A model generated the notes under the pieces. It did no database searches. It was not told the origin of the DNA and saw nothing but the letters and a program-made list of their open reading frames with translations. A DNA stretch of 64,000 nucleotides from Candidatus Omnitrophota bacterium (GTDB taxonomy: Bacteria > Omnitrophota > Gorgyraeia > 2-01-FULL-45-10). The stretch is taken from contig JAFGRN010000002.1 in the NCBI GenBank assembly GCA_016935115.1, positions 3,748 to 67,747 of the forward strand, read 5' to 3'. Each line of letters begins with the position of its first letter. Within the stretch, counting starts at the first letter, position 1. The position numbers and the translations under genes were made by a program. Of this stretch, positions 1 through 64,000 are shown piece after piece.

Positions 1-1128
1 CAGTGAGAGGGAGCGAAAAACGGGCTTGTGCGGTTCGTAGGCGAATTCGACATTTTCGAAGTTTATCTCACCGGAGAGCTTCCGGAAATCTCTGGCCCCC
101 GATATAACCGTCATCTTTCCCCGGGTATCGGACATATTTTCATAGTTATTAAGCGCCGCGACATCGGAAAGCGCGGTCGAACGCATGGCATTCAATTGAT
201 TCAACTGCGCGAGCATCTTGACAAGTATCAACATATACGCAGCTACGGACGGGAGCGATGCCGCCATGTCAATTCGAATGACATTCAGGAGGACCAGAAA
301 CGAAATCGTAATCAGGCCGAAGATCACGGTTTCGGATAATGGAACAAGCATGTTGATTTCATGGCTTAAGTCACACTGGCACCTGTACATATCATTCGCC
401 ACAGCGCGGAAGTTCCTGCGCTCTTCTTCCTCCGTCCCTCTCTCCTTGATAAGGCGTATGCCGTTCAATATCTCGAGCATCTTGAAGCTGAAATCTCTGA
501 TCACAGAGGAGCGCCTTTCACCGACACGGGCCAGGCGCTTCATCAGGATCTCGAGAGGCAGGAGAACAACCGCTATCATTATGGATAAAAAGACGCTTGC
601 CTTCCATGATATCAGGAAGAGCACCACAACAAAGGTCGCGACACGGGTAATGAGAAACCCAAGGCTGAGAACGCTCATGATAAAACTGCCGATACGGATA
701 GTCTCGGCATCTATATGCGCGGTCAGATAACCTGTTTTGGCCCGGTCAAAGTAAGCCATGTCATACCCTATCAGGCGATCCACCAGCGAAGCTGAAAGGT
801 CGCGCGTAACCGTCAACCGCAGACGCATGATAAGTGTCGTCGAGAAGTAGAGAAAGACGTTCTTCAGGCAGAGCGCCAGAAAGATGACTACAAACATTAT
901 GCTGATGGCCTTCTCCTGCGAAAGTATGGAGCCAACGGGCAGAAACTTTTGCATTAGGACGAGGATACGACTGCTTTCCGCGGAGTTTATCATGCTCTGG
1001 ATAAGCGGGACGAGCATGCCGAAGCTTATGCCTTCGAAGAGCGCGGTCCCCAGCATGGAAAAAAAGGCCATGCAGGTCATTGCGGGATATCGTTTCAGAT
1101 ATCGAAAAGCAGCCATTATTATCTTCAC
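1..1128 (-). CDS. ABC transporter, fused permease/ATP-binding type-I exporter (MsbA/PglK-like); partial, with the C-terminus beyond the window start
   Basis: Manual minus-strand translation from 1116/1128 downward is open to position 1. A hydrophobic multi-helix N-terminal region is followed by the start of a nucleotide-binding domain (…GEINFENVEFAYEPHKPVFRSLSL) at the window edge. GAGGGAGG lies upstream; the GTG at 1128 overlaps the TGA of the upstream gene (GTGA), with an alternative ATG at 1116. The track omits it because no stop falls inside the window. Confidence 0.6.
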   Translation of the reverse strand, partial: MKIIMAAFRYLKRYPAMTCMAFFSMLGTALFEGISFGMLVPLIQSMINSAESSRILVLMQKFLPVGSILSQEKAISIMFVVIFLALCLKNVFLYFSTTLIMRLRLTVTRDLSASLVDRLIGYDMAYFDRAKTGYLTAHIDAETIRIGSFIMSVLSLGFLITRVATFVVVLFLISWKASVFLSIMIAVVLLPLEILMKRLARVGERRSSVIRDFSFKMLEILNGIRLIKERGTEEEERRNFRAVANDMYRCQCDLSHEINMLVPLSETVIFGLITISFLVLLNVIRIDMAASLPSVAAYMLILVKMLAQLNQLNAMRSTALSDVAALNNYENMSDTRGKMTVISGARDFRKLSGEINFENVEFAYEPHKPVFRSLSL

Positions 1129-3059
1129 AACGCCTCCCTCATCACATTCGTATTCTCCATTTCCCATAGGCCATGAGGTGTGTAAAAATCTTCATCTATC
1201 CTGTTGTCGGCGCGGTATTTCTTTACGACTCTTTCGAGGGACGCGTCCGCGTCACCGCTAACGGACTCTTCACGCATGAAATCCTGTATAAATTGCCCTA
1301 TCCTGCCTACAGCTTTGTCGTCGTCGAAATGATTTAGTATACGCCTCCATGCGGAAAGATCTCCTATGGTGGTATCGCCCTGGCTCGCCTTCACAATAGC
1401 CTGTTCCAATTCTCCCATGTCCCTGAAGATGAACTTCTGCTCCCTATCCCTGTAGCACGGGTAATGTAAAAATCCGGCGCTATCCCAGTGCACGGCGCGT
1501 TGGCCATAGATACCGGCCCATATTCCCGCCGTGTTGATCGAATAGCATATCGAAAGGTCCACCGCCGATGATGCGGTAAGGGGTGAATTTGAGGCATCCA
1601 TATATACCAGCCGTTTTTGGACAATGAGAGATTTCATCTTTTTCAATATCTCTTCTCCCCGCGGTAACCTTTCGATATCGGCCATGGTCCTGGACTTGCT
1701 CTTTACGATGCCGCCCCATTCCGCGTTCTTTTCCATAAGCGTGAATATCCTGATGTAAAATTCCGCTAGGGAGTGCTCATCCTGGTAGATATTGTATGCC
1801 GCGGAAGAATCGAAGACGGCAATAATGAATTTCAGTCCTTCTTTCAATCCCGCGATCGCGGAGCCTTCCTTGTGCCTGACCACGCATAGGCCCGACGGTA
1901 GTACATAGCGGCATGTATCGCCCCTCTTCTTTATCCACTCGTAGTTCATCCTGCCCCAGACGAAATATACATGCTGGAAATGCGCCACAGGAGTGATCAT
2001 ATAGTAGACGGAATTAGATCTGTGAAATCCTATCGCTATGCCGCCGGCGTCCTCCAGGGCTTCCAGCTGAGGCGCCTGCGTCCACTGGGTAATCTGATGC
2101 TGCATCAAAACCTTCACCTTGAAACGGCTGAAGACGGGCCTATACAACAGGTACCACATTCTGTATTCGAATTTAAATAACCTGAACCATAATGGCGCGT
2201 TCGCCGGGGATGAAAAAAACGCTCCAATCATATCAGTCAGCTCCCTGATGCCGATCCGGCTGAGTTTTACGAGTTGACGGAAATGGAGGTCTATCCATTT
2301 TAATCCGTCCCCCTCTATGTCTCTGATCTGTCTCTCCAGCGGGATATTGTCATTTCTGTCGAGATAGCAGACTATGTCAAACATCTTCTCATCCAGATGC
2401 CCGCGCCAAAACATATGATCTTCCGCGCAGTTCTGGGCGTACTCGACCCATACGGATGGTTTTGGTTCCGCTATATTGGTGTCCACCTTGCCGGCCAAAA
2501 GCCGATACACTATTATCGACCATAGCCGGTGAAACGGTTTCATATATTGCCTGATGTGCTCAAGCGGTATGATCGACTCTATGAGGAGATATCCCTTCTC
2601 CCTGTAATAAGGCATGATGACGGCATTCATAGGATGCCGTTCCAGGTATATTACATTAACGGAGTCCGTGTCTTTAAAGTCTCGTTCATGCCTGACCATG
2701 GTAATAAACGTCACGCGGTAAGTCAGGTACGCCGTGATGTGTAATCGCACCGCGTTATTGAACCTGGGCGAGTCGCTGCCTGTATATTTGTCGCAAAAAC
2801 GGGTCCGGCATATGTCCGTATCGTTTTCCATTTCGTAATTTATGGCATACCCATCCTCATCCCTCTTATCGAGCGAAAGCCCGGCTTTATGCACATTCCT
2901 GCAGAGCCCCCATCTCTGCAGGACATCCACCAGGAGCGTGGCGCCATAGGAGGCTTTATTCTCATCATATCGTATAGAGGCTCCTGATATGGCGGACTCC
3001 GCGCAGAGCGCGAGCAGATCCGGTATCCCTAATTTTTCAACCCAGATATTCTTCTTCAT
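1125..3059 (-). CDS. large (644 aa) unassigned transferase-like protein; possible glycosyl/phosphoglycosyl transferase (TagF/KpsC-like or Maf-like is only a guess)
   Basis: Long ORF in the gene-array orientation whose ATG at 3059 sits 3 nt after the upstream stop. I recognise no diagnostic motif. Size and context (between the ABC exporter and the sugar-tailoring genes) suggest a transferase. Confidence 0.4.
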   Translation of the reverse strand: MKKNIWVEKLGIPDLLALCAESAISGASIRYDENKASYGATLLVDVLQRWGLCRNVHKAGLSLDKRDEDGYAINYEMENDTDICRTRFCDKYTGSDSPRFNNAVRLHITAYLTYRVTFITMVRHERDFKDTDSVNVIYLERHPMNAVIMPYYREKGYLLIESIIPLEHIRQYMKPFHRLWSIIVYRLLAGKVDTNIAEPKPSVWVEYAQNCAEDHMFWRGHLDEKMFDIVCYLDRNDNIPLERQIRDIEGDGLKWIDLHFRQLVKLSRIGIRELTDMIGAFFSSPANAPLWFRLFKFEYRMWYLLYRPVFSRFKVKVLMQHQITQWTQAPQLEALEDAGGIAIGFHRSNSVYYMITPVAHFQHVYFVWGRMNYEWIKKRGDTCRYVLPSGLCVVRHKEGSAIAGLKEGLKFIIAVFDSSAAYNIYQDEHSLAEFYIRIFTLMEKNAEWGGIVKSKSRTMADIERLPRGEEILKKMKSLIVQKRLVYMDASNSPLTASSAVDLSICYSINTAGIWAGIYGQRAVHWDSAGFLHYPCYRDREQKFIFRDMGELEQAIVKASQGDTTIGDLSAWRRILNHFDDDKAVGRIGQFIQDFMREESVSGDADASLERVVKKYRADNRIDEDFYTPHGLWEMENTNVMREAL

Positions 3060-3062
3060 ATG

Positions 3063-4451
3063 CTATGTCTGCCTAAATCCCCTGAAGGCTCTGTCCTTTT
3101 CGGAGTACAATTTATGGGCCTGCTTCAATACGATAGCCGTTTTGTTCTTAAAATAGTTTCTTATCAGCGTCGAATTCGCGTCAAACAAAGCTTTATGAAA
3201 CTCCTCATCGGTCATATCGGTAAAGTTTACCGAGAGGAGCTCCGAGTTCAGGTGCCTCTTCTCGTAAAAGTCCTCGCAATCTTTGAGCAGTCCTTTTTCG
3301 ATCGCATGGTAATAGAGAGGCGAGCCCGGATACGGCGTAACTGGCCGTATGGTGCGCATCTGCGCGCCGTCGTCGTACTTAAGCAGGAATTCGACTCCCT
3401 TATTCAGCGTCTCCTTCGTCTCCCCTATGTTGCCGAAGATGATATTAAATCCGGGGCTTATGCCTTCGGCAAGAGTGGCCTCTATACCTTTCTTTATCTG
3501 TTCAGTATTAAGGGCTTTATTCATGTTCCGCAGGATTCTGTCATCGAAGGCCTCTATGCCGTAGTTTATGAAAACGCATCCCGCGCGCTTCATCGTCTTG
3601 ATGATCCTGGATTCGGCGTAATTCAACCTTCCGTTGCATTCCCATTTTATATTCAAACCCTCGCGGATGAAATCCTCGCACAGGCTTATGGTCCTCTCGC
3701 GGGAGGACATAAGGAGATCGTCTATGAAGTCGATGTAATTAATGCCATAATCTTTCTTCAGAAGTTTTATCTCATCGATGATACTCTTGTTCGAACGGGG
3801 GCGGAAACCTTCCTCGATCCGGTAGCAGAAGTTACATTTAAACGGGCACCCGCGGCCGGATATCATCGCCATGACAAAATCGGTGCTTGTGGAATGAGGT
3901 ATACGTATCAGCCTGTAGTAGTCCATGGGAAAGAGCTTATACGCCGGCAGCGGCAGCGAATCTATATCCTTTATGACCGGCCTGCGCGGATTGACGGAGA
4001 CATTGGCTCCGTCTCTGAAAGCTATGCCTTTTACTCCGCCCAACCCCTTGTGATTCGAGACGGCATCAAGGAGCTCCACTATAGTATCCTCCCCCTCGCC
4101 GATAACGACAGCATCGGCCTGTGTCTTCTTCAGGAAAAACTCCGGTTCAGGGGATGGCCCGTGGCCGCCCAGAATATAGAAAGGCCTCTGTTTTGACCGG
4201 TTGATCGCCTCAGAGATCTTCAATAGCTTCCGGTACTGGTAATAATTCCCAACTATGCTCATGCCCACAACATCGAATTTATTCTTATCGAGATAAGCGG
4301 TCAGGTGGCTGTCCGGATAATGGAACTTATCCTGGCTGTAGACCACAACGTCATGGCCGGCCTTTTTAAGCATAGCGGCGATATACGCGGTTCCTATAGG
4401 AAAGTAATGCACAAATGACTCGTTATCGTACACCACCAATAAAATTCGCAC
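3063..4451 (-). CDS. cobalamin-binding (class B) radical SAM enzyme, about 460 aa
   Basis: N-terminal B12-binding-like Rossmann region (MRILLVVYD…ILGGHGPS…VVIGEGE) followed by CxxxCxxC (GCPFKCNFCY). GTG start at 4451 preceded by AAGAGGG. Paralogous to 15901..17355, with a shared TIRPVTPYPG motif. Confidence 0.8.
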   Translation of the reverse strand: MRILLVVYDNESFVHYFPIGTAYIAAMLKKAGHDVVVYSQDKFHYPDSHLTAYLDKNKFDVVGMSIVGNYYQYRKLLKISEAINRSKQRPFYILGGHGPSPEPEFFLKKTQADAVVIGEGEDTIVELLDAVSNHKGLGGVKGIAFRDGANVSVNPRRPVIKDIDSLPLPAYKLFPMDYYRLIRIPHSTSTDFVMAMISGRGCPFKCNFCYRIEEGFRPRSNKSIIDEIKLLKKDYGINYIDFIDDLLMSSRERTISLCEDFIREGLNIKWECNGRLNYAESRIIKTMKRAGCVFINYGIEAFDDRILRNMNKALNTEQIKKGIEATLAEGISPGFNIIFGNIGETKETLNKGVEFLLKYDDGAQMRTIRPVTPYPGSPLYYHAIEKGLLKDCEDFYEKRHLNSELLSVNFTDMTDEEFHKALFDANSTLIRNYFKNKTAIVLKQAHKLYSEKDRAFRGFRQT

Positions 4452-4506
4452 GATCTTCAGCCCTCTTTCTTTGTAAATCCATGCGCCCCGACGCCATCGA
4501 CAGGCA

Positions 4507-5325
4507 TCATCTGGCCCACGCTTTGCTTACGGGAAACACGCCGGTTCCCGATCCGACATTCCATTCCGCCATGGCTATGCCATGCTCTTTCAGTACAGCT
4601 CTGGTTTCAGTAAGGCCACCCGCCATAAAGTTGAATAGATTAGCCGTCGAAACTGCCTGAACAGAACCCTTATTGATCGCTTCTGCCATATGGTCAAACC
4701 TTCCCGCGCCGCCTGATGCTATTATAGGTACGGGCGATACGGCGGAAGCTTTTCTCAGGGTCTCGATATCATACCCCTGGCCGGTCCCATCCCTATTCAT
4801 GGACGTCAGATATATCTCGCCCGCGCCCAAATCGACAGCGCGCCTCACAGCCGCCTCCACCGAGAGGTCCGTGTCAAAAGACCCGTTGTCCGTAACCACA
4901 TGTTCCCGGCCGTCGATTATTTTGTAGTCAATTGACGCTATTATCGACTGGCCACCGAACGTCCTCACCAGTGACTTTACCAGTTCCGCGTCTTTTATGA
5001 TCGCGGTATTGACAACCAGCTTATCCGCACCGGCATCGAATAGCCTGAAAGCCACATCGACCGAATTCACGCCACCACCCGCCGCTAACGGCATGAAGCA
5101 ATTTTTCGTCAGCTCCGAAACATTCCTGGAGAACAACTCTGTATCTTTCCGGCCCCTCTCGACATTCAGCACGACCAGTTCGTCAATGGAAAAGGCTATA
5201 GAGTTAAAATCATAATGCTCTTTTATCCAGCTCAGGCCACCCACCTTCTGCAACCTGAAATTCCGGCTCAACATGAAGACGCCTCTATCCATCAGCAATG
5301 TAAATATCAATCTGTGTTTTAACAT
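4507..5325 (-). CDS. HisF-like cyclase subunit of the N-acetyl-sugar amidotransferase system (WbuZ-like)
   Basis: TIM-barrel HisF-like sequence (…VVLNVERG…DAGADKLVVNTA…) paired with the adjacent HisH-like and WbuX-like genes; overlaps the upstream gene by 7 nt. Confidence 0.7.
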   Translation of the reverse strand: MLKHRLIFTLLMDRGVFMLSRNFRLQKVGGLSWIKEHYDFNSIAFSIDELVVLNVERGRKDTELFSRNVSELTKNCFMPLAAGGGVNSVDVAFRLFDAGADKLVVNTAIIKDAELVKSLVRTFGGQSIIASIDYKIIDGREHVVTDNGSFDTDLSVEAAVRRAVDLGAGEIYLTSMNRDGTGQGYDIETLRKASAVSPVPIIASGGAGRFDHMAEAINKGSVQAVSTANLFNFMAGGLTETRAVLKEHGIAMAEWNVGSGTGVFPVSKAWAR

Positions 5326-5942
5326 ATTCTTTCGTAAGACGCGAAATTCTTAAGCACCCTCAGGCCGCTGTGCTGGCTCTTTTCGGGATGGAACTGGGTC
5401 CCGAATACGTTTTCGCGGCAAATGCTGCTGGCAAACCTCTCGCCATTATCGGTCCAGGAAGATATATCCGATTCGCAGCTGCAATTTAACACATAACTGT
5501 GCACAAAGTAGAAATCGGCGCGGGCTTCAAGACCTTCAAACAGGACATTGTCGCTCCGTGAAAAATACGCCGTATTAAATCCTATGTGGGGAACCTTGAA
5601 ACCTTCCTTCGGGCTGATCCTGCGTACGTGCCCGCGGATCCACCCGAAACCGTCTTTCGGGCCATCCTCATCCCCTGATTCGGCGAAGAGCTGCATGCCG
5701 AGACAGATGCCCAGTATCGGTACCTTTCTCATGAGCACGGCCGTATTGATCGGCTTTAGAAACCCAAGCCTCTCTATGTTCCCCATAGCCTTTGCGAAAG
5801 AACCGACGCCCGGTAATATCAACTTCTGGCTCCCGGCAACCTGTTCTGGAGAGCTGATCACCTCATTTTCAATTCCGAGATAAGCCAGGGCATTCTGAAT
5901 CGACTTTATATTACCCATGCCGTAATTAACGATCGAGATCAT
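5319..5942 (-). CDS. HisH-like glutamine amidotransferase subunit (WbuY-like)
   Basis: Class-I GATase motifs: MISIVNYGMGN start, catalytic GICLGMQ, and C-terminal FHPEKS. Confidence 0.75.
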   Translation of the reverse strand: MISIVNYGMGNIKSIQNALAYLGIENEVISSPEQVAGSQKLILPGVGSFAKAMGNIERLGFLKPINTAVLMRKVPILGICLGMQLFAESGDEDGPKDGFGWIRGHVRRISPKEGFKVPHIGFNTAYFSRSDNVLFEGLEARADFYFVHSYVLNCSCESDISSWTDNGERFASSICRENVFGTQFHPEKSQHSGLRVLKNFASYERIC

Positions 5943-5964
5943 GCCTGTGGCTTATCGGCCAAGT

Positions 5965-7077
5965 TTAATGGGGAGTAAATACCGGAACCCATCTGCCGTT
6001 TTCCTTCCTGAATATTTTTTTGTTCACGATACCATCAAGCGTGGCATCAAACTCTTCCTTTGTCATTCTGAAATACTTGAGATACTCCTCTATGTACGGT
6101 TCCGGATATTCGCCGTCATACCTCTTCACAAGCTCAACCGCCTGTTTGCGTGTTATGGAGCCGCGGCGTATATCTATCCCCACATCCTGGGAACACCTGC
6201 CGAACCCGTACTTCAGGTACATCAGGTACGTCTGAAGAACATAAAGACTTGTATCTGTCTGGGCAAAATTGCCATAGGTTCCAATACACCGTTCCGTTTC
6301 TTCCTGAAGACCATACTTCTCCTTCGCGAGTAAATAATGCTCATAGGGATCCCAATTTTCAAAATATGACCAGTGGGCAACTGCCGGCTTCAGCTTGTTA
6401 AGCTCCTCTCTGGACGGAAAGAGCCACCAATACAGCTCCTTCTCGGAAAATTTTCCTATCATCTCCTGCGGATTAAAACCACTCAGGTATATATCCATAC
6501 TATACTCCTGATCGTAACACGCTCCTTTCTCCTGTTTTAGCTTTGAAGTTCCCCCGTACTCAGTCTCCCCCTCCTCACCAAACATGACAAAAGGTATATC
6601 CAATAGAACGGCTATTTTAAATATCACGGTCTGCAGGGCAATCAGCCACTGAAAATACCCCTGGCCCCGTTTTATAAAATACTCCCTATCAATTACCCTG
6701 CCCACTTCAGGGTTAGGTGTTACGTGTATATGGTCGTACCCGCACTTGATAAAATTCTCCAGGTTCTTCTTCCCGATCTCAAACTCAAGCGGGGGCCTGA
6801 CGGTAACCCCCAATGTACGCATTCCCATTTTCTCCTTCATCATATATGCAACGTATGAACTGTCCTTGCCGCCGCTGACCGGAAGGATACAATCAAATTT
6901 TGAATTAGAACGATTTCTGTACTTATCGCATAACTCCTCTAAGTACTTCCAGCGCGTTTTCCAGTCTACCCCGGCCTTCTTCTCTTCCGCCCAGCAACAG
7001 GCATTACAGACCCCGTCTTTATTAAATGTTATCCTTGGCCTGGTTTCCGGCATCAAGCATCGAGTACAATACTTCAT
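5965..7077 (-). CDS. N-acetyl sugar amidotransferase (WbuX/PseA/WbpG family, PP-loop ATP pyrophosphatase)
   Basis: N-terminal Zn-ribbon (CTRC…CNAC) and PP-loop SGGKDSSY; the family is known to form acetamidino groups on amino sugars together with HisH/HisF-like partners. Confidence 0.75.
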   Translation of the reverse strand: MKYCTRCLMPETRPRITFNKDGVCNACCWAEEKKAGVDWKTRWKYLEELCDKYRNRSNSKFDCILPVSGGKDSSYVAYMMKEKMGMRTLGVTVRPPLEFEIGKKNLENFIKCGYDHIHVTPNPEVGRVIDREYFIKRGQGYFQWLIALQTVIFKIAVLLDIPFVMFGEEGETEYGGTSKLKQEKGACYDQEYSMDIYLSGFNPQEMIGKFSEKELYWWLFPSREELNKLKPAVAHWSYFENWDPYEHYLLAKEKYGLQEETERCIGTYGNFAQTDTSLYVLQTYLMYLKYGFGRCSQDVGIDIRRGSITRKQAVELVKRYDGEYPEPYIEEYLKYFRMTKEEFDATLDGIVNKKIFRKENGRWVPVFTPH

Positions 7078-7784
7078 CGGATCGATCCTCCTCTTTTCAT
7101 TAGTAACTCCGCAAGTTTCCAGTCCAACTTATCGTCTATATCTACCGACCGCTCCCTGGGCATCACGTACGCGTATGTATGATCGCCGAACCATCCTCTC
7201 CTCTTCCTGAGATAATCGGTATATGCGACGTAAACCGCTCCGTTCAGCCTGTAAAGAGACGGCAGTTCCTGCTTATTCTTGTTCTCGGACTCAAGCCTGA
7301 CAAAATCTTTCATGCATCTGTCTTTCGGCAGGGTATTCGTCCAGTACGGATGATGCTCCGTTTCACATACTGAAACGACCGCCCGGGCATTCTTCAGGAA
7401 TAATTCCCTGATGGCATTATCTATGTCCGACGGCAGTCTTAAAGGGGACGTCGGCTGTAATAGCACTACGACGTCATATTTTGCTCCTTCTTGGAAAACC
7501 CGGCCAAGCGCATGGTCGATAACATCTATTGTCTTCGCGCTGTCCGTCGCCAGCTTTCTCGGCCTCAAAAACGGAACACATGCCCCGTGCCTCTTTGACA
7601 TCCGCGCGATGAATCTGCTGTCTGTGCTCACCAGCACTTCATCCAGGTAACGGCTCTTCTTTGCCTGCTCTATGGCATGCACGGTCAACGGCTTACCGCA
7701 AAGATCGCGCGCATTCTTTCCGGGGAGCCTCCTGGATCCGCTCCTCGCCGGTATTACCCCTATTATCCTCTTGCCTTTGAACAT
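7074..7784 (-). CDS. CMP-nonulosonate synthetase (acylneuraminate cytidylyltransferase family, LegF/NeuA-like)
   Basis: N-terminal IGVIPARSGSRRLPGKN motif typical of CMP-sugar cytidylyltransferases; ATGA overlap with the upstream gene. Confidence 0.7.
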   Translation of the reverse strand: MFKGKRIIGVIPARSGSRRLPGKNARDLCGKPLTVHAIEQAKKSRYLDEVLVSTDSRFIARMSKRHGACVPFLRPRKLATDSAKTIDVIDHALGRVFQEGAKYDVVVLLQPTSPLRLPSDIDNAIRELFLKNARAVVSVCETEHHPYWTNTLPKDRCMKDFVRLESENKNKQELPSLYRLNGAVYVAYTDYLRKRRGWFGDHTYAYVMPRERSVDIDDKLDWKLAELLMKRGGSIR

Positions 7785-7789
7785 ATTGC

Positions 7790-8860
7790 CTATATCCCCA
7801 ATTGTTTCAGGCTGTCTTTATACTCCTCCCACTGGCCTATATCAAACCATCCGCTGAAGATTGTATATACGCTCACCTTGTCCTTCTTCGCCACCGTTTC
7901 TATCAGCTCGTTTATATCCATCTTTTTGTTATCCGGAATGTACGACAAAACCCTCGGCTCAATAACATAGACGCCCGTGTTGATGATAACATCGTGCACC
8001 GGCTTCTCTACCATCTTCTTAAGCTTTCCATCCGATACTTCCAGGACGCCGAACGGTATCTTCACTTCATTGTGGCAGCCGACTATTGTTATCGCGGCAT
8101 CGTACTGTGAATGCCACTTCAGGAGTTGCGCAAAGTCCGCGGCAAGCAGTGAATCGCAATTGGTGACGAAGAATGTTTCCTTCAATTTCTCTCTCAATAA
8201 TGAAAGGCTTCCTATGGTGCCAAGATAATTTTTCTCTTCGACCCAATTGAGTTTATAGGAAGAAAAATCGTTCTCCTGCAGAAATATCTTTATATACTCC
8301 TTTTTATAATTCAACGTATAGTTAAAGTTGTGAAAGCCGTGCTTATAAAACTTCTCCATTATAAGCTCAATGACGGTCTTATCTCCTATGGGAATCAGCG
8401 GCTTGGGGAGTATCTTGGTGAATGGGTCCAGCCGTAATCCCTTACCACCGGCCATTATCACTACGGGGTTCGATTTGAGCGCGGCCTGTAATGGAACGAC
8501 ATCTTTATCAAAAATATCGATCCATCGGATCATGTCTTCTATGACACCATCTCTATTGACAATGGGAATCTGCTCAAGCTTGTCGTTGAACATGATCTCT
8601 TTCACATGGTACATAAGATTATCCATGTCGCTATCCACCTTCACAAAATCCCTGCGCATCAATTTACTGATCCCGTCTTTAAAAGCGCACCCGTGAATGA
8701 TCCCGCGACGGATATCGCCATCGGTGACGGTTCCCACCAGTTTATTCCCTTCCTCGACAACGAAGAGTATCCGTTCCGCGGTATAATCAAGTTTTTGCAT
8801 AGCCTCTTTTATGCTCATATCAGCAGAAACCAGAATAGACTGCAATTTTACACTGTCCAT
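7790..8860 (-). CDS. CBS-domain-containing sugar-phosphate nucleotidyltransferase (PtmE-like)
   Basis: Tandem CBS region followed by the nucleotidyltransferase motif VVIMAGGKGLRLDPFTKILPKPLI. The track start at 8884 is a GTG inside the upstream gene; the ATG at 8860 has the Shine-Dalgarno sequence AAGGGGA 8 nt upstream. Confidence 0.65.
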   Translation of the reverse strand: MDSVKLQSILVSADMSIKEAMQKLDYTAERILFVVEEGNKLVGTVTDGDIRRGIIHGCAFKDGISKLMRRDFVKVDSDMDNLMYHVKEIMFNDKLEQIPIVNRDGVIEDMIRWIDIFDKDVVPLQAALKSNPVVIMAGGKGLRLDPFTKILPKPLIPIGDKTVIELIMEKFYKHGFHNFNYTLNYKKEYIKIFLQENDFSSYKLNWVEEKNYLGTIGSLSLLREKLKETFFVTNCDSLLAADFAQLLKWHSQYDAAITIVGCHNEVKIPFGVLEVSDGKLKKMVEKPVHDVIINTGVYVIEPRVLSYIPDNKKMDINELIETVAKKDKVSVYTIFSGWFDIGQWEEYKDSLKQLGI

Positions 8861-8873
8861 GGACTTTATCCCC

Positions 8874-10052
8874 TTATTTACCACTGATCCTTAACGGAAT
8901 ATCATAAAAACTTTTTTTGGTCCATTTTTCAAACTTATGTTTCTTAAGTATCGTCCATATTTTCAACGATGCGTTTCTCCCCTCATACGAATTTTTAACG
9001 TTCCTGAGACTATTCTGAAACTTCGCCGAATACAGCTCTTTCAGAGCCCTTACTATATCGGATCTCAAGGGACGGCAATCAATAACACTTCTTGACTTGA
9101 TCCTCCCTCTTTGACGGCTGCCTATATTGATAGTTCCCACTCTGAAGCTCGGCGCCTCCATTATACCGCTGGAGGAATTTCCCACAACGGCGTCCACAAT
9201 TCTCATCGCCGACAGATAATTAAGGCGCCCCATAGACGTAAACGCTTCGGCCCTGTCGGGTCTCATGGAAACATATTCATCTATCATACGATTAACTATT
9301 TTTCCGCCGCTGTCCGCATTTGCCTTGGTGAATATCAAATGCGTACTGTTAAGTCCGTCAAGTGCGCTGAGCAGGTTTTTAAATTGCCATCCCGCGCTTC
9401 CATCCTCCAGTGTAGCCGGATGAAAGGTAATCAACAGGTTACGCCTGTCAAAGTTTATCCTCAGTTTCTTTTTCAACTGATCTCTGGTCAGAAAGGGCAT
9501 GTCTTTTAGGCCATCCAGTCCCGGCGCGCCTACGTTAAATACGCATTCGGGCGACTCTCCAAGCTGTATCACTCTTCTTCTGTACTCCTCGGTAGCGGTG
9601 AAATGCAGCTGGCTCATCTTGGTTATGGAATGGCGAAATGCATCATCTATAACTCCTTCTGTCAACTCTCCCCCGTGTATATGCGCTACCGGTATGCAGG
9701 CAACATGAGCGGCGGCAACAGCACCGAATATTTCAAATCTGTCACCCAGGACAACCACTACATCCGGCTTCATCTCCTCATAAGCGGCGGCAAAACCGGA
9801 TATTGCCATAGCCATTGATCCGGAAATACCGACAGCAGTATCGGATATCAAATTAATATCTACCTTTCTATCAATGCAAAAACTATCTTTTTCGATCTCC
9901 TTATACGTAAACCCGAATTCTTTTTTGAGATGCGCCCCGGTAACTGCTAATTGCAGCTTTAGATCCCCGTCATTTTTTATCTTCTCAAGAAACGGCCTCA
10001 GCAACCCGTATTCAGCTCTTGATCCTGTAACAACGAAGATTTTTCTTTTCAT
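8874..10052 (-). CDS. UDP-N-acetylglucosamine 2-epimerase (hydrolysing), NeuC/LegG family
   Basis: MKRKIFVVTGSRAEYGLL… N-terminus and overall length are typical of NeuC-type hydrolysing 2-epimerases. Confidence 0.75.
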   Translation of the reverse strand: MKRKIFVVTGSRAEYGLLRPFLEKIKNDGDLKLQLAVTGAHLKKEFGFTYKEIEKDSFCIDRKVDINLISDTAVGISGSMAMAISGFAAAYEEMKPDVVVVLGDRFEIFGAVAAAHVACIPVAHIHGGELTEGVIDDAFRHSITKMSQLHFTATEEYRRRVIQLGESPECVFNVGAPGLDGLKDMPFLTRDQLKKKLRINFDRRNLLITFHPATLEDGSAGWQFKNLLSALDGLNSTHLIFTKANADSGGKIVNRMIDEYVSMRPDRAEAFTSMGRLNYLSAMRIVDAVVGNSSSGIMEAPSFRVGTINIGSRQRGRIKSRSVIDCRPLRSDIVRALKELYSAKFQNSLRNVKNSYEGRNASLKIWTILKKHKFEKWTKKSFYDIPLRISGK

Positions 10053-11056
10053 AGTATTATGAATTCATCTTTTTTGTAAGTTCTTTTTGCCCGCCTGCCT
10101 ATAACCGAATCCCATTTTATAGGGCTCATCCCATAGGCGGGACGTTTTGTGGTAATATTAGCCTCGAAAAATTCTTCGCCTTTCCCTATGTGGCGGGCAG
10201 CCACGATACTTTTTCGTACAATATCTCTATTTTTTAGCTCTGCAGCGAGGGGCCTTTTGATACCGTCTCCGAGGCCTTTTTCCACGTTGCGCACAGCGCT
10301 GACCATTTCATTAAACTCGCGTGGTTCCAGCGATGCCCGGTGATCCGGCCCCCTCATATTTTTATCAAGAGTAAAATGCTTTTCGATAACCGTCGCTCCG
10401 AGCGCCACGGCCGCTATTGCCATCTCCGTGCCGGGCGTATGATCAGAATACCCCACATTCACTCCCAGGACTTTTTTCATAGTCAGCATAGCATTTAGGT
10501 TTGCATTTTCAAAAGGCGCGGGATATGCCGTGGTGCATTGCATAATGGTAATATCATCTTTTCGGGTGCCGCAGGATACTAAAATCTTTATCGCCTCTCT
10601 GACTTCATCAAGATCCGACATGCCGGTAGACAACAGGATCTTCCTCTTCAAGGCTCCTGCTTTTCTAAGATACGGCACATTATCAATCTCGCCGGAAGGT
10701 ATCTTGAGGGTGCGAAGCCCGAGCCGCGATAAAAAATTCAGGCTTTCTATGTCAAAAGCGCTTGACATGAACTCAATGCGCATTTTTTTGCAGTGAGCTT
10801 GCAACTTAATAAAGGCGCCTTTATTAAGCTCCAATTTTTTCAGCATTTGAAATTGTGACCGAAAACCCTTGGCGGCTCTCTTCTGATATTCGGCTTGCGG
10901 CGCGCTTTTCGTGGCAATTGCCCCGGCGATAAATGTTTGAAATTTTATACCGTCCGCGCCGGATTTCGCTGCAGCATATACCATCTTCCTGGCAGCTCCC
11001 AAGCTACCGTTATGATTAACACCCGCCTCAGCTATGATAAAGGTCTTATTTGCCAT
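10049..11056 (-). CDS. N-acetylneuraminate-synthase-family nonulosonate synthase (NeuB/LegI-like)
   Basis: KTFIIAEAGVNHNGSLG…GADGIKFQTF motif. The track N-terminus (11155) runs into the upstream gene; the ATG at 11056 (MANKTF…) with GGAGG just upstream is the likely start. Confidence 0.75.
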   Translation of the reverse strand: MANKTFIIAEAGVNHNGSLGAARKMVYAAAKSGADGIKFQTFIAGAIATKSAPQAEYQKRAAKGFRSQFQMLKKLELNKGAFIKLQAHCKKMRIEFMSSAFDIESLNFLSRLGLRTLKIPSGEIDNVPYLRKAGALKRKILLSTGMSDLDEVREAIKILVSCGTRKDDITIMQCTTAYPAPFENANLNAMLTMKKVLGVNVGYSDHTPGTEMAIAAVALGATVIEKHFTLDKNMRGPDHRASLEPREFNEMVSAVRNVEKGLGDGIKRPLAAELKNRDIVRKSIVAARHIGKGEEFFEANITTKRPAYGMSPIKWDSVIGRRAKRTYKKDEFIIL

Positions 11057-11762
11057 GTGCCTCCGGCATATATACAAATCTGTAGCCATGCAGCTCCAGG
11101 CAGGCACCCTGCATAGCCGGGTAAGCGGTTGCCTTGATACGCCTTGCGATCTCATCTTTTTCCATATCAGGGCTCAACCGGCATAAATCATTGAGTTCTC
11201 TACGGGTGTAAAGCCTGTCGCTCCAGCGTTCTGTGGCAGAACAACAGGATAGCGCGCCTGTAGATACATATTTTTCGAAAACTCGATGGAATTGCCGGGC
11301 CAGGTGATCATAACATTTTTGGGTCAGAGAATAGACCGTATCCCCGGGTGATATCGCAAATCTTGCCACATCAACTATTCTGCCGGAATCTACATTCGCG
11401 GCCATAAGGTGCGCCGTAACCCCATATTTTGTCTCCCCGTTATATATGGCGAAATTGGTACATCCTATACCGCGATATTCAGGCGGCCCAGGATGGAAGT
11501 TGATGGAGAATTCTCTTATACTATCCAAAACCCCGGAGGGAACTATCCACGGCGACAGATACGATATGCATATATCGTACCCATGCCTTTCTACCCCCCG
11601 GGGAAAAGGGTCTCCTACTTTTCCGATAAAGCTGTCCACTATGCCGAAACATTTCCGTAAAATACCAAGCGCCTTTTTAAGCCCAGGTTTATCCTTGGCG
11701 AATAAAACCACCTTTTTGTCCTGCATCCTCTTTGTCACACAACCAGGCCCATTCCCTTTCAT
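11046..11762 (-). CDS. formyltransferase-domain protein (Fmt-like; candidate sugar N-formyltransferase)
   Basis: HPGPPEYRGIGCTNFAIYNGETKYGVTAH… resembles the HPSLLP…G core of N10-formyl-THF formyltransferases, and the gene sits inside the Leg-like module. Confidence 0.6.
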   Translation of the reverse strand: MKGNGPGCVTKRMQDKKVVLFAKDKPGLKKALGILRKCFGIVDSFIGKVGDPFPRGVERHGYDICISYLSPWIVPSGVLDSIREFSINFHPGPPEYRGIGCTNFAIYNGETKYGVTAHLMAANVDSGRIVDVARFAISPGDTVYSLTQKCYDHLARQFHRVFEKYVSTGALSCCSATERWSDRLYTRRELNDLCRLSPDMEKDEIARRIKATAYPAMQGACLELHGYRFVYMPEAHGK

Positions 11763-13813
11763 TTCAATACGCCCTCCGGCCGCACGAGTGGCTTCACCTT
11801 CCTGAAATAGTTATCGATATGAACCAGGGTTGTCGTCTTAAACAACCCGTAGGGATTATTTTCATCGACGTCGTACCTTTCGATCACGGTGCTTATAAGC
11901 TTGGCCTGATCATCCGATATCTCAAATGTTATGGCCACGGGATGTTCCAGCTTATAATCCGAGAGTTTCCCCCGGAATCCCGACTCGATCCATTTCAGTA
12001 TGTCATGCCGCACGGTGATCACTTTTTCTCTCACGATATTTTTGGATATGACGCCGGATAATTTTGCCAGGATATACTCGCGTATATCGGCCATCTCTTC
12101 ACGGATCCGGGCCGCCTCACCCTTTTTCCCGTCGGTTAAGTAACGCCCGGCCATCTCCGAAAAATATGCCGCGTACGTATCAAAATATACCGAGGACGCG
12201 AATATGCTGCACTTCTGCATGAGGTTATCCCCCTGCTCGCGCTCCACCAGCTTCCTGTAATTCTCTTCTTTCGAATAGAACCGGATCAGCTCCTCGGGCG
12301 AGTTCCAGAGCTCCGATCTTGCCTCAGCGGTAAATTTTCCGAAGCACCCGGCGGCCTTAGACCTGTTTTTCCTCAGGTCCTCAAAAACGTAGACCAGCCA
12401 GTCAAATATATCGACTCCATACTGTTTCATGTATTCGATGAGCTCGCGGTATATGCCGTTATTCACGAGAAGCCTTAACAGGCCGTGGAAACTCCGGAAG
12501 TATATGTAATCCTCAAAATTATACGAATTCGTGCCGACGACGACCTTCTCTATCTCGAAGCTGTACTTTCCATTCACCTTCCCGAAGTTTCTCGGTATGA
12601 GACGATAGCGTATGTCATATTTGAACTTTTCGTGCGCTTCTTCCGAATCCAGCTCTATCCCGTCGAGGAGCATAAATGTGAAGGGATCCACGAAATCGAA
12701 ATTATACTTCATCATATCCCGGAGGGTATTCATGTGAGACTGTCGGGTTTCGTGGGGAAGCCCCGTGATGATCTCGGTACTGACATTCTTATTCATACTG
12801 TGCACCAGATTTATGTATTCTACGATCTTATCCCCGCTGAGATTGCGCCTCTTTATGCCCTCCAGAACCTTCTGGTCTGTGGACTGCATAGCAAGCCCGT
12901 ACTTCATGCCCTTGAGCCTGGAGATGCGCTTTATATGCTCACTCGTGGCGGCTTTGCCATAGGGCGCAGTAAAGATCCTGGGATAGTCTAACTCCTGCTG
13001 TAACCTGTACACGACATCGACCGTATCATAATCCCTTTCATACAAGCCAAAATTGGAATCGCATACCATAAGATCATAAATATTATTAGCTATCGCCATT
13101 TTCGATATATACTCCAGTTCTTTTCTTATCCTGTCCATACTGAAATTACCTATGCGCCTGTTCTGTTCATTAGAAGCCCAGCAGTACGCGCATGTATGAG
13201 GACAGCCTCTTGTCGTCTGCATGGACGGAGTAAACCTCTTCTCATTAAAAAACTTGTCCATTAAACCGGTAAGGTGCGGCGACGGAAATATGTCAAGCTC
13301 TTTTGGGCGCGAAATATTCGCGCCAGCTACAAACTCTCCTTTTTTGTTAATACATAATACGCCTTCTATTGGTGTGCTCTTCATTTTTTCAATATCACAA
13401 CCTGTATCGAAATAGGCATTTAGAAGATTAGAAAAAGCTATCTCCCCATCATACGGAATCAAAAAATCGATATGGCTATTTTCCTGGAGAAATAATTTTT
13501 GCCTTTTCTTATCCAGCGGAAAGGCGAGCCCCCCGAAGACTATCATAGAATCGGGATTTTTCTGCTTTACATATTTACTTGCCATCAAAGCGACATTCTT
13601 ATTCCATACATAACATGAACCGGCAAATATATCCGGAGGGTTATTCTCGACCAATTTAAAAAATTCGTCCGCATATTTAAAGATGCCTGCACTACATCTG
13701 GATCCGAAATTAGCCAGCGCATATGCCGCAACATACGCGCTGCCAAGCGGCATTACATCACATGCCAGGATACCATCATTATAAGTAAGATCCGCAAAAT
13801 ATATTTTCCTCAT
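11759..13813 (-). CDS. large (684 aa) cobalamin-binding radical SAM enzyme with extended C-terminal domain
   Basis: B12-binding-like N-terminus, radical SAM motif TRGCPHTCAYC, and a C-terminal extension of about 250 aa. Paralogous to 22168..24195 and 47366..49381 (shared IPSPYLTG…TxRGCPxxCxYC). TAATG overlap with the upstream aminotransferase. Confidence 0.8.
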   Translation of the reverse strand: MRKIYFADLTYNDGILACDVMPLGSAYVAAYALANFGSRCSAGIFKYADEFFKLVENNPPDIFAGSCYVWNKNVALMASKYVKQKNPDSMIVFGGLAFPLDKKRQKLFLQENSHIDFLIPYDGEIAFSNLLNAYFDTGCDIEKMKSTPIEGVLCINKKGEFVAGANISRPKELDIFPSPHLTGLMDKFFNEKRFTPSMQTTRGCPHTCAYCWASNEQNRRIGNFSMDRIRKELEYISKMAIANNIYDLMVCDSNFGLYERDYDTVDVVYRLQQELDYPRIFTAPYGKAATSEHIKRISRLKGMKYGLAMQSTDQKVLEGIKRRNLSGDKIVEYINLVHSMNKNVSTEIITGLPHETRQSHMNTLRDMMKYNFDFVDPFTFMLLDGIELDSEEAHEKFKYDIRYRLIPRNFGKVNGKYSFEIEKVVVGTNSYNFEDYIYFRSFHGLLRLLVNNGIYRELIEYMKQYGVDIFDWLVYVFEDLRKNRSKAAGCFGKFTAEARSELWNSPEELIRFYSKEENYRKLVEREQGDNLMQKCSIFASSVYFDTYAAYFSEMAGRYLTDGKKGEAARIREEMADIREYILAKLSGVISKNIVREKVITVRHDILKWIESGFRGKLSDYKLEHPVAITFEISDDQAKLISTVIERYDVDENNPYGLFKTTTLVHIDNYFRKVKPLVRPEGVLK

Positions 13814-14922
13814 TAGGCAATCAGCTCCTTTAGCTTGGTCGTAACACGATATATATCATCCTTCGTATTCATTACGGAACTCGGAAGGCATAGGCCCCTG
13901 TCGTAAAGACCGCGCGACCGACTGTAATCACCCTTTCCGTACTTCCTATATGGCGGAAACCCGGTCGCAGGCATAAAGATCCGCCTGGTCGGAATATTAT
14001 GTTTCATGAGTTTCTTCTGCAGCCTGGCTATATTAATGCCATCGGCAAAAGATACACAGGTAAACCAATTTGAGCTCCGGCCTCCGTCGCATTCCTCCTG
14101 AAAACGTATAGTCTTGATACCACCGAGCTTCTCGCGGTATATAGAATTGATCCGGTTCTTGCTGGCCAGAAACCGGTTGATTTTTTTCAGCTGCGCGAGG
14201 CCGAGTGCTGCCTCTATATTGGTCATCCTGTAATTGAATCCCATCTCAGGGTGGTAGAGGGAATTTGCCTTATCCTTTGCCTGATTCACGAGAAACTTTA
14301 TATGCCCCGCCTTCCCCGCGTCCCGGCTGACGACCATGCCTCCGCCGCCGGTCGTTATGATCTTGTTGCCGTTAAAACTGAAGCAACCGAAATCGCCGAA
14401 TGTGCCGGTCTGCCTGCCCTTATATGTGGCACCAAGACTCTCCGTGGCATCCTCTATTACGGCCAGCCCGTGCTTCCTGGCTATTCTCATGATAGCGCCC
14501 ATATCGCAAGGATTTCCATACAGATGCACCGGCAGTATCGCCTTCGTTCTCCTGTTTATTAGGCGCTCTATGCGGCAGGGGTCTATATTCCACGTCCGGC
14601 TGTCGATATCCGCAAAGACCGGCCTTGCGCCGACATAAAGGACCGGATTTATTGACGCTATAAAAGTTAGCGCCGGCACTATGACCTCGTCTCCCCGCCC
14701 AATTTTCAATTCATGAAGCGCCATATGCAGCGCCGCCGTCCCGCTCTGAGTGGCGACAGCATTTCTCGACCCGACATAACGCGCGAAGGCTTCTTCAAAA
14801 TCGAAAACAAACCGCCCGGCGCTCGACACGTAGCCGGTATCCACGGCTCTGCTGAGATATCTCTTCTCCGCGGCCCCGATGCTCGGCGCATCGAGATATA
14901 TAGTCTTATATATTGTAGACAT
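13813..14922 (-). CDS. DegT/DnrJ/EryC1/StrS-family PLP aminotransferase (LegC/PseC-like)
   Basis: Aminotransferase fold sequences (…VATQSGTAALHMAL…EVIVPALTFIAS…) typical of sugar 4-aminotransferases. Confidence 0.8.
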   Translation of the reverse strand: MSTIYKTIYLDAPSIGAAEKRYLSRAVDTGYVSSAGRFVFDFEEAFARYVGSRNAVATQSGTAALHMALHELKIGRGDEVIVPALTFIASINPVLYVGARPVFADIDSRTWNIDPCRIERLINRRTKAILPVHLYGNPCDMGAIMRIARKHGLAVIEDATESLGATYKGRQTGTFGDFGCFSFNGNKIITTGGGGMVVSRDAGKAGHIKFLVNQAKDKANSLYHPEMGFNYRMTNIEAALGLAQLKKINRFLASKNRINSIYREKLGGIKTIRFQEECDGGRSSNWFTCVSFADGINIARLQKKLMKHNIPTRRIFMPATGFPPYRKYGKGDYSRSRGLYDRGLCLPSSVMNTKDDIYRVTTKLKELIA

Positions 14923-15904
14923 CGCTCCTGTAAAATTTCATATTGTCCTTACTGCGAAACCACTCTATCGTCTCTTTCAGGCCCTCTTCCAGCGAATACC
15001 CGGGACGCCATCCCGCCAGCTTCCTGATCCTGGCATTGCTTCCCACCAGCCTCTCAACCTCACTCTTTTTCGGCCTGAACCTTTTACCGTCGGATATTAT
15101 CCTGGCTCCGGGGTTGATCATCGAGATCAGCTTCCGGGCAAGATCCTTTATGGATATCTCGCTCCCCGTGGCGATGTTGATCTCCTTCCCTATGGTTTTT
15201 TCCGAACGCGCTATCGCGACAAAGCCATTGGCAACATCCTTCACGAAGACCAGATCCCTCGTCGGATAGACGTTTCCGAGCTCAATATCCCTCCTGCCGG
15301 ACAGGAGCTGTGTTATTATGGTAGGTATCACCGCCCTGGCCGACTGCCTTGGCCCGTACGTATTGAACGGCCTGACGATGGTTACAGGCAGCCCAAAACT
15401 CCTGTAAAAAGATTCTGCGATGGCATCGGCCGCGATCTTCGTAGCGGAGTATGGCGATTGACCCTGCCTGGGATGCTTCTCGTCCATCGGCGCATATCTG
15501 GCTGTGCCGTATGTTTCGGAAGTCGATGTAACCAATACATTCTTCACGCCTATATCCTTTGCCGCCTGGAGGACATTCAGAGTTCCTTTTATGTTGGTGT
15601 CTACATAGCTTTCCGGAGAGTGGTAGCTGAATGGGATGCCGATAAGGGCCGCGAGATGGAATATGATATCCGTACCCCTGGCCGCTACCCTGACGTTGTC
15701 GGAGTCCCTGACATCTCCGAGCGCAATATCGATCTTTTTCATCTTCTCCTTGGGAAATGAATCCAGCCAGCCCAGGCTGTTGAAGGAGTTATAGAGCACG
15801 AACGCCCTGACCTTGCACCCTTCTTCCAGTAACTTCTCGACAAGGTGGCTTCCTATGAAACCCTCGGCCCCCGTAACCAGGACTCTCTTCCCCTTAAGGA
15901 TCAT
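14906..15904 (-). CDS. NAD-dependent epimerase/dehydratase (SDR); candidate nucleotide-sugar 4,6-dehydratase (LegB-like)
   Basis: Gly-rich VLVTGAEGFIGSHL and catalytic YSATK. Positioned directly upstream of the aminotransferase, as in Leg/Pse pathways. Confidence 0.7.
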   Translation of the reverse strand: MILKGKRVLVTGAEGFIGSHLVEKLLEEGCKVRAFVLYNSFNSLGWLDSFPKEKMKKIDIALGDVRDSDNVRVAARGTDIIFHLAALIGIPFSYHSPESYVDTNIKGTLNVLQAAKDIGVKNVLVTSTSETYGTARYAPMDEKHPRQGQSPYSATKIAADAIAESFYRSFGLPVTIVRPFNTYGPRQSARAVIPTIITQLLSGRRDIELGNVYPTRDLVFVKDVANGFVAIARSEKTIGKEINIATGSEISIKDLARKLISMINPGARIISDGKRFRPKKSEVERLVGSNARIRKLAGWRPGYSLEEGLKETIEWFRSKDNMKFYRSDVYNI

Positions 15905-17355
15905 TTTCTACCCCCTACCTTCTCCTGTTTTCTATCGTAGTGTCTGGCTCCGCGAAACTTATATTCGCCCTTGAAGTAAAGGTTATAAAACTGTTCTATC
16001 AGATGATTCGCTTCCTTCATGTCCCCGGCCGTATGCTCATAATGGTCTATTATGAGCTCCTTATTCACATTGAAGAGGCTCTCATAAAATTGTTTTTCCG
16101 GAATATCCGTAAAGTTCACTGTCAACAGGTCTGAATTTTTGAAACGCTCGAAGAAATCTTCCGGGCCGCTCAGCAGTCCGCGCCTTATAGCCTCATAGTA
16201 GAGATCACACCCGGGGTATGGCGTCACGGGCCGTATTGTCCGCAGATGATAGTATGTATTTAGCTCCCGAATGAGGCGCACGTTCGATTTAAGCGACGCC
16301 TCGGTATCGCCTATATTCCCCCACAGGAAGTTCAGTCCTATGCCCACGCCCGTCTTCTTCGCTATCCTGACCGCTTTTATATTCTGCTCCACCGTGGTCC
16401 TCTTACCCATGGCGTTGAGCACATTCTGGTCCGACGACTCAAGCCCGAAATTCAGGAAGACGCACCCGCACTCGGCCAGCGTATGAGCTATCTCCTCATC
16501 GAATATATCCACCCTTGCATCACAGTTAAATGTTATTTTAAGGCCCGCCGATTTCAAGGCGTCCCTGAACTCGAGAAGCCTTCTCCTGGACGATATGAAG
16601 AGCTCGTCCTGCATATTGAAATGCCTTACGCCGTACTGTTGATAAAGGATCTTCATCTCCTCTATCACATTGTTTATGCTCCTTAAACGTATGCCCGATT
16701 CCATGCGGTAACAGAAGTTACAGCGATTGGTGCATCCGCGGCCCGTTATGACCGCCAGGACCTTCCCGCCCTCTTCCATGCCCTTCAATCCGACGCAATC
16801 GGCGTAATCCTTCATGGGAAAGATCTCCCACGCCGGGAATGGAAAACGGTCGAGCTGTCTCGACGGTTCCCGCCTCTTGTTCACTACGACGCCATCCCCC
16901 GACCTGAAGGCTATGCCGTCGACATTCGAAATGTCGTTACCGCCGGCAATCTTGCATTTCAGGAGGTCAACCATCGTCTCCTCCGCATCGCCTATGGCCA
17001 CAATATCCGCGCCCGTTGTCTTTATCATATATTCGGGTATCGATGACGGGCCATGCGCACCCAGCACGAGCCAGGCGCCCCCTTTATACTGATTAATGAC
17101 TTCACACAGGTCCAGGACGGTCTCCTTGAACCTGGCGGCCATAAATCCCACACCTATCAGGTCATAGGATCCGTTTTGCAGATACCGCCTGACCAGTTCT
17201 TCATTGGAATAATGAAATACGTCCTGGCACGCCACCGTAACCTCGGCCCCGGATGCTTTAAGAGCCGAAGCGATATACGCGGGCCCGAGCGGAAAGATAT
17301 TATCTTCCTGATAGACGTCGTGTATGATCAGCAGAACCCTGCCTCCGCGACTCAT
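15901..17355 (-). CDS. cobalamin-binding (class B) radical SAM enzyme, 484 aa
   Basis: B12-binding-like N-terminus, GCTNRCNFCYR, and the C-terminal TIRPVTPYPG motif shared with 3063..4451; ATGA overlap with the upstream gene. Confidence 0.8.
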   Translation of the reverse strand: MSRGGRVLLIIHDVYQEDNIFPLGPAYIASALKASGAEVTVACQDVFHYSNEELVRRYLQNGSYDLIGVGFMAARFKETVLDLCEVINQYKGGAWLVLGAHGPSSIPEYMIKTTGADIVAIGDAEETMVDLLKCKIAGGNDISNVDGIAFRSGDGVVVNKRREPSRQLDRFPFPAWEIFPMKDYADCVGLKGMEEGGKVLAVITGRGCTNRCNFCYRMESGIRLRSINNVIEEMKILYQQYGVRHFNMQDELFISSRRRLLEFRDALKSAGLKITFNCDARVDIFDEEIAHTLAECGCVFLNFGLESSDQNVLNAMGKRTTVEQNIKAVRIAKKTGVGIGLNFLWGNIGDTEASLKSNVRLIRELNTYYHLRTIRPVTPYPGCDLYYEAIRRGLLSGPEDFFERFKNSDLLTVNFTDIPEKQFYESLFNVNKELIIDHYEHTAGDMKEANHLIEQFYNLYFKGEYKFRGARHYDRKQEKVGGRK

Positions 17356-19220
17356 CTTAACACACCCTCTTCTTTTGCTATACAGGACGCGATCCTCGCC
17401 GCCGGTTCTTCCCCCCCGACCGGAAAGACATATTTATCTATCATATCCGGGGAATATTTTGAAGGCAGCGCCCCTTCCTTATATTGTTCAAGGCACCGCC
17501 TTAAGCCGTCCCGGTCGCTGACAAAATAGCATCTCGATTCGAGATCCGCTCTCGTCCTGGCATTCAATATGGAGCAGTCCTTAAAGTAAAGGATTATCGG
17601 GATGGGATACAGAAACGCTATCTGGATCAGCATTGTATCGATATTATCTATGATGAGCATGCCATAATCTCCGAAGATTTCCTCAGCCGGGATCTTCCGC
17701 ACAATACGCGCGTCTTTGCCGTACCGTTTTATCAGCCTATTGAAGTGGGCATTCTGGTAATCATCCTGCCCCGGGTGCACCTTCACATCCAGGCGAAGGG
17801 ATAATTCGGCGGTTACGCCCAGGATATCCTTGTGCACAATATACATTTCACCATCCGGCACGTTATATAGTAGCTTCTTCCATGCGTTGAAATTAAATAC
17901 TGTGGGGCCGAACAGGATGGTCCTGCTCTTCAAGGGCGCGATCTTCGCCTTTTTATAGATATCAAAAAATTTCATGGATCCGCATGTGACACCCCCGGGG
18001 AGACCAAGTTCATCGGCACATATTGCATGCTCGATCTTTGAGTGGTATATCTGTATCTTCCTGATATGTTCATTATGCTCGCAATATTTCTGATGGGGGC
18101 ACTTATGAAACGCCTGAACCGACCCGCCATGCTGAAAATAGAATACCGGGATATTATTCTCCGACGCCACATGGGCATAGAGATCCTCGTATGCCCTGCT
18201 TGAGCCGATGGAATAAAGAAAAGCCGATGGCTTGTATTTCTCTATCATGGCCCTTATGGAAAAATCGAAATGGCTTATACGCTCCACGATGTCACGCCGG
18301 TAAATATCGAAGAGCTCCGCCACATACTGCTCAAATACCGGAAAAAACCTCTTAGAGAATGCCGCCAGCTTGTGCCCGTCCCCCATCGCTTTAACGCCCG
18401 CGCCGGAACTTTTCCCTGCATCAGCCGCCAGTTCCCGAGACACTGAGATGAACTTATGGCCGCGCAGGTGCCTCTTCAAACTGGCCACCTCATAGCCATC
18501 CTGAATCACAAATAATGTTCTGGCGCGACCATTCCGGGCAGAGAAGCCGGCGGACATAATCGAAACTGCCTTTTTCCGGATTTGCTTTAACCTGTAGCAA
18601 AATAATCTCCAGCTGATATATCCCGCGGAAAGCTCTCCCCGCGCGCCGTCGATCCACCTGTATCGTCCTGAAAGACATTGAGACAACATGCGAACTTTAT
18701 TTTCGAGCCCAACGAAACGCGGCATAAAGCCATTCGGCGAGACCAGGATGTTCATTTTGAGCGGCCCGTCCCACTCCTTCCTTCCTACGATAATAAAATC
18801 GCCGTACAACTGTTTCATATTTTCGGATACTTTGGAAACATACAACATATCTATGAAGAGTATCAGAAACCAGTAGATATTAGCCGTATAAGCCCTGGGA
18901 AAGCGCGAGTAATGCCCGTACTGCTTATCGAGATCCGCAAAGAGTCCCTCTGTGGCGGCCTGCAGGGTGCCGGCATCAGAATGAAACTGACTACAGGCAT
19001 AAAAGTCCTCGTTTGTTATGCAGGGAATGCCGTTTTCTTCACAGCTGAACATCGCTCCGGGCGTCATGGCATAAATATCGGCGTCTTTCAGGAGCTCTTC
19101 CCCGAGAAGATCCCGCCTGACATAATCGGTCAATATTACCAGTTTCCTATTACCTCGCGTATCTTTCACCGAATACAGCCTCTCTGCATATCCTGCATTC
19201 CCTGGGTGTCTTATTGTCAT
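17352..19220 (-). CDS. large (622 aa) unassigned transferase-like protein; C-terminal region loosely reminiscent of TagF-type glycerophosphotransferases (uncertain)
   Basis: Long ORF in the array orientation. The C-terminal …KVHPGQ…YGMLIIDNIDTMLIQIAFLYPIPIILYF loosely resembles the KxHP…LITDYSS…PVIFF pattern. The annotated ATG at 19220 overlaps the upstream gene by about 70 nt, so the true start may be an internal GTG (about 19169). Confidence 0.4.
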   Translation of the reverse strand: MTIRHPGNAGYAERLYSVKDTRGNRKLVILTDYVRRDLLGEELLKDADIYAMTPGAMFSCEENGIPCITNEDFYACSQFHSDAGTLQAATEGLFADLDKQYGHYSRFPRAYTANIYWFLILFIDMLYVSKVSENMKQLYGDFIIVGRKEWDGPLKMNILVSPNGFMPRFVGLENKVRMLSQCLSGRYRWIDGARGELSAGYISWRLFCYRLKQIRKKAVSIMSAGFSARNGRARTLFVIQDGYEVASLKRHLRGHKFISVSRELAADAGKSSGAGVKAMGDGHKLAAFSKRFFPVFEQYVAELFDIYRRDIVERISHFDFSIRAMIEKYKPSAFLYSIGSSRAYEDLYAHVASENNIPVFYFQHGGSVQAFHKCPHQKYCEHNEHIRKIQIYHSKIEHAICADELGLPGGVTCGSMKFFDIYKKAKIAPLKSRTILFGPTVFNFNAWKKLLYNVPDGEMYIVHKDILGVTAELSLRLDVKVHPGQDDYQNAHFNRLIKRYGKDARIVRKIPAEEIFGDYGMLIIDNIDTMLIQIAFLYPIPIILYFKDCSILNARTRADLESRCYFVSDRDGLRRCLEQYKEGALPSKYSPDMIDKYVFPVGGEEPAARIASCIAKEEGVLR

Positions 19221-20211
19221 TCGAGTTGACAGATCTTCTTATTTCCCGCATGCGCATAGAATTCCATATATCGTAAACACTCTCTAAAAATATGTTTCCC
19301 ACTATCAGTGTGGCGCCATACCAATGGCAGCACGGATGGACCGTACCGTCGTGATATATGGTGAGTCTTTGATATGGTTGAGGGCACGGGCCCGGATTTT
19401 TCAGGTCCTTGCTCTCTATATAGAACATCTCCTGCTGGGCATCTCTGCTTGGATAGCCCTGAGCGGGATTTATATAAGCCTGTATGGATACAAAGTCCAC
19501 TTTATCCTTCCAGCTCCGCACAAATTCGTCCAGCTCACGTTCATTTATTTTACTCTTCACGAAAGATACCCTCGTTACCGGAAGCATGCTCTTCAGCTTG
19601 CGCTTCATGGCCAGCAGGGACCTGATATTGGATACCACCCGCTGCAGGTCTCCTCCCTTACGGACAATGCGATATGTAGATTCTGTCGCGGCATCGATCG
19701 AAAAATAGAGCTTTGTAAGTCCGGCGGCTATCAGCTCTGCCGAGAGCTTCCCGGTAAGCAATGTGCCGTTGGTAATCAATATGACGTCCAGGACACCCGC
19801 AGACCGAGCATATGCCACATAGCGGGCTATGTCAGGAATGAGAAGCGATTCGTTGTTCACGCCGAATGTCACCGACCGGAGCCCGCGGCGGATCCCATCA
19901 TCTATTATCTCTTTATATTTGGCGAAGTCGATACGCTTGCCCCTGTTATCCGGATGATAAGGATTGGACGGCTCAAGTTCGCCTGGATCCACCTGCAGGA
20001 TGCACTGCGGACATTGCAGGTTGCATGCCGCGGAGAGCTCAAAGTCGAGATGAATCGGATAATCCTGCACAAGCTCGCAATTGGCGGCCTTTTCCCAGCA
20101 GGCGCGATATTCGCGGTATGGCGCACCCAGAACCTGAGCGACCATGGCATCAGGGTCTTTTGTATACTCAAACTGTTTCCAGCGCTTGACCGTTTTCATA
20201 ATCTCTCTCAA
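19150..20211 (-). CDS. radical SAM enzyme with C-terminal SPASM/twitch-type Cys-rich domain
   Basis: CNLQCPQC radical SAM motif plus a C-terminal …GPCPQPY…HPCCHWYG auxiliary-cluster region. Confidence 0.7.
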   Translation of the reverse strand: MREIMKTVKRWKQFEYTKDPDAMVAQVLGAPYREYRACWEKAANCELVQDYPIHLDFELSAACNLQCPQCILQVDPGELEPSNPYHPDNRGKRIDFAKYKEIIDDGIRRGLRSVTFGVNNESLLIPDIARYVAYARSAGVLDVILITNGTLLTGKLSAELIAAGLTKLYFSIDAATESTYRIVRKGGDLQRVVSNIRSLLAMKRKLKSMLPVTRVSFVKSKINERELDEFVRSWKDKVDFVSIQAYINPAQGYPSRDAQQEMFYIESKDLKNPGPCPQPYQRLTIYHDGTVHPCCHWYGATLIVGNIFLESVYDIWNSMRMREIRRSVNSNDNKTPRECRICREAVFGERYAR

Positions 20212-21377
20212 TCCCAGATATTATCTTTGGCCCAATTACCGTTTACATCTTTCCACCATACCCGCGGATCCCTGAAGGTATCGGCTATTCTGTCAAACTC
20301 GCTTTCTGACATGCCCACATACGGAAGCCACCGGCGCAGGTCCTTTGACTTGACATGGTCCATACGGCGCACGATCTCGATGGCCTCGGGGCGGGAGATT
20401 CTTCCGGCCCTTATGTCTTTACAGCAATGGTCTGTGGCCCGGCCATACCCGAACTTTATGAACTTCATATAGTCGTGGATACCGTTCTCATGCATATCAT
20501 CCAGATTGGAGAGCGTCCGGTAAGTGCGTTCGAACGGCTCATCAGCGCCTTTGAATCCGTACTTATCCACCATGAGATTGCCATGCTCATTGGCCTCCCA
20601 CTTGAAAAAATTGGATACATATATTCCCCTGACGCCCACTCTCTTGATCTCTTCATCCGAAGGATACATCCACGGTATGAGATCTGCGGGTTTGAGCCCC
20701 TCGGCCAGCTCGGGCCTGCCCAATTTCCGCAGGCCGTCATCGGTCATGTCGTACCACTCGTATCCCCGCAGGCAATGTTCATGACGATAACGATATGTAA
20801 ACTCGACCATGTCCCTGTAGGAGTGCATCCCTCCCAGATCCATGAACCCGTGCTCACCCCATATCATGAGCGGTATATTCATCTGTACAGCAACACGGAT
20901 CGGGTACGTGAATATGCCGGCATGCGCATGCCAGTTCATGTCGCCCATGAGCCTGAACCCTATCCTGTTCAGCTTTATCAGAACATCTATGCTCGGAGTG
21001 AAGAATATGTGATCCACGCCGAATACCTTCCGCATATTGACCAGATTCTCCATGCCCGCGGGGGTATAGTTATTCCCATGATATGTAACAAGCAGGGGGT
21101 TCAGGCCGTAAATCTTCTTTATTATGTGAATCTGATAATAACTGTCCTTTCCGCCGCTCACGGGGATTATGCAGTCGTAATTTCTCCCGTCCTTTGAACG
21201 ATACTCCTCTATCATCTCTTCAAACATTGCCTTGCGCCTGTCCCAATCCACGTGAACCCTTTCAAGCGCCGTACGGCAACCGCTGCAGGTCCCGTTGTCG
21301 TCGAACGCAAGCGGGACCGCCGATGATGCCGGATACACGCATTTTCTGCACCAACGCATCTTTGGGGGCCTGTTCAT
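20208..21377 (-). CDS. N-acetyl sugar amidotransferase (WbuX/PseA family), second copy
   Basis: N-terminal Zn-ribbon CRKC…CSGC and PP-loop SGGKDSYY; paralogous to 5965..7077. Confidence 0.75.
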   Translation of the reverse strand: MNRPPKMRWCRKCVYPASSAVPLAFDDNGTCSGCRTALERVHVDWDRRKAMFEEMIEEYRSKDGRNYDCIIPVSGGKDSYYQIHIIKKIYGLNPLLVTYHGNNYTPAGMENLVNMRKVFGVDHIFFTPSIDVLIKLNRIGFRLMGDMNWHAHAGIFTYPIRVAVQMNIPLMIWGEHGFMDLGGMHSYRDMVEFTYRYRHEHCLRGYEWYDMTDDGLRKLGRPELAEGLKPADLIPWMYPSDEEIKRVGVRGIYVSNFFKWEANEHGNLMVDKYGFKGADEPFERTYRTLSNLDDMHENGIHDYMKFIKFGYGRATDHCCKDIRAGRISRPEAIEIVRRMDHVKSKDLRRWLPYVGMSESEFDRIADTFRDPRVWWKDVNGNWAKDNIWD

Positions 21378-21378
21378 G

Positions 21379-22167
21379 TCAATTCGTCCTCACGCCTATG
21401 CCGTTCCTGATCATATTATCTTTGGCCCTCGGATATGCCATTTCGGTAAAATGAAATATATTGCCGGCCGCGACCGCCGATACCGTGGTATTGCGCGCGA
21501 CATCGATCAGATCGCGGAATGTCCCCGCGCCCCCGCACGCTATCACCGGTATCGTCACGCTCTTCGCCGCTTTTCCGATCATACCGACATCGTAACCGTT
21601 CGCCATCCCGTCCCGGTCGATCGCATTTAAGAATATCTCGCCCGCGCCGCGTTTCTCCGCCTCGACAGCCCAGGCTACAGGATCGAGATCCGTCTCTTCC
21701 GCGCCGCCCTTATAGACCTTCGGAGCGCCGTTCATATACCTGTAATCTATCGAGACGACTATGCATTGCGAACCAAACTCTCTGGCGCTTCTCGTAATGA
21801 ACGACGGGTCCTCGATCGCCGCAGTATTTATCGTGACTTTGTCGGCGCCGCGCCTGATCCTCTCGCGAATGTCCTCGAGTGTCCTGATGCCCCCTCCGAA
21901 TGTGAGCGGCGCGAAGCAGACCTTCGATATTTCACGTATGATATCCAGGATGTTATTCTTTCCCGTCACCCTGAGATCGTCCCGGCGCAGGTCATAATAT
22001 TTCTCCCTGCTGATATCGACATATATGAGCTCGTCGACATTCCAGTCGTTGTAGCGCTTAACCTCGTCGAGCGGGTTGCCCAGGTTCTGATGGTAGCTGA
22101 ACGTCTCGCTCCTGACGATAAGGCCATTCTTCAAAAATAGCACGGGAATGAGCCTGCGTTTCAACAT
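21379..22167 (-). CDS. HisF-like cyclase subunit (WbuZ-like), second copy
   Basis: HisF-like TIM-barrel sequence (…GADKVTINTAAIEDP…IPVIACGGAG…). Confidence 0.7.
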   Translation of the reverse strand: MLKRRLIPVLFLKNGLIVRSETFSYHQNLGNPLDEVKRYNDWNVDELIYVDISREKYYDLRRDDLRVTGKNNILDIIREISKVCFAPLTFGGGIRTLEDIRERIRRGADKVTINTAAIEDPSFITRSAREFGSQCIVVSIDYRYMNGAPKVYKGGAEETDLDPVAWAVEAEKRGAGEIFLNAIDRDGMANGYDVGMIGKAAKSVTIPVIACGGAGTFRDLIDVARNTTVSAVAAGNIFHFTEMAYPRAKDNMIRNGIGVRTN

Positions 22168-24195
22168 CTATGCCTCTTCCGCATAACTCATCCGCCTTCT
22201 CATGCCGGGAGTATTGGTATGCCTGAAAAAAGACTGTTTCCATTCCGACGAATTACGAAGCTTCCTGCCTCTTTCATGAATATCGTTAAAGTGCGCTATA
22301 TTGGGAACCGACAATTTCAATCTTACGGGAGCGCATTTGTATCTGCCCAGCCTGTCCCTGTAAGACCCTCTCGCCCAGCTCAAGACATCGTGATTGAGTT
22401 TTATATAGATATTTTCCTCTTCCTTCTTCTCGGGGTTCAGGACCATATTCATGGCCAGCTTCTTCAGATCACGGGCCGCCGAACTGAAATCTCGCGCCTT
22501 GATATCGTCCTTATCGTCCAGCAGGACAGTCATAGCATCTATATATTCGTCGATACCCTTATCAAATTTATCGCCGAATACGAACTCTCCTATAAGCACA
22601 TGCCTGAACCTCGTGGGAGGGAAAGGCTTTTTTGAATCGATGATGGACTTTACATGCCTGTAGACCCCTTCCGTCGATTCGAAATAGACACCCTTCACCT
22701 TTCCGGCATACTCGGAGAAGAGGCCATTGAGTATCGGGTACTTATCAGACGAGCCGATTATTTCATCGAATATCCTTATCGGCTTTATCCCGTAGGTAAA
22801 GCCGTGATAAGCAAGCTCCCTCATATAACCGTAAAATAGCGTGATGGTGACGTAAAAATCGACCGCGTAAAGTTTATAGTGCTCCTCGGCCGTCATATAC
22901 TTCGAGCTCTTGACATGTTCCTCGCATTCACAGATCAGTTCTTCGTCAATAATGGATAGCGCATCCGCGCCCAGGGTGAAGTGTGATTCAAAACCATGTT
23001 TAGCCCTGCTATCCTTCGAAGCAAGCTCCGTGTTAGGCAAAAGCCACACTTCATGGCAGCCTACGCCATCGACCCGCAGTTCATATACATCGTTCACGCA
23101 CCTGGTAAAAGTTTCGTATGTCTCTCCGGGAAATCCGTGCAGGATCTCGGTTCCGGTAACCATATTATTCTCTTTAGCCCAACGGAACGCTTCGGACATC
23201 TCCTTCATCGAACAGTTTCTTCTGTTGATGTTTTTAAGAACCTCGGGAGTGGTCGACTGCAGGCTGATATTGTACGGTATGTGCTCCTTAAGCGCCAGGG
23301 CTACCCTCCTTACGCGGTCGTTCGTCGCTTTGTCCGTGTAGACCTTCAATGCTTCCGGATACCCTTCCTTTGAATATAGCCTTCCTATGAATTCGGCCAA
23401 TTCCACATCCCGGTCCAGGATGCCCAGATTATCGTCGGTGATGCGAAAGCTGCGGTTCTTTGCATGCTTCTTGATATAGAGGATCTCGTCCTTCGCCCTC
23501 TCCAGCGAAAAAGGACGGATCTTCGAATAAACTTTCTCTCCGGAAACACAGTAGGAACAGCGGTACGGGCATCCCCGCATCGTCTGAATAACCGGCATGA
23601 GCATTGGATCGCCTAAAAATTCATCCGTAGCTCCCGTCAAATAAGGTGAGGGTATCTCGTTGACATCCCCGAGAAGCGGCAGCAACAGGCCAGACGATAA
23701 CCGGCCCCTATCGTATGTAAAACAACCCTGAATCGGATCTGAAAATATGTTCTGTCTCGAAAGCGCGCCCATCACACGCTCCAGAAGACGAACCATCGGC
23801 AGCTCGCCTTCATACGGAATGTACACGTCAAACAAGCCGCCGTATCTATCGGCATAACGCTCTCTTATATTACCCTCGTTCGCCGGGATATTTAACCCCC
23901 CTGCCACAAGAATGGCATCCGGATGCATTCTTCGGACAGCCCTTGCGAACCATATGCTGAGATTTTCATTCCACGCGTATATACCGAACCCCGCTACATC
24001 GGGTTTCTCTATCTTTATCCTCTCGAGCAGCGCGTCGGGATAACGAAATGTGCGGATCTCCACGCCACCCTTAAAGTGCTTTTGAAGCATCGCCTTGACG
24101 TAAGAGATACCTATGGGAACCGTCGACGGGCTGATGTTGAAATAGGTATGCCCCAGGTCTGCTAAAAATATTTTCAAACGCGCTTTCGTATCCAC
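22168..24195 (-). CDS. large (675 aa) cobalamin-binding radical SAM enzyme, inserted between the HisH-like and HisF-like genes
   Basis: MRGCPYRCSYC with a B12-binding-like N-terminus; a member of the three-gene 675-aa paralogue group. Confidence 0.8.
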   Translation of the reverse strand: MDTKARLKIFLADLGHTYFNISPSTVPIGISYVKAMLQKHFKGGVEIRTFRYPDALLERIKIEKPDVAGFGIYAWNENLSIWFARAVRRMHPDAILVAGGLNIPANEGNIRERYADRYGGLFDVYIPYEGELPMVRLLERVMGALSRQNIFSDPIQGCFTYDRGRLSSGLLLPLLGDVNEIPSPYLTGATDEFLGDPMLMPVIQTMRGCPYRCSYCVSGEKVYSKIRPFSLERAKDEILYIKKHAKNRSFRITDDNLGILDRDVELAEFIGRLYSKEGYPEALKVYTDKATNDRVRRVALALKEHIPYNISLQSTTPEVLKNINRRNCSMKEMSEAFRWAKENNMVTGTEILHGFPGETYETFTRCVNDVYELRVDGVGCHEVWLLPNTELASKDSRAKHGFESHFTLGADALSIIDEELICECEEHVKSSKYMTAEEHYKLYAVDFYVTITLFYGYMRELAYHGFTYGIKPIRIFDEIIGSSDKYPILNGLFSEYAGKVKGVYFESTEGVYRHVKSIIDSKKPFPPTRFRHVLIGEFVFGDKFDKGIDEYIDAMTVLLDDKDDIKARDFSSAARDLKKLAMNMVLNPEKKEEENIYIKLNHDVLSWARGSYRDRLGRYKCAPVRLKLSVPNIAHFNDIHERGRKLRNSSEWKQSFFRHTNTPGMRRRMSYAEEA

Positions 24196-24208
24196 ACTCG
24201 CTCCGACG

Positions 24209-24832
24209 TTAACAGCAGACGGCCTCTTTTACCTCCGCGAACCGCCTGAGAATACCCAACCCCGCAGCCTGACTCTTCTCGGGATGAAACTGCACCGCAT
24301 AGATATTGCCTTTTTCAATCATGGCCGTAAACTCCAATCCGTAACGGCACGTTGCTGTAATTATCCGGCTATCCGCGGTATCGACATAATAGCTGTGGAC
24401 AAAGTACATGTCCGGGCTGCCGGAGGCATCGAGGAGGCGGTTACCGCGCCTGACTGTTATATCATCCCATCCCATATGGGGTATGCAGACACCCGTATTA
24501 TCCGGGATGCGCCTTACAACAGCGTCTATCCATCCGAGCCCATCATGGCGCCCGAACTCGAAACTCTCCCTGCATATGAGCTGCATGCCGAGGCATATGC
24601 CTAAAAACGGCTTATTCTGTTCTATAACCTCTTCCCGGAGCGCTTCAATGAATCCTCTTTTTCGGAGCGCTTCCATGCCGACACCGAATGCCCCTACTCC
24701 TGGGAGGACTATCCTGGAACAGGCGGAGAGATCATCCCTCTTTTCAATTACCTGGGCGGCGGCGCCGACATATTCGAAACCGTTAAGCACCGACTGGACA
24801 TTGCCCATACCATAATCAATAATACCTATCAT
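24209..24832 (-). CDS. HisH-like glutamine amidotransferase subunit (WbuY-like), second copy
   Basis: MIGIIDYGMGN start, catalytic GICLGMQ, and FHPEKS. Confidence 0.75.
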   Translation of the reverse strand: MIGIIDYGMGNVQSVLNGFEYVGAAAQVIEKRDDLSACSRIVLPGVGAFGVGMEALRKRGFIEALREEVIEQNKPFLGICLGMQLICRESFEFGRHDGLGWIDAVVRRIPDNTGVCIPHMGWDDITVRRGNRLLDASGSPDMYFVHSYYVDTADSRIITATCRYGLEFTAMIEKGNIYAVQFHPEKSQAAGLGILRRFAEVKEAVCC

Positions 24833-24834
24833 TG

Positions 24835-25881
24835 TTATCCTTTACCGGATCTGCCGGAATAAAAATGAGAGAGCTTCAGCGGTGTCCCGCGGCGAAGCGC
24901 CCTGCCGGCACGTTTTCCTATAACCGTCTTGATATGCACCGGAGCGATGCCATTAGCCGGGCGTATCGAACGGATATTGCCGGCCGTCAGGAGAGCTCCC
25001 TTCTTTATATCCTCTACGATAAAGAGCGACCTGCGGAATATGCGATTCTTCTTCTCCCCGGCGGTGAGCTTATAGGACACATCCCCCGACGCCTTCTCGG
25101 CTGTACGCACATCCTGCACCAGCTGCTTCATCTCATCCGGCTCAAGCGAGAAAAAACTGTCGGGTGTCTTCATCGCCCTGGATAGCGTGAAATGCTTCTC
25201 TATGACCGATGCGCCGAGCGCTACCGCTACAACCGGCACTACAGCGCTCAGGCTGTGATCGGAAAGGCCGATGGGGCATCCGAAGCGGGAGCGCATGTCC
25301 GGTATGGTCCTCAGGTTCATCTCTTCGGGAACGGCCGGATAACTGCTGACGCATTTCAGGAGTGTGATGGACCCCGCGCCATGCGAACGCGCAGCCGTAA
25401 CCGCCGCGCGAACCTCTTTCCTGCTGGCCATTCCAGTAGACATAATCAGCGGCTTCTTCGTTCCGGATACGTACTCGATCAATGGTATGTCGATGAGCTC
25501 AAAAGACGCTATCTTGTGCGTCGAAACGCCGAGCTCCTCCAGAAAATCCACGGAAGTAGGGTCAAAAGCGGTCGACAGAAATCCCAGCCCTTGGTCGTCC
25601 GCCTCTTTCTTCAGCTTTTTGAACCACTTCCATGGCGTATACGCCTTGCGGTACAACTCATACAACGTCTGGCCTCCCCATCTGGGATGGTCTATCCTGA
25701 AGTGCCCGAGCGCGCTGTCTATCGTAAGCGTATCTGGCGTATAGGTCTGAAATTTCACCGCATCTACACCGCACGCCCTGGAAGCGCGTATGAGCTTAAT
25801 AGCAGTCCCTATGTTCTGGCCGTGATTGGCGGAAATTTCGGCTATGATAAATGTTTTCTTATCTCTGGATACATTCTTCAT
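24835..25881 (-). CDS. NeuB-family nonulosonate synthase (PseI-like) with C-terminal SAF domain
   Basis: KTFIIAEISANHGQN…VDAVKFQTY motif and a C-terminal antifreeze-like domain. Confidence 0.75.
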   Translation of the reverse strand: MKNVSRDKKTFIIAEISANHGQNIGTAIKLIRASRACGVDAVKFQTYTPDTLTIDSALGHFRIDHPRWGGQTLYELYRKAYTPWKWFKKLKKEADDQGLGFLSTAFDPTSVDFLEELGVSTHKIASFELIDIPLIEYVSGTKKPLIMSTGMASRKEVRAAVTAARSHGAGSITLLKCVSSYPAVPEEMNLRTIPDMRSRFGCPIGLSDHSLSAVVPVVAVALGASVIEKHFTLSRAMKTPDSFFSLEPDEMKQLVQDVRTAEKASGDVSYKLTAGEKKNRIFRRSLFIVEDIKKGALLTAGNIRSIRPANGIAPVHIKTVIGKRAGRALRRGTPLKLSHFYSGRSGKG

Positions 25882-25884
25882 CGA

Positions 25885-27117
25885 TCAGGCAGCCTGTTGT
25901 TTAATGTCTTCTTTTGTCGGTTTATATGCCATAAAATACATCATCCCGAGTCCGTTCGTACCTTTGAATATATGCCTTGATCCCAATATCCTCTTTTTAA
26001 TAGCAACCTTATCTTTACGTTTCAGGGGCCTGATGATAGCGCAAAGCTCCCTGAAGAATGGATCCTGTTTTTTGCCAATACGCCTCATTAAATCGACCTT
26101 GCCGACCGCCGAACGATACCTGCGTATCATGTCAAGAAAACTATCACAATTAAATGGTGAATTAGGAGAAAAATCATTAACATAGTCTATGAGATCGTAC
26201 TGTGTTTCGGCCAGTTTCCGGAATGAATCCAGAAGCCATGGGACCTCTTTAATATCGTCCCTCTTATGAGTCATCCAGAGCGCTTCCGCCAGGACGCCTA
26301 TGTCCGGATACCTCTGTGCCATGGTCGTCGGGCGCATGCCGGAATCTCCGAACACGGGTAACAGGATGGGTGGATACGACGAATAGTACCTGAGACCCTT
26401 ATCCGACATCCATTTGAGCACTTCCGACACGGCAGGATAATCGGTCTTGGGATTTACAAATTCGTCATAGATAATCGCCCGGCGCGTCCTCTTGCCGAAT
26501 TTCTGGGCCCTGGAGATATCTTCACGGAACAATTCCTCGGCTACGTCAACTATATCTTCCTCTGTCCTGGCAAAACGGAATATTATCGCCCTCTGGAGCA
26601 TCCTCTGGAAACAACCAGCTTTGGAGTTTATTCCGAGGAAAAGATATCCTCCTTCTTTCAGGTGATCATTCATTATCGAAAAAGCGCCTTCTTTGTCGGA
26701 GGTGTGATGAATCGCTCCGTTGGACACGACGATATCGTACTTTTTCCTATCACTGAAGTCGAAGATGGATGAATTGATAATCTTATGTTTTTTCGGATGC
26801 GGCGCGAACTTATCGAAGATCATCCTTGCCCGGGCGCATGCCAGGTCATTCATCTCTACGAGCGTGCAGGTAGCCCCCCACCTTGCGTACTGGACGGTGT
26901 TCTCCCCAGTCCCCGCGCCGAGGTCTATGAGCGTCTTGCCAAGGAACATATCGATGGGAAAATGCAGGAGATCCCTGAATAGCCTGACTCGCTTGCTTTC
27001 CCAGCTGTGAAAATCTTTCTGCGACCTGTCGATGAAATAAGTTGAAGGATTCTCCTTCCTGTATACCTTAAGCACTCTCTTCTCCATCGACCTGGTCTTT
27101 TTTGCTGTCATACGCAT
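25885..27117 (-). CDS. class I SAM-dependent methyltransferase with C-terminal extension (410 aa)
   Basis: SAM-binding motif I LIDLGAGTGENT and an acidic loop VEMND. Confidence 0.6.
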   Translation of the reverse strand: MRMTAKKTRSMEKRVLKVYRKENPSTYFIDRSQKDFHSWESKRVRLFRDLLHFPIDMFLGKTLIDLGAGTGENTVQYARWGATCTLVEMNDLACARARMIFDKFAPHPKKHKIINSSIFDFSDRKKYDIVVSNGAIHHTSDKEGAFSIMNDHLKEGGYLFLGINSKAGCFQRMLQRAIIFRFARTEEDIVDVAEELFREDISRAQKFGKRTRRAIIYDEFVNPKTDYPAVSEVLKWMSDKGLRYYSSYPPILLPVFGDSGMRPTTMAQRYPDIGVLAEALWMTHKRDDIKEVPWLLDSFRKLAETQYDLIDYVNDFSPNSPFNCDSFLDMIRRYRSAVGKVDLMRRIGKKQDPFFRELCAIIRPLKRKDKVAIKKRILGSRHIFKGTNGLGMMYFMAYKPTKEDIKQQAA

Positions 27118-27118
27118 C

Positions 27119-28867
27119 CTATGTGTTTAAGACATCATCCTTGTCATTAACAACAAGATAATTCTCCATCGCCAGATATTTCAATCCACTGTCCCGGAAT
27201 GCCCTGAGAGCGTCGTTCGGCGTGCAAACTATAGGCTCCTCATGCATGTTGAAGCTGGTATTAATGAGGCTCGGGTTCCCGGTGAGCCTGTAATATTGAG
27301 TGAGGATCTTATGGAACGACGGGTTTGAATTGCGGGATACTAATTGCGGCCTGGCTGTCCCGTCGACATGCACCACACCGGGCGAGTGCTTCTTCATCCA
27401 TGGCGTGCAATCAAATGTGGTGGTCATATGCAGGGCCCGTTCCTTATAATTCGCGATCCTCCTATAGCATTTTTCGGCCGCTTCCCACAGGGTCGCCGGA
27501 GCAAAGGGCATAAACTCGCTTCTCCTGAGGGCTTTATTGAGCCAATCATTGACGGTTCTGTCCATAGTTCCGTACAGTATAGTGCGGTTGCCGAGAGCCC
27601 GTGGGCCATATTCCATTCTTCCCGCAAAACGCATTATGCAATTATTATCCTTCAAAAGCTCCGCTATCCTGACTTCAATATCCGAATGATAGGAAGACGA
27701 ATATCCGAACCTCCTGATCTCTGAAAGAACTTCCCTGTCGCCGAACTTCGGCCCCCTGTAAAGAGATCCTATCTTTACGGGCTTAAGCCTCTTCTGAAGG
27801 GCATAATAGTAGAGGGCGCTGCCGGCCGACATCCCGCCGTCTCCCATCTGCGGATAGACAAACAGGTCTTTTATCCCGGCCTTCTCCCTTATCTTCTGAT
27901 TCAATAATACGTTGGCAAATATACCGCCCGCAACCGTGACCTTCGAACCTTTTGGAATCAGGTCATTCACATACTCGAGGACAACCCTTTCCAGGACACG
28001 CTGGGCCGCCGCGGCGACATCTTCGCGCTTATATTTTTTCACGATCTCCTCAAGACGGGTATTTTCAAACTTTGCCGCGTACAGGCCGGCCTCAAAACCC
28101 CCTTCAAAAGCTTTTCTGACCCCGTTATAAGAGATCATCTTTCTCATCCACGGCATGGCCCTGTCGGCATCTCCGAGGGCGGCAAGCCCCAGCACCTTAC
28201 CCTCGTGGCGATGAGGGATGAATCCGAGGGCCTTTGTAACACTGCCATAAAAATACCCGAGCGAATCGAAAGAGTTCGACAAAGCTATCTTTTCTATGCG
28301 TCCCTTGCTTCCGCGGCACAGGATGTTGGACTCCATCTCACCCCAGCCATCCGCGGTCATTACATAGCAATCGTCCCAACCGCTGGCATAGTAGGCGGAG
28401 GCAGCATGGGACATATGATGCTCCACCACCTTTATCGGTTTCTTGAATTTTTTGAATTGCCGGATAAGGCTTATATTTCGCTCGAAAACTACGTGTTTCT
28501 CGTGCTCATAGCGCTCGCGGATCTCCTTCAGTTTATACGCCTTGAGATCCTTTGAAAGACACGATTTGCTTATCTTATCCTCAACGTACGAGAACTTATC
28601 GCGCATAAGCCCGACTTCGGCATCCAGGCCGTGATTGATAAATTCTATCCCATCCTCGCTGGAACAGTATCCCTGCGTCGCGATAACATCGACATCCTTC
28701 ATGGATATTCCCGCGTCACGAAGCACCCACTCTATCGAGCGCCGGGGAATCCCGTAGAAGAGCTTAACCCTGTTAAGCCGTTCCTCGTTTATCACACTGA
28801 CGAGCTTCCCGTTCTTTACGATGCATGCTCCCGCATCAGACAGATAGCTTATACCAAGTATGATCAA
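27119..28867 (-). CDS. carbamoyltransferase, NodU/CmcH family
   Basis: MIILGISYLSDAGACIVKNGKLV…EERLNRVK and EHHMSHAASAYYASGWDD…ADGWGE are hallmarks of NodU-type O-carbamoyltransferases. Confidence 0.8.
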   Translation of the reverse strand: MIILGISYLSDAGACIVKNGKLVSVINEERLNRVKLFYGIPRRSIEWVLRDAGISMKDVDVIATQGYCSSEDGIEFINHGLDAEVGLMRDKFSYVEDKISKSCLSKDLKAYKLKEIRERYEHEKHVVFERNISLIRQFKKFKKPIKVVEHHMSHAASAYYASGWDDCYVMTADGWGEMESNILCRGSKGRIEKIALSNSFDSLGYFYGSVTKALGFIPHRHEGKVLGLAALGDADRAMPWMRKMISYNGVRKAFEGGFEAGLYAAKFENTRLEEIVKKYKREDVAAAAQRVLERVVLEYVNDLIPKGSKVTVAGGIFANVLLNQKIREKAGIKDLFVYPQMGDGGMSAGSALYYYALQKRLKPVKIGSLYRGPKFGDREVLSEIRRFGYSSSYHSDIEVRIAELLKDNNCIMRFAGRMEYGPRALGNRTILYGTMDRTVNDWLNKALRRSEFMPFAPATLWEAAEKCYRRIANYKERALHMTTTFDCTPWMKKHSPGVVHVDGTARPQLVSRNSNPSFHKILTQYYRLTGNPSLINTSFNMHEEPIVCTPNDALRAFRDSGLKYLAMENYLVVNDKDDVLNT

Positions 28868-29913
28868 TTTGGCCCATCTCCTCTTTCAAGCAGAATCTTA
28901 TTGAGAGCGGAATATGCGCGATCGGGGCTCTTGCCGTCTATGATGCGCTGGCCTATCTCAGAACACCTGCGGCGTTCCTGCCTGGGCATCAGGCCCATGA
29001 CGCATCTGCGCACATTTTCAATTATCTCGGGATCGTCATGCCATCCGGCAAATGTCATAAATCCGGCGGCTTCCCAGCCGGAAAGGTTCACTTTCTGATT
29101 ATCGGCGACGCCGATACCCACCGTAGGGACACCCATAGACGCCAGTTCATAGAGCGTCTGCCCGCCGGCCGATATGGAGATGTCCGCCTTTCCCATGGCA
29201 TCTCTCATGGCCCGGGCATCAGGATGATAGATCAGCTCCACGCCATTTCCGGTCAGCTGTTCTATCCTCCCGACCTCTTTAAAACCTTTTCCCACAATTA
29301 CCAGCACCGACAGTTCCGGAAATCCGGAGCGGAACATCTCCAGAACGCGCGGCGTCATCCGCCGCATATCCTCCCCACCGAATGTAATGAGCGCGGTTTC
29401 AGGCAGAGCCGGTATGTCCTTTTTGGGAGCTTTCCGGAATTCGCTTCGCAGGAAGGCGTACTGCGCGCCGAGAATGTAACTCATCTCCTCTCTTTTGGGA
29501 TAACCCAGTTTCTCCGAGGATATGGCGCCGTTAAGTACCACTCCTTTCGGATAATCCATCCTTTTGAAATCGTCAATATATACGGCGCATCCGGCCTCAT
29601 CGGAAACCCTTTTGTAAAAACTTCTTCCGGCCAGGTAAGAATCCAATATCACCATATCGGAATCTCGCACGTATCCGAAGAATCTATCAGCCTCATTGAT
29701 CCAGTCAAATACATGCAGGCGCTTTCCGCTTACCAGATCCGCCACTGCTTCGTCTCCGTTTATGATGAAGAACGGCTCGTCCCCATTATCCTCAAATACC
29801 TCGTACAGGGATATACACCTGGTTATATGCCCGAAGCCTATACTCGCGCTTCCTTCGGTAATGATACCGACTTTCATCCCACGGCGATCCATATTTTGTC
29901 CTCTTTGCACCAC
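28864..29913 (-). CDS. PseG-like UDP-sugar hydrolase (MurG-like GT-B fold)
   Basis: N-terminus KVGIITEGSASIGFGHITRC resembles the PseG (UDP-2,4-diacetamido-2,4,6-trideoxy-hexose hydrolase) N-terminal G-loop. Confidence 0.6.
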   Translation of the reverse strand: MVQRGQNMDRRGMKVGIITEGSASIGFGHITRCISLYEVFEDNGDEPFFIINGDEAVADLVSGKRLHVFDWINEADRFFGYVRDSDMVILDSYLAGRSFYKRVSDEAGCAVYIDDFKRMDYPKGVVLNGAISSEKLGYPKREEMSYILGAQYAFLRSEFRKAPKKDIPALPETALITFGGEDMRRMTPRVLEMFRSGFPELSVLVIVGKGFKEVGRIEQLTGNGVELIYHPDARAMRDAMGKADISISAGGQTLYELASMGVPTVGIGVADNQKVNLSGWEAAGFMTFAGWHDDPEIIENVRRCVMGLMPRQERRRCSEIGQRIIDGKSPDRAYSALNKILLERGDGPN

Positions 29914-30794
29914 TTATCCAGCTCTTCATCTATGTAGGGCATGGGCCCGAGCATCTTCTCCGCTCTAGAAACATCCAGGGTCGTATTTTTAGGGCGCCGC
30001 GCGGTAAAACGCTCTTCATCTATGCTCTTCGGCGTTATTAGGGCCGGATCGAGCCCTAACCTTCTTGCGATACGGCATCCCAGGTCGTACTTGCTCACTC
30101 CGTCGCGGGCACCGAGATGCAGGCATCCTGTAAGTCCCGATCGGATCAGCCTCATGATAAATCCCGCATATGTCATTATATCGAGCGGCGCAAATATTAC
30201 ATCCGTAAACATGTTTATAGGAATCCCCGACCGTAAACTCCGCGCAACCCATTCCGCCAGCGAGTCTTCGCGCGTATGGCGGTGACCGATGATATTCGAC
30301 CGTAATATGAGATAATCTCCGGCGCTTTTCCTGACCTGCCGCTCACCCTCGAGCTTTGACATGGCATAATTATTTATCGGATTCGGCTTATCATCTTCAC
30401 TGTACATGCCCATGGCCCCGTCAAATACGGAGTCAGTCGATATATAGACAAACTTTATGTCCGGCGCTGCCGATTCGGCAAGGTACGCCGCCGAATCGGC
30501 ATTCACGGAGAGCGCCATTTCGTAGTTCTTTTCGCATATGTCAACATTCGTAAGGGCCGCGCAATGCACTATGACGTCCGGTTTAGTCCTGGTAACCATA
30601 TCCCGCACCGCTGATCTGTCGCAGATATCCACATTGAATGATTCCGCGGCATCCGTACTTTTAAGCGTTCTGGAGACGCTCATCGTATGATATTCTGTAT
30701 TCAGCATTCTGATCAGGGCGGCCCCCAGCATACCGGTACCTCCGACGATAAGCGCTCGGCCGCCCACTCTACGCAACCGCCTTCTGCTCGACAT
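29874..30794 (-). CDS. NAD(P)-dependent sugar reductase/epimerase (SDR, RmlD/FnlB-like)
   Basis: ALIVGGTGMLGAAL Rossmann motif at SDR size; overlaps neighbours on both sides. Confidence 0.55.
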   Translation of the reverse strand: MSSRRRLRRVGGRALIVGGTGMLGAALIRMLNTEYHTMSVSRTLKSTDAAESFNVDICDRSAVRDMVTRTKPDVIVHCAALTNVDICEKNYEMALSVNADSAAYLAESAAPDIKFVYISTDSVFDGAMGMYSEDDKPNPINNYAMSKLEGERQVRKSAGDYLILRSNIIGHRHTREDSLAEWVARSLRSGIPINMFTDVIFAPLDIMTYAGFIMRLIRSGLTGCLHLGARDGVSKYDLGCRIARRLGLDPALITPKSIDEERFTARRPKNTTLDVSRAEKMLGPMPYIDEELDKWCKEDKIWIAVG

Positions 30795-31494
30795 GCCGGT
30801 TTATCGCCACGAGATCGGGCCTATTCCTGAGCAGGGCAACGACGTCGCGCGATCGGATAAACTTAAGATGCCCCAGCGCCTTAAATATTTCGGACACGTG
30901 ACGAAGATCGTCGGCGGTATCGACGGTCACCCTGAAAGATGATGCATCGTCATCGCCGGCATATGCCTTTACAGGAAGGTTTTCGTATATGTACGGGGTT
31001 ACATGCTCCCGTTCACGCTTCTCTCCTGCTTTGTCATATGCCTCTTTGAGCGAATCCATACTGAAAACTTCAGCGTCAAACCCGCGGGGGTATGTCCTTG
31101 TAATGGTATTGGACATGTACGCTACATCATCAGCTGACAAAAAGGAGCGCACCATGTCATCGATCATATATGGATCCGATAGCGGACAGTCGGAAGTTAC
31201 CCGCACCACGGTATCCAACCTGTATTCTTTCGCCGCTTCGTAATATCGTGCCAGCACGTCGTCCTCATCGCCGCGATATACTGAAACGTCCTCATCCCGG
31301 GCGCATTTGACTATAACGTCATCGCGCCCGTTCCTGGTGGTAGCCACGATTATCACGTCCGCGGTCTCGCAGGCTTTCAATCGCCCGAGCAGAATGGCAA
31401 GCATGGGCTTATCCGCTATCTCCATCATCACCTTGCCGGGAAGCCTGCTCGAACCCATCCGCGCCTGCACAATGATACCGGTCCTTCCAGCCAT
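30769..31494 (-). CDS. CMP-nonulosonate cytidylyltransferase (PseF/SpsF-like)
   Basis: TGIIVQARMGSSRLPGKV N-terminus typical of the PseF/SpsF cytidylyltransferase family. Confidence 0.65.
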   Translation of the reverse strand: MAGRTGIIVQARMGSSRLPGKVMMEIADKPMLAILLGRLKACETADVIIVATTRNGRDDVIVKCARDEDVSVYRGDEDDVLARYYEAAKEYRLDTVVRVTSDCPLSDPYMIDDMVRSFLSADDVAYMSNTITRTYPRGFDAEVFSMDSLKEAYDKAGEKREREHVTPYIYENLPVKAYAGDDDASSFRVTVDTADDLRHVSEIFKALGHLKFIRSRDVVALLRNRPDLVAINRHVEQKAVA

Positions 31495-32472
31495 TTATCC
31501 GCCTCCGACAAGAGACTTAAGTTCGCTCACGGAAAGCCATTCACCGTTCGAATCGCTGGAATACCTGAACCCGTCGGGCACGCTCCTGCCGCGCTTGTAC
31601 TTCTTATCCGGATGGTAAAACGCGGGCCGGATTACATAATACCTCCCGAACTCCGTGGTATTACGGGAGTCGTCTTCGGAGATCATCACCTCGTGAAGCT
31701 TCTCGCCCGGCCGGATACCTATAGTCTTCAGGCGGCATCCGGGCGCGATAGCCCTGGCAAGATCCGTTATTGACATGCTAGGAATCTTCGGAACAAATAT
31801 CTCGCCGCCTTCCATGATCTTGAATTTATCGATAACAAACTTCACCGCCTCGTCAAGCGTGATCCAGAAACGTGTCATACGCGGATCCGTTATCGGCAGG
31901 ATGGCGGTCTTCTTCCTGGCAAGAAAGAACTCCACGACTCCGCCGCGGCTTCCCAGCACATTTCCGTACCGGACCACCGAGAACCGCACGCCGCCCTTTC
32001 TGGAATAGAAATTGCCGTCGACAAACAATTTATCTGAACAGAGCTTGGTCGCGCCGTACAGGTTAACGGGATTGCACGCCTTATCACTGCTTAAGGCTAT
32101 AACCTTCTTGACGCCGCATTCGATCGAGGTCTCGATAAGATTCATCGCGCCGATTATATTCGTCTTTATGGCCTCACCGGGGTTGTACTCCATTAGCGGC
32201 ACCTGTTTGAGCGCCGCAGCGTGAACCACATAGTCGACGCCACGGAGCGCCATCCGCAGGCGTTCGCGGTCCCTGACATCTCCTATAAAATACCGCATCA
32301 CTTCTTTATGCGCGGCGAATTGCTCCTGCATCTTGAACTGCTTAAATTCGTCGCGGCTATACACTATCAGTCGCTTCGGCATATGTTGCCGCAGAACAGC
32401 CTGTATAAAACATTTCCCGAATGACCCCGTACCGCCGGTAACCAGTATTACCTTTCCCCTGAATATGCCCAT
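31495..32472 (-). CDS. pseB: UDP-N-acetylglucosamine 4,6-dehydratase (inverting), PseB/FlaA1/CapD family
   Basis: KVILVTGGTGSFGK…FIGDVRD…LYGATK match PseB-type short CapD dehydratases; GGAGA lies upstream of the ATG. Confidence 0.7.
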   Translation of the reverse strand: MGIFRGKVILVTGGTGSFGKCFIQAVLRQHMPKRLIVYSRDEFKQFKMQEQFAAHKEVMRYFIGDVRDRERLRMALRGVDYVVHAAALKQVPLMEYNPGEAIKTNIIGAMNLIETSIECGVKKVIALSSDKACNPVNLYGATKLCSDKLFVDGNFYSRKGGVRFSVVRYGNVLGSRGGVVEFFLARKKTAILPITDPRMTRFWITLDEAVKFVIDKFKIMEGGEIFVPKIPSMSITDLARAIAPGCRLKTIGIRPGEKLHEVMISEDDSRNTTEFGRYYVIRPAFYHPDKKYKRGRSVPDGFRYSSDSNGEWLSVSELKSLVGGG

Positions 32473-32489
32473 TTTCTCCTCACAAGATT

Positions 32490-32984
32490 TTAAACGAATT
32501 TATCGACTAAAGTAAGCGCTGTTGTCGCAAACGACTTGAGCTCTTCTATCTTTTTAAGCCTGTCCTCAAATATCGTCTTGACCCTCTTCTCCTCTTCGGT
32601 TTCATTTGCGCCCTGGGCGCGGATCATGTCCTTGAACCCATCGACGATGTCGGAAGTTTCATCCAGCCTTCTCTTCATTACCTCTTTTATCTTCCTGAGC
32701 ATAAAACTCTTCACGTCCAGGTTGGCTTCGTAATAGTCCTTGCGCGAACCCTTGACCCAGACGCTGTTCACCGCTCCCCAATTTTCAAGCACACGTATGT
32801 TGACGCTTACATTGCCTTTGCTGACCTTAAGTTTTTCGACAATCTCATCGAGGGATAAGGGCTTATCGCTCAAGTACAGCACGGCATACAGCTGGGCAAT
32901 GAATCTGTTAAATCCGAAATTATCACACAATTTGCCTATTCTCTCTATGAATTTGTCCTGCGCAAGTTCAAGCTTACTATCCAT
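32490..32984 (-). CDS. GbsR/MarR-family winged-helix transcriptional regulator
   Basis: Small protein (164 aa) with an N-terminal wHTH-like region (…FIAQLYAVLYLSDKPLSLDEIVEKLKVSKGNVSVNIRVLENWGAV…). First gene downstream of a promoter/operator region, with GGAGA 6 nt before the ATG. Confidence 0.65.
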   Translation of the reverse strand: MDSKLELAQDKFIERIGKLCDNFGFNRFIAQLYAVLYLSDKPLSLDEIVEKLKVSKGNVSVNIRVLENWGAVNSVWVKGSRKDYYEANLDVKSFMLRKIKEVMKRRLDETSDIVDGFKDMIRAQGANETEEEKRVKTIFEDRLKKIEELKSFATTALTLVDKFV

Positions 32985-33007
32985 TTTTAATCTCCTATTT
33001 AGGAATG

Positions 33008-33055
33008 TTTAAAACGTTCTAAATGAACTTTACCATACCGGATAATATATGTCAA
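33008..33055 (-). promoter_or_regulatory. sigma70-like promoter (TTGACA, 17-nt spacer, TGGTAAAGT extended -10) with a 16-bp imperfect palindromic operator TTTAAAACGTTCTAAA immediately downstream
   Basis: On the minus strand, TTGACA corresponds to 33055-33050 and the 17-nt spacer to 33049-33033. The -10 TAAAGT (33032-33027) is preceded by TG. The palindrome TTTAnAACGTTnTAAA at 33023-33008 overlaps the probable +1 region. An identical 16-mer with the same architecture recurs at 47260-47275. Confidence 0.6.
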
Positions 33056-33108
33056 GCAGATTATTTTACTATCATAACACTATACCTATCAATCACTTAG
33101 TTATAAAA

Positions 33109-34479
33109 TTAGTATAATGAGCTCAGCTTTTCAAGATACGTATCAGACTTCGGATATGTTACCGGTCTTTGTATAAGAGCTGTTATCTCATTGAAGTAAT
33201 GGTCCAATACCTCATCCGGAAGCTTTGTGAAATTGATCGTTCGCTCAAAGAACAGGTTACCCAGGCTCTTGATAAATTCCCATTCATCCTTGATCTGGCC
33301 GTTATTTACACATTCCCTCCACAGACGGGTGCCCGGTGACGGCGTCAGGTATGACAACTTTCCCTTCTTCTCAAGGCCGTTTCTCTTTATGAAATCGATC
33401 ATGTCAATATAATCCTTCTCTGTATCCCATGGAAAGCCTACGATGAAATTTGCGGAAACGCCGATACCATATTTTCGCAGCAGCGCAAGCTTTCCCTCGA
33501 CATCCCTGATCCTTATACCCTTACTTACGCGATTCAAGGTCTCCTGGTTTACGGACTCGATGCCGGTTGCCACAACCGCAAGGCCGTTATCTCTGCCTAG
33601 CGAGCATATCTCCTCGTCTATGGCATCTATACGACATTGTCCTCTATATGTAAAGTTCATGCCCAACCGTTGTTTTTTCACTATAAAGTCCTTGTAAAGC
33701 GCTTTTATCTCCAGAAAATTCTCGTCGACAAAGTAGAATCTGTCGAGATCATGATTATTTATGATCCCTGCCATCTCATCCAGAATCATATCAGGGCTCT
33801 TTACGCCTATTCCCTGGACCAGCTTGTGACAGAACGAACAATTCCCTTTACAGCCACGGGATCCCATAATATCGAACGACTGATTAGTTTCTTTAAGGTA
33901 TTTTATATAAAATTCCATATCAAGCGACTCGTAGTTTGAGGCGGAAAGAGCTGTCAATTGATACATATTGTTGACACGCGCTCCGACGATCATCTTATCG
34001 GGTTTTATTCCGAAGATACTGCCATTGAGCCTGTAGAATATGCCCGGTATATTATCCGGACGGAAGTTTCCGGCCCAAATAGATCGTATGAACGCTGGAA
34101 AGGCCTTCTCTCCTTCGCCTACAAGGATATACGCGCACTTACAGTTATTGAGCAATAGTTCCGGCATCGAGGAAGGCAAAGCTCCGCCATAGATGATGAT
34201 ATGTTCCGGATTTATATCAAGCGCGATCCCGGCAAATTTTTCAACCTGGTTTATCTGGTCGTTCCCGGCCATTATATTAAAACCTATTATGGCCGGCTTC
34301 GACGGGATCCTTTCCCGGAAGACCCTTTCACGATCTGCCGTATCCACGGGAACGAGATCGATGGCGTCAAAGTCGATATTATGCAGTCTGAGGGTATTGG
34401 CGAGCACGGTCAGCCATATGGGCAGCTGTACCTGCACGCTCTTTCTCGATACGTTTACAATAAATACGTCGTATGGCAT
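33109..34479 (-). CDS. cobalamin-binding (class B) radical SAM enzyme
   Basis: SRGCKGNCSFCHK with a B12-binding-like N-terminus. The track start (34629) lies inside the upstream gene; the ATG at 34479 (MPYDVFIVNV…) sits 16 nt after the upstream stop. Confidence 0.75.
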   Translation of the reverse strand: MPYDVFIVNVSRKSVQVQLPIWLTVLANTLRLHNIDFDAIDLVPVDTADRERVFRERIPSKPAIIGFNIMAGNDQINQVEKFAGIALDINPEHIIIYGGALPSSMPELLLNNCKCAYILVGEGEKAFPAFIRSIWAGNFRPDNIPGIFYRLNGSIFGIKPDKMIVGARVNNMYQLTALSASNYESLDMEFYIKYLKETNQSFDIMGSRGCKGNCSFCHKLVQGIGVKSPDMILDEMAGIINNHDLDRFYFVDENFLEIKALYKDFIVKKQRLGMNFTYRGQCRIDAIDEEICSLGRDNGLAVVATGIESVNQETLNRVSKGIRIRDVEGKLALLRKYGIGVSANFIVGFPWDTEKDYIDMIDFIKRNGLEKKGKLSYLTPSPGTRLWRECVNNGQIKDEWEFIKSLGNLFFERTINFTKLPDEVLDHYFNEITALIQRPVTYPKSDTYLEKLSSLY

Positions 34480-34495
34480 AGTGTTGTCCCGTATA

Positions 34496-35983
34496 TTAAC
34501 AGCATGACGCGCTCCGCGAGGACAGGCCTGTAAGCCTTTCCTGAAACTGTTTTCTCGCGTCTTCCGCGCATATATCGTTACCCTCGGCAATCTGTATCTG
34601 CGGCCAGATGTCTTCCGGCAGGCGGACATAGAACTCGAACGTCCGGAGCAGCCCGTCTATCTCTCCGGATGTCATCTTAGACATACCGAAAGACGATGCC
34701 CTTGAGACCGGCGTGATCATGCCGCTTTCATCCCTCAGGCGCGGATGGAACCGGTTATATATTTCGGTCCCGGGATAAGGATATATGGCGTAAACGTTGA
34801 CGGCGGGAATATCTAGAGATTTATTCAACTCTATCGTCTCAAAAACATTCTCCCGGGTCTCGCCCGGCAGCCCTATCATATTGAAAGTAGTGACCCGTAT
34901 GTTCGCGCCCTTTAAAATATCCACGGCATGCCGGATCTGGTCATTCGACATCCTGCGATTTAGGATCTCGGCGCGGATACGCTCATTCCCCGATTCGAGC
35001 CCGATATTAGCCGCCACGCAACCCATGGAGACCAGCAGGTCGACCTTGCGCTTGCTTATCGTCTCGGGGCGTAATGAACAGGCAAATTTAATGCCGAGCG
35101 GCTTCAGTTCGCCCACAAGCGACGTCAGGAATTTTTCATCGAATAATGCCAGCGACTCGTCGTAAAAACGGAAGAAGTCCGCATTATATCGCTCCTTCAG
35201 GAAGCGGATCTGCCGGCCCGTAGTCTGCGGGGATTGGAACCGGAAATACCGGCCGCAGCCCCTGAACTTATCCCTGAAGGCCCAATTCAGGCAATATGTG
35301 CATCTCTCCGGACAGCCGCGCGACATAAGAAAACATCCCCCGGAATATACGGTGCCCTGGAACGGGCGGAAGAGATGGCGCTTGTCGAAGATGCCCCAGT
35401 CCATATCGGGCAGATTGTCGAGATTGACGAACGGGCGCAATTCATTGAAACGCGTACCGCGTTCCGTCTTATACCCCAGATTCCGGATACCGGTGATATC
35501 CTTTCCTTTTTCCATCGCTTCGCATAATTCGACCATGAACTCTTCCCCCTCACCGACGCAGATCATATCGATCTCCCTGAAGGACAGGGCATCTTCGGGG
35601 CAAATGGTCGGATGGATCCCCCCGGCAACCACGCGGCAGGACGGCTTCACTTTTTTGAGAAGATCAATTACAGCGTCAAAATAGCCGGTCAATACGGATA
35701 CCGCCACCAGGTCGGGCCGGAACCGCTGCAGTTTTTCCGCAAACGCATCCTCCAGCGAAAATACCGGATCATCGGCAGTCAGGTCCTCCAGTGTGTAGCG
35801 GGTCGGAAGCAATATTCTTGTGCCATAGGTCGGCGTGGTATCACGGACAGCCGTCTTTATGAACGTCCAGTCGAAAACGTCCACTTCGTGTCCGCGCTCT
35901 TTCAACAATGAGGACAAAGTGGCTATCCCCGTCGGAACTCCGTTCGAAAGATAGGCATTGGGATACATGAAAAGTATCTTCAT
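34496..35983 (-). CDS. cobalamin-binding (class B) radical SAM enzyme, 495 aa
   Basis: MKILFMYPNAY… B12-binding-like N-terminus and SRGCPERCTYC. Confidence 0.8.
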   Translation of the reverse strand: MKILFMYPNAYLSNGVPTGIATLSSLLKERGHEVDVFDWTFIKTAVRDTTPTYGTRILLPTRYTLEDLTADDPVFSLEDAFAEKLQRFRPDLVAVSVLTGYFDAVIDLLKKVKPSCRVVAGGIHPTICPEDALSFREIDMICVGEGEEFMVELCEAMEKGKDITGIRNLGYKTERGTRFNELRPFVNLDNLPDMDWGIFDKRHLFRPFQGTVYSGGCFLMSRGCPERCTYCLNWAFRDKFRGCGRYFRFQSPQTTGRQIRFLKERYNADFFRFYDESLALFDEKFLTSLVGELKPLGIKFACSLRPETISKRKVDLLVSMGCVAANIGLESGNERIRAEILNRRMSNDQIRHAVDILKGANIRVTTFNMIGLPGETRENVFETIELNKSLDIPAVNVYAIYPYPGTEIYNRFHPRLRDESGMITPVSRASSFGMSKMTSGEIDGLLRTFEFYVRLPEDIWPQIQIAEGNDICAEDARKQFQERLTGLSSRSASCC

Positions 35984-37176
35984 CTTAAGGCGCCTTTTTT
36001 ATCGGCTGCCATACCAGAATAGCAGTTCGTCTTCGGGTCGGTTATCGAGCGATATATCGGCATGAAATCGTCATGGTATGGGGACTGTGGATCGAGAAAG
36101 GCATGCAGTCCGATGCTGTCCCTGGAATATATCTTCGACTTCAAAAAACGGTGAAGCGGCATTATCGTCCGGCCGGTGATGCCATTGTTCCTTATAAAAT
36201 CTTTCGCCCGCTTCTTCATTGCCGGAATGCCGCCATTACGCCTATTCCGCGTCGAGATAAAAGCCGTGTTAATATAATCCTTAACGGCATCTCTGGCTAT
36301 CTCTCCGGCCCTCTCCTGTGAAATATTTTCTCTTCCGGCGATCTCTTGCGCAAAACAATCGGCCAGTTTCGTATACTTCTCGGTGGCCATTATCTCCTCG
36401 CTCGATTCATGCTTCGGGACTTCCTCTCCGGTTCCGTAAAGGAGCGCGGATCCCTGGTTATCATGGGCCTCCCGCGCCAGATATAGTTTATTGAGCATGC
36501 CCGACTTACCCTGGATGACAGACAGTCCGCTCAGGGCCAGCTCTCCCACATTAAGGTGAAGATTACGGGAACAACACCACATCAGGTTCCGCTTATATTC
36601 GTCCGTGCGGTGAATTGAGTAGGCGGTTGGCATGCAGTTTCTAAGATGATTTCGCAGCCTTTCGGATGGCTTGCTATCCTGAATAGACCTTTGCCCGTAA
36701 TAACTTATCCACCTGACTGCCGGGCCGTCCGGTGTCATGCCGGCGTTGAAGAGGCACGTCATTCCATGGACAACACTGTAGTCCCTATGCGCATCGAGGA
36801 ATTCGATGCCCTCATTCAGCGTGGACAGGACCATGAAATCATCGTCCGCCCAGAAGACGGTGTATGGCGTCGAGACCTTCTCCAGTCCGGACAATATCCT
36901 GTCCTGGAGAGTTGTTTTCGTATCGAACAGGGTGCGGATCGAGTGGTTTCTCTGCAGCATCGACAGCGGGATGTTCATATCATCCGGGGTGTCGCTGGAA
37001 TCCAGGATATGGACCCTAAAAGGAAACCCTACTGAATCCATGTATGAGATCACCCGCCTCAGCCTGGAATACCTGTTGCGTGTGGGCATCAGCACCGTCA
37101 GCTTATCGGACAATCCGCCGCCGGGGCTATGCATACACATCCTGTGCGGCTTCGCTGTAGAGGATCGTACAGTCAC
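35980..37176 (-). CDS. GT-A-fold (family-2-like) glycosyltransferase, putative
   Basis: LTVLMPTRNRYSRL resembles the GT2 N-terminal strand; a DxD-like ADDD is present. Confidence 0.5.
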   Translation of the reverse strand: MTVRSSTAKPHRMCMHSPGGGLSDKLTVLMPTRNRYSRLRRVISYMDSVGFPFRVHILDSSDTPDDMNIPLSMLQRNHSIRTLFDTKTTLQDRILSGLEKVSTPYTVFWADDDFMVLSTLNEGIEFLDAHRDYSVVHGMTCLFNAGMTPDGPAVRWISYYGQRSIQDSKPSERLRNHLRNCMPTAYSIHRTDEYKRNLMWCCSRNLHLNVGELALSGLSVIQGKSGMLNKLYLAREAHDNQGSALLYGTGEEVPKHESSEEIMATEKYTKLADCFAQEIAGRENISQERAGEIARDAVKDYINTAFISTRNRRNGGIPAMKKRAKDFIRNNGITGRTIMPLHRFLKSKIYSRDSIGLHAFLDPQSPYHDDFMPIYRSITDPKTNCYSGMAADKKGALR

Positions 37177-38092
37177 TGCAGATCTTCATCGACGTCTTCT
37201 TCCCCTTCTCATTTATCGCCCTGATCGCTGTTATCTTTTCGTTATTGAATATCTCTATCGGCGACGCGTCCCTGACATTACCGAGCGAATAGTTCGCATG
37301 GTGCAGGTCCGAACAGCACAACGGCACGGTGCCATCCCAGAGGATCATAAGCCGGTCGTAAACATGATGGCACGGCTTCGCGTCAATGGCCTGGTCTCTC
37401 GCGGCGATCCTATCCTGCGGATCACCGAGCTCGCCTCCCCACGTATGCGCCCCGTAACCGATTATAAGATCCTTCTTCTCCGAGGAGATCCGCGCCTTCC
37501 AGTACGCCCTGAAATCGTCCCACTCGGCCTTGTTGGATTCCTGCCGGATAAAGCGGAATACAAAACGGGTCTTATAATTTCCGGCATCCCTCTTCCTGAT
37601 GATACTTTCGGCATTGGCGACAATGGAGTCAAAATTGACGCCCTTGCGGATATTCTCATGCGTGCTCTTCCTGTAACCGTCGATGCTGAAGATGATCGTA
37701 TCTATGCCGCTCGACAGGAGAGCGTCCTGATGTTTTTCGTTCATAAGGTCCCCATTCGTCGCAATTGCGATACTCTGAAATCCCTCGCGCTTGGCGTACC
37801 TGATCTTTTCGAACAGGGTCTTGTCCAGCAATGGCTCTCCCAGGCCCCAGAGGTCGACCTTTTCGATCTGCGCGGCAAACGGCTTCAGATCGTCAATGAT
37901 TTTCCTGAATAGTTCCATGGACATCACGCCTTTTTTGCGTTTCGTAGGCATGTCGACGGGGCACATCACGCATTTCGCGTTACATCCGAAGACCACCTCT
38001 AATTGTATCCTCTTAGGAATTAAAATATTATTCCGCATCTTGGCCTCTATCTTTACAGGTAAAGCCGGCATTAAGCCTTTTACGTAATTCAT
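37127..38092 (-). CDS. radical SAM enzyme with SPASM/twitch domain
   Basis: GCNAKCVMCPV radical SAM motif and a C-terminal KPCHHV…VPLCCSDLHH region. Confidence 0.7.
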   Translation of the reverse strand: MNYVKGLMPALPVKIEAKMRNNILIPKRIQLEVVFGCNAKCVMCPVDMPTKRKKGVMSMELFRKIIDDLKPFAAQIEKVDLWGLGEPLLDKTLFEKIRYAKREGFQSIAIATNGDLMNEKHQDALLSSGIDTIIFSIDGYRKSTHENIRKGVNFDSIVANAESIIRKRDAGNYKTRFVFRFIRQESNKAEWDDFRAYWKARISSEKKDLIIGYGAHTWGGELGDPQDRIAARDQAIDAKPCHHVYDRLMILWDGTVPLCCSDLHHANYSLGNVRDASPIEIFNNEKITAIRAINEKGKKTSMKICSDCTILYSEAAQDVYA

Positions 38093-39230
38093 TCTTGGGT
38101 TTCTCTATCGCTTCCAGCGTCCTGATCACCTGTCCTCCCCTGTGCGCCAGTATATGGGGAAACCGGCGCAGATAGCCCATCACTTTTTCCACACGTTCGT
38201 CGATCTGCGCGGCGGAATAAAACGGCAGGCCCATCTTCTCTATCCTTGCGTGCTTCACCCGCTCGAAACCGTGCACCGCGACTTCGTCGAAGATCTCCGC
38301 GACGAATTCTACGGAACTTAAGTCTTCCTGCTCGGTTGCGGTCGGATACCCGATGATCAGATCCGTCCGCAGGATCAGGTCCCTGCGCGACACTCGCAGC
38401 TTCTTGAAGTACGGCTTTAATCCGGTGACCACCGGTTTTCTGTCCATCAGGGCAAGCACACGATTACTCGTCGATTGAATAAGGACCTGAAATTCCCTCA
38501 CCTTCTTATCCATAAGCAGCGGCCATAATTCATCACGATAGACGTGGACCCAGTCCGCATTTATCTGGGACAGGTGAATTTGAAAATCAAATTCGCCGAT
38601 TATCTTCTTCAGTAATTCGGGATAAGTCGTCCCGATATCGGTGCCATACGAGCCAGTATCGTTTCCGGCAAGGCATATGGTATGGACCTTCTTCTCGAGG
38701 TTCCTGATCTGGTAAAAGATGCTCTCGGGAGGAACGCTCTTTAGGTTTCCTATGCCCAGCTTATGCGGGCAGAACGGACAGTCGGACGAGCAACCCGTCT
38801 GCAGAAGGATGAACTGTTTCCCGGGATCGTAGAGCCTATGGTCCTCTTTGCCGCGAAACCCCGTAGCTTCTGGGATATCTTTAAGCGGCACCGCAGGATC
38901 CTCTATAAGGGCCTTTACATCCGTCCAGTTGAACGAAGGGATGACGCGGTTCGGAGAGAAGGGCCTGATACGTTTCATATTGATTCCCGGCAGGCATCCA
39001 AAAACCACCAGCTCGGCACCGGACTTCATCCCCGTCCTGGCGGCCTCGATAAAGCCGACAGCCTCGTCTTCAAGGCTTTTGAACGCTCCGCATGTGCCTA
39101 TGATCACGACATCCGCCTCACTCTGGTTCGTCGTGGGAACCATATCATTGGCCATCAGGTAATTGTTTATCCTGTTCAGGATAAGCTTGTACGGAGTGCA
39201 GACATTGTCTTTTATGTAGAACGATCTCAT
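38028..39230 (-). CDS. MiaB/RimO-family methylthiotransferase-like radical SAM enzyme lacking a TRAM domain
   Basis: The N-terminal MTTase domain has three Cys at the spacing seen in MiaB (NVCTPY / IGTCGAF / FGCLPG, about 36 and 32 residues apart), followed by the radical SAM motif GCSSDCPFC. I see no C-terminal TRAM-like segment. The start is set to the second ATG (39230), which removes overlap with the upstream gene. Confidence 0.65.
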   Translation of the reverse strand: MRSFYIKDNVCTPYKLILNRINNYLMANDMVPTTNQSEADVVIIGTCGAFKSLEDEAVGFIEAARTGMKSGAELVVFGCLPGINMKRIRPFSPNRVIPSFNWTDVKALIEDPAVPLKDIPEATGFRGKEDHRLYDPGKQFILLQTGCSSDCPFCPHKLGIGNLKSVPPESIFYQIRNLEKKVHTICLAGNDTGSYGTDIGTTYPELLKKIIGEFDFQIHLSQINADWVHVYRDELWPLLMDKKVREFQVLIQSTSNRVLALMDRKPVVTGLKPYFKKLRVSRRDLILRTDLIIGYPTATEQEDLSSVEFVAEIFDEVAVHGFERVKHARIEKMGLPFYSAAQIDERVEKVMGYLRRFPHILAHRGGQVIRTLEAIEKPKNELRKRLNAGFTCKDRGQDAE

Positions 39231-39246
39231 CTTCCCTTTCTCACTG

Positions 39247-40389
39247 TTAAAGAATATGCGCTTTCGCATTTATGCCCATTCCGCTGAGCGCGCCCTCGAT
39301 CTCTTTTTTATATACGCTGTTCATGACCAGGACGTCAATCTTTCCCGTTGCCTTCCTGAGTACGGCCGGAGGCTCGATGCGCTTCGCGCTTACCGGCAGG
39401 AACCTCCCCTGCTTCTTCTCATTTATATCCACGACGTATTTCACGCGTTTCAGCAACTCGTCATTAAGGGCGCTCAGAAATAACACTCCCTTGCCCGAAG
39501 CGCCCCAGACGCATAGATTCTCCGCAGAGCGGATAAAATCGTCCCGCTCTCTTTTTATGCCCTTAAGGACGTTGCCCAAGTCAATTCCGGAAGCTTCCGG
39601 ACGGCCGCTCATCGCATCTTTGCAAGCCGTCGGGTCGTATACGGCCTCCAGCAGTATATATTCCCCTCCGAAAACATTGCTGATCCGGATATCGCGGAAC
39701 CCCGCCGAAGAGATCAGCGCCGCCAGGCTCTTCCTGCAAAAATAGTTACAGTGCTCATAAGTGATGTCATAAAAGGCCTCTTTCCTGACTATCCATTCGA
39801 GATCCGGCACTTCGACGCAGATCTTCGCTCCCTTTGCCAGAACACTGGGCCTGCATATCTGCTTCAGGAAGAGATACGGCTTATGAAGATGCTCGAGAAC
39901 ATGCCTCAGTATAAGTACATCATATCCGGAATCCGCGGCGGAAGGGCTGAAATATTCCTTCCGGAAAATTACCGATCCCTGAACGCCGTCACCGGTATAT
40001 GCCCTGTCGTAACCGAAACCCCTTGCGTGCGTCCTGTCACATAATTTCTTTAAAAAATCGCCGTTGCCGCATCCGACCTCCAATATTCTCGCGTCCTTCC
40101 GGATGTCTTTGCCGACTTTGGAGGCAAGTTCATCCAGATAATCGCGATAGGCAGGCGAGCTATCCCTGCTATTGTCATAATGCCGGTCATATTCCAGGAT
40201 ATCCGGGTCGAAAGCGCTATTAAAGACCGCGGCGCACTTATCGCAGGCTACCAGCTCGACCTCTCCCACGGGAGCCTTGACAGCCTCGGCCGCCGTCCGA
40301 TAGGTGACGTTGTTCATCGCGGGACAACGTTCCTTTCGGTAGACGACTCTGCGCTCGATCCGTTCACGGCAACATGGGCATTCGATCAT
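39247..40389 (-). CDS. sugar C-methyltransferase-like protein (Zn-ribbon plus class I MTase plus C-terminal domain)
   Basis: N-terminal CPCC…C Zn-ribbon and SAM motif LEVGCGNGDF, with a domain order like TylC3-type C-methyltransferases. Confidence 0.55.
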   Translation of the reverse strand: MIECPCCRERIERRVVYRKERCPAMNNVTYRTAAEAVKAPVGEVELVACDKCAAVFNSAFDPDILEYDRHYDNSRDSSPAYRDYLDELASKVGKDIRKDARILEVGCGNGDFLKKLCDRTHARGFGYDRAYTGDGVQGSVIFRKEYFSPSAADSGYDVLILRHVLEHLHKPYLFLKQICRPSVLAKGAKICVEVPDLEWIVRKEAFYDITYEHCNYFCRKSLAALISSAGFRDIRISNVFGGEYILLEAVYDPTACKDAMSGRPEASGIDLGNVLKGIKRERDDFIRSAENLCVWGASGKGVLFLSALNDELLKRVKYVVDINEKKQGRFLPVSAKRIEPPAVLRKATGKIDVLVMNSVYKKEIEGALSGMGINAKAHIL

Positions 40390-40408
40390 CTGTCCTGAAC
40401 CTCTATAA

Positions 40409-41125
40409 CTATAGTTTTTTTAAAAATCCGTCGGGACAATATGTCGTCTTAAGGCGGTTATAGGTCCTGTCGACTTCCCAGCCGGATCGCCCCCGTAAAA
40501 AGTCCCTTATCGCCCTCATCGGATTATCGTCCTTCCATTCCTTCTTCCCGGTCGGATTGCTTGTCAGCATCTCCTGGATTCCATCCATGACCACCATGTA
40601 ACTGCCCCTGGATACAAAGCGGGAATAGATCTCCAGCTCTTTCAGGACGTGGCCGTACGAATGATTGGAATCCAGTATTACTAGAACTTTATCGCTCTTT
40701 TTTACGCCGTTCTGAACGACCCTGACCGTATCCTCGCTCGTGGAACTGCCCTGGATGAGCTCTATCCTTTTGGATAACGGGTGTTTCCTTATAGCGGCTT
40801 CATTGGGCTTTCGTATATCTATGTCGACCCCGATCACTTTGCCATTGCCCAATAATTCTAGAATCGAGGCGCTAAGCATGAGGGACCCGCCATGGGCCAC
40901 TCCGGTCTCGATAACGACGTCAGGGCGCACTTTCCACAACAGCTCCTGCATCATCACGATATCCGAAGAGAGCTGTATGATCGGGATACCCAGCCATGTC
41001 GGCTCGTAAACGAGCCTGTTATGAAATGACACCCGCTCCCATAACCGGGCCACCAGCGACAGGCCTTCTTCGCTGTATATATCCACCTCTTTCGATTCAT
41101 CCCCGTCAAGAACCCTGATCTTCAT
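40409..41125 (-). CDS. CmcI-family (cephalosporin-hydroxylase-like) methyltransferase
   Basis: …VIETGVAHGGSLMLSA…VIGVDIDIR… is typical of the CmcI/class-I MTase family frequent in heptose-modification loci. Confidence 0.6.
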   Translation of the reverse strand: MKIRVLDGDESKEVDIYSEEGLSLVARLWERVSFHNRLVYEPTWLGIPIIQLSSDIVMMQELLWKVRPDVVIETGVAHGGSLMLSASILELLGNGKVIGVDIDIRKPNEAAIRKHPLSKRIELIQGSSTSEDTVRVVQNGVKKSDKVLVILDSNHSYGHVLKELEIYSRFVSRGSYMVVMDGIQEMLTSNPTGKKEWKDDNPMRAIRDFLRGRSGWEVDRTYNRLKTTYCPDGFLKKL

Positions 41126-42144
41126 TGCTCACTCCCTTGCCTTGGCACGGAACACGACCTGTCACAATCGCTCACATAAATGATCTTGCTCCCCTGCGAC
41201 TCAAAACTGAACGGCGTCTCCCTGAGCCCGGAAAGAGCCCTGCGCACGCCGTCCTGTTTATCCTTTTCACAATAAAACAGGAGGAAGCCGCCTCCTCCAG
41301 CGCCCAGCACCTTGCCCCCCACAGCGCCAGCCTTCAATGCCTTCTCGTAGCTTTCGTCAATCCTGTTATTCGTAATACCGTTGGCGAGCTTCTTTTTGAG
41401 CAGCCACCCTTCGTGTAATATCTCGCCAAAACCGTGCAGGTCGTTCCCCTGAAGCTTCTTCAGCAACTTCTGAGACAACGCCACTATGTCGTTCAGGTGC
41501 GCCATGTTCTGCTTTGTCTTCTCGCCCTGCTCTTTCAATATCGATGACGACACACGCGTGACCCCTGTGTAGAAGAGCATCAATTTGTCGTTAAGAATCT
41601 TTTTCGTCTCCCCCGGAAATATGACCGGGTCGACGAAGACGCTATCGTCACTGTTAAACCTGATATACTGGATCCCCCCGTATGCGGCTATATACTGATC
41701 CTGTTTACCTATGGGGTTCTTCAGTACGTTTATCTCGATCTCGCACGCCTCCCTGGCCAGGCGTTCACCGGAAACATGCTGGCCCTTGAATGCGTATAAA
41801 GCGTTCAGTACGCCTACGGCCAGGCTGCTCGAGGATCCGAGGCCTATGCCCGCGGTTCCCAGAGGGACGTCACCCATGTAGACGACCTCGATACCCCTCT
41901 TGATGCCGGCCAATCGCAACGCCTCGCGGATTATATTGTGCTCCACCTGGTCGACGGTCTCGACAAGCTCAGTCTTCGAATAACTTACCCGGACCAGATC
42001 ATCGAACTTCTGGTTCACCGTTATGTAGATGTATTTATTGATCGCGGCGGAGACAACCGAACCAGGCCTGTTTCTGTAATATTCTGGCAGATCGGAGCCG
42101 CCGCCCGCAAAACTCACTCTCAGTGGTGTCCGTGAAATGATCAT
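41122..42144 (-). CDS. GHMP kinase, D-glycero-D-manno-heptose 7-phosphate kinase-like (HddA-like)
   Basis: PLRVSFAGGGSDLPEYY N-terminus and GHMP motif PLGTAGIGLGSSSSLAV. Confidence 0.7.
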   Translation of the reverse strand: MIISRTPLRVSFAGGGSDLPEYYRNRPGSVVSAAINKYIYITVNQKFDDLVRVSYSKTELVETVDQVEHNIIREALRLAGIKRGIEVVYMGDVPLGTAGIGLGSSSSLAVGVLNALYAFKGQHVSGERLAREACEIEINVLKNPIGKQDQYIAAYGGIQYIRFNSDDSVFVDPVIFPGETKKILNDKLMLFYTGVTRVSSSILKEQGEKTKQNMAHLNDIVALSQKLLKKLQGNDLHGFGEILHEGWLLKKKLANGITNNRIDESYEKALKAGAVGGKVLGAGGGGFLLFYCEKDKQDGVRRALSGLRETPFSFESQGSKIIYVSDCDRSCSVPRQGSEQ

Positions 42145-43034
42145 ACCTTCACCTCCAGGCTCTTAAGATATTGCCTTATTCCCGACTCAATGCCGGTCCT
42201 GGCCCGCCATCCGAAAATTGTGCGCGCCCTGGATGTATCCGCCCAGAAGTCCGCCGTCGCCTTCGTCCTGGCGGCTTCCAGCGCAGCGGCTTGCACCGGC
42301 CGCCTTCCCATGGCTTTCTCCAGTTCCATACAGACTTTCCAGACATTCACCGCGGCGCCGGTCCCGAGATTATACGCGCCCGAAGGTATCTCCTCTTTTA
42401 CGGCCCGCACTATCGCCTCCGATACATCATCCACGTAAATAAAATCGTTCGCGTTCCACGGCGTGCGGATCACGGGTGTTTCGCCTCTCAATAACGCAGA
42501 GGCCATAACCGGAATCAGCGAAGTCTCCTTCTGGCCGGGGCCATAGATGAAAAAACCGCGCAGCCAGATAAACGACGTGCCGTTCTTCGCGGCGAGCGTC
42601 ATACCAAAATCGCACAGAGATCTCTTCGCCCATGCAAAATAGGAATTAACGGGCGCCAGGACATCTTCCCTGCAGGCGCCGTAAGACTGGCCATATTCCC
42701 AGCAGCTTCCCATCGATACGATCTTCCGGCATCCGCACTCCTCGGTCAACAGGCGAAATAGCGCTGTTCCCTGGCCCAGGTTCCTGCGGGACATCTCAAA
42801 ACCGTAATCCGGGATTCCTTCCCACGCAAGGTGAACACAGGCATCCGGACGGAAAGCTTTTAACGCGCCTTCCAGCGAATCCGGCTCATTAAGATCTCCT
42901 TCGATAACGCGGAGCTTTCCGGCGAGTCCGGCCGGCGCCTTACGACAGACGACGGCGATTTCATCCGCGCCGGACAAAGAACGCTGCAGCCTTCTGCCTA
43001 TAAATCCTGTCGCTCCCGTTATAACGATCTTCAT
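42141..43034 (-). CDS. NAD(P)-dependent sugar reductase/epimerase (SDR)
   Basis: MKIVITGATGFIGRRL Rossmann motif; placed after the RmlC-like epimerase, as a 4-reductase would be. Confidence 0.65.
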   Translation of the reverse strand: MKIVITGATGFIGRRLQRSLSGADEIAVVCRKAPAGLAGKLRVIEGDLNEPDSLEGALKAFRPDACVHLAWEGIPDYGFEMSRRNLGQGTALFRLLTEECGCRKIVSMGSCWEYGQSYGACREDVLAPVNSYFAWAKRSLCDFGMTLAAKNGTSFIWLRGFFIYGPGQKETSLIPVMASALLRGETPVIRTPWNANDFIYVDDVSEAIVRAVKEEIPSGAYNLGTGAAVNVWKVCMELEKAMGRRPVQAAALEAARTKATADFWADTSRARTIFGWRARTGIESGIRQYLKSLEVKV

Positions 43035-43050
43035 GATATCCTCGCCGGAG

Positions 43051-43614
43051 TCAAACGGTCACCGCGCCTTCTTTTGCCAGATAATCCTTAAATGACGGCG
43101 CGGCCAGGTCCTTATCCGAAATGATAAGCGGCCCATTGATCGGCCATGAAATATTCAGGTCCGGATCCTTCCAGTGTATCGTCCGGGAACTCTCCCGGTG
43201 GTACGGCGTATCCATCTTATACAGAAGGGAGCAATCGTCCGTCAAGGTATACATTCCCATGGCCATCCCCTTGGGCGCGTACAGAAGTTCCGGGGCCTCT
43301 ATCGAAAGCTCGACGCTATCCCATAGGCCGAACGTCGGCGAACCCGCGCGCATATCTACAAGAACCATAAAGGCCCTGCCCTGCGCCACCCGAACAAGTT
43401 TCGTTTCAGTATAAGGTGAGCATTGAAAATGCAGCCCCCTCAAAGTACCTCTCTTCTTTGAAAAAGAGTGAGTTTCCTGGATCCACCGCGTCACAAGGCC
43501 ATATCCGGCAAGAATATCCCGGTCATAGGTGCGGGCCAGGAACCCCCTGTCGTCTCGGTGCGGGGCGAGCGTGATCCGGAACGCGCCATCTATCTTTAAA
43601 GGAATAAGTTCCAT
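43051..43614 (-). CDS. cupin sugar-nucleotide 3,5-epimerase (RmlC-like)
   Basis: 187 aa; …RDDRGFLARTY…GTLRGLHFQ… matches the RmlC fold motifs. Confidence 0.7.
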   Translation of the reverse strand: MELIPLKIDGAFRITLAPHRDDRGFLARTYDRDILAGYGLVTRWIQETHSFSKKRGTLRGLHFQCSPYTETKLVRVAQGRAFMVLVDMRAGSPTFGLWDSVELSIEAPELLYAPKGMAMGMYTLTDDCSLLYKMDTPYHRESSRTIHWKDPDLNISWPINGPLIISDKDLAAPSFKDYLAKEGAVTV

Positions 43615-43618
43615 AGCT

Positions 43619-44884
43619 TCATAGCTCCCGCGCCATCAACTGCGGAGCCGAAATTACCCGCGGCGCTTTCGGAAACGGCACTATATATTGCCCCCTGAAT
43701 CCGCGCCTGGCGCATTCGTCCATGATCTCCCCGGCAAAATTCCACGCCAGTATAAAGATCACATCCGGCCTGAATGCCAGGCCTTCTTCAAACGACACAA
43801 TCGGCAGATCGCCGGCAGGAGTCATGCATCCCTGCTTGAGAGGATTATTGTCGATGATGGCTCTGAGATAGTTGGGCCCGATGCCGCAAAAATTGATAAA
43901 CGTGGCACTGCGCGCCGAAGCGCCAAAACCCACGATCACCTTCCCGCTCAGGGACTTGAGCAGATCCAGCATCTTTTCGCGATGGTCTATGGCATAGCCG
44001 GCAAATTTTTCCCAGGCCGCGAACTTATTGATCCCGGACCTTTTTTCAGCGCATAAGAGCTCTCCGTATTCCGGTTGCTGCGGACGTTTTGTCTTGGAAA
44101 AGTACAACACGATCGACCCGCCGCTAATGGGACTCTCATCTACGGCAAAGGGGTACAGCCCGTAACGTTCAAGAAGGTTTCCGAGGGAATGCGCCGTAAA
44201 ATAGCACAGGTGCTCATGATAGATGGAATCGTAATGAAGATCCCTCGCTATGACGGCTCCGCTGTGAAATTCGATCACGCCGGTACCGTCATCGGAGAGA
44301 GCGCTGGCGATACCTTCGGTCACGCCGTGAAGGTCGCTCACATGCGGAATGACATTCCGCGCTATTATCGTTTTCGGCCTGCCGTACCGGGCGACCGCCG
44401 TTTTCGCCGAAGAGGCATCCCAATACGAACAGTCCGTGGGAACTCCGTTGCGAACGGCCATCTCGGCTATATTTCTCGCCGGCTCTATTCCGAGGACTTT
44501 CATCCCGCGGGCCGCGAACTGCCTGAGGACCGTGCCGTCGTTCGAGGCTATCTCAAAGACCATATCCCCGCGGCGCAGGCCGGAGCGATCGATGACCCGG
44601 CCTGAAAATATGCCCGCATATTCCTGCGCGCATTTTGAAGTACCGGTGACCCACACGTACCGATCGAAAAGGACCTCTTTACGCAGTGTTTCTCTGAGCT
44701 GGAAAAGAGAGCATTCCGGGCAGAAGGCCGTAGAGAGAGGAAATTTTTCAATTCTGCCGGCGGCGGGGCGCACCAACGCGTTGGCAAGCGGCTGTTCACC
44801 CAGATTAAGGACATCTTTCAGCCCCTTATATCCGCAAATCCGGCAGGCTGTAATCGTTTCAAATATTTTTGACATTGGAGCCAT
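43619..44884 (-). CDS. sugar C-methyltransferase (TylC3/NovU-like family)
   Basis: N-terminal Zn-ribbon CRICGYK…CPEC, a class I MTase core and a C-terminal dinucleotide-binding-like domain; 421 aa is typical of the family. Confidence 0.6.
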   Translation of the reverse strand: MAPMSKIFETITACRICGYKGLKDVLNLGEQPLANALVRPAAGRIEKFPLSTAFCPECSLFQLRETLRKEVLFDRYVWVTGTSKCAQEYAGIFSGRVIDRSGLRRGDMVFEIASNDGTVLRQFAARGMKVLGIEPARNIAEMAVRNGVPTDCSYWDASSAKTAVARYGRPKTIIARNVIPHVSDLHGVTEGIASALSDDGTGVIEFHSGAVIARDLHYDSIYHEHLCYFTAHSLGNLLERYGLYPFAVDESPISGGSIVLYFSKTKRPQQPEYGELLCAEKRSGINKFAAWEKFAGYAIDHREKMLDLLKSLSGKVIVGFGASARSATFINFCGIGPNYLRAIIDNNPLKQGCMTPAGDLPIVSFEEGLAFRPDVIFILAWNFAGEIMDECARRGFRGQYIVPFPKAPRVISAPQLMAREL

Positions 44885-44891
44885 AATTGTC

Positions 44892-45926
44892 CTATCGGAA
44901 CAGGCGAAGGTCCCCTGAAACCTTTTTATTGTCCTGCAGATACCTGATCTGCTTTAGCCTGGCGCAGGTACGCCCGCGAAAATGATCCTCATTGAACCCC
45001 GTCTTCCTGAAAAACCCGATGAGTTCTTTCCCTCCGCTATCGAGGTCCCATTCGGGCCTGAAATAGTCTTTAAGCACGGAGAGGATCTTTTTAAAACTGA
45101 CCTGATATGTGCGGGAATCATTTCCGTGCTCGCCGGTGAAGACTAGGGAGCTTCCGGAAACCGAACGCTGCGCAGCTTCGGCGAGTTCACGCACCGTAAA
45201 GTTGCCTCCCGGGATACCGACATTGAACGCCTGGCCGGAGACGAGTGACAGCGGCGCTTCGAGCCCGGCTATATAGGCGCTCGAGACATCACGCACATGG
45301 ACCACCGGCCGCCATGGCGACCCGTCGCTCTTTATCTCGATCCTGCCCGTAGCGTAAGCGCATCCGACCAGATTATTGTAAACGATATCGCACCTGAGGC
45401 GGGGGCTCGCGCCGAATACCGTCGACGGGCGGAAGGAGACGACATGAAAATTCTTATCGGCCAATTTCTTAAGGGCGCATTCCGCTTCCCATTTTGTGCG
45501 GGCATAGGCCGTCAGCGGATGCTTCTTGCTGTTGTCCTCATCGAGCTCGCAATCGACGGCCGAAACTCCGTACATGCTCTGCGATGAGGAATAGATAAAC
45601 CTTTTCACTCCCGCGCTCTTCGCGGCCAGCGCGGCCTTCACGGTCCCGCCCAGGTTGATCTCTTCCGTCAATCCTGGGGCAAACTCGCCAAGCGGATCGT
45701 TGGATAGCGCGGCCAGATGAATCACCGCGTCGACCCCCTCCATATCCTCCGTCGTGATGTCGCGGATATCTTTCCTTATCTGCCGTATGGCCGGATTGTA
45801 CGGATGCAGAAGGCAATCCGCATAGTACCCGATATCATACCCGACCACTTCATATTTCCTGTCGAGCAGCATATCGACCAGGACGCTGCCGATATACCCC
45901 TGATTGCCCGTAACCAGTACTTTCAT
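44892..45926 (-). CDS. NAD-dependent nucleotide-sugar dehydratase/epimerase (SDR)
   Basis: MKVLVTGNQGYIGSVL and YARTK catalytic motif. Confidence 0.65.
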   Translation of the reverse strand: MKVLVTGNQGYIGSVLVDMLLDRKYEVVGYDIGYYADCLLHPYNPAIRQIRKDIRDITTEDMEGVDAVIHLAALSNDPLGEFAPGLTEEINLGGTVKAALAAKSAGVKRFIYSSSQSMYGVSAVDCELDEDNSKKHPLTAYARTKWEAECALKKLADKNFHVVSFRPSTVFGASPRLRCDIVYNNLVGCAYATGRIEIKSDGSPWRPVVHVRDVSSAYIAGLEAPLSLVSGQAFNVGIPGGNFTVRELAEAAQRSVSGSSLVFTGEHGNDSRTYQVSFKKILSVLKDYFRPEWDLDSGGKELIGFFRKTGFNEDHFRGRTCARLKQIRYLQDNKKVSGDLRLFR

Positions 45927-45927
45927 A

Positions 45928-46476
45928 TCACGCCTTTACTTTCTCCAGCTCATACGCAAGGCTATCGACTACCGACGACAGCCAGGATTGATGGACGGCT
46001 TCTATGATATTGTACTCGTCACTGTCGGTCCACAAATTGAGGTCTCCGAGCCGCCTCAATGGATTATCCGGCCTGAACCCCGAGAGAGTGATCACCTTAA
46101 GGCCCATCGATCTGGCCTGCCGGGCGGCATTCACGATGTTGGGCGACTTACCGCTGCTGCTGATCAGGATCACCAGGTCCCCGGCGCAGGCATAGGCTTT
46201 CAGCGCCTCTTCGACCCAATGCTCATAACCGTAGTCGTTGGAAAAACATGTGATCAGGTCCGCGTCGTTAAAACTGATCGCGCGGACACCCGCCGTCTTT
46301 GTAAGGTCCACCGATACATGGCTCGCGATCGCAGCGCTGGCGCCATTGCCTGCGATCATGACCTTGCCGCCGAGTGATGACGCCTCTCGCACAAGCGCCG
46401 CGCCCTTCTCTATGGCGTCGTCATCGACATCGAGAATTGCCCGGCATATCCTCTGCAGATAATCTCTGATCTTCAT
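45928..46476 (-). CDS. gmhA: SIS-domain sedoheptulose-7-phosphate isomerase (GmhA-like)
   Basis: SIS motifs (…GGKVMIAGNGASAAIASH…DLVILISSSGKSPN…). The ATG at 46476 (MKIRD…) forms an ATGA overlap with the upstream stop and is preceded by GGGAGG; the track's longer N-terminus is rejected. Confidence 0.7.
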   Translation of the reverse strand: MKIRDYLQRICRAILDVDDDAIEKGAALVREASSLGGKVMIAGNGASAAIASHVSVDLTKTAGVRAISFNDADLITCFSNDYGYEHWVEEALKAYACAGDLVILISSSGKSPNIVNAARQARSMGLKVITLSGFRPDNPLRRLGDLNLWTDSDEYNIIEAVHQSWLSSVVDSLAYELEKVKA

Positions 46477-47231
46477 TCTCCGCCCTCCCGTCTTAAGCAC
46501 GCGAATCCCTTCTCCCGGGACGCCTTTTCGAACCGGATAAGATCCCCGGGGGATGTGATGAAGTAATATTGTTCGTCAGAAACGAACGCTCCCAGCCGCC
46601 CGTCTGCGGCCAGGCGCGCCAGTATCTTCTCCTCAAAAGAGATATTGCCCTCCTCCGCCCTGTCGAGAACCTTCCTGTCTACCAGGAAAAATCCGATATC
46701 GATCCCGTTCAACCCTTCCATGCGCCGGTTCTTATCGTATGCCACGACCTTTCCGCGGTGATCCACGGCAACATTATTCCCGGAGCCATACTCGCCCGTA
46801 CCCTGTTTATTGCTGAACACCGTTGTCGTCACGGGAACCCCGATCCGCTCATAATTGAAGATCATCTTGTCCAGCGGAATCGTCCAATAATTGTCGCCAT
46901 AGAGTAACAGAAACCGGTCTTCGAGCTTTTCGTAAGCGTCCAGAAGCCGCCTGCCGGTCAGGTCATCTTCTGTCCCGACCGAATAGTCTATCCGCAGCCC
47001 GAATTCTCTGCCGTCACCATAGTAGCCCATGATCGCGTCTGCGCGATAACCTACCAGAAAGAGAATCCTACGGATGCCGGAGTTGACGAGCGACCGCATC
47101 AGATAGTCCGTAAACGGCCTCCCATTCACCGGCACCATCGGCTTCGGAATGCCATCCGTGATGGGCCTGAGGCGTTCACCGCGGCCACCCGCGAATATGA
47201 CTGCCTGCTGGATTGTCATTTGTTTATGCAT
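46473..47231 (-). CDS. sugar-1-phosphate nucleotidyltransferase (HddC/GMP-like)
   Basis: AVIFAGGRGERLRPITDGIPKPMVPV nucleotidyltransferase signature; first gene after a promoter/operator. Confidence 0.65.
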   Translation of the reverse strand: MHKQMTIQQAVIFAGGRGERLRPITDGIPKPMVPVNGRPFTDYLMRSLVNSGIRRILFLVGYRADAIMGYYGDGREFGLRIDYSVGTEDDLTGRRLLDAYEKLEDRFLLLYGDNYWTIPLDKMIFNYERIGVPVTTTVFSNKQGTGEYGSGNNVAVDHRGKVVAYDKNRRMEGLNGIDIGFFLVDRKVLDRAEEGNISFEEKILARLAADGRLGAFVSDEQYYFITSPGDLIRFEKASREKGFACLRREGGE

Positions 47232-47259
47232 ATTGTTCAGATGGCTCTATTTATGAGTG

Positions 47260-47307
47260 TTTAAAACGTTCTAAACGAATATTATCATACTACCCTATCT
47301 GTGTCAA
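47260..47307 (-). promoter_or_regulatory. second copy of the promoter/operator module: TTGACA, 17-nt spacer, TAATAT -10, then the same 16-bp palindrome TTTAAAACGTTCTAAA
   Basis: On the minus strand, TTGACA corresponds to 47307-47302, the 17-nt spacer to 47301-47285, TAATAT to 47284-47279 and the operator to 47275-47260. The 16-mer is identical to that at 33008-33023. Confidence 0.6.
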
Positions 47308-47365
47308 TATAATTGTATGTTTAGTGGTAAGGCGGGTAGATCGTGAGGAAACTGAAGAATAAGGA

Positions 47366-49381
47366 TTAAATAGCCACCCATTTCGGCCAAAAGTCTCTGA
47401 TACTGCCATCCCTGTACAACATCTGGAGCGAAAGTATGGCATCCTTATTAGCGTACATAAATTCTTTTGCCTTTTTCTTTATGTCACGCTCAAAAATAAC
47501 CCTGTATGAAGACACCCTATAAAAATCTTTCAATAGCAGTGAAGTGTTGAGATTTGCCAGCCATACAGGTATATCGTAATTGAGGCATATTTCTCTTTCG
47601 CTCAAGAGGTTTCCACCGGCAAAGACGGCCTTTACATCCCTTGTCAATAAATACTGTTTCATGTCCGCGAGAATCAGATCTACCCCCTCTTTCATATCAA
47701 TCGCGTTCAATAGCTTTTTGGCCTCGGACAATGCCAGATCAAGCACCGACCTGTAGCTATGGAATAGGACGAGTTGTTTATACTTTCTCAGCAGATTATC
47801 GCCATATTTACCTTCGCAAAGCGCCTTCCAGTTTTCGGGTTCGTCAAAAAATTCCAGGAGCGCCTCTCTCGTAGGAAATAACTCCGCTTTTGTCTCCCGG
47901 ACGAATTCCTGATAGTAAATGTTTATGTCGGAAAATTCGGACAATCTGCGATGAATATCGAAGACCCAGTCCGCCATATCGATGCCATTTTCAATCAAAA
48001 GCCTTTTGAGAGGAATCAGTTCTATTGAAGAGCAGAAAACGGATATTGTAAAGCATAGGCGGCGAAGCTCGATATAATCATCGAATGACATCGTATTGGT
48101 CCCGATGATAACTTCCTCTGTATCAAGTATCTTCTTCCCGTCGATGACACTGAACTGCCGCGGCACCACCCTGTGGCGGATCACATAGCCGTACTTGCGG
48201 GCATTCTCCTCAGACGAAAGCGGCGTCCCCTTAAGCGCCATCAGAGTGTATATGCAAATGTTTTGCACGCCCGATCTTATGACCTTTCTTATTGTTTCGA
48301 GAAAGCTATCCTTGGTCTCCCCCGGAAGGCACAGGATCAATTCGGTTTCGGATGCTTCGCCGGTTTTCCTCAAAATCTCATGCTGAAACGAGATGAAATC
48401 CTCGAACGGGATATTTGTCCTGTTAATATTTTTTAATACTTCCGGCGTCAGTGTCTGTAACGCGATACCCGGATTAAATCGGATGATCGAGGACATCTCC
48501 ACCAGCTTCTTCGGATCCTTTCCGGAATTGAAGTTCATATTCCTGGGCCAGTCGTATTTTTTCTGTGTATCGCGGATTATCCCGGCGATCACGAAGTCCT
48601 CTTTGAAGAGGCTCATGTTAGTATTGGCCAGGTATAACATCACTTCATGTTTCCCGGAGAAGCGCCTGCCGAGATATTCCATATCCCGCCTGAAAATATC
48701 CGGGGAGAGAAAGAGCATGCGCGAGTAATATCTGTCGCTCGTATGGCAAAAGGCGCATGTGAAGGGACAGCCGCGATGGGTCTGTAAAAAAGGATGGGAT
48801 CCGCTGTCGAGAAATTCATCAAAAATCCCATCGGCATAAAGAGATCCCAGGGCATCCAGGGAATTAAGGCGCGGAGGCGGCTCCGGTGAGTCCACTATGT
48901 CGCCGCGGGAAGCATCGTAAGAATACGTACCGGGCCCCGGTTTCCTGCGGATATCGCCGGGCTTCTCCCCTTTCAAAAGGCGCTTCACGGTCTCGGTGAA
49001 TGGAATCTCGCCATCATATGAAACACAAAGATCAATAAAGGCATATTTTTTGAAAAAATTTCTGCGGCCGGATTTAAGCAGGTCGAGATTAGGCCCCCCG
49101 GCTATGACAAGACACCCCGGATCGGCGTCTTTAATCCGCGCGGCTACATGCAGGTTAAGCTCACTGTTCCATGAGTATTGGGCTATACCCAGCACATCGG
49201 GACGCCAGGACTTAAAAGCCTTCAGGGCCTTATCAGTATCTTTGAAAAGCCTGGTATTTACGCTATTCCCCACTGCTTTGTCCAGATATCGCGCGATCGC
49301 CCCCAACCCCAACGGCACTGTGTTGGTGTGTATGCCCCGCGTCGTATGGTTTAAGTCCAACAAAGCTATTTTCATTCCCAT
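47366..49381 (-). CDS. large (671 aa) cobalamin-binding radical SAM enzyme
   Basis: THRGCPFTCAFC and a B12-binding-like N-terminus; third member of the 675-aa paralogue group. Confidence 0.8.
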   Translation of the reverse strand: MGMKIALLDLNHTTRGIHTNTVPLGLGAIARYLDKAVGNSVNTRLFKDTDKALKAFKSWRPDVLGIAQYSWNSELNLHVAARIKDADPGCLVIAGGPNLDLLKSGRRNFFKKYAFIDLCVSYDGEIPFTETVKRLLKGEKPGDIRRKPGPGTYSYDASRGDIVDSPEPPPRLNSLDALGSLYADGIFDEFLDSGSHPFLQTHRGCPFTCAFCHTSDRYYSRMLFLSPDIFRRDMEYLGRRFSGKHEVMLYLANTNMSLFKEDFVIAGIIRDTQKKYDWPRNMNFNSGKDPKKLVEMSSIIRFNPGIALQTLTPEVLKNINRTNIPFEDFISFQHEILRKTGEASETELILCLPGETKDSFLETIRKVIRSGVQNICIYTLMALKGTPLSSEENARKYGYVIRHRVVPRQFSVIDGKKILDTEEVIIGTNTMSFDDYIELRRLCFTISVFCSSIELIPLKRLLIENGIDMADWVFDIHRRLSEFSDINIYYQEFVRETKAELFPTREALLEFFDEPENWKALCEGKYGDNLLRKYKQLVLFHSYRSVLDLALSEAKKLLNAIDMKEGVDLILADMKQYLLTRDVKAVFAGGNLLSEREICLNYDIPVWLANLNTSLLLKDFYRVSSYRVIFERDIKKKAKEFMYANKDAILSLQMLYRDGSIRDFWPKWVAI

Positions 49382-50916
49382 TAGTCCGCCTTAGCGTAAT
49401 CCAGCCGCGGCATTAATTCCACCGCGAGATTCTTTAATATCTTAACGTCGTATATCTGCGTCCAGTGGCGACGATCTTCGGGCAATGACCAGATGTAGCC
49501 ATTTATATCCTCCGCCCGGAGCCTGAACAACCTGCCCTTTTCCGAATCGTATACGTTTATATATGCGTCTACCTTCTCTCCGATGCGGTACTTCCTGTCG
49601 GTCAGGTGACCGCCGGCATATTCAAAGCGCTTATTGAGGGCGCTCGTCACTATCGGCCGATGGAAGAGCAGTCTGTATACACACATCGGAACCCATCCTT
49701 CGGATAAGAACTCTATATTACTCACAGGCCCGTACTTACTGTATTGATTACCGGAGAAATATAAGGTCCTATCCTCTTTATACTCCCGCAGGGCATCATT
49801 ATCCTTCATCGTCAGGATCACTTTTTGCTGATGCAAGCTCCAGCGCTTCCAATGGTCGGAGATCCCGAAGATGGCAAAGATAAGAATAATGCATACCGCG
49901 GCCTTGAGCTTCTTCGGCAGAGGAATTGATATTAAGAGATATGTAACCAATAATGATCCGAAGATCGTCACCCTGTTACCCAGGCCGAAACAGACCTGCG
50001 GATACCGGCCGGTGAACGCGTACATGAGAAAAGATAGAGCCGTCAACATAACCAGGCAGGCGCCCAGCCGCGAATTATAAACGACATTACAGCGCGTTAT
50101 CACCCTATAGCAGACAACCGAAATTATTAAACATAATATGACCGACTGCGCGGACAGCTGGGAAAAAGCGTAGTATACCTTGAGCCACATCGACGGGCCC
50201 AGCGCGGCGTCGGTGAACGTCAATACTTGCAGCGCGTACTGTTTGATGATGCCGGAAACGCTGACCGCCTCAAGAATCCTGGGATGCCCCGCGCTCCGTA
50301 TGGCCGTTAAATAGATGAAGTAAGAGGCATATATTATGTTGGGGACTATGATAACCGCGGCTTTCTTAAAATTTTTGCCGAGGCAGAAGAGCGCAAAGAG
50401 CGCTACAGCTATGGGCGTACTGCCGTATGATATAAATGAGGCCGCAAGCGCCGACAGGAACGCGAAGAAAAGCTTATCGCGATGCGCCAGATAGAAGGCG
50501 TAGAGATACAGGGCAAATGACAGGGTGAGATACTGGTTCATGAACATATACACAGTGGAATCGTGCGAAGGGAAGAATACAAATATGAAAGATGCCAGGA
50601 CGGCGAGCGATTCGTCCATATAGATCCTAAGGAACTGCGCTATCATGTACAGCGCCAGGATGATATAGGCGATCTTTACCGCGTTCACGGCGGCCGCATT
50701 ATCAAAGCTGAAGAAGTAATACGGGAGGTAGTGGCTGTAATACATCACCGGCGTGTCCGCGTAATAGGGACTGTTTACGGGTATCAGTATATTTTTGAGG
50801 CCCGTGATCTTCGAGCTTGTGACGGCATCGAAGTCGTCGGAGAATAGCCCCGTGTTTATGACAAGATAGGCCGTCAATATGAAGAACAACAGATACATCA
50901 GCTGTATTTTTTTCAT
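49381..50916 (-). CDS. polytopic membrane protein, putative GT-C-fold glycosyltransferase or polymerase
   Basis: About 10-12 predicted hydrophobic helices, an acidic SDDFD motif after the first helix (resembling the GT-C first-loop motif), and a soluble C-terminal domain of about 130 aa. Confidence 0.45.
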   Translation of the reverse strand: MKKIQLMYLLFFILTAYLVINTGLFSDDFDAVTSSKITGLKNILIPVNSPYYADTPVMYYSHYLPYYFFSFDNAAAVNAVKIAYIILALYMIAQFLRIYMDESLAVLASFIFVFFPSHDSTVYMFMNQYLTLSFALYLYAFYLAHRDKLFFAFLSALAASFISYGSTPIAVALFALFCLGKNFKKAAVIIVPNIIYASYFIYLTAIRSAGHPRILEAVSVSGIIKQYALQVLTFTDAALGPSMWLKVYYAFSQLSAQSVILCLIISVVCYRVITRCNVVYNSRLGACLVMLTALSFLMYAFTGRYPQVCFGLGNRVTIFGSLLVTYLLISIPLPKKLKAAVCIILIFAIFGISDHWKRWSLHQQKVILTMKDNDALREYKEDRTLYFSGNQYSKYGPVSNIEFLSEGWVPMCVYRLLFHRPIVTSALNKRFEYAGGHLTDRKYRIGEKVDAYINVYDSEKGRLFRLRAEDINGYIWSLPEDRRHWTQIYDVKILKNLAVELMPRLDYAKAD

Positions 50917-50933
50917 ATTTTAAAACCCTGCCG

Positions 50934-52505
50934 TCAATCCTGCCTGCCGCGGGTGATCAGGTTCCTCAAAAAAGGAAATGCGTGACAGATACTGGTCACG
51001 GGATCCGCGGTAAGATACAGGAATTTCATGATCCTGACCGGATTATAACCATGGCTCCTGACGATCATGAACAGAAAGTTCTTTGCGTTCATGATGGATC
51101 CGTAAAATGTCAACAAAGGCATCGCGCACCTGACCGGCAGGCTATTCTCGCGCCTGACAAGAAATCGCACGAACGCCGCGGGAATGTGCGGGGTTATGAA
51201 TATGATATTGTTAAGAAATTTCTTATCGCCGCGCGACTCGATGGTCGCCTGCGTCTTGTAAAGATCGCACTCCGTTATCACGCCCTCTTTAAGGGCCCGC
51301 GCCGTGATCTCGGTGCCGGGATAAAACCTGAAGCCGTATAATTCGAGAAGAAACGGTTTCGGCAGGGATGCGAGCGTTTCGACGGTCTCAACTATGTCGT
51401 TCCGGAATTCATACGGATTATCGAGCATGACATCGATGATCGGCATCATGCGAAGGCCGCTGAGCCTGCGCGAGGTCTCGACGAACGTCGATATCTTCAC
51501 GGGCCTTTTATAGACTTCGCTCAGGACGCGATAGCTTCCCGACTGCAAGCCTATGCCGGCCGCTATGACGGATAGCTGGGACAGAAGCCGGTACTTGTCA
51601 TCATTGGCGCTGCCCGGTATCATGCGAAACATTAGCGGCAGTTTGATATCACGAAGGTAACGCGGCACGAAATCCTGGAACCACGACAGCGGGCGCGATG
51701 TGAAGCTGTCGTCGTGAAAATTGATAAAACGGATGGTCGGGCGCGAGGAGACGGCTGCAATCAGCTCCTTCATGACATGATCTACGCTGCGCAGGCGCAC
51801 TCTCTTCCACTCATTGCCATAAAGGTTCTTATTGATGTTGTCAGCGCAATAAGTGCATTCCAGGGGACAGCCGCGGGAAGTCGTTATGTCGTACCCGTTA
51901 CCGTTATAACGCTGAAACCTGCCGACATCGGCCGCGCGTATCGGGGCAAACCGCCCTGCGCCGTAAAAGAACGCGGATTCATCCATAACCGGCAGGACGG
52001 CGAGAGAGTCCATGTCGCGGAATAATGGAGCCGCGGCACGGGGCCGGGCGGAACCGGCTGCGGTTACGATGCCCGGCACGTCCATGTTTTCGAGCGAGCC
52101 CTTCTGCTCATAGCATTTCAGGAACTCTGCAAATGATATCTCCCCCTCGCCCAGGCAGACCGCGTCAAAAAATTCCAGGGAGCTTTCGGGAAATGCCGTA
52201 ACGTGGATGCCGCCGCCGGCCAGTACAACACGGGGATCGATTCTTTTAATATCGCCGCATATGCGCCTTACCAGAGCCGACTGGTAGGACATGAAGCTGA
52301 TCCCCACCACATCCGGGTTATTCTTCCTCAGGAACGATGGGAGAGCCTCCGCGAACTTCAGATATCGCGACTCTTCCGTAATCTCGCTTCGGAGATTCGG
52401 ATATACCAGAATTGCGCGATGGCCCGCTTTCAATGTTTCGTAGAAAACGTATCGTATCCCGAAGGTGCACAGGTTTTCCTGCATTGATATGAGTATAACG
52501 TTCAT
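50934..52505 (-). CDS. cobalamin-binding (class B) radical SAM enzyme, 523 aa
   Basis: MNVILISMQE… B12-binding-like N-terminus and SRGCPLECTYC. Confidence 0.8.
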   Translation of the reverse strand: MNVILISMQENLCTFGIRYVFYETLKAGHRAILVYPNLRSEITEESRYLKFAEALPSFLRKNNPDVVGISFMSYQSALVRRICGDIKRIDPRVVLAGGGIHVTAFPESSLEFFDAVCLGEGEISFAEFLKCYEQKGSLENMDVPGIVTAAGSARPRAAAPLFRDMDSLAVLPVMDESAFFYGAGRFAPIRAADVGRFQRYNGNGYDITTSRGCPLECTYCADNINKNLYGNEWKRVRLRSVDHVMKELIAAVSSRPTIRFINFHDDSFTSRPLSWFQDFVPRYLRDIKLPLMFRMIPGSANDDKYRLLSQLSVIAAGIGLQSGSYRVLSEVYKRPVKISTFVETSRRLSGLRMMPIIDVMLDNPYEFRNDIVETVETLASLPKPFLLELYGFRFYPGTEITARALKEGVITECDLYKTQATIESRGDKKFLNNIIFITPHIPAAFVRFLVRRENSLPVRCAMPLLTFYGSIMNAKNFLFMIVRSHGYNPVRIMKFLYLTADPVTSICHAFPFLRNLITRGRQD

Positions 52506-52527
52506 CTCTGTGGCATTCTCGCTTTCA

Positions 52528-53295
52528 TTACGGCCTTATATCTTTTCTCCCCACGGCGAGTATCGAAACACCGAAAGGAAAGCCGCCGAAGATCTTTATC
52601 GCCGCCAGCTCGCATGACATGGCGAATTTAAGGAGTCCGTTAACGACAGGAGGCGGAGCGCCCAGTTCATCCGACGCTTTCTTCGACCGGAAGAGACCGG
52701 CGCGCTGAAGCATTGACGATAATAATAACGGCAGAAAACTTATGCTGTTAAAATATGTGATCCTCGCGACATTGAACCCCGCGGCCTTCATAATATCGCG
52801 GATCTCCGGTACCGTATACCTGCGCTTGCCCATACAGATCCTGTCATTGTCGCGATACAGGAACTTGTAAGCAGGTTCATTTATTACTACAAACCCTCCG
52901 GGCCTGACCAGGCTAAACGCTTCTTTCAAAACCCGCGTATCGTCCAGGATCCATTCGTGGTACAGGACGTTGAAGAACGTCACTATATCGAATTGCTCGC
53001 CGGCAAATGTCTTATCGAGATCATTTGCCGAGCCTATCCTGATCCTGGCGGAGGGATGTTTCCTGAGGCAGATGCCGGCCGCGTGAGCCGAGATCTCAAG
53101 CCCGGTTACGGCGCCATATTTTCTAAGGGTCTCCAGCATTCCGCCCGTACCGCATCCGACATCCAGGATGCCGGCCTGATGGCAGGGTCCGCGCCTTATG
53201 CTGTCCATATAATACTCTACGAGTTTTCTGCGGCCGGTGTGATACCAGTGGGTATCCTCTACGCGAGCCAGATCATCATACGCCTGATTATCCAA
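52528..53295 (-). CDS. class I SAM-dependent methyltransferase
   Basis: Motif I ILDVGCGTGGM, 255 aa. Confidence 0.65.
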   Translation of the reverse strand: MDNQAYDDLARVEDTHWYHTGRRKLVEYYMDSIRRGPCHQAGILDVGCGTGGMLETLRKYGAVTGLEISAHAAGICLRKHPSARIRIGSANDLDKTFAGEQFDIVTFFNVLYHEWILDDTRVLKEAFSLVRPGGFVVINEPAYKFLYRDNDRICMGKRRYTVPEIRDIMKAAGFNVARITYFNSISFLPLLLSSMLQRAGLFRSKKASDELGAPPPVVNGLLKFAMSCELAAIKIFGGFPFGVSILAVGRKDIRP

Positions 53296-53297
53296 TA

Positions 53298-55898
53298 TTA
53301 AACCCTCTGAGCGGCATAATGTTTCGCCGCGTCCCTCGGAAGCATCGATATCATCTCCCTGTCCGCCGCCAGGCCCTTCAACAGCTCTTTATACATCCTC
53401 ACCATAAGATCGTTTCCGCCATAGTATGGATCGGGATGCGTGACCACGGTAACACATCCCATGTCGTCTTTGATGCGCGATATTTTAGACTTCCAGAAAG
53501 CGTTGAGATCCTCCGGTTTCACCCCGCATTGGACCGGAAATTCGTAAGGCAACGTCGTCGGCAGCTCCACAAGGGAGCCTATCATGTAGGGAAATACTGA
53601 ACAGCATCCTCCGACGCCGGCGGGCGATATGTAATCCACATCCAGGACGCTGCAATCGTAAGAAAAATAATCCTGCAATACTCTGAAGAGGCATCCGCTC
53701 CGCAGCCAGGATGGCGACCTGAAACCCGCCATCTTATAAGCCCCGATGATATCCTTGCACGCGTCCATTCTTCTTCTTATATGCGCTTCGCTTAAAAACG
53801 CCAATTTGTTATCGTGATTATACCCGTGGAGGCCTATCTCGAATCCGTTCCGCGCCAGCCAATCCAGCACGGAATAGTCTATCCTGTAAAGCCTGGGGAC
53901 GACATTCCACGACGACCTGAAACCATACTCCATCTCCGCTTCGGCGATCGCCTTCACCCACTTCCAGTTGTTGCCATTTTCTATGTCGTGGGTAAGTATG
54001 AGGGCGCACTTTTTATCTCCCGGCCATGATACTCTCCCCGTATACCTGAGGCAATCTTCCGGAAGGCTCTTAGAGGACGCTCTACGCAACCGTTCCAGGG
54101 AGCCTTCGTAGGGCCACAACGGAAATGACGAGGATGGCGGAGAACCGCGCCTGAAGAGTTTCTGCCCATAGTACCTCACGGGAGCCGGGATCTTCTGGTA
54201 GTTAAAAGGGACGGATGTGTATAAAGGCCTTTTGAGATCCGCGTACTTTTCATATATAACATTCTCAAAAATCTTTCCGGCATACAAATTGTAAAGGGAG
54301 TCGACAGGGCCGGACCCGGAAGCTTCCCCGCGAAGATCGTAATAACCGGATAGTTTGTCCAGATCATCCTTAACGGCATCGTATCCGGGCGAACTACCCT
54401 TCCTGACCCTGCCTATGGCCACTTTCAACGCCACGTAGAAGAACCTCATATTCAGGAAGAAAACAAGCCGCGCCATATTCCACATCTTCGCGGGCGAAAG
54501 ATACCACTTCCCGGACATCTTTATAACATTGCCTCCGGCGAATGAGGATTTAAGAATCCGCTTTATGCCCTTCACGCTGAGATAGAACGACAGATTAGCG
54601 TACATAGTGTCAAACATAAGCCCATACCGGTCATTGCCCTTCGGGACATACGGCAGGTCATCGCCTTCCCACATATACTGGACCGCAAAATTTTCCCAAT
54701 CCTTCTTAATGACCACTTCACCCCGGCTCTTCAGCATCTCGTAGACTGGCGTGCCGGGATAAGGCGTGAGAGTATTGAATCTCGTGCTTGCAAGCGGCAT
54801 ATCGTTTGCCAGTTTTATGGCGTCCCGGCGGTCCCTGGCGGTCTCTCCCGGAAGGCCGAAGATGATGGTAGTGGCGGCGGCTATGCCCTTATCGTTCGTC
54901 ATCCTCACCGCGTCCACGACCTGCTTTACCGTCTCGCCTTTCCCTATCAGGCTCATGAGAGACTCCGAGCCGGTCTCCATCCCAAAGGCTATCATCCTGA
55001 AATTCGCCGCTTTCGCTTTATCGAGGATGGCTTCGCTGATATTATCCGCCCTCATGGAACCGTGAAAAGAGACATCTCCGGGAAAGCCCGCGGCTATTAT
55101 TGAATCCAGGATCTCCATAAAGCGCCGGCTATGGCCCGCGATGTTGTCGTCCATCAGCCATATGGTCTTCTGTCCGTACTTTTCTACGAGCGCCTTTATC
55201 TCGGAGACGACCCTCCCGACGCTGAAATACCTGTACCTCTTGCCCGATATGCTGCGGGATGAGCAGAATATGCAGTTATAAGGACAGCCCCTCGAAGTGA
55301 ATATGCCGCCGAATGAGGGGTATCGGTCCTTATCCTTCTCAAAAAGATGATATGGAAACGGCGGTATGTCGTCGAGATTTTCTATGACAGGCCTGTCGGG
55401 ATTATGGACAAACCCGTTCTTGCCTTTGAAGGATATGCCGGGAATATTTTTTGGATCATCGCCGCTCATAACCAGCCGCGACAGCTCCTCGAACGTCTTC
55501 TCCCCCTCACCCCTCACGACCATATCTATTCCGGGGCTGCTGAGAGCCTCTTCGGGAAGCACTGTGGGATGTATCCCCCCAGCCACCACCAGGCATTCCG
55601 GATCCACGCCCTTTATCTTCTCGCCGAGCTCGTAGGCTCTCTTGGAATTTATGGTCAATACGCTAAGCCCGACAATACGCGGCTTCTCCAGGGAGAGGAT
55701 AATGCCGGGCAGGCCCCTATCCTTAATGAAATCCAGCTGTTCATCTATTATGCGGACCGGGCCTATGCCGCGCGCGCCCAGAAATCCCGCGAGGGCGCCG
55801 AGGCTTGTGGGGAACGTGGTATTTATGACCGCATTTACGATCTTGTTCTGCGACGAGGAATTGATGGCCGGGTTAATCAGCAGGATATTTTTGCCCAT
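53298..55898 (-). CDS. fusion protein of a cobalamin-binding radical SAM enzyme and a polysaccharide deacetylase (CE4/NodB-like) domain, 866 aa
   Basis: B12-binding-like N-terminus, SRGCPYNCIFC, then a C-terminal region of about 240 aa with deacetylase-like motifs (LTHDIEN…GLHGYNHD). Confidence 0.7.
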   Translation of the reverse strand: MGKNILLINPAINSSSQNKIVNAVINTTFPTSLGALAGFLGARGIGPVRIIDEQLDFIKDRGLPGIILSLEKPRIVGLSVLTINSKRAYELGEKIKGVDPECLVVAGGIHPTVLPEEALSSPGIDMVVRGEGEKTFEELSRLVMSGDDPKNIPGISFKGKNGFVHNPDRPVIENLDDIPPFPYHLFEKDKDRYPSFGGIFTSRGCPYNCIFCSSRSISGKRYRYFSVGRVVSEIKALVEKYGQKTIWLMDDNIAGHSRRFMEILDSIIAAGFPGDVSFHGSMRADNISEAILDKAKAANFRMIAFGMETGSESLMSLIGKGETVKQVVDAVRMTNDKGIAAATTIIFGLPGETARDRRDAIKLANDMPLASTRFNTLTPYPGTPVYEMLKSRGEVVIKKDWENFAVQYMWEGDDLPYVPKGNDRYGLMFDTMYANLSFYLSVKGIKRILKSSFAGGNVIKMSGKWYLSPAKMWNMARLVFFLNMRFFYVALKVAIGRVRKGSSPGYDAVKDDLDKLSGYYDLRGEASGSGPVDSLYNLYAGKIFENVIYEKYADLKRPLYTSVPFNYQKIPAPVRYYGQKLFRRGSPPSSSFPLWPYEGSLERLRRASSKSLPEDCLRYTGRVSWPGDKKCALILTHDIENGNNWKWVKAIAEAEMEYGFRSSWNVVPRLYRIDYSVLDWLARNGFEIGLHGYNHDNKLAFLSEAHIRRRMDACKDIIGAYKMAGFRSPSWLRSGCLFRVLQDYFSYDCSVLDVDYISPAGVGGCCSVFPYMIGSLVELPTTLPYEFPVQCGVKPEDLNAFWKSKISRIKDDMGCVTVVTHPDPYYGGNDLMVRMYKELLKGLAADREMISMLPRDAAKHYAAQRV

Positions 55899-55918
55899 AT
55901 GTTTGCCGAAGCATCACC

Positions 55919-56863
55919 TCAATCGGTTTCAGCGTTCGTCGTGGAAGCCTCGATAAAATAAAGCGGGCGTTTTCTGGATTCATCCAGATTGCGCCACAGG
56001 TATTCGCCTATTATGCCGAGCATCATCATCTGGACTCCGCCCAGTATAAATATAGCGACCATGATGGAGGACCATCCCGGGCTCGGACTGCCGACCATAT
56101 AGTTTATTACAAGGTACAGGCCGTATATGAAACCGAATACCGCAATGAACATGCCTATCGCCGACATAATCTTCAGGGGAAGCCCCGAGAACGCTATTAT
56201 CCAGTCCTTGGCCAGGCGGACGCGCCGCCTGAAGCTCCACTTTGTCTTTCCCGCTGCGCGCGGCCTCCTGTCGTATTCGACGAAATCGCTTCCGAAGCCG
56301 AGCCAGCCGATAAGCCCGAAGAGGGATGTATTCTTTTCAGAACACGCGTTTATGGATTTAACCACCCTGCTATCCAGAAGGAAAAAGTCGGCACGGGAGA
56401 AGTCTATCCCCCTCTCCTGGCTCTCCCCCAGGAAGGAGAGCGCATAGTAAAATAATTGCGCAAATTTACGGATATGCCAGTTCTCGGATCTCCTGTCTCT
56501 TCTGAGGGCCCAGACTATCTTTGCCCCGGCCTTCCACTTCCCCGCCATCTCCGCCAGCACGCCGGGATCCTCCTGCCCGTCGGCCGATATGCACAGAGTG
56601 GCGTCCCCGCGCGAGTGCCTCAGCCCCGCGCGTATGGCGGTATGGCTGCCGCCGCGCCTGCTAAGCCGGATGCTGTTTATATTCTTTTCTCCCATGCCCT
56701 TCACCAATTCGAAAGTGCTGTCCTCCGAGTGGTCATCGACCACGATGAACTCACACTCCTTTACGCCGGACCGGGAAACCGCTTCCCTTATATCACGGAT
56801 GGTCCTCTCTATGCTATTCGCTTCATTGTAAGCCGGAATCACTATCGATAGTTTCATATTCAC
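55919..56863 (-). CDS. polyprenyl-phosphate glycosyltransferase, GT2 (ArnC/GtrB/DPM1-like) with C-terminal TM helices
   Basis: LSIVIPAYNEANSI…VVDDHSEDST…SADGQED, with C-terminal hydrophobic helices and a GEYLWRN…RPLY tail. Confidence 0.7.
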   Translation of the reverse strand: MNMKLSIVIPAYNEANSIERTIRDIREAVSRSGVKECEFIVVDDHSEDSTFELVKGMGEKNINSIRLSRRGGSHTAIRAGLRHSRGDATLCISADGQEDPGVLAEMAGKWKAGAKIVWALRRDRRSENWHIRKFAQLFYYALSFLGESQERGIDFSRADFFLLDSRVVKSINACSEKNTSLFGLIGWLGFGSDFVEYDRRPRAAGKTKWSFRRRVRLAKDWIIAFSGLPLKIMSAIGMFIAVFGFIYGLYLVINYMVGSPSPGWSSIMVAIFILGGVQMMMLGIIGEYLWRNLDESRKRPLYFIEASTTNAETD

Positions 56864-57513
56864 TCCGCCTTCCTTATGACACGGGCAGGATTGCCCACCG
56901 CCACGACGCCCCCGTCAATATCGGATATGACATTGGCACCCAATCCTATCAGGGCCCCTTCTTTAACGGATACGGATTCCTTTATGCGCGAGCCGGACCC
57001 TATGTAGCAGCCTGCGCCCACCCTCACGCCTCCCGATATCGAAACATTGGAGCCGACACAGGTATAATCACCTATAACGGTATCGTGCAGTATGGAGGTA
57101 TTCGGCAGGACGATGCAGTGGTCCCCTATGGTAACCCCGCAGCTTACAACCACATTGGCCATCAACAGCACATTGCGCCCTATCCGGGCATCCGGAGATA
57201 CGACGACCGACGGGTCTATGATGGTCGCGAAACGCTTATCATCGAGCCCCAGGCTCTCTATGATCTCCCTGCGCCTTGAGAAACTCTTAGGATTTCCCGG
57301 CACCGCAAGCACCGACACGCCGGGAAAACCGCCCAGGACCTCTCTGCCGCCCAGGACCTTCACTCCGAGACAATCTTTGCCATGAACCTTCGGATCATCG
57401 TCTATAAAACCCAGGACATCCCATTCTTTCTTCTTCGCGTTTGCCGCCAGAATCGGCAGGAGCGCTTCTCTGGCATTACCGCCGAACGGAAAGAGCGCGA
57501 TCTTTTTAGGCAT
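56860..57513 (-). CDS. PglD/NeuD-family sugar N-acetyltransferase (left-handed beta-helix)
   Basis: N-terminal Rossmann-like IALFPFGGNAREALL followed by hexapeptide repeats. Confidence 0.7.
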   Translation of the reverse strand: MPKKIALFPFGGNAREALLPILAANAKKKEWDVLGFIDDDPKVHGKDCLGVKVLGGREVLGGFPGVSVLAVPGNPKSFSRRREIIESLGLDDKRFATIIDPSVVVSPDARIGRNVLLMANVVVSCGVTIGDHCIVLPNTSILHDTVIGDYTCVGSNVSISGGVRVGAGCYIGSGSRIKESVSVKEGALIGLGANVISDIDGGVVAVGNPARVIRKAE

Positions 57514-58690
57514 CTTTTATAATCTCCGCTATCTTTCTTATCTCAACTTCCTTCAATCCATGGAAGACCGGCAGCAGGATCACCGAATCACGGGCCCTTT
57601 CGGACATCTTCAGGTCTTCCCTGTGCGCCCTGTACGGCGCTTCCTGATGCGCATTCATGATGCCGCGGCGCGTCGAAACGCCCCTGTCCAGAAGACGCTG
57701 CATGAGGCTGTCCCGGCTGCGGGGGGCGCCTTTCAGGACCGTCACCGGATAACTCTGATAGTTCGTCCTGCAATAAGCCGGCTCCGTCGGAAGCCTGAGC
57801 CATGGCACATCCGAAAGTTCCTTTTCGTACACCGAGGCAAGCCGCCTCCTCCCGGCAATCATCACATCTATACGTTTCAACTGCTCGATTCCCACGGCGG
57901 CCTGTATATCCGTCATCCTGTAATTGTATCCCGTCATCAGATACGACTCGAAAGATACCTTCGCGGCAATATGCCTCTTCCTGTCCGAGACGCTCATGCC
58001 ATGCTGCCTCAAGAGCCGGAACAGCCTGTCGTGTTTTGCCGAACATGTCGTCAGCATACCGCCGTCGCCGGTAGTCAATATCTTCCTTGGATGAAAACTG
58101 AAACATGCCACATCTCCATGAGGCCTGCCGATCCTCTCCCTCGCGGATCCTCCCTTAATCGCTATCTCGCTGCCTATGGCGCAAGCGGCGTCCTCAACCA
58201 CAGGAATGCCGTATCTGCGAGCGATTGCCAGTATGCTCCTCATGTCGGCGGGCATGCCCATCTGATGCACCGGCATTATTGCCGCGACCTTCGAAACTTT
58301 CTTGTAATATAAACTGCCTCCGCGCGGGATACAATCCCTTCTCAGGCACCTCTCGAGGGACTCGGGCGACATGTTAAAGGTGCATGAGTCGATGTCAACA
58401 AATACCGGCTCGGCCATGCAGTAACGCACGCTGTTCGCGGTAGCTATGAAGGAATGGCTGACCGTTATCACAACGTCGCCCGGTTTTACCCCGACTGCGA
58501 TGAGCGCCAGATGCAGGGCGGTGGTACAGCTCGAAACCGCGCAGGCATGTTCGGCGCCGGCGTAAGAAGCGAAATCTTTTTCAAATTGCTCAACCCTAGG
58601 CCCCTGCGTAACCCAGCCCGAGAGCACCGCCTCCGCCGCCGCGGCCGCTTCCGGCTTACCGAGAGAGGGCCTGGCTATCGGTATCTTCAT
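57506..58690 (-). CDS. DegT/DnrJ/EryC1/StrS-family aminotransferase (PglE/WbpE-like)
   Basis: Sequence typical of PLP sugar aminotransferases (…SSCTTALHLALIA…DVVITVSHSFIATAN…). Confidence 0.8.
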   Translation of the reverse strand: MKIPIARPSLGKPEAAAAAEAVLSGWVTQGPRVEQFEKDFASYAGAEHACAVSSCTTALHLALIAVGVKPGDVVITVSHSFIATANSVRYCMAEPVFVDIDSCTFNMSPESLERCLRRDCIPRGGSLYYKKVSKVAAIMPVHQMGMPADMRSILAIARRYGIPVVEDAACAIGSEIAIKGGSARERIGRPHGDVACFSFHPRKILTTGDGGMLTTCSAKHDRLFRLLRQHGMSVSDRKRHIAAKVSFESYLMTGYNYRMTDIQAAVGIEQLKRIDVMIAGRRRLASVYEKELSDVPWLRLPTEPAYCRTNYQSYPVTVLKGAPRSRDSLMQRLLDRGVSTRRGIMNAHQEAPYRAHREDLKMSERARDSVILLPVFHGLKEVEIRKIAEIIKDA

Positions 58691-59670
58691 GACCGGACCT
58701 CCGCTCTCTGCTCATCAAGCCAGGCTACGAGAGCGCCAAGCCCTTCCTTAAGCGAAACTTTCGACCGGAACCCTATCTTCTCCCCGGCCTTCCCCGTGTG
58801 GGCGAGCCGCCGGCTCACTTCAACCTTCCTCCTGTCGTCGGAGATCGGGATATATCTGGGCCTCAATTTTGCATTCATCACCTCAAGGAGCAGGAAGCAT
58901 AAATCTTCCAGCGATGTCTCGGTGCCGCTGGCTATATTGAACACTTCGTCCTTCACGTCTGCCTTCATCGCAAGTATGTTGGAGCGCGCTACATCGGCCA
59001 CATAGACAAAGTCCATCGTCTGTTTCCCGTCGCCGTAGATGAGAGGCTCCTTTCCCGCCCTGATCATATCGTACCACCTTATGAGCACCTCCGTGTATTT
59101 GCCGTGTATGTCCATGCGCGGGCCATAGACGTTAAAGTAGCGGAGCATATCGTATGCCAGGCCGTACATCGAGCAGAAGGAGCGGAATATCAGTTCATTT
59201 GCCATCTTGGCGGCGCCGTAGAGCGTCCGGTTATTATACGGGTGGTGGTCCTCTTTCGTGGGAAATGTATCCGCATTCCCGTAGATGGACGCCGAGGAGG
59301 CGGCCACGATCTTCCTGACCTTATGTTTAACGCATGCCTCCGCTATATTGAACGTTCCGTCTATCATTACCTCCACCGCTTCCCTGGGACTCTCCGCGCA
59401 ATGCGTTATGCGCAGGGCGGCCATGTGAAAGCAGTAGTCGACGCCTTTTAACAATCCGTCTACCAGGTCTTTATCCCTTATGTCGCCCTCGATGAACCTG
59501 GCCTTTCCGGAGCCTGTGATGCCGGCTATATTATTCCTCGAGCCGCGTATGAGATTATCCAGAATTATTACCTCTTTCACGCCTTCCGGAATGAGCTGCT
59601 CCGCGGTAAACGAACCCACGAATCCCGCGCCGCCCGTGATCAGTACCTTCGATCCCTTTAAGTCGTTCAT
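58687..59670 (-). CDS. NAD-dependent nucleotide-sugar epimerase/dehydratase (SDR)
   Basis: VLITGGAGFVGSF and YGAAK. Confidence 0.7.
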   Translation of the reverse strand: MNDLKGSKVLITGGAGFVGSFTAEQLIPEGVKEVIILDNLIRGSRNNIAGITGSGKARFIEGDIRDKDLVDGLLKGVDYCFHMAALRITHCAESPREAVEVMIDGTFNIAEACVKHKVRKIVAASSASIYGNADTFPTKEDHHPYNNRTLYGAAKMANELIFRSFCSMYGLAYDMLRYFNVYGPRMDIHGKYTEVLIRWYDMIRAGKEPLIYGDGKQTMDFVYVADVARSNILAMKADVKDEVFNIASGTETSLEDLCFLLLEVMNAKLRPRYIPISDDRRKVEVSRRLAHTGKAGEKIGFRSKVSLKEGLGALVAWLDEQRAEVRS

Positions 59671-59683
59671 CTTATATGCAGCC

Positions 59684-60163
59684 CTATGCCTTCCTCATGA
59701 ACCTGGCGGGATTTCCCGCCCATATCTCGCCGCCGGGGATATCTTTCGTCACCACACTGCCCGCGCCGACGGTAGAACCGATACCTATTGTCACGCTTCC
59801 GAGGATGGTGGCATTACTGCCTATCGAGGCGCCTTTACCGACGCGCGTCTTCTTAAACCTCGGCGCCCAGTCTTTTTCCGACTCCACCAGCCCCATCTTG
59901 TTTACGGCCCTGGGATAATTATCGTTGATGAATACCACTCCATGGCCTATAAAACAGCCGTCTTCCACCGTCACGCCTTCGCATATGAACGTGTGGGAAG
60001 ATATCTTGCAATTTTTGCCGACGCTGGAATTCTTCTGAACCTCCACGAACGCCCCTACTTTTGTGTTATCGCCTATTCTGCACCCGTAGAGATTGATAAA
60101 CTTCGACAATTTCACATTCCTGCCCAGCTTAACGTCTTCGGATATGCACCTGTAGTCGTTCAT
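59684..60163 (-). CDS. hexapeptide-repeat N-acetyltransferase (WbpD/WlbB-like)
   Basis: 159 aa left-handed beta-helix repeats, adjacent to a Gfo/Idh/MocA dehydrogenase as in the WbpB-WbpE-WbpD pathway. Confidence 0.65.
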   Translation of the reverse strand: MNDYRCISEDVKLGRNVKLSKFINLYGCRIGDNTKVGAFVEVQKNSSVGKNCKISSHTFICEGVTVEDGCFIGHGVVFINDNYPRAVNKMGLVESEKDWAPRFKKTRVGKGASIGSNATILGSVTIGIGSTVGAGSVVTKDIPGGEIWAGNPARFMRKA

Positions 60164-61164
60164 ATCTTTATCAACTTGCCTTTCGCCTTCAGGGACGAGT
60201 CGGAAGCCTCAAGCATTCTCACTATCCGGAGGCCTGCATTGCCGTCGTTGATCGGCTCCTTATCCCTCTTTATGCAATCCACAAAATATTCCAACTCAAG
60301 CTTCAGGGCCTCTGCGTGGTCCACGCGCGGCGCCCACATGTCCCCGGAACGGTACTCCACCAGAAGGTTATATACGCTCTCCGCGCTCTTCACCGTCACT
60401 CCCTTGTCATAAACCTTTATCTTCTCGTCGGTGGCCATATCGTTCCAGACCAGCATCTTCTTCTCCCCTCCGATCAGGGTCATCCTCACCTTGACCGGAG
60501 ACATCCAGTTCAGGTTGAAATGAGCTATAAGGTTGCTCTTGAAATATACCGTGATGTAGGCTATGTTTGCCAGGTTCCTGCCGAAATGGTCTATCCCGGT
60601 AGCCGTTATCGCAACCGGCTTCTCCTTTATGACATAGTCCATCACCGAGAGGTCATGAGGGGCGAGATCCCAGATGACATTGACATCGTGCTGGAACAGC
60701 CCCAGGTTGACTCTCGTGGAGTCGTAGTAGTAGAGCCCGCCCAACTTGCGGCTGTCAACCATCTCCTTTATCTTCTTGACGGCTCCGGTGAAGAGGAATG
60801 TATGGTCGACCGCGATCTTCAGGCCTTTTCTATCGGCCAACTCTATCAATCTTTCGGCATCGCGGGTGTTGGCCGTAAACGGTTTCTCGACGAATACATG
60901 CTTGCCGTTACTCAGGGCGTCTTTAGCCAGCTTAAAATGGGTGGAGACCGGCGTAATTATAGCCACCGCGTCGATGTCCCCGGCGGCGGTGATATCGCGA
61001 TGATCGGCGGTAATCCTCGCGTGCGGATACGCTTTTCCGGCGCGGCCCAACGATTCCTGTCTCCTGTCGCAGATCGCGACGACTTTCACTCCGTCGATGG
61101 AGCTGAGGTTACGGACAATATTCGGTCCCCAGTATCCGTAACCTATGATACCCACATTAAGCAT
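60160..61164 (-). CDS. Gfo/Idh/MocA-family oxidoreductase (WbpB/WlbA-like UDP-sugar 3-dehydrogenase candidate)
   Basis: MLNVGIIGYGYWGPNIV…FVEKP N-terminal Rossmann motif. Confidence 0.7.
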   Translation of the reverse strand: MLNVGIIGYGYWGPNIVRNLSSIDGVKVVAICDRRQESLGRAGKAYPHARITADHRDITAAGDIDAVAIITPVSTHFKLAKDALSNGKHVFVEKPFTANTRDAERLIELADRKGLKIAVDHTFLFTGAVKKIKEMVDSRKLGGLYYYDSTRVNLGLFQHDVNVIWDLAPHDLSVMDYVIKEKPVAITATGIDHFGRNLANIAYITVYFKSNLIAHFNLNWMSPVKVRMTLIGGEKKMLVWNDMATDEKIKVYDKGVTVKSAESVYNLLVEYRSGDMWAPRVDHAEALKLELEYFVDCIKRDKEPINDGNAGLRIVRMLEASDSSLKAKGKLIKI

Positions 61165-61199
61165 AAAACACCCCCATGACTACATTATCACACGCGCCG

Positions 61200-62345
61200 T
61201 CAGAACAGGTCAAGGTCGGAATCGCCGCGCGTCAGGCACCAGCCGCGTTTGAAAAAATCCGCGCCTTTGGCCCTGAGTTCCCCGCTGAGCGGAGCCGCGT
61301 AGAACCTGTTGCGCGACGCCATATCGATAAATCCCGCCAGCCTGAACGCTGACCTGAGCCGCGGGCCCAGAAAATCGGATCTTATGATGTCCACCCGGCC
61401 CTTAAAGTACCCTATCGCCGCTCCGAGAAGCGCCTGTGCCGTACGCCTGTCCTCCGGATCGCACAGGATATCGGATATTATTCCCGCTTTCAGCCCGTTC
61501 AGCCTGCCTCTGGAGACCTCTTCTTCTCTGAGCGCCAGATAACCCCTTACACCCTCCTTCGATCTGCCTACAAATATTTTATATCCGCCGCGCGGTTCGT
61601 CAACGAATCTCCATGATATGAAATCCCCGCTCCTCCTGATGCTCAAAGGCAGGTCTCTCGACACTTCCGAGCAGAGGGCATCGAGCTCGCCGGGCGTTCC
61701 TGAATACTGCGCTACCTCGACATCTCCACGCGCGAGCAGGGATCCGGCGATGCCCGATACGCCGAATACCGCCCCGGCGGCGAGACGCAAAGGGATCCTC
61801 AGCGCGGCATTGCCGGTAACCGCTCCGGAAAAATTCCCAGGATTCGATATGATCACGGCCCTGTCCATAAAACCCGCGTCTATGTAAGAGGCCTTGCTGA
61901 ATATCCTGTACGAAGCCTCGCTGGCGACTATCGCAAGCAGCATCTCCACATATTTCCCGGACTGCTCCGTGACCTGCTTTACTATGGAATAGCCCATACC
62001 CTTCTTCCTGTGCCCGGGCAGCACTATGAAATCCTGGCACCAGCCAGCTTTATACGGCCTGCCGAAAATATTCAGAGTTACCGGCATTACGCACATCTGT
62101 CCCGCTATCTTTCCGCCGATCCTGAGTATCCATATGAGCGGTTTGCCGTCCGCGGGGGCCGGGTTCTGCACATACTCCCACAGCCACCTATCCTTCACCT
62201 TCTTCCTGTCCCTGAACATGCCGGCGTGGAACTGGTCTTTGTATGCCTCTATCAGAAAGTCCGTGTACTCTTCTCCGTCCACAATGGAAAGCTTTTCCAT
62301 CATGACTTCGCCGGCCATCATCTCGGCCCTGCCATCATCTGCCAC
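61200..62345 (-). CDS. GNAT-fold acetyltransferase-like protein (tentative)
   Basis: …QDFIVLPGHRKKGMGYSIVKQ… resembles the GNAT acetyl-CoA motif; the start is uncertain because several in-frame Met codons lie near the N-terminus. Confidence 0.4.
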   Translation of the reverse strand: MADDGRAEMMAGEVMMEKLSIVDGEEYTDFLIEAYKDQFHAGMFRDRKKVKDRWLWEYVQNPAPADGKPLIWILRIGGKIAGQMCVMPVTLNIFGRPYKAGWCQDFIVLPGHRKKGMGYSIVKQVTEQSGKYVEMLLAIVASEASYRIFSKASYIDAGFMDRAVIISNPGNFSGAVTGNAALRIPLRLAAGAVFGVSGIAGSLLARGDVEVAQYSGTPGELDALCSEVSRDLPLSIRRSGDFISWRFVDEPRGGYKIFVGRSKEGVRGYLALREEEVSRGRLNGLKAGIISDILCDPEDRRTAQALLGAAIGYFKGRVDIIRSDFLGPRLRSAFRLAGFIDMASRNRFYAAPLSGELRAKGADFFKRGWCLTRGDSDLDLF

Positions 62346-63181
62346 ATGCGATACCAGTCATAATCGCCGGATAGCTCCTTCGCAAATTCAGTTTTATCAT
62401 CGTACCAGGATATGCGGGTCCTTCTTAACCTGAACGGATCCGTATTCAGAGTATTGAATCCGGCTATCGTGGTAAAGGCCGCCCTGTACCCGCACGACCT
62501 CAGGAACTCCTCTGTCTTCGAATCGAAAGATCCGTATGAGCCGAACGGATAAGCAAAGAGGTCAACCGCGGCCGCAAGCCTGTCTTCAAGTATATGTTTT
62601 GATGTCACCAGCTCCTTTTCCAGGTCCGCCGTGCCCAGAAGGCTCAATTTCCTGTGGCTCATCGAGTGGGAGCCGAAGGATATCAATCCTGACCCGGACA
62701 GCGTTTTTATATCATCCCAATTGAGGTATTCCCCGCCCCTGCCTATATAATCCACCGTAAGAAAGATCGTCGCCTTGAGACCGTATCTCTCCAGCGCCGG
62801 CAGGCCATTGACCAGGTTATCCTTAAAACCATCATCTAATGTTATGCAGACGGACTTCGGCGGCATGGCGGCGCTACCGCCCATCATATTCACCGCTTCA
62901 CTGCATGACAACACGCTGTACCCGCGCTCCTTAAGAAATCTCATCTGATCCTCGAATAACCCCCTGGGCGTCGTCATCTGTGCGCAGATGTCCCTATCCG
63001 AAAACTTGTCGGATATCGAATGATAGTTGAGAGCTCTGAAGCCATTGCCGGGGTATTTGCGCCCTGAAAGCGATCTTACCCCGGCAAAGAGCCCGGATAC
63101 AGCCTTTTTAAATATCAACTTTCCGGGAAGCAACCCGGCAGGACTAGTCGGCTCCACCGGCATCCCTCTCTTCCCTTTCAA
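62318..63181 (-). CDS. polysaccharide deacetylase (NodB/CE4 domain)
   Basis: ITLDDGF…GSHSMSHRKL motifs. Confidence 0.7.
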   Translation of the reverse strand: MKGKRGMPVEPTSPAGLLPGKLIFKKAVSGLFAGVRSLSGRKYPGNGFRALNYHSISDKFSDRDICAQMTTPRGLFEDQMRFLKERGYSVLSCSEAVNMMGGSAAMPPKSVCITLDDGFKDNLVNGLPALERYGLKATIFLTVDYIGRGGEYLNWDDIKTLSGSGLISFGSHSMSHRKLSLLGTADLEKELVTSKHILEDRLAAAVDLFAYPFGSYGSFDSKTEEFLRSCGYRAAFTTIAGFNTLNTDPFRLRRTRISWYDDKTEFAKELSGDYDWYRMWQMMAGPR

Positions 63182-63905
63182 TTCCGACAGCTTGCTTTAT
63201 CTCAAATACGATACGCGGAAGCGGCATCTGTTTCCTCGGCCTTATGGTCTGCGGTTCCGACACGCCGGAGAGATCATGGAAGAACTCCTTATAGGGCGCT
63301 CCGTTAACCAGGACCGTGCCTGTGTCTTTGCTATCCACAATAGACCTGTCCCTTACGATGTCGTCTGTTGCCGCTATCTCCCTGGAACCGGTCCTGAAAT
63401 ATATGCCTCTGTAAGCATCAAATACGCGCAATTTTCCGGACAGCCTGACAAAGGAAAGGATATACCTGTTTTCGTGGCTCTCGTCGTAAACCCTGTCGAA
63501 AAAAGCCGGGATCCCCGCATATGCGCACAATGTGGTAAAGACATCCTGGAACTGTCCCGGAGTGGCATAACCCCTTATGATTATGTAAAGCACGTGGTCA
63601 TCGCAGACGGGCATGCCGGCGGGGACGTCTTTCAGGTGAGCCCTGACCCATTTAAATATGGCCAGCACTTTTTCTTCGTCGGTCCTGCAGCCGGCCGTGA
63701 TCTCCCTCGATAATCTTCCGTATTCATAATGGCGCGCGAGAAACTGGGTCCATTTCGCGTAAAACGGCATCCTGATGATTCTATACTGTCCGCTCACGCC
63801 GACCTGGATATGCGTGGGAATATTGACCGCCAAAATCACCGCCGACAACAGGATCAGCGCCAGTATAATCCGTTTTACATTGCGCTTCATATCTTTATCC
63901 GCCAT
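63144..63905 (-). CDS. membrane-anchored protein, possibly transglutaminase-like cysteine protease fold (tentative)
   Basis: N-terminal hydrophobic helix and a Cys/His/Asp-containing core (PVCDDHVLY…TLCAYAGIP). The start is uncertain, because the second ATG at 63890 has GGCGGA upstream. Confidence 0.3.
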   Translation of the reverse strand: MADKDMKRNVKRIILALILLSAVILAVNIPTHIQVGVSGQYRIIRMPFYAKWTQFLARHYEYGRLSREITAGCRTDEEKVLAIFKWVRAHLKDVPAGMPVCDDHVLYIIIRGYATPGQFQDVFTTLCAYAGIPAFFDRVYDESHENRYILSFVRLSGKLRVFDAYRGIYFRTGSREIAATDDIVRDRSIVDSKDTGTVLVNGAPYKEFFHDLSGVSEPQTIRPRKQMPLPRIVFEIKQAVGIEREERDAGGAD

Positions 63906-63912
63906 CCAAACA

Positions 63913-64000
63913 TTAAAAGTTTATCCGCTCCTTCTCGATAACCAGCGGCCTCTGTTTCACCTGGGTCAGGATCGCGCCCACATACTCCCCTATCAGCCCT
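63913..64000 (-). CDS. C-terminal end of another polyprenyl-phosphate GT2 (ArnC/GtrB-like); partial, with the N-terminus beyond the window end
   Basis: Manual translation of the last 88 nt of the minus strand gives …GEYVGAILTQVKQRPLVIEKERINF*. This matches the C-terminal GEYxxRxxxxxKxRPLY tail seen in 55919..56863. Confidence 0.5.
   Translation of the reverse strand, partial: GLIGEYVGAILTQVKQRPLVIEKERINF

Follow-up and report, generated by a model that had tools for sequence, protein, structure and literature searches.

A nine-gene cassette predicted to build a C-methyl-branched, O-methylated nucleotide-activated heptose in an Omnitrophota bacterium and other lineages

Here we report that nine genes within a 64,000-nucleotide stretch of DNA from Candidatus Omnitrophota bacterium (the window) probably form one cassette for a nucleotide-activated heptose that is C-methyl-branched, O-methylated, and retains its 6-hydroxyl group. 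No C-methylated heptose, nor a cassette of such type, was found in the literature searched. The case is built on gene presence, family assignments, active-site motifs, synteny, gene fusions, and two mutually exclusive variants of one central enzyme; as their best explanation, we infer which substrates and nucleotide are used, where methylation takes place, the stereochemistry, and how the late steps are ordered. All nine open reading frames lie on the minus strand and are listed below in the direction of transcription, together with a promoter-like match.

47279..47307, minus strand: sigma-70-like promoter match (TTGACA, 17 nt, TAATAT, with TG), from a consensus scan only
46473..47231, minus strand: sugar-1-phosphate nucleotidyltransferase, HddC-like (Pfam NTP_transferase)
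45928..46476, minus strand: SIS-domain, GmhA-like ketose-phosphate isomerase (Pfam SIS_2)
44892..45926, minus strand: SDR1, extended SDR, predicted NDP-heptose C4-dehydrogenase, Cj1427-like (Pfam extended SDR)
43619..44884, minus strand: C-MT, SAM-dependent NDP-4-keto-sugar C-methyltransferase of the TylC3/TcaB9/MtmC type (Methyltransf_13, 23 and 14)
43051..43614, minus strand: RmlC-like cupin, 4-keto-sugar 3- and/or 5-epimerase (PF00908, dTDP_sugar_isom, 185 bits)
42141..43034, minus strand: SDR2, atypical extended SDR, presumed C4-ketoreductase (Pfam Epimerase)
41122..42144, minus strand: GHMP kinase, HddA/WcbL-like (Pfam GHMP N and C domains)
40409..41125, minus strand: CmcI/rhamnosyl-O-methyltransferase family enzyme (PF04989, RMNT_CmcI, 233.5 bits)
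39247..40389, minus strand: MT2, second, divergent enzyme with a sugar C-methyltransferase fold (Methyltransf_23)

Neighbouring genes lie 1-19 bp apart or share 4 bp (at 46473-46476, 42141-42144, and 41122-41125), and MT2 overlaps the next downstream gene by 23 bp. The promoter match lies within the 134 bp that precede the first gene; the consensus may not be that of Omnitrophota, and the match is thus a candidate rather than evidence of function. For the isomerase, the longest open reading frame opens at a GTG (46500), and the start is likely the ATG at 46476, because the N-termini of orthologues align with this Met. The ORFs given in a preliminary description of this DNA are all present, and its predicted domains (SIS, GHMP kinase, NTP_transferase, RmlC, Methyltransf_13/14, and CmcI) were recovered by Pfam, with Methyltransf_14 marginal for MT2. 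The radical SAM enzymes that it had counted as module members share the probable transcription unit of the cassette, yet are not conserved with it in other loci.

The gene grouping is far beyond chance: 26 non-redundant loci of other genomes and metagenomes contain this set again. The cassette occurs in many uncultured bacteria and archaea, and its hosts include Omnitrophota, Planctomycetota, Verrucomicrobiota, Nitrospirota, Desulfobacter, Gammaproteobacteria, candidate-phyla-radiation lineages, Woesearchaeota, and Thermoplasmata. When loci were sampled from the SDR1 side, C-MT was present in the same cassette in three of three and was the immediate neighbour in two. An interleaved order, with the kinase gene downstream and the isomerase gene upstream of the tailoring genes, recurs across phyla. 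A compact cassette of 10 kb (L092) contains two fusions, one joining SDR2 to an MT2 homologue (P0364) and the other joining a GmhB-like phosphatase to the nucleotidyltransferase; the former places MT2 within the pathway.

Three genes encode methyltransferase-family proteins. C-MT possesses an N-terminal Zn ribbon, and its PDB matches are MtmC (4rv9, E 1e-66) and TcaB9/KijD1 (~1e-54). Its Tyr76, His181, Tyr222, Glu224, and His225 correspond, by numbering alone, to residues named in the titles of TcaB9 mutant entries in PDB. The methylation site is predicted to be C3 by analogy. For MT2, the sequence evidence is marginal (Methyltransf_14 at 23.2 against a cut-off of 23.5), and its assignment as C-methyltransferase-like holds by fold: the AF2 model (pLDDT 92.7) combines a Zn ribbon, a Rossmann domain, and a C-terminal domain, and its full length matches only MtmC, TcaB9, and KijD1 (TM 0.78-0.81, E 1e-22 to 1e-19), the following matches falling to TM 0.35. 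Across 41 homologues, Y211-E212-H213 never varies, and Cys4, Cys7, Cys49, and Cys52 hardly do; the enzyme possibly methylates C5. The CmcI-family enzyme, a predicted sugar O-methyltransferase, is encoded in the cassette of 14 of the 26 related loci. Each of the three thus bears out the family proposed for it earlier, as does the RmlC-like cupin, whose top PDB matches are genuine dTDP RmlCs (E 4e-42), which scores 151.9 bits against TIGR01221 (cut-off 155.75), and whose His, Lys, Tyr, and Asp align with the residues of the GLHFQ, DKLVR, QYKT, and SPKD segments of E. coli RfbC.

The reductase role of SDR2 is uncertain, because the canonical Tyr general acid is missing. Phe occupies its position (FxxxK) in 18 of 18 aligned cassette copies and in 137 of 151 aligned sequences (150 cluster representatives and the window copy), in which the Lys is invariant and an S-C-x-E motif nearly so. 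It is rather unlikely, in our view, that SDR2 acts instead as an epimerase or isomerase through the conserved Cys and Glu, or as a non-redox partner of MT2, with the sugar being transferred as a 4-ulose or reduced by the C-methyltransferase, whose best structural relative, MtmC, we take to be a bifunctional methyltransferase/ketoreductase. The Rossmann motif and the Arg/Lys after beta-2 are kept, however, the AF2 model (pLDDT 96.9) shows a generic NDP-sugar SDR fold, the gene is the last of the four central ones, as fits a terminal reduction, and some reductases of the SDR fold lack the Tyr. This alternative would alter the late steps only and is compatible with the main explanation. The earlier reading of SDR2 as an MlghC-type reductase had to be abandoned: its top PDB matches are MoeE5 and TunA, it shares 22% identity over 184 residues with E. 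coli GDP-fucose synthase, and Phe stands where that enzyme and its relatives MlghC and DdahC have Tyr136, described as their general acid in the reduction of the 4-keto group (PMC7949155).

The isomerase, kinase, and nucleotidyltransferase each best match enzymes of heptose pathways, as had been proposed, and the set is distinct from housekeeping copies because the kinase is of the GHMP/HddA type, not HldE. Every top PDB match of the isomerase is a GmhA (E 7e-19; 37% identity to E. coli GmhA over 123 aa), and it is predicted to convert sedoheptulose-7-P to aldoheptose-7-P. The kinase, a predicted producer of heptose-1,7-bisphosphate from heptose-7-P, matches 3k85, WcbL (4usk/4usm), and 4n3o (E 4e-44 to 4e-31). 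The nucleotidyltransferase, which is predicted to form NDP-heptose from heptose-1-P and NTP, matches Yersinia HddC (6jq8/5xhw, E 1e-18). None of the three reaches an NCBIfam equivalog cut-off: HddA ranks first for the kinase at 143.5 bits (cut-off 600), and HddC gives 88.5 bits (cut-off 300) for the nucleotidyltransferase. GDP is assumed by analogy as the nucleotide; the carrier may not be GDP, since the epimerase and C-MT are nearer to dTDP- than to GDP-sugar enzymes. A GmhB-type phosphatase had been noted as missing, and none was found within the window: Pfam detected no HAD family among the main ORFs with a length of 150 aa or more, and tblastn with E. coli GmhB gave only matches with E > 0.6. 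In 15 of the 26 related loci, however, the cassette itself includes a GmhB homologue (E 1e-20 to 1e-33 with E. coli GmhB), and a GmhB-like HAD phosphatase is fused to the nucleotidyltransferase orthologue in L090, L092, and L093.

In the isomerase, the catalytic E-Q-H triad of GmhA is replaced with D-E-S. Glu65 is replaced with Asp and Gln172 with Glu in all 12 aligned cassette isomerases, most of which lack His180. GmhA homologues with other stereochemical outcomes occur in antibiotic pathways, and split transketolase-like genes adjoin the cassette in two loci (L001 and L003). Since E-to-Q mutants of GmhA are inactive (PMC4697000), the substrate or the stereochemistry of the product may differ. 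It is nonetheless distinctly unlikely that the enzyme uses another ketose phosphate or yields another C2 configuration, so that the same kinase, phosphatase, and nucleotidyltransferase logic activates a sugar other than a manno-heptose, e.g., a gluco- or altro-heptose or an octose: the phosphate- and sugar-binding Ser55, His61, Asp94, Ser119, Ser121, and Ser124 are kept, and the kinase, phosphatase, and nucleotidyltransferase all best match heptose-specific enzymes.

Both the TylC3/TcaB9 and RmlC families require a 4-keto sugar, which SDR1 is predicted from its motifs to supply without 6-deoxygenation. The preliminary description had assigned it as a DmhA-type dehydratase of a 6-deoxy route, and we consider such a 4,6-dehydratase, with a C- and O-methylated 6-deoxy-heptose as the product, to be highly unlikely here. 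SDR1 does match PF16363 (GDP_Man_Dehyd) and dTDP-glucose dehydratase weakly, but its motif YSSSQSMYG...YARTK lacks the dehydratase Asp/Glu acid/base residue, with S-Q-S where Gmd has T-S-E and RfbB/RmlB has T-D-E, and the NHExPRR motif is absent. Its top PDB match is 6vo6 (116 bits, the runner-up reaching 79 bits), which, from the depositor's name, we take to be Campylobacter Cj1427, a non-dehydrating GDP-heptose C4-dehydrogenase. Identity to the 6vo6 sequence is 33% over 312 aa, as compared with 27% over partial stretches to Gmd and RfbB, and no annotated heptose 4,6-dehydratase was among its best 60 PDB matches. Given the missing acid/base residue and this nearest solved relative, the sugar probably retains its 6-OH. 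The window contains a single Gmd-like gene (14906-15904), which is 29 kb distant, among genes around the nonulosonic-acid synthase genes. Across phyla, SDR1 orthologues share 56-82% identity, and most adjoin C-MT. In a second variant of the cassette (L010, L012, L014, L015, L024, and L032), SDR1 is replaced with a Gmd-like 4,6-dehydratase containing GSGEEYG and NHEGPRR, which takes its place immediately upstream of a C-MT from the same clade (44-49% identity), with heptose activation genes in most of these loci; the two enzymes are mutually exclusive among the related loci. The wider family thus includes 6-deoxy chemistry, and this variant is predicted to make the 6-deoxy counterpart.

That C-MT, the RmlC-like epimerase, the SDRs, and MT2 serve a hexose nucleotide from elsewhere in the 64-kb island, the heptose genes being mere neighbours, is very improbable despite the nearly canonical dTDP RmlC score of the epimerase and the several other sugar pathways of the island, given the interleaved gene order across phyla, the compact L092 version with its two fusions, and a cassette that has neither an RmlA/RmlB-type pair nor anything else to supply a 4-keto sugar.

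In the proposed heptose pathway, the SIS isomerase would convert sedoheptulose-7-P to aldoheptose-7-P, the GHMP kinase would phosphorylate C1, a GmhB-type phosphatase whose gene lies outside the window would remove the 7-phosphate, and the nucleotidyltransferase would yield NDP-heptose, presumably with GDP. SDR1 would then oxidise C4 without dehydration, like Cj1427, after which C-MT would methylate the enolisable alpha-carbon (C3, by analogy) and the RmlC-like cupin would epimerise the other. MT2 would introduce another methyl, possibly at C5, SDR2 would work on the 4-keto group, and the CmcI-family enzyme would O-methylate the sugar. The central gene order, SDR1, C-MT, RmlC, and SDR2, matches an oxidise, methylate, epimerise, and reduce sequence like that of the TylC3/TylK/TylC2 mycarose pathway.

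The GDP-D-glycero-heptose set of the C. jejuni capsule comprises GmhA/Cj1424, HddA/Cj1425, HddC/Cj1423, the C4-dehydrogenase Cj1427, the C3/C5-epimerase Cj1430, and the C4-reductase Cj1428. Common to both systems are the isomerase, the GHMP kinase, the nucleotidyltransferase, C4 oxidation free of dehydration, the cupin epimerase, a C4 SDR, and GmhB acting in trans, the C. jejuni capsule loci likewise lacking gmhB (PMC10680097). In contrast, the cassette adds a canonical and a divergent C-methyltransferase and a CmcI-family methyltransferase, its SDR1 is just 33% identical to the 6vo6 sequence, its epimerase is nearer to dTDP RmlCs, its SDR2 is not related to the GFS-like reductases, whose Tyr it does not have, and its isomerase triad is altered.

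The closest branched-sugar systems are the TylC3/TcaB9/KijD1/MtmC pathways of actinomycete antibiotics, such as that of L-mycarose, which have in common with the cassette SAM-dependent C-methylation beside a 4-keto group followed by RmlC-type epimerisation and reduction, and, for TcaB9, a three-domain enzyme with catalytic residues at positions matched by numbering. They belong to antibiotic clusters, and their enzymes act on dTDP-2,6-dideoxyhexoses formed by a 4,6-dehydratase, whereas the cassette lies in a cell-surface glycan island and its predicted substrate is a fully hydroxylated heptose nucleotide formed by a dehydrogenase. The virenose of Coxiella burnetii is built from a 4-keto nucleotide sugar. 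It represents the GDP-6-deoxy-3-C-methyl-hexose pathways and is likewise a C-methyl-branched sugar of a surface polysaccharide (PMC3204966). That pathway yields a hexose with the 4-keto group from Gmd and has no SIS/GHMP/GmhB route, as opposed to the heptose of the cassette.

The cassette is a real and widespread variant of nucleotide-heptose tailoring, with a product chemistry that we infer. If true, this chemistry would yield a nucleotide-activated C7 sugar with both C- and O-linked methyls, a sugar type without description in the literature searched.

We class the nine minus-strand genes at 39247-47231 as a nucleotide-heptose tailoring cassette that works via a 4-keto intermediate, in a new form, and infer all of its chemistry from homology, motifs, synteny and gene fusions. 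A preliminary description had read them as a heptose module of the Campylobacter capsule type; its outline was right, two of its enzyme assignments were wrong, and the finding is more general than it foresaw. The nine ORFs lie where that description placed them, and a Pfam scan recovered every domain predicted for them:

46473-47231, minus strand, nucleotidyltransferase
45928-46476, minus strand, SIS isomerase
44892-45926, minus strand, first SDR enzyme (SDR1)
43619-44884, minus strand, C-methyltransferase (C-MT)
43051-43614, minus strand, RmlC-like epimerase
42141-43034, minus strand, second SDR enzyme (SDR2)
41122-42144, minus strand, GHMP kinase
40409-41125, minus strand, CmcI-like enzyme
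39247-40389, minus strand, second methyltransferase (MT2)

The genes are separated by gaps of 1-19 bp and overlap by 4 bp at three junctions. The ATG at 46476, already proposed as the start of the SIS isomerase gene, is preferred because the N-termini of its orthologues align at that methionine. None of the nine proteins reaches an NCBIfam equivalog cut-off, the nearest being the epimerase against the rmlC model (151.9 versus 155.75 bits), which marks them as divergent members of their families. A consensus scan, whose consensus may not be that of the host, found a promoter-like match in the 134-bp intergenic space before the nucleotidyltransferase gene. At the 3' end of MT2, which is overlapped by a MiaB-like gene, no terminator-like site was seen on the coding strand, and transcription probably continues to about 33109. 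The base composition across the cassette showed no anomaly.

The isomerase, the kinase and the nucleotidyltransferase would supply the activated heptose. The SIS isomerase matches Pfam SIS_2 (65.5 bits), and its top PDB matches are all GmhA, with 37% identity to the E. coli enzyme across 123 aa; its score against TIGR00441 is 82 (cut-off 209). At the GmhA catalytic columns Glu65, Gln172 and His180, the window copy carries Asp, Glu and Ser. The Asp and Glu recur in all 12 aligned cassette isomerases, while the third column holds Ser, Leu, Val or His, with the histidine kept in three of the 12. In GmhA the E-Q-H triad is important and E-to-Q mutants are inactive (PMC4697000). Given the altered triad and these inactive mutants, the sequence would leave the configuration of the aldoheptose, and strictly also the substrate, unfixed; the cassette isomerases appear to form a distinct subfamily. 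The best PDB matches of the GHMP kinase are 3k85, Burkholderia WcbL (4usk/4usm) and 4n3o, at E 4e-44 to 4e-31, with fucokinase, the next family, far behind at E 1e-17; it scores 143.5 bits against the HddA model NF049969 (cut-off 600). Since the kinase is of the GHMP rather than the HldE type, the kinase and isomerase do not form the pair of housekeeping LPS-core copies that the preliminary description had named as the outcome speaking against its reading. The nucleotidyltransferase is a predicted HddC-like heptose-1-phosphate nucleotidyltransferase, for which the use of GTP is assumed: Yersinia HddC (6jq8, 5xhw) heads its PDB matches at only 70 bits, other nucleotidyltransferase structures follow at 60-66 bits, and its score against NF049965 is 88.5 bits (cut-off 300).

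The expected phosphatase, GmhB, had been reported as missing from the window. Domain scans of the main window ORFs (150 aa or longer) likewise show no HAD phosphatase, and a tblastn search of the 64 kb with E. coli GmhB gave no match stronger than E 0.6. Of 26 non-redundant related loci from other genomes and metagenomes (numbered with the prefix L), 15 have a clear GmhB homologue within the cassette (E 1e-20 to 1e-33), and in two of them the nucleotidyltransferase is fused to a GmhB-like HAD phosphatase in a protein of 395-398 aa:

L090, 9023-10219, nucleotidyltransferase-GmhB fusion
L092, 4397-5584, nucleotidyltransferase-GmhB fusion

GmhB was not found in the cassette of the window or of its closest relatives (L001-L008, L013, L088, L089). 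The capsule loci of C. jejuni share this absence, GmhB being supplied from the LOS cluster (PMC10680097). In three related loci, genes of a split transketolase-like or E1-dehydrogenase-like thiamine-diphosphate enzyme adjoin the cassette (L001, 871-2657; L003, 1763-3456 and 15408-16337; L089, 15259-16173). These enzymes could be a source of sedoheptulose-7-phosphate or attach a branch of two carbons. An HldE-like bifunctional gene (3453-4949) is present in L003 as well; the window cassette has no gene of either kind.

For the 4-keto step, SDR1 had been likened to DmhA-type dehydratases. That assignment does not hold, as both the T/S-x-E and the NHE(S/G)PRR motifs of DmhA/Gmd-type 4,6-dehydratases are missing and the best-matching structure is 6vo6 (116 bits, next PDB structure 79 bits; 33% identity across 312 aa), which we take to be C. 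jejuni Cj1427, the GDP-heptose C4-dehydrogenase. In the alignment, SDR1 reads YSSSQSMYG where the 6vo6 sequence reads YPNTNSGYG, E. coli Gmd ASTSELYG and RfbB ISTDEVYG; SDR1 thus has S-Q-S at the dehydratase motif, without the catalytic Glu, and no NHExPRR. The S-Y-K triad is present, with YARTK in SDR1 corresponding to YGIDK in 6vo6, and the stretch FRxxTVFGxSPRxRxD is common to both. Enzymes of the Cj1427 type hold a tightly bound NADH that is recycled by alpha-ketoglutarate in a ping-pong mechanism (PMC10680097).

Conservation within the cassette is highest for SDR1 (56-82% identity between phyla). Seven loci whose C-MT falls in the same clade (L010, L012, L014, L015, L021, L024, L032) have no SDR1 orthologue, and in each a Gmd-like gene lies directly upstream of C-MT. 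Six of these seven Gmd-like enzymes carry GSGEEYG and NHEGPRR; that of L021 carries SSVAMYG and NIEGPRR. Dehydrogenase and dehydratase routes are both known in Campylobacter, and the cassette family is split along the same two lines. The window probably represents the dehydrogenase variant, with a product that would probably retain O6. Extra SDR genes 3' of the CmcI-like gene in L003, L088 and L089 were considered as hidden dehydratases and rejected because they are not Gmd-like; the window cassette has no counterpart of them.

Both C-methyltransferase-fold enzymes belong to the pathway, as indicated by the evidence for C-MT and by the fold and natural fusion of MT2. C-MT (421 aa) scores over the cut-offs of PF08421, PF13489 and PF08484, and its PDB matches are MtmC (4rv9, E 1e-66) and TcaB9/KijD1 (about 1e-54). 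It has Tyr76, His181, Tyr222, Glu224 and His225, the TcaB9 residues (matched by number) that appear in PDB mutant entries, and its description as a TylC3-like C-methyltransferase is confirmed. For MT2, described in the same terms, the family thresholds were missed: there is no PF08421 match, PF08484 reaches 23.2 against a cut-off of 23.5, and identity to C-MT is 21%. What stands is the three-domain fold with its Zn ribbon and Glu-His dyad. The predicted model (pLDDT 92.7) gave full-length Foldseek matches to MtmC, TcaB9 and KijD1 only (TM 0.78-0.81), the next matches being at TM 0.35. In an alignment of 41 homologues, Cys4, Cys7, Cys49 and Cys52 are near-invariant and Tyr-Glu-His is invariant; the Y222 position lacks a Tyr in MT2. 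The public NCBI gene call (P0121, 356 aa) begins 24 codons past the ATG at 40389 and so excludes Cys4 and Cys7, half of the conserved four-Cys ribbon. In the protein cluster represented by P0364, found on four contigs that derive from at least two samples, SDR2 and MT2 are joined in a single chain:

L092, 7485-9488, SDR2-MT2 fusion, 667 aa

The same locus holds all nine functions plus GmhB within 10 kb. The solved relatives of the two enzymes all methylate C3, the other enolisable carbon being C5; for C-MT and MT2 themselves we can only infer the sites of methylation.

Of the remaining enzymes, the RmlC-like cupin agrees with its original description: it matches PF00908 at 185 bits, falls just under the TIGR01221 cut-off (151.9 versus 155.75), and aligns its catalytic His, Lys, Tyr and Asp with those of E. 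coli RfbC, which predicts a 4-keto-sugar 3- and/or 5-epimerase. Among its PDB matches, dTDP RmlCs are closer to it than any of the GDP-sugar epimerases. The CmcI-like enzyme is likewise confirmed at the family level (PF04989, 233.5 bits, cut-off 23.2) as a predicted O-methyltransferase; it scores 84 against the rhamnosyl O-methyltransferase equivalog (cut-off 400). SDR2 is not the MlghC-type reductase once proposed. MlghC and DdahC have 38-44% identity to E. coli GFS and a Ser-Tyr-Lys triad (PMC7949155), whereas SDR2 has 22% identity to E. coli Fcl (GFS) across 184 aa and Phe in place of the Tyr. This Phe (FxxxK) is present in all 18 aligned cassette copies. A search for SDR2 gave 354 cluster representatives under E 1e-30, and when 150 cluster representatives (P0361-P0510) were aligned with the window copy, the Tyr column held Phe in 137 of the 151 sequences and Tyr in three; Lys is invariant, and a G-[ST]-C-[WF]-E-Y motif beside the catalytic Ser is nearly so. 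The predicted model has the standard NDP-sugar SDR fold, and its fold search does not discriminate, returning epimerases, dehydratases, reductases and heptose 6-epimerase alike at about E 1e-20. The gene position and the fusion partner lead us to keep C4-ketoreductase as the presumed working role of SDR2, the weakest-marked step of the pathway.

The entire window is one co-directional minus-strand glycan island. It contains two NeuB nonulosonic-acid synthases, PseB-like and PseG-like genes, two cytidylyltransferases and two sets of WbuX, HisH-like and HisF-like amidotransferase genes, together with aminotransferases, acyltransferases and one carbamoyltransferase, and apparently encodes two nonulosonic-acid pathways with acetamidino-type modification. 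Its other features are:

10049-11155, 24835-25881, 28864-32472, 4507-7077 and 20208-24832, minus strand, NeuB, PseB-like, PseG-like, cytidylyltransferase and WbuX-HisH-HisF genes
7074-7784, third CMP-type gene
27119-28867, carbamoyltransferase
3063-4451, 11759-13813, 15901-17355, 22168-24195, 33109-34629, 34496-35983, 47366-49381, 50934-52505 and 53298-55898, minus strand, nine B12-binding radical SAM genes, the last fused to a DUF2334 domain
19150-20211 and 37127-38092, minus strand, two SPASM radical SAM genes
38028-39269, minus strand, MiaB/RimO-family radical SAM methylthiotransferase homologue (TIGR00089, 131 bits, below cut-off), overlapping the MT2 3' end by 23 bp
1125-3059, 17352-19220 and 49381-50916, minus strand, large ORFs of 644, 622 and 511 aa without a Pfam family

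The density of radical SAM genes, nine B12-binding and two SPASM in one island, suggests that the sugars of the island are extensively modified by radical chemistry, through methylation or otherwise. The preliminary description had counted radical SAM enzymes as part of the module; we rejected them and the TIGR04440 glycosyltransferase neighbour as core members, as they are not conserved with the cassette. Near the 26 related cassettes, the MiaB-like gene has no homologue and the SPASM gene has one in four cases, while the B12-binding genes and the glycosyltransferase gave sporadic matches only (24-27% identity). The MiaB/RimO family is known from tRNA and ribosomal-protein modification, and a glycan operon is an unusual setting for it. 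The B12-binding ORFs at 33109-34629 and 34496-35983 overlap by 134 bp as listed, and the downstream gene probably has a later start codon. Just upstream of the cassette, the gene at 47366-49381 encodes a KedN5-like B12-dependent radical SAM C-methyltransferase; seven loci without heptose genes (L055, L060, L065, L069, L072, L073, L078) pair a homologue of about 30% identity with a TylC3-like C-MT homologue no more than a few kb away, in Acidobacteria, Heliomicrobium, Gemmatimonadota and Planctomycetota. One of the three Pfam-less ORFs has a weak match to a PFTS-motif polysaccharide-biosynthesis protein, and all three may encode novel transferases or polymerases.

The cassette is abundant in environmental metagenomes. 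SDR1 has at least 7,970 matches under E 1e-20 among 8,000 scored candidates, and the best 120 are all at least 67% identical to it; at the three loci sampled through SDR1, C-MT was always within the cassette and directly adjacent in two. The heptose genes vanish once C-MT identity falls below about 41%. Metagenome-assembled genomes bearing the cassette belong to Omnitrophota, Planctomycetota, Verrucomicrobiota, Nitrospirota, Desulfobacter and Gammaproteobacteria, as well as to Saccharibacteria and other candidate-phyla-radiation (CPR) lineages, Woesearchaeota (DPANN) and Thermoplasmata. To our knowledge, nearly all that is known of heptose tailoring, which includes epimerisation, deoxygenation and O-methylation, comes from pathogens of the genera Campylobacter, Yersinia and Burkholderia. 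A full-text literature search found nothing that joins heptose biosynthesis to sugar C-methyltransferases or describes a C-methyl heptose. It is possible, though we would not yet favour it, that a widespread pathway, seen here for the first time, leads to a D-glycero-heptose with two C-methyl groups and O-methylation in bacteria, including CPR lineages, and in Woesearchaeota and Thermoplasmata. Its three atypical catalysts would, just as tentatively, be a D-E GmhA-like isomerase, a Tyr-less SDR (FxxxK, S-C-x-E) and a divergent C-methyltransferase-fold enzyme that is sometimes fused to the SDR.

As every predicted step involves soluble enzymes and available substrates, the pathway can be tested by in vitro reconstitution in the manner used for C. 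jejuni. Attention is also drawn to the Tyr-less SDR clade and to that of the D-E GmhA-like isomerase, both of which have non-canonical active sites, and the cassette occurs in lineages without cultured members. The union of a heptose route and TylC3-type C-methylation in one conserved cassette leads us to predict branched surface sugars of a new class.

Follow-up and report, generated by a model that had tools for sequence, protein, structure and literature searches.

Two non-coding gaps that lie 14 kb apart in a genome of Candidatus Omnitrophota carry the same 16-mer behind similar promoters, and the question raised by this locus is whether a single regulator governs both of the operons that follow, one containing nonulosonate genes and the other heptose-type genes. 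The original prediction held that it does, naming the GbsR/MarR protein encoded at 32490..32984 as the probable regulator. We know of no pure cultures of Omnitrophota, and to our knowledge gene regulation in this phylum is almost unexplored. Here, we analyze the whole 64,000-nucleotide stretch of DNA in which the gaps lie (referred to as the window), and compare it with about 70 other genomes through loci that encode a homologue of the regulator.

The repeated 16-mer is the core of a palindrome

The coding strand of every long ORF in the window is the minus strand. As first described, only two non-coding gaps are longer than 100 nt, gap 1 at 32985-33108 (124 nt) and gap 2 at 47232-47365 (134 nt), the next largest being 55 nt. 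Each gap holds an exact copy of TTTAAAACGTTCTAAA, at 33008-33023 and 47260-47275 on the plus strand, and these are the only two copies in the 64-kb window, where a search allowing up to three mismatches to the 16-mer also returns only those two sites. Dinucleotide-preserving shuffles give a mean of 0.29 matches at this mismatch limit, with 0/100 shuffles reaching the observed count, in keeping with the earlier judgment that a chance match is unlikely. When read on the minus strand, the 16-mer becomes TTTAGAACGTTTTAAA, a near-palindrome. The description of the repeat as a 16-bp operator holds for its exact copies but not for its length, the 16-mer being the core of a 20-24 bp palindrome. The predicted operators, given here as 20-mers on the minus strand, are O1 in gap 1 (CATTTAGAACGTTTTAAACA, 33006..33025, with its 16-mer core at 33008-33023) and O2 in gap 2 (CGTTTAGAACGTTTTAAACA, 47258..47277, with its core at 47260-47275). 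O1 scores 29.1 bits and O2 32.1 bits of a maximum of 33.9 in a PWM scan, where no other site in the 64 kb reaches 10 bits. Since the nonulosonate operon begins with the regulator gene itself, O1 is a predicted autoregulatory site.

Promoter architecture of the two gaps

A TTGACA-17-TAATAT promoter had been noted in gap 2; its elements are present, but the strand is minus. This promoter, P2, has its -35 TTGACA at 47302..47307, a 17-nt spacer, and a -10 TAATAT at 47279..47284 that is preceded by TG (an extended -10) and followed by TCG and then the 16-mer. P1, on the minus strand of gap 1, consists of TTGACA at 33050..33055, again a 17-nt spacer, and TAAAGT at 33027..33032, with TG before it and TCA between it and the 16-mer. 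The conserved spacing that had been claimed is borne out, with the -35 and the 16-mer 32 nt apart in both gaps, counted from first base to first base. In a promoter scan of 32400-47900, P1 and P2 belong to four matches tied for the best score, 10/12, and of the four only these two have TG before the -10. Because they are near consensus (10/12 plus TG, sigma-70-type), P1 and P2 should need no activator. The predicted start falls ~7 nt 3′ of the -10, which ends at 47279 in P2 and 33027 in P1, and is thus within the palindrome; because the palindrome begins 2-3 nt past the -10, O1 and O2 span this start, covering roughly -5 to +15.

Sites over a start point are usually repressive, while MarR-type activators also exist, and the regulator might bind the palindrome as an activator or act dually. 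We regard activation or dual action as improbable here, given that the site follows the -10 and covers the predicted start, that P1 and P2, near-consensus promoters with an extended -10, need no activator, and that the characterized relatives GbsR, OpcR, OpuAR, and CydE are repressors (PMC7396694, PMC6207618). We favor repression.

The two gaps are alike in more than the palindrome, and this likeness could stem merely from duplication of a promoter cassette within the island, with no shared regulatory meaning. In an ungapped comparison, the P1 and P2 cassettes agree at 47/66 positions, and identities outside the palindrome include the GTATGnTAA context of the extended -10 and a TAAATAG 3′ of the site, located on the minus strand at 47247..47253 in gap 2 and at 32995..33001 in gap 1, where it coincides in part with the ribosome-binding site (GGAG) of the regulator. 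The shared TAAATAG points to cassette duplication, such that the similarity is partly common descent, and most of the other loci described below have a single site. When taken per element, however, identity is 6/6 in the -35, 8/17 in the spacer, 4/6 in the -10, and 16/16 in the 16-mer, while 5′ of the -35 it is 16/53, the level of random sequence. The contrast between the 16-mer and both the spacer and the upstream DNA argues for selection on single elements, 55 loci from several phyla preserve the palindrome, and duplication is in any case compatible with shared regulation. Duplication devoid of regulatory meaning is, in our estimate, quite unlikely, and we favor two promoters under shared control.

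In gap 1, a further match to a promoter, TTGATA-18-TAAAAT at 33063-33092 on the minus strand, scores 10/12 and lies ~37 nt upstream of P1; transcripts arising from it would need to cross O1. A terminator scan revealed no terminator-like hairpin within gap 1 or gap 2, so that sequence by itself does not fix the limits of the units, and read-through between the three units, lacking terminators, may blur control. The two gaps had also been put forward as the main transcriptional entry points of the island, which fits two thirds of the window but does not extend to the genes at 63905..47366, which need another promoter, outside P1 and P2.

The regulator is an Mj223/GbsR-type winged-helix protein

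The gene at 32490..32984 (minus strand) encodes a protein of 164 aa, has GGAG 8 nt before its ATG, and heads the P1 operon. Its product is an Mj223/GbsR-type winged-helix protein of the MarR superfamily. Pfam gives weak winged-helix matches to the protein (HTH_5 and MarR_2), of which HTH_5 scores 26.7 bits (cut-off 22) and covers residues 32-73 only; the NCBI name for the protein is ArsR/SmtB family. Unlike the partial match to HTH_5, the full-length matches are to GbsR/Mj223. The NCBIfam model CudC, of the GbsR family, aligns residues 3-152 to profile positions 2-149 of 171 with an E of 2.5e-19, at a score that falls far short of the cut-off for a CudC equivalog (69.7 vs 218 bits), and a family profile search finds Mj223 (PDB 1KU9) with an E of 7e-28. 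The AlphaFold2 model (pLDDT 82) is arranged as helix-helix-helix-helix-strand-strand, followed by two long helices. Its top Foldseek match is 1ku9_A (E 2e-11, TM 0.64/0.68, 36% identity), with classical MarR proteins far behind (E about 5e-4, TM about 0.4). Homologues of the regulator number more than 500 and are nearly all 164 aa in length, with the JGI name 'GbsR (MarR family)'. The reading region VSKGNVSxNIRxLExWGAV is almost invariant across these homologues, which fits a conserved operator.

In addition to the choline-responsive proteins, the GbsR family holds CydE as well as functionally uncharacterized groups from archaea and Bacteroidetes (PMC6207618). The choline cage is located in the post-wing linker, being built from W93, Y94, N96, and R100 in OpuAR, with six Phe in GbsR (PMC6207618). 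In the family studied here, the consensus of residues 88-105, NLDxKKVxxNKxKSxxQK, has no aromatic cluster by inspection, and choline is unlikely to be the ligand because the post-wing linker is without such a cluster. The opu/gbs osmoprotectant genes are absent as neighbors of the regulator in the window and related loci; the neighbors there are nonulosonate, heptose, aminotransferase, and radical-SAM genes. One Omnitrophota locus, L025, has two paralogous regulator genes (185-798 and 3021-3479), with the operator preceding the first paralogue, whose product begins MNEKLVEAQD.

The site is coupled to the regulator gene across genomes

One scan of species-representative genomes yielded 80 loci with a regulator homologue (20-kb loci, 1.15 Mb). 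The 16-mer, with at most three mismatches, occurs no more than 200 nt upstream of the regulator homologue in 43/80 loci, and the typical layout is TTGACA-17-TATAAT-CG-TTTAGAACGTTTTAAA-CG, positioned 20-40 nt before the ATG. The family consensus is a perfect 24-bp palindrome, ATCGTTTAGAACGTTCTAAACGAT, with two abutting 9-bp half-sites GTTyTAAAC. Using a PWM threshold of at least 19 bits, the palindrome is found in 55/80 loci, including 46 of the 52 best tblastn-ranked (L001-L052), and no unrelated match at this threshold occurs in the 1.15 Mb of loci. It is nearly always located 2-3 nt past the -10 of the promoter driving the regulator or its operon, with TTGACA (at most one mismatch) at the same fixed distance in 40 of the 55. 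Site and regulator are coupled in Omnitrophota, Clostridia-labelled, Nitrospirota, and delta-proteobacterial MAGs, irrespective of the neighboring genes. The closest relative with DNA sequence (L203), whose regulator is 78% identical, repeats this cassette and carries three half-sites in phase. In L001, L006, L026, L035, and L049, the site is at the promoter of an operon and the regulator gene is 0.8-7 kb downstream. The regulator of L202, which like that of L001 is within an operon, has no site in the 3.6 kb upstream of its gene.

Directly past the palindrome, in 9-bp phase, many loci carry a third half-site, GTTCTAAA(C/A), examples being L203 (1568-1596), L029, L033, L039, L041, and L048. 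At this place the window has only TAAATAG, one nt off phase in both gaps, and that of gap 2 is possibly a degenerate third half-site. A distant regulator subfamily, from delta-proteobacterial and Bdellovibrio-like MAGs (L053, L054, L056, L058, L064, L065, L067, and L075), has the same palindrome about 600-800 nt past the regulator start, after the regulator gene, where it fronts genes for a radical-SAM protein with an HMPTM zinc ribbon (PF23545) and a CDP-alcohol phosphatidyltransferase.

An unbiased metagenome scan with GTTTARAAYRTTYTAAAC bears on which protein recognizes the palindrome. Among the 120 exact matches listed, 15 have a homologue beside the site, which in 13 of these 15 is less than 100 nt upstream of the homologue start, and 105 have no regulator homologue nearby. 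Most of these 105 are located on AT-rich contigs and probably match by chance. AT-rich palindromes of this type are common in AT-rich DNA, and the 105 also leave room for another protein, such as a global regulator, to bind the palindrome in place of the adjacent GbsR-like protein. We give a different binder little weight, as 55/80 loci have the site at a set distance from the regulator gene whatever the neighbors, and the roughly 57 genes of the window revealed no further DNA-binding protein. The palindrome in 55 of the 80 homologue loci, along with the 15 homologue-adjoining sites among the 120 matches listed, instead points to the GbsR/MarR protein as the probable regulator, as originally named.

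A reading at the RNA level, in which both 5′ leaders would contain one hairpin or riboswitch-like element in common, would draw on the palindrome being partly transcribed and on the 20-mer forming a hairpin of -3.6 kcal/mol. It appears very improbable: a search of 32000-48000 against Rfam gives no match at E up to 1, the two leaders fold weakly and unlike each other (z-scores -1.3 and -1.7), the left arm is largely upstream of the predicted start, and the sequence identity of the half-sites is conserved beyond their ability to pair. The variable positions of the palindrome are 5/12 and the central tetranucleotide. Half-site covariation was considered as a discriminator between protein and RNA and was dropped, with the variable positions being uninformative and the palindrome center being a would-be loop. 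Recognition of the DNA by the GbsR-like protein is the reading that we retain.

Genes of the island and extent of the proposed regulon

Gap 2 had been described as fronting heptose-type genes, and an operon with HddC-like, GmhA-like, and HddA-like genes is indeed found behind P2, comprising 14 tightly packed genes at 33109..47231 on the minus strand. These include an HddC-like nucleotidyltransferase, a GmhA-like SIS isomerase, a dehydratase/epimerase, a sugar C-methyltransferase, an RmlC-like epimerase, a reductase, an HddA-like GHMP kinase, O- and C-methyltransferases, radical-SAM enzymes, and a GT2. The best NCBIfam matches of 45928-46500 and 41122-42144 are the heptose enzymes GmhA and HddA, respectively, while 46473-47231 matches mannose-1-phosphate guanylyltransferase and Arch_glmU better than HddC, its third-ranked model. 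The scores of GmhA, HddA, and HddC are far under the NCBIfam cut-offs (82/209, 143.5/600, and 88.5/300), and among the genes of the P2 operon no phosphatase of the GmhB type was noted; the full GDP-D-glycero-D-manno-heptose set would comprise GmhA, HddA, GmhB, and HddC. The 'heptose' label for the P2 operon is plausible.

The nonulosonate operon assigned to gap 1 is likewise present, with the regulator followed, after 17 nt, by PseB, a cytidylyltransferase, a PseG-like protein, a carbamoyltransferase, and PseI. PseB (493.8 vs 407.75) and PseI (439.8 vs 340.25) score above the cut-offs of their NCBIfam equivalogs. Beyond the regulator, the operon occupies 1125..32472 on the minus strand, with pseudaminic and legionaminic-like sets and many B12 radical-SAM genes; positions 1-1124 hold an ABC-transporter membrane-domain ORF that continues past the window edge. 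The pseudaminic set includes PseB at 31495-32472 and PseI at 24835-25881. The legionaminic-like set consists of a dehydratase (14906-15904), a DegT protein (13813-14922), a formyltransferase (11046-11762), NeuB (10049-11155), a 2-epimerase (8874-10052), a CBS-nucleotidyltransferase (7790-8884), and a cytidylyltransferase (7074-7784). Each nonulosonate set has a HisH/HisF-like pair (24209-24832 with 21379-22167, and 5319-5942 with 4507-5325), which hints at acetamidino modification.

Radical-SAM genes are abundant in the window, where one same-strand island at 3063-55898 contains nine that are B12-binding, two of the SPASM type (37127-38092 and 19150-20211), and one further gene (38028-39269). 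Those with B12-binding domains include 47366-49381, 50934-52505, 53298-55898, 34496-35983, 33109-34629, 22168-24195, 15901-17355, 11759-13813, and 3063-4451. This abundance suggests heavy C-methylation or other sugar tailoring, and related Omnitrophota loci have the same radical-SAM enrichment. Five ORFs of 370-644 aa have no Pfam match (49381-50916, 17352-19220, 20208-21377, 5965-7077, and 1125-3059). The product of 1125-3059 has homologues at an equal relative position in L001 and L014, and at the corresponding position L202 encodes a similar-sized protein tagged PF27878 PFTS_polysacc. A transglutaminase-core gene is found directly upstream of the operator and regulator in L010, L014, L015, L019, L020, L022, L029, L001, and the P0008 locus. 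Its homologue in the window is at 63144-63905, 16 kb upstream of gap 2, and the heptose and radical-SAM blocks may have been inserted between the transglutaminase-core gene and the regulator.

Across Omnitrophota, regulator homologues sit in co-directional glycan islands containing NeuB/PseI-like genes, DegT aminotransferases, epimerases, and B12 radical-SAM genes, and most loci other than that of the window have a single site. Beyond the window, three cases (L057, L113, and L126) have the cassette before sugar-nucleotide genes without the regulator directly after it. In L057, a second site precedes an epimerase/dehydratase gene. In L113 and L126, a perfect TTGACA-16/17-TATAAT with the operator 2 nt past the -10 precedes rmlA-rmlC, just downstream of secA, and the 20-mer is identical to that at the regulator promoter of L037. 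L113 and L126 (1655-1740 in the latter) derive from one metagenome (GC 0.34) and are short contigs without a regulator gene. In two further loci, L011 and L012, HddA- and HddC-like genes lie upstream of the regulator, and no site precedes them within the 20-kb locus; a second site before heptose genes is lineage-specific.

Proposed mechanism and its implications

From the observed sites, their geometry, the family and fold of the protein, and the coupling of site and regulator gene, we infer binding, its direction (repression), and the existence of an inducer. In the mechanism that we propose, the product of 32984..32490 would bind as a dimer to the 20-24 bp palindrome at O1 and O2 and, once bound, would sterically stop RNA polymerase at open-complex formation or promoter clearance. 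At P1, this would control the regulator itself together with the pseudaminic-/legionaminic-type genes, from 32984 down to at least 1125, while at P2 it would control the 14-gene heptose-type operon, 47231..33109. A ligand would relieve repression at both promoters. We consider it likely that an autoregulated dimeric repressor acts in this way at two promoters, that of the regulator operon and that of the heptose-type operon, and the comparative evidence supports the original proposal that one regulator co-controls the heptose and nonulosonate operons.

A far broader role, in which an Mj223/GbsR-like protein and its 24-bp palindrome constitute a phylum-wide master switch of glycan islands in Omnitrophota and related uncultured lineages, is a tentative idea that we hold to be somewhat doubtful. 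If it were true, the cue could, for example, come from a host or prey or be a nucleotide-sugar intermediate, these bacteria, which are ultra-small and may depend on a host, could remodel their coat on demand, and the recurrent third half-site would mean that more than one dimer is bound.

For Omnitrophota, the locus provides a testable pair, a 164-aa protein and a 20-24 bp site, that is conserved in dozens of genomes and tied to the synthesis of unusual surface sugars, with pseudaminic-/legionaminic-type acids, modified heptose, and many tailoring enzymes of the B12 radical-SAM type. Characterized members of the GbsR family control osmoprotectant or cytochrome bd genes, and the family here gains a glycan-associated subgroup. 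Our literature search found no GbsR/MarR-type regulator linked to pseudaminic-acid or Omnitrophota glycan loci.

Comparison with known systems

The dimeric repressor GbsR works as a roadblock, its AT-rich inverted repeat, with a 4-bp spacer, being located past the start, while the OpcR site overlaps the -35 (PMC7396694). The Bacillus proteins GbsR, OpcR, and OpuAR resemble the regulator described here in being small dimeric winged-helix proteins modelled on Mj223, the dimer and its control of two operons being predictions in our case, and in pairing an AT-rich inverted-repeat operator at or just past the promoter with one regulator for two operons. The geometry is different, as the half-sites of GbsR are 4 bp apart and past the start, whereas here the 9-bp half-sites abut and the site spans the predicted start. 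The targets differ as well: osmoprotectant uptake and synthesis genes for GbsR, OpcR, and OpuAR, in contrast to the surface-glycan genes predicted here. Among solved structures, Mj223 of Methanocaldococcus jannaschii (PDB 1KU9) is nearest by both sequence and fold, and it informs architecture rather than function. We know of no operator, ligand, or regulon for this archaeal prototype of the GbsR family.

MarR, MepR, and OhrR act as homodimers on a 16-20 bp palindrome that overlaps the -10/+1 region both at their own promoter and at a second target promoter, where they repress sterically until a small ligand releases them. The system proposed here is alike in that its predicted operators are palindromic sites near the -10/+1 of the regulator's own promoter and of a second one. 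MarR, MepR, and OhrR are usually divergent from their target, whereas here the regulator heads a co-directional operon of about 28 genes. An autoregulated, palindrome-binding repressor of the MarR superfamily is a textbook arrangement, and the case for one here is well supported; its operator geometry and the class of its predicted targets are new.
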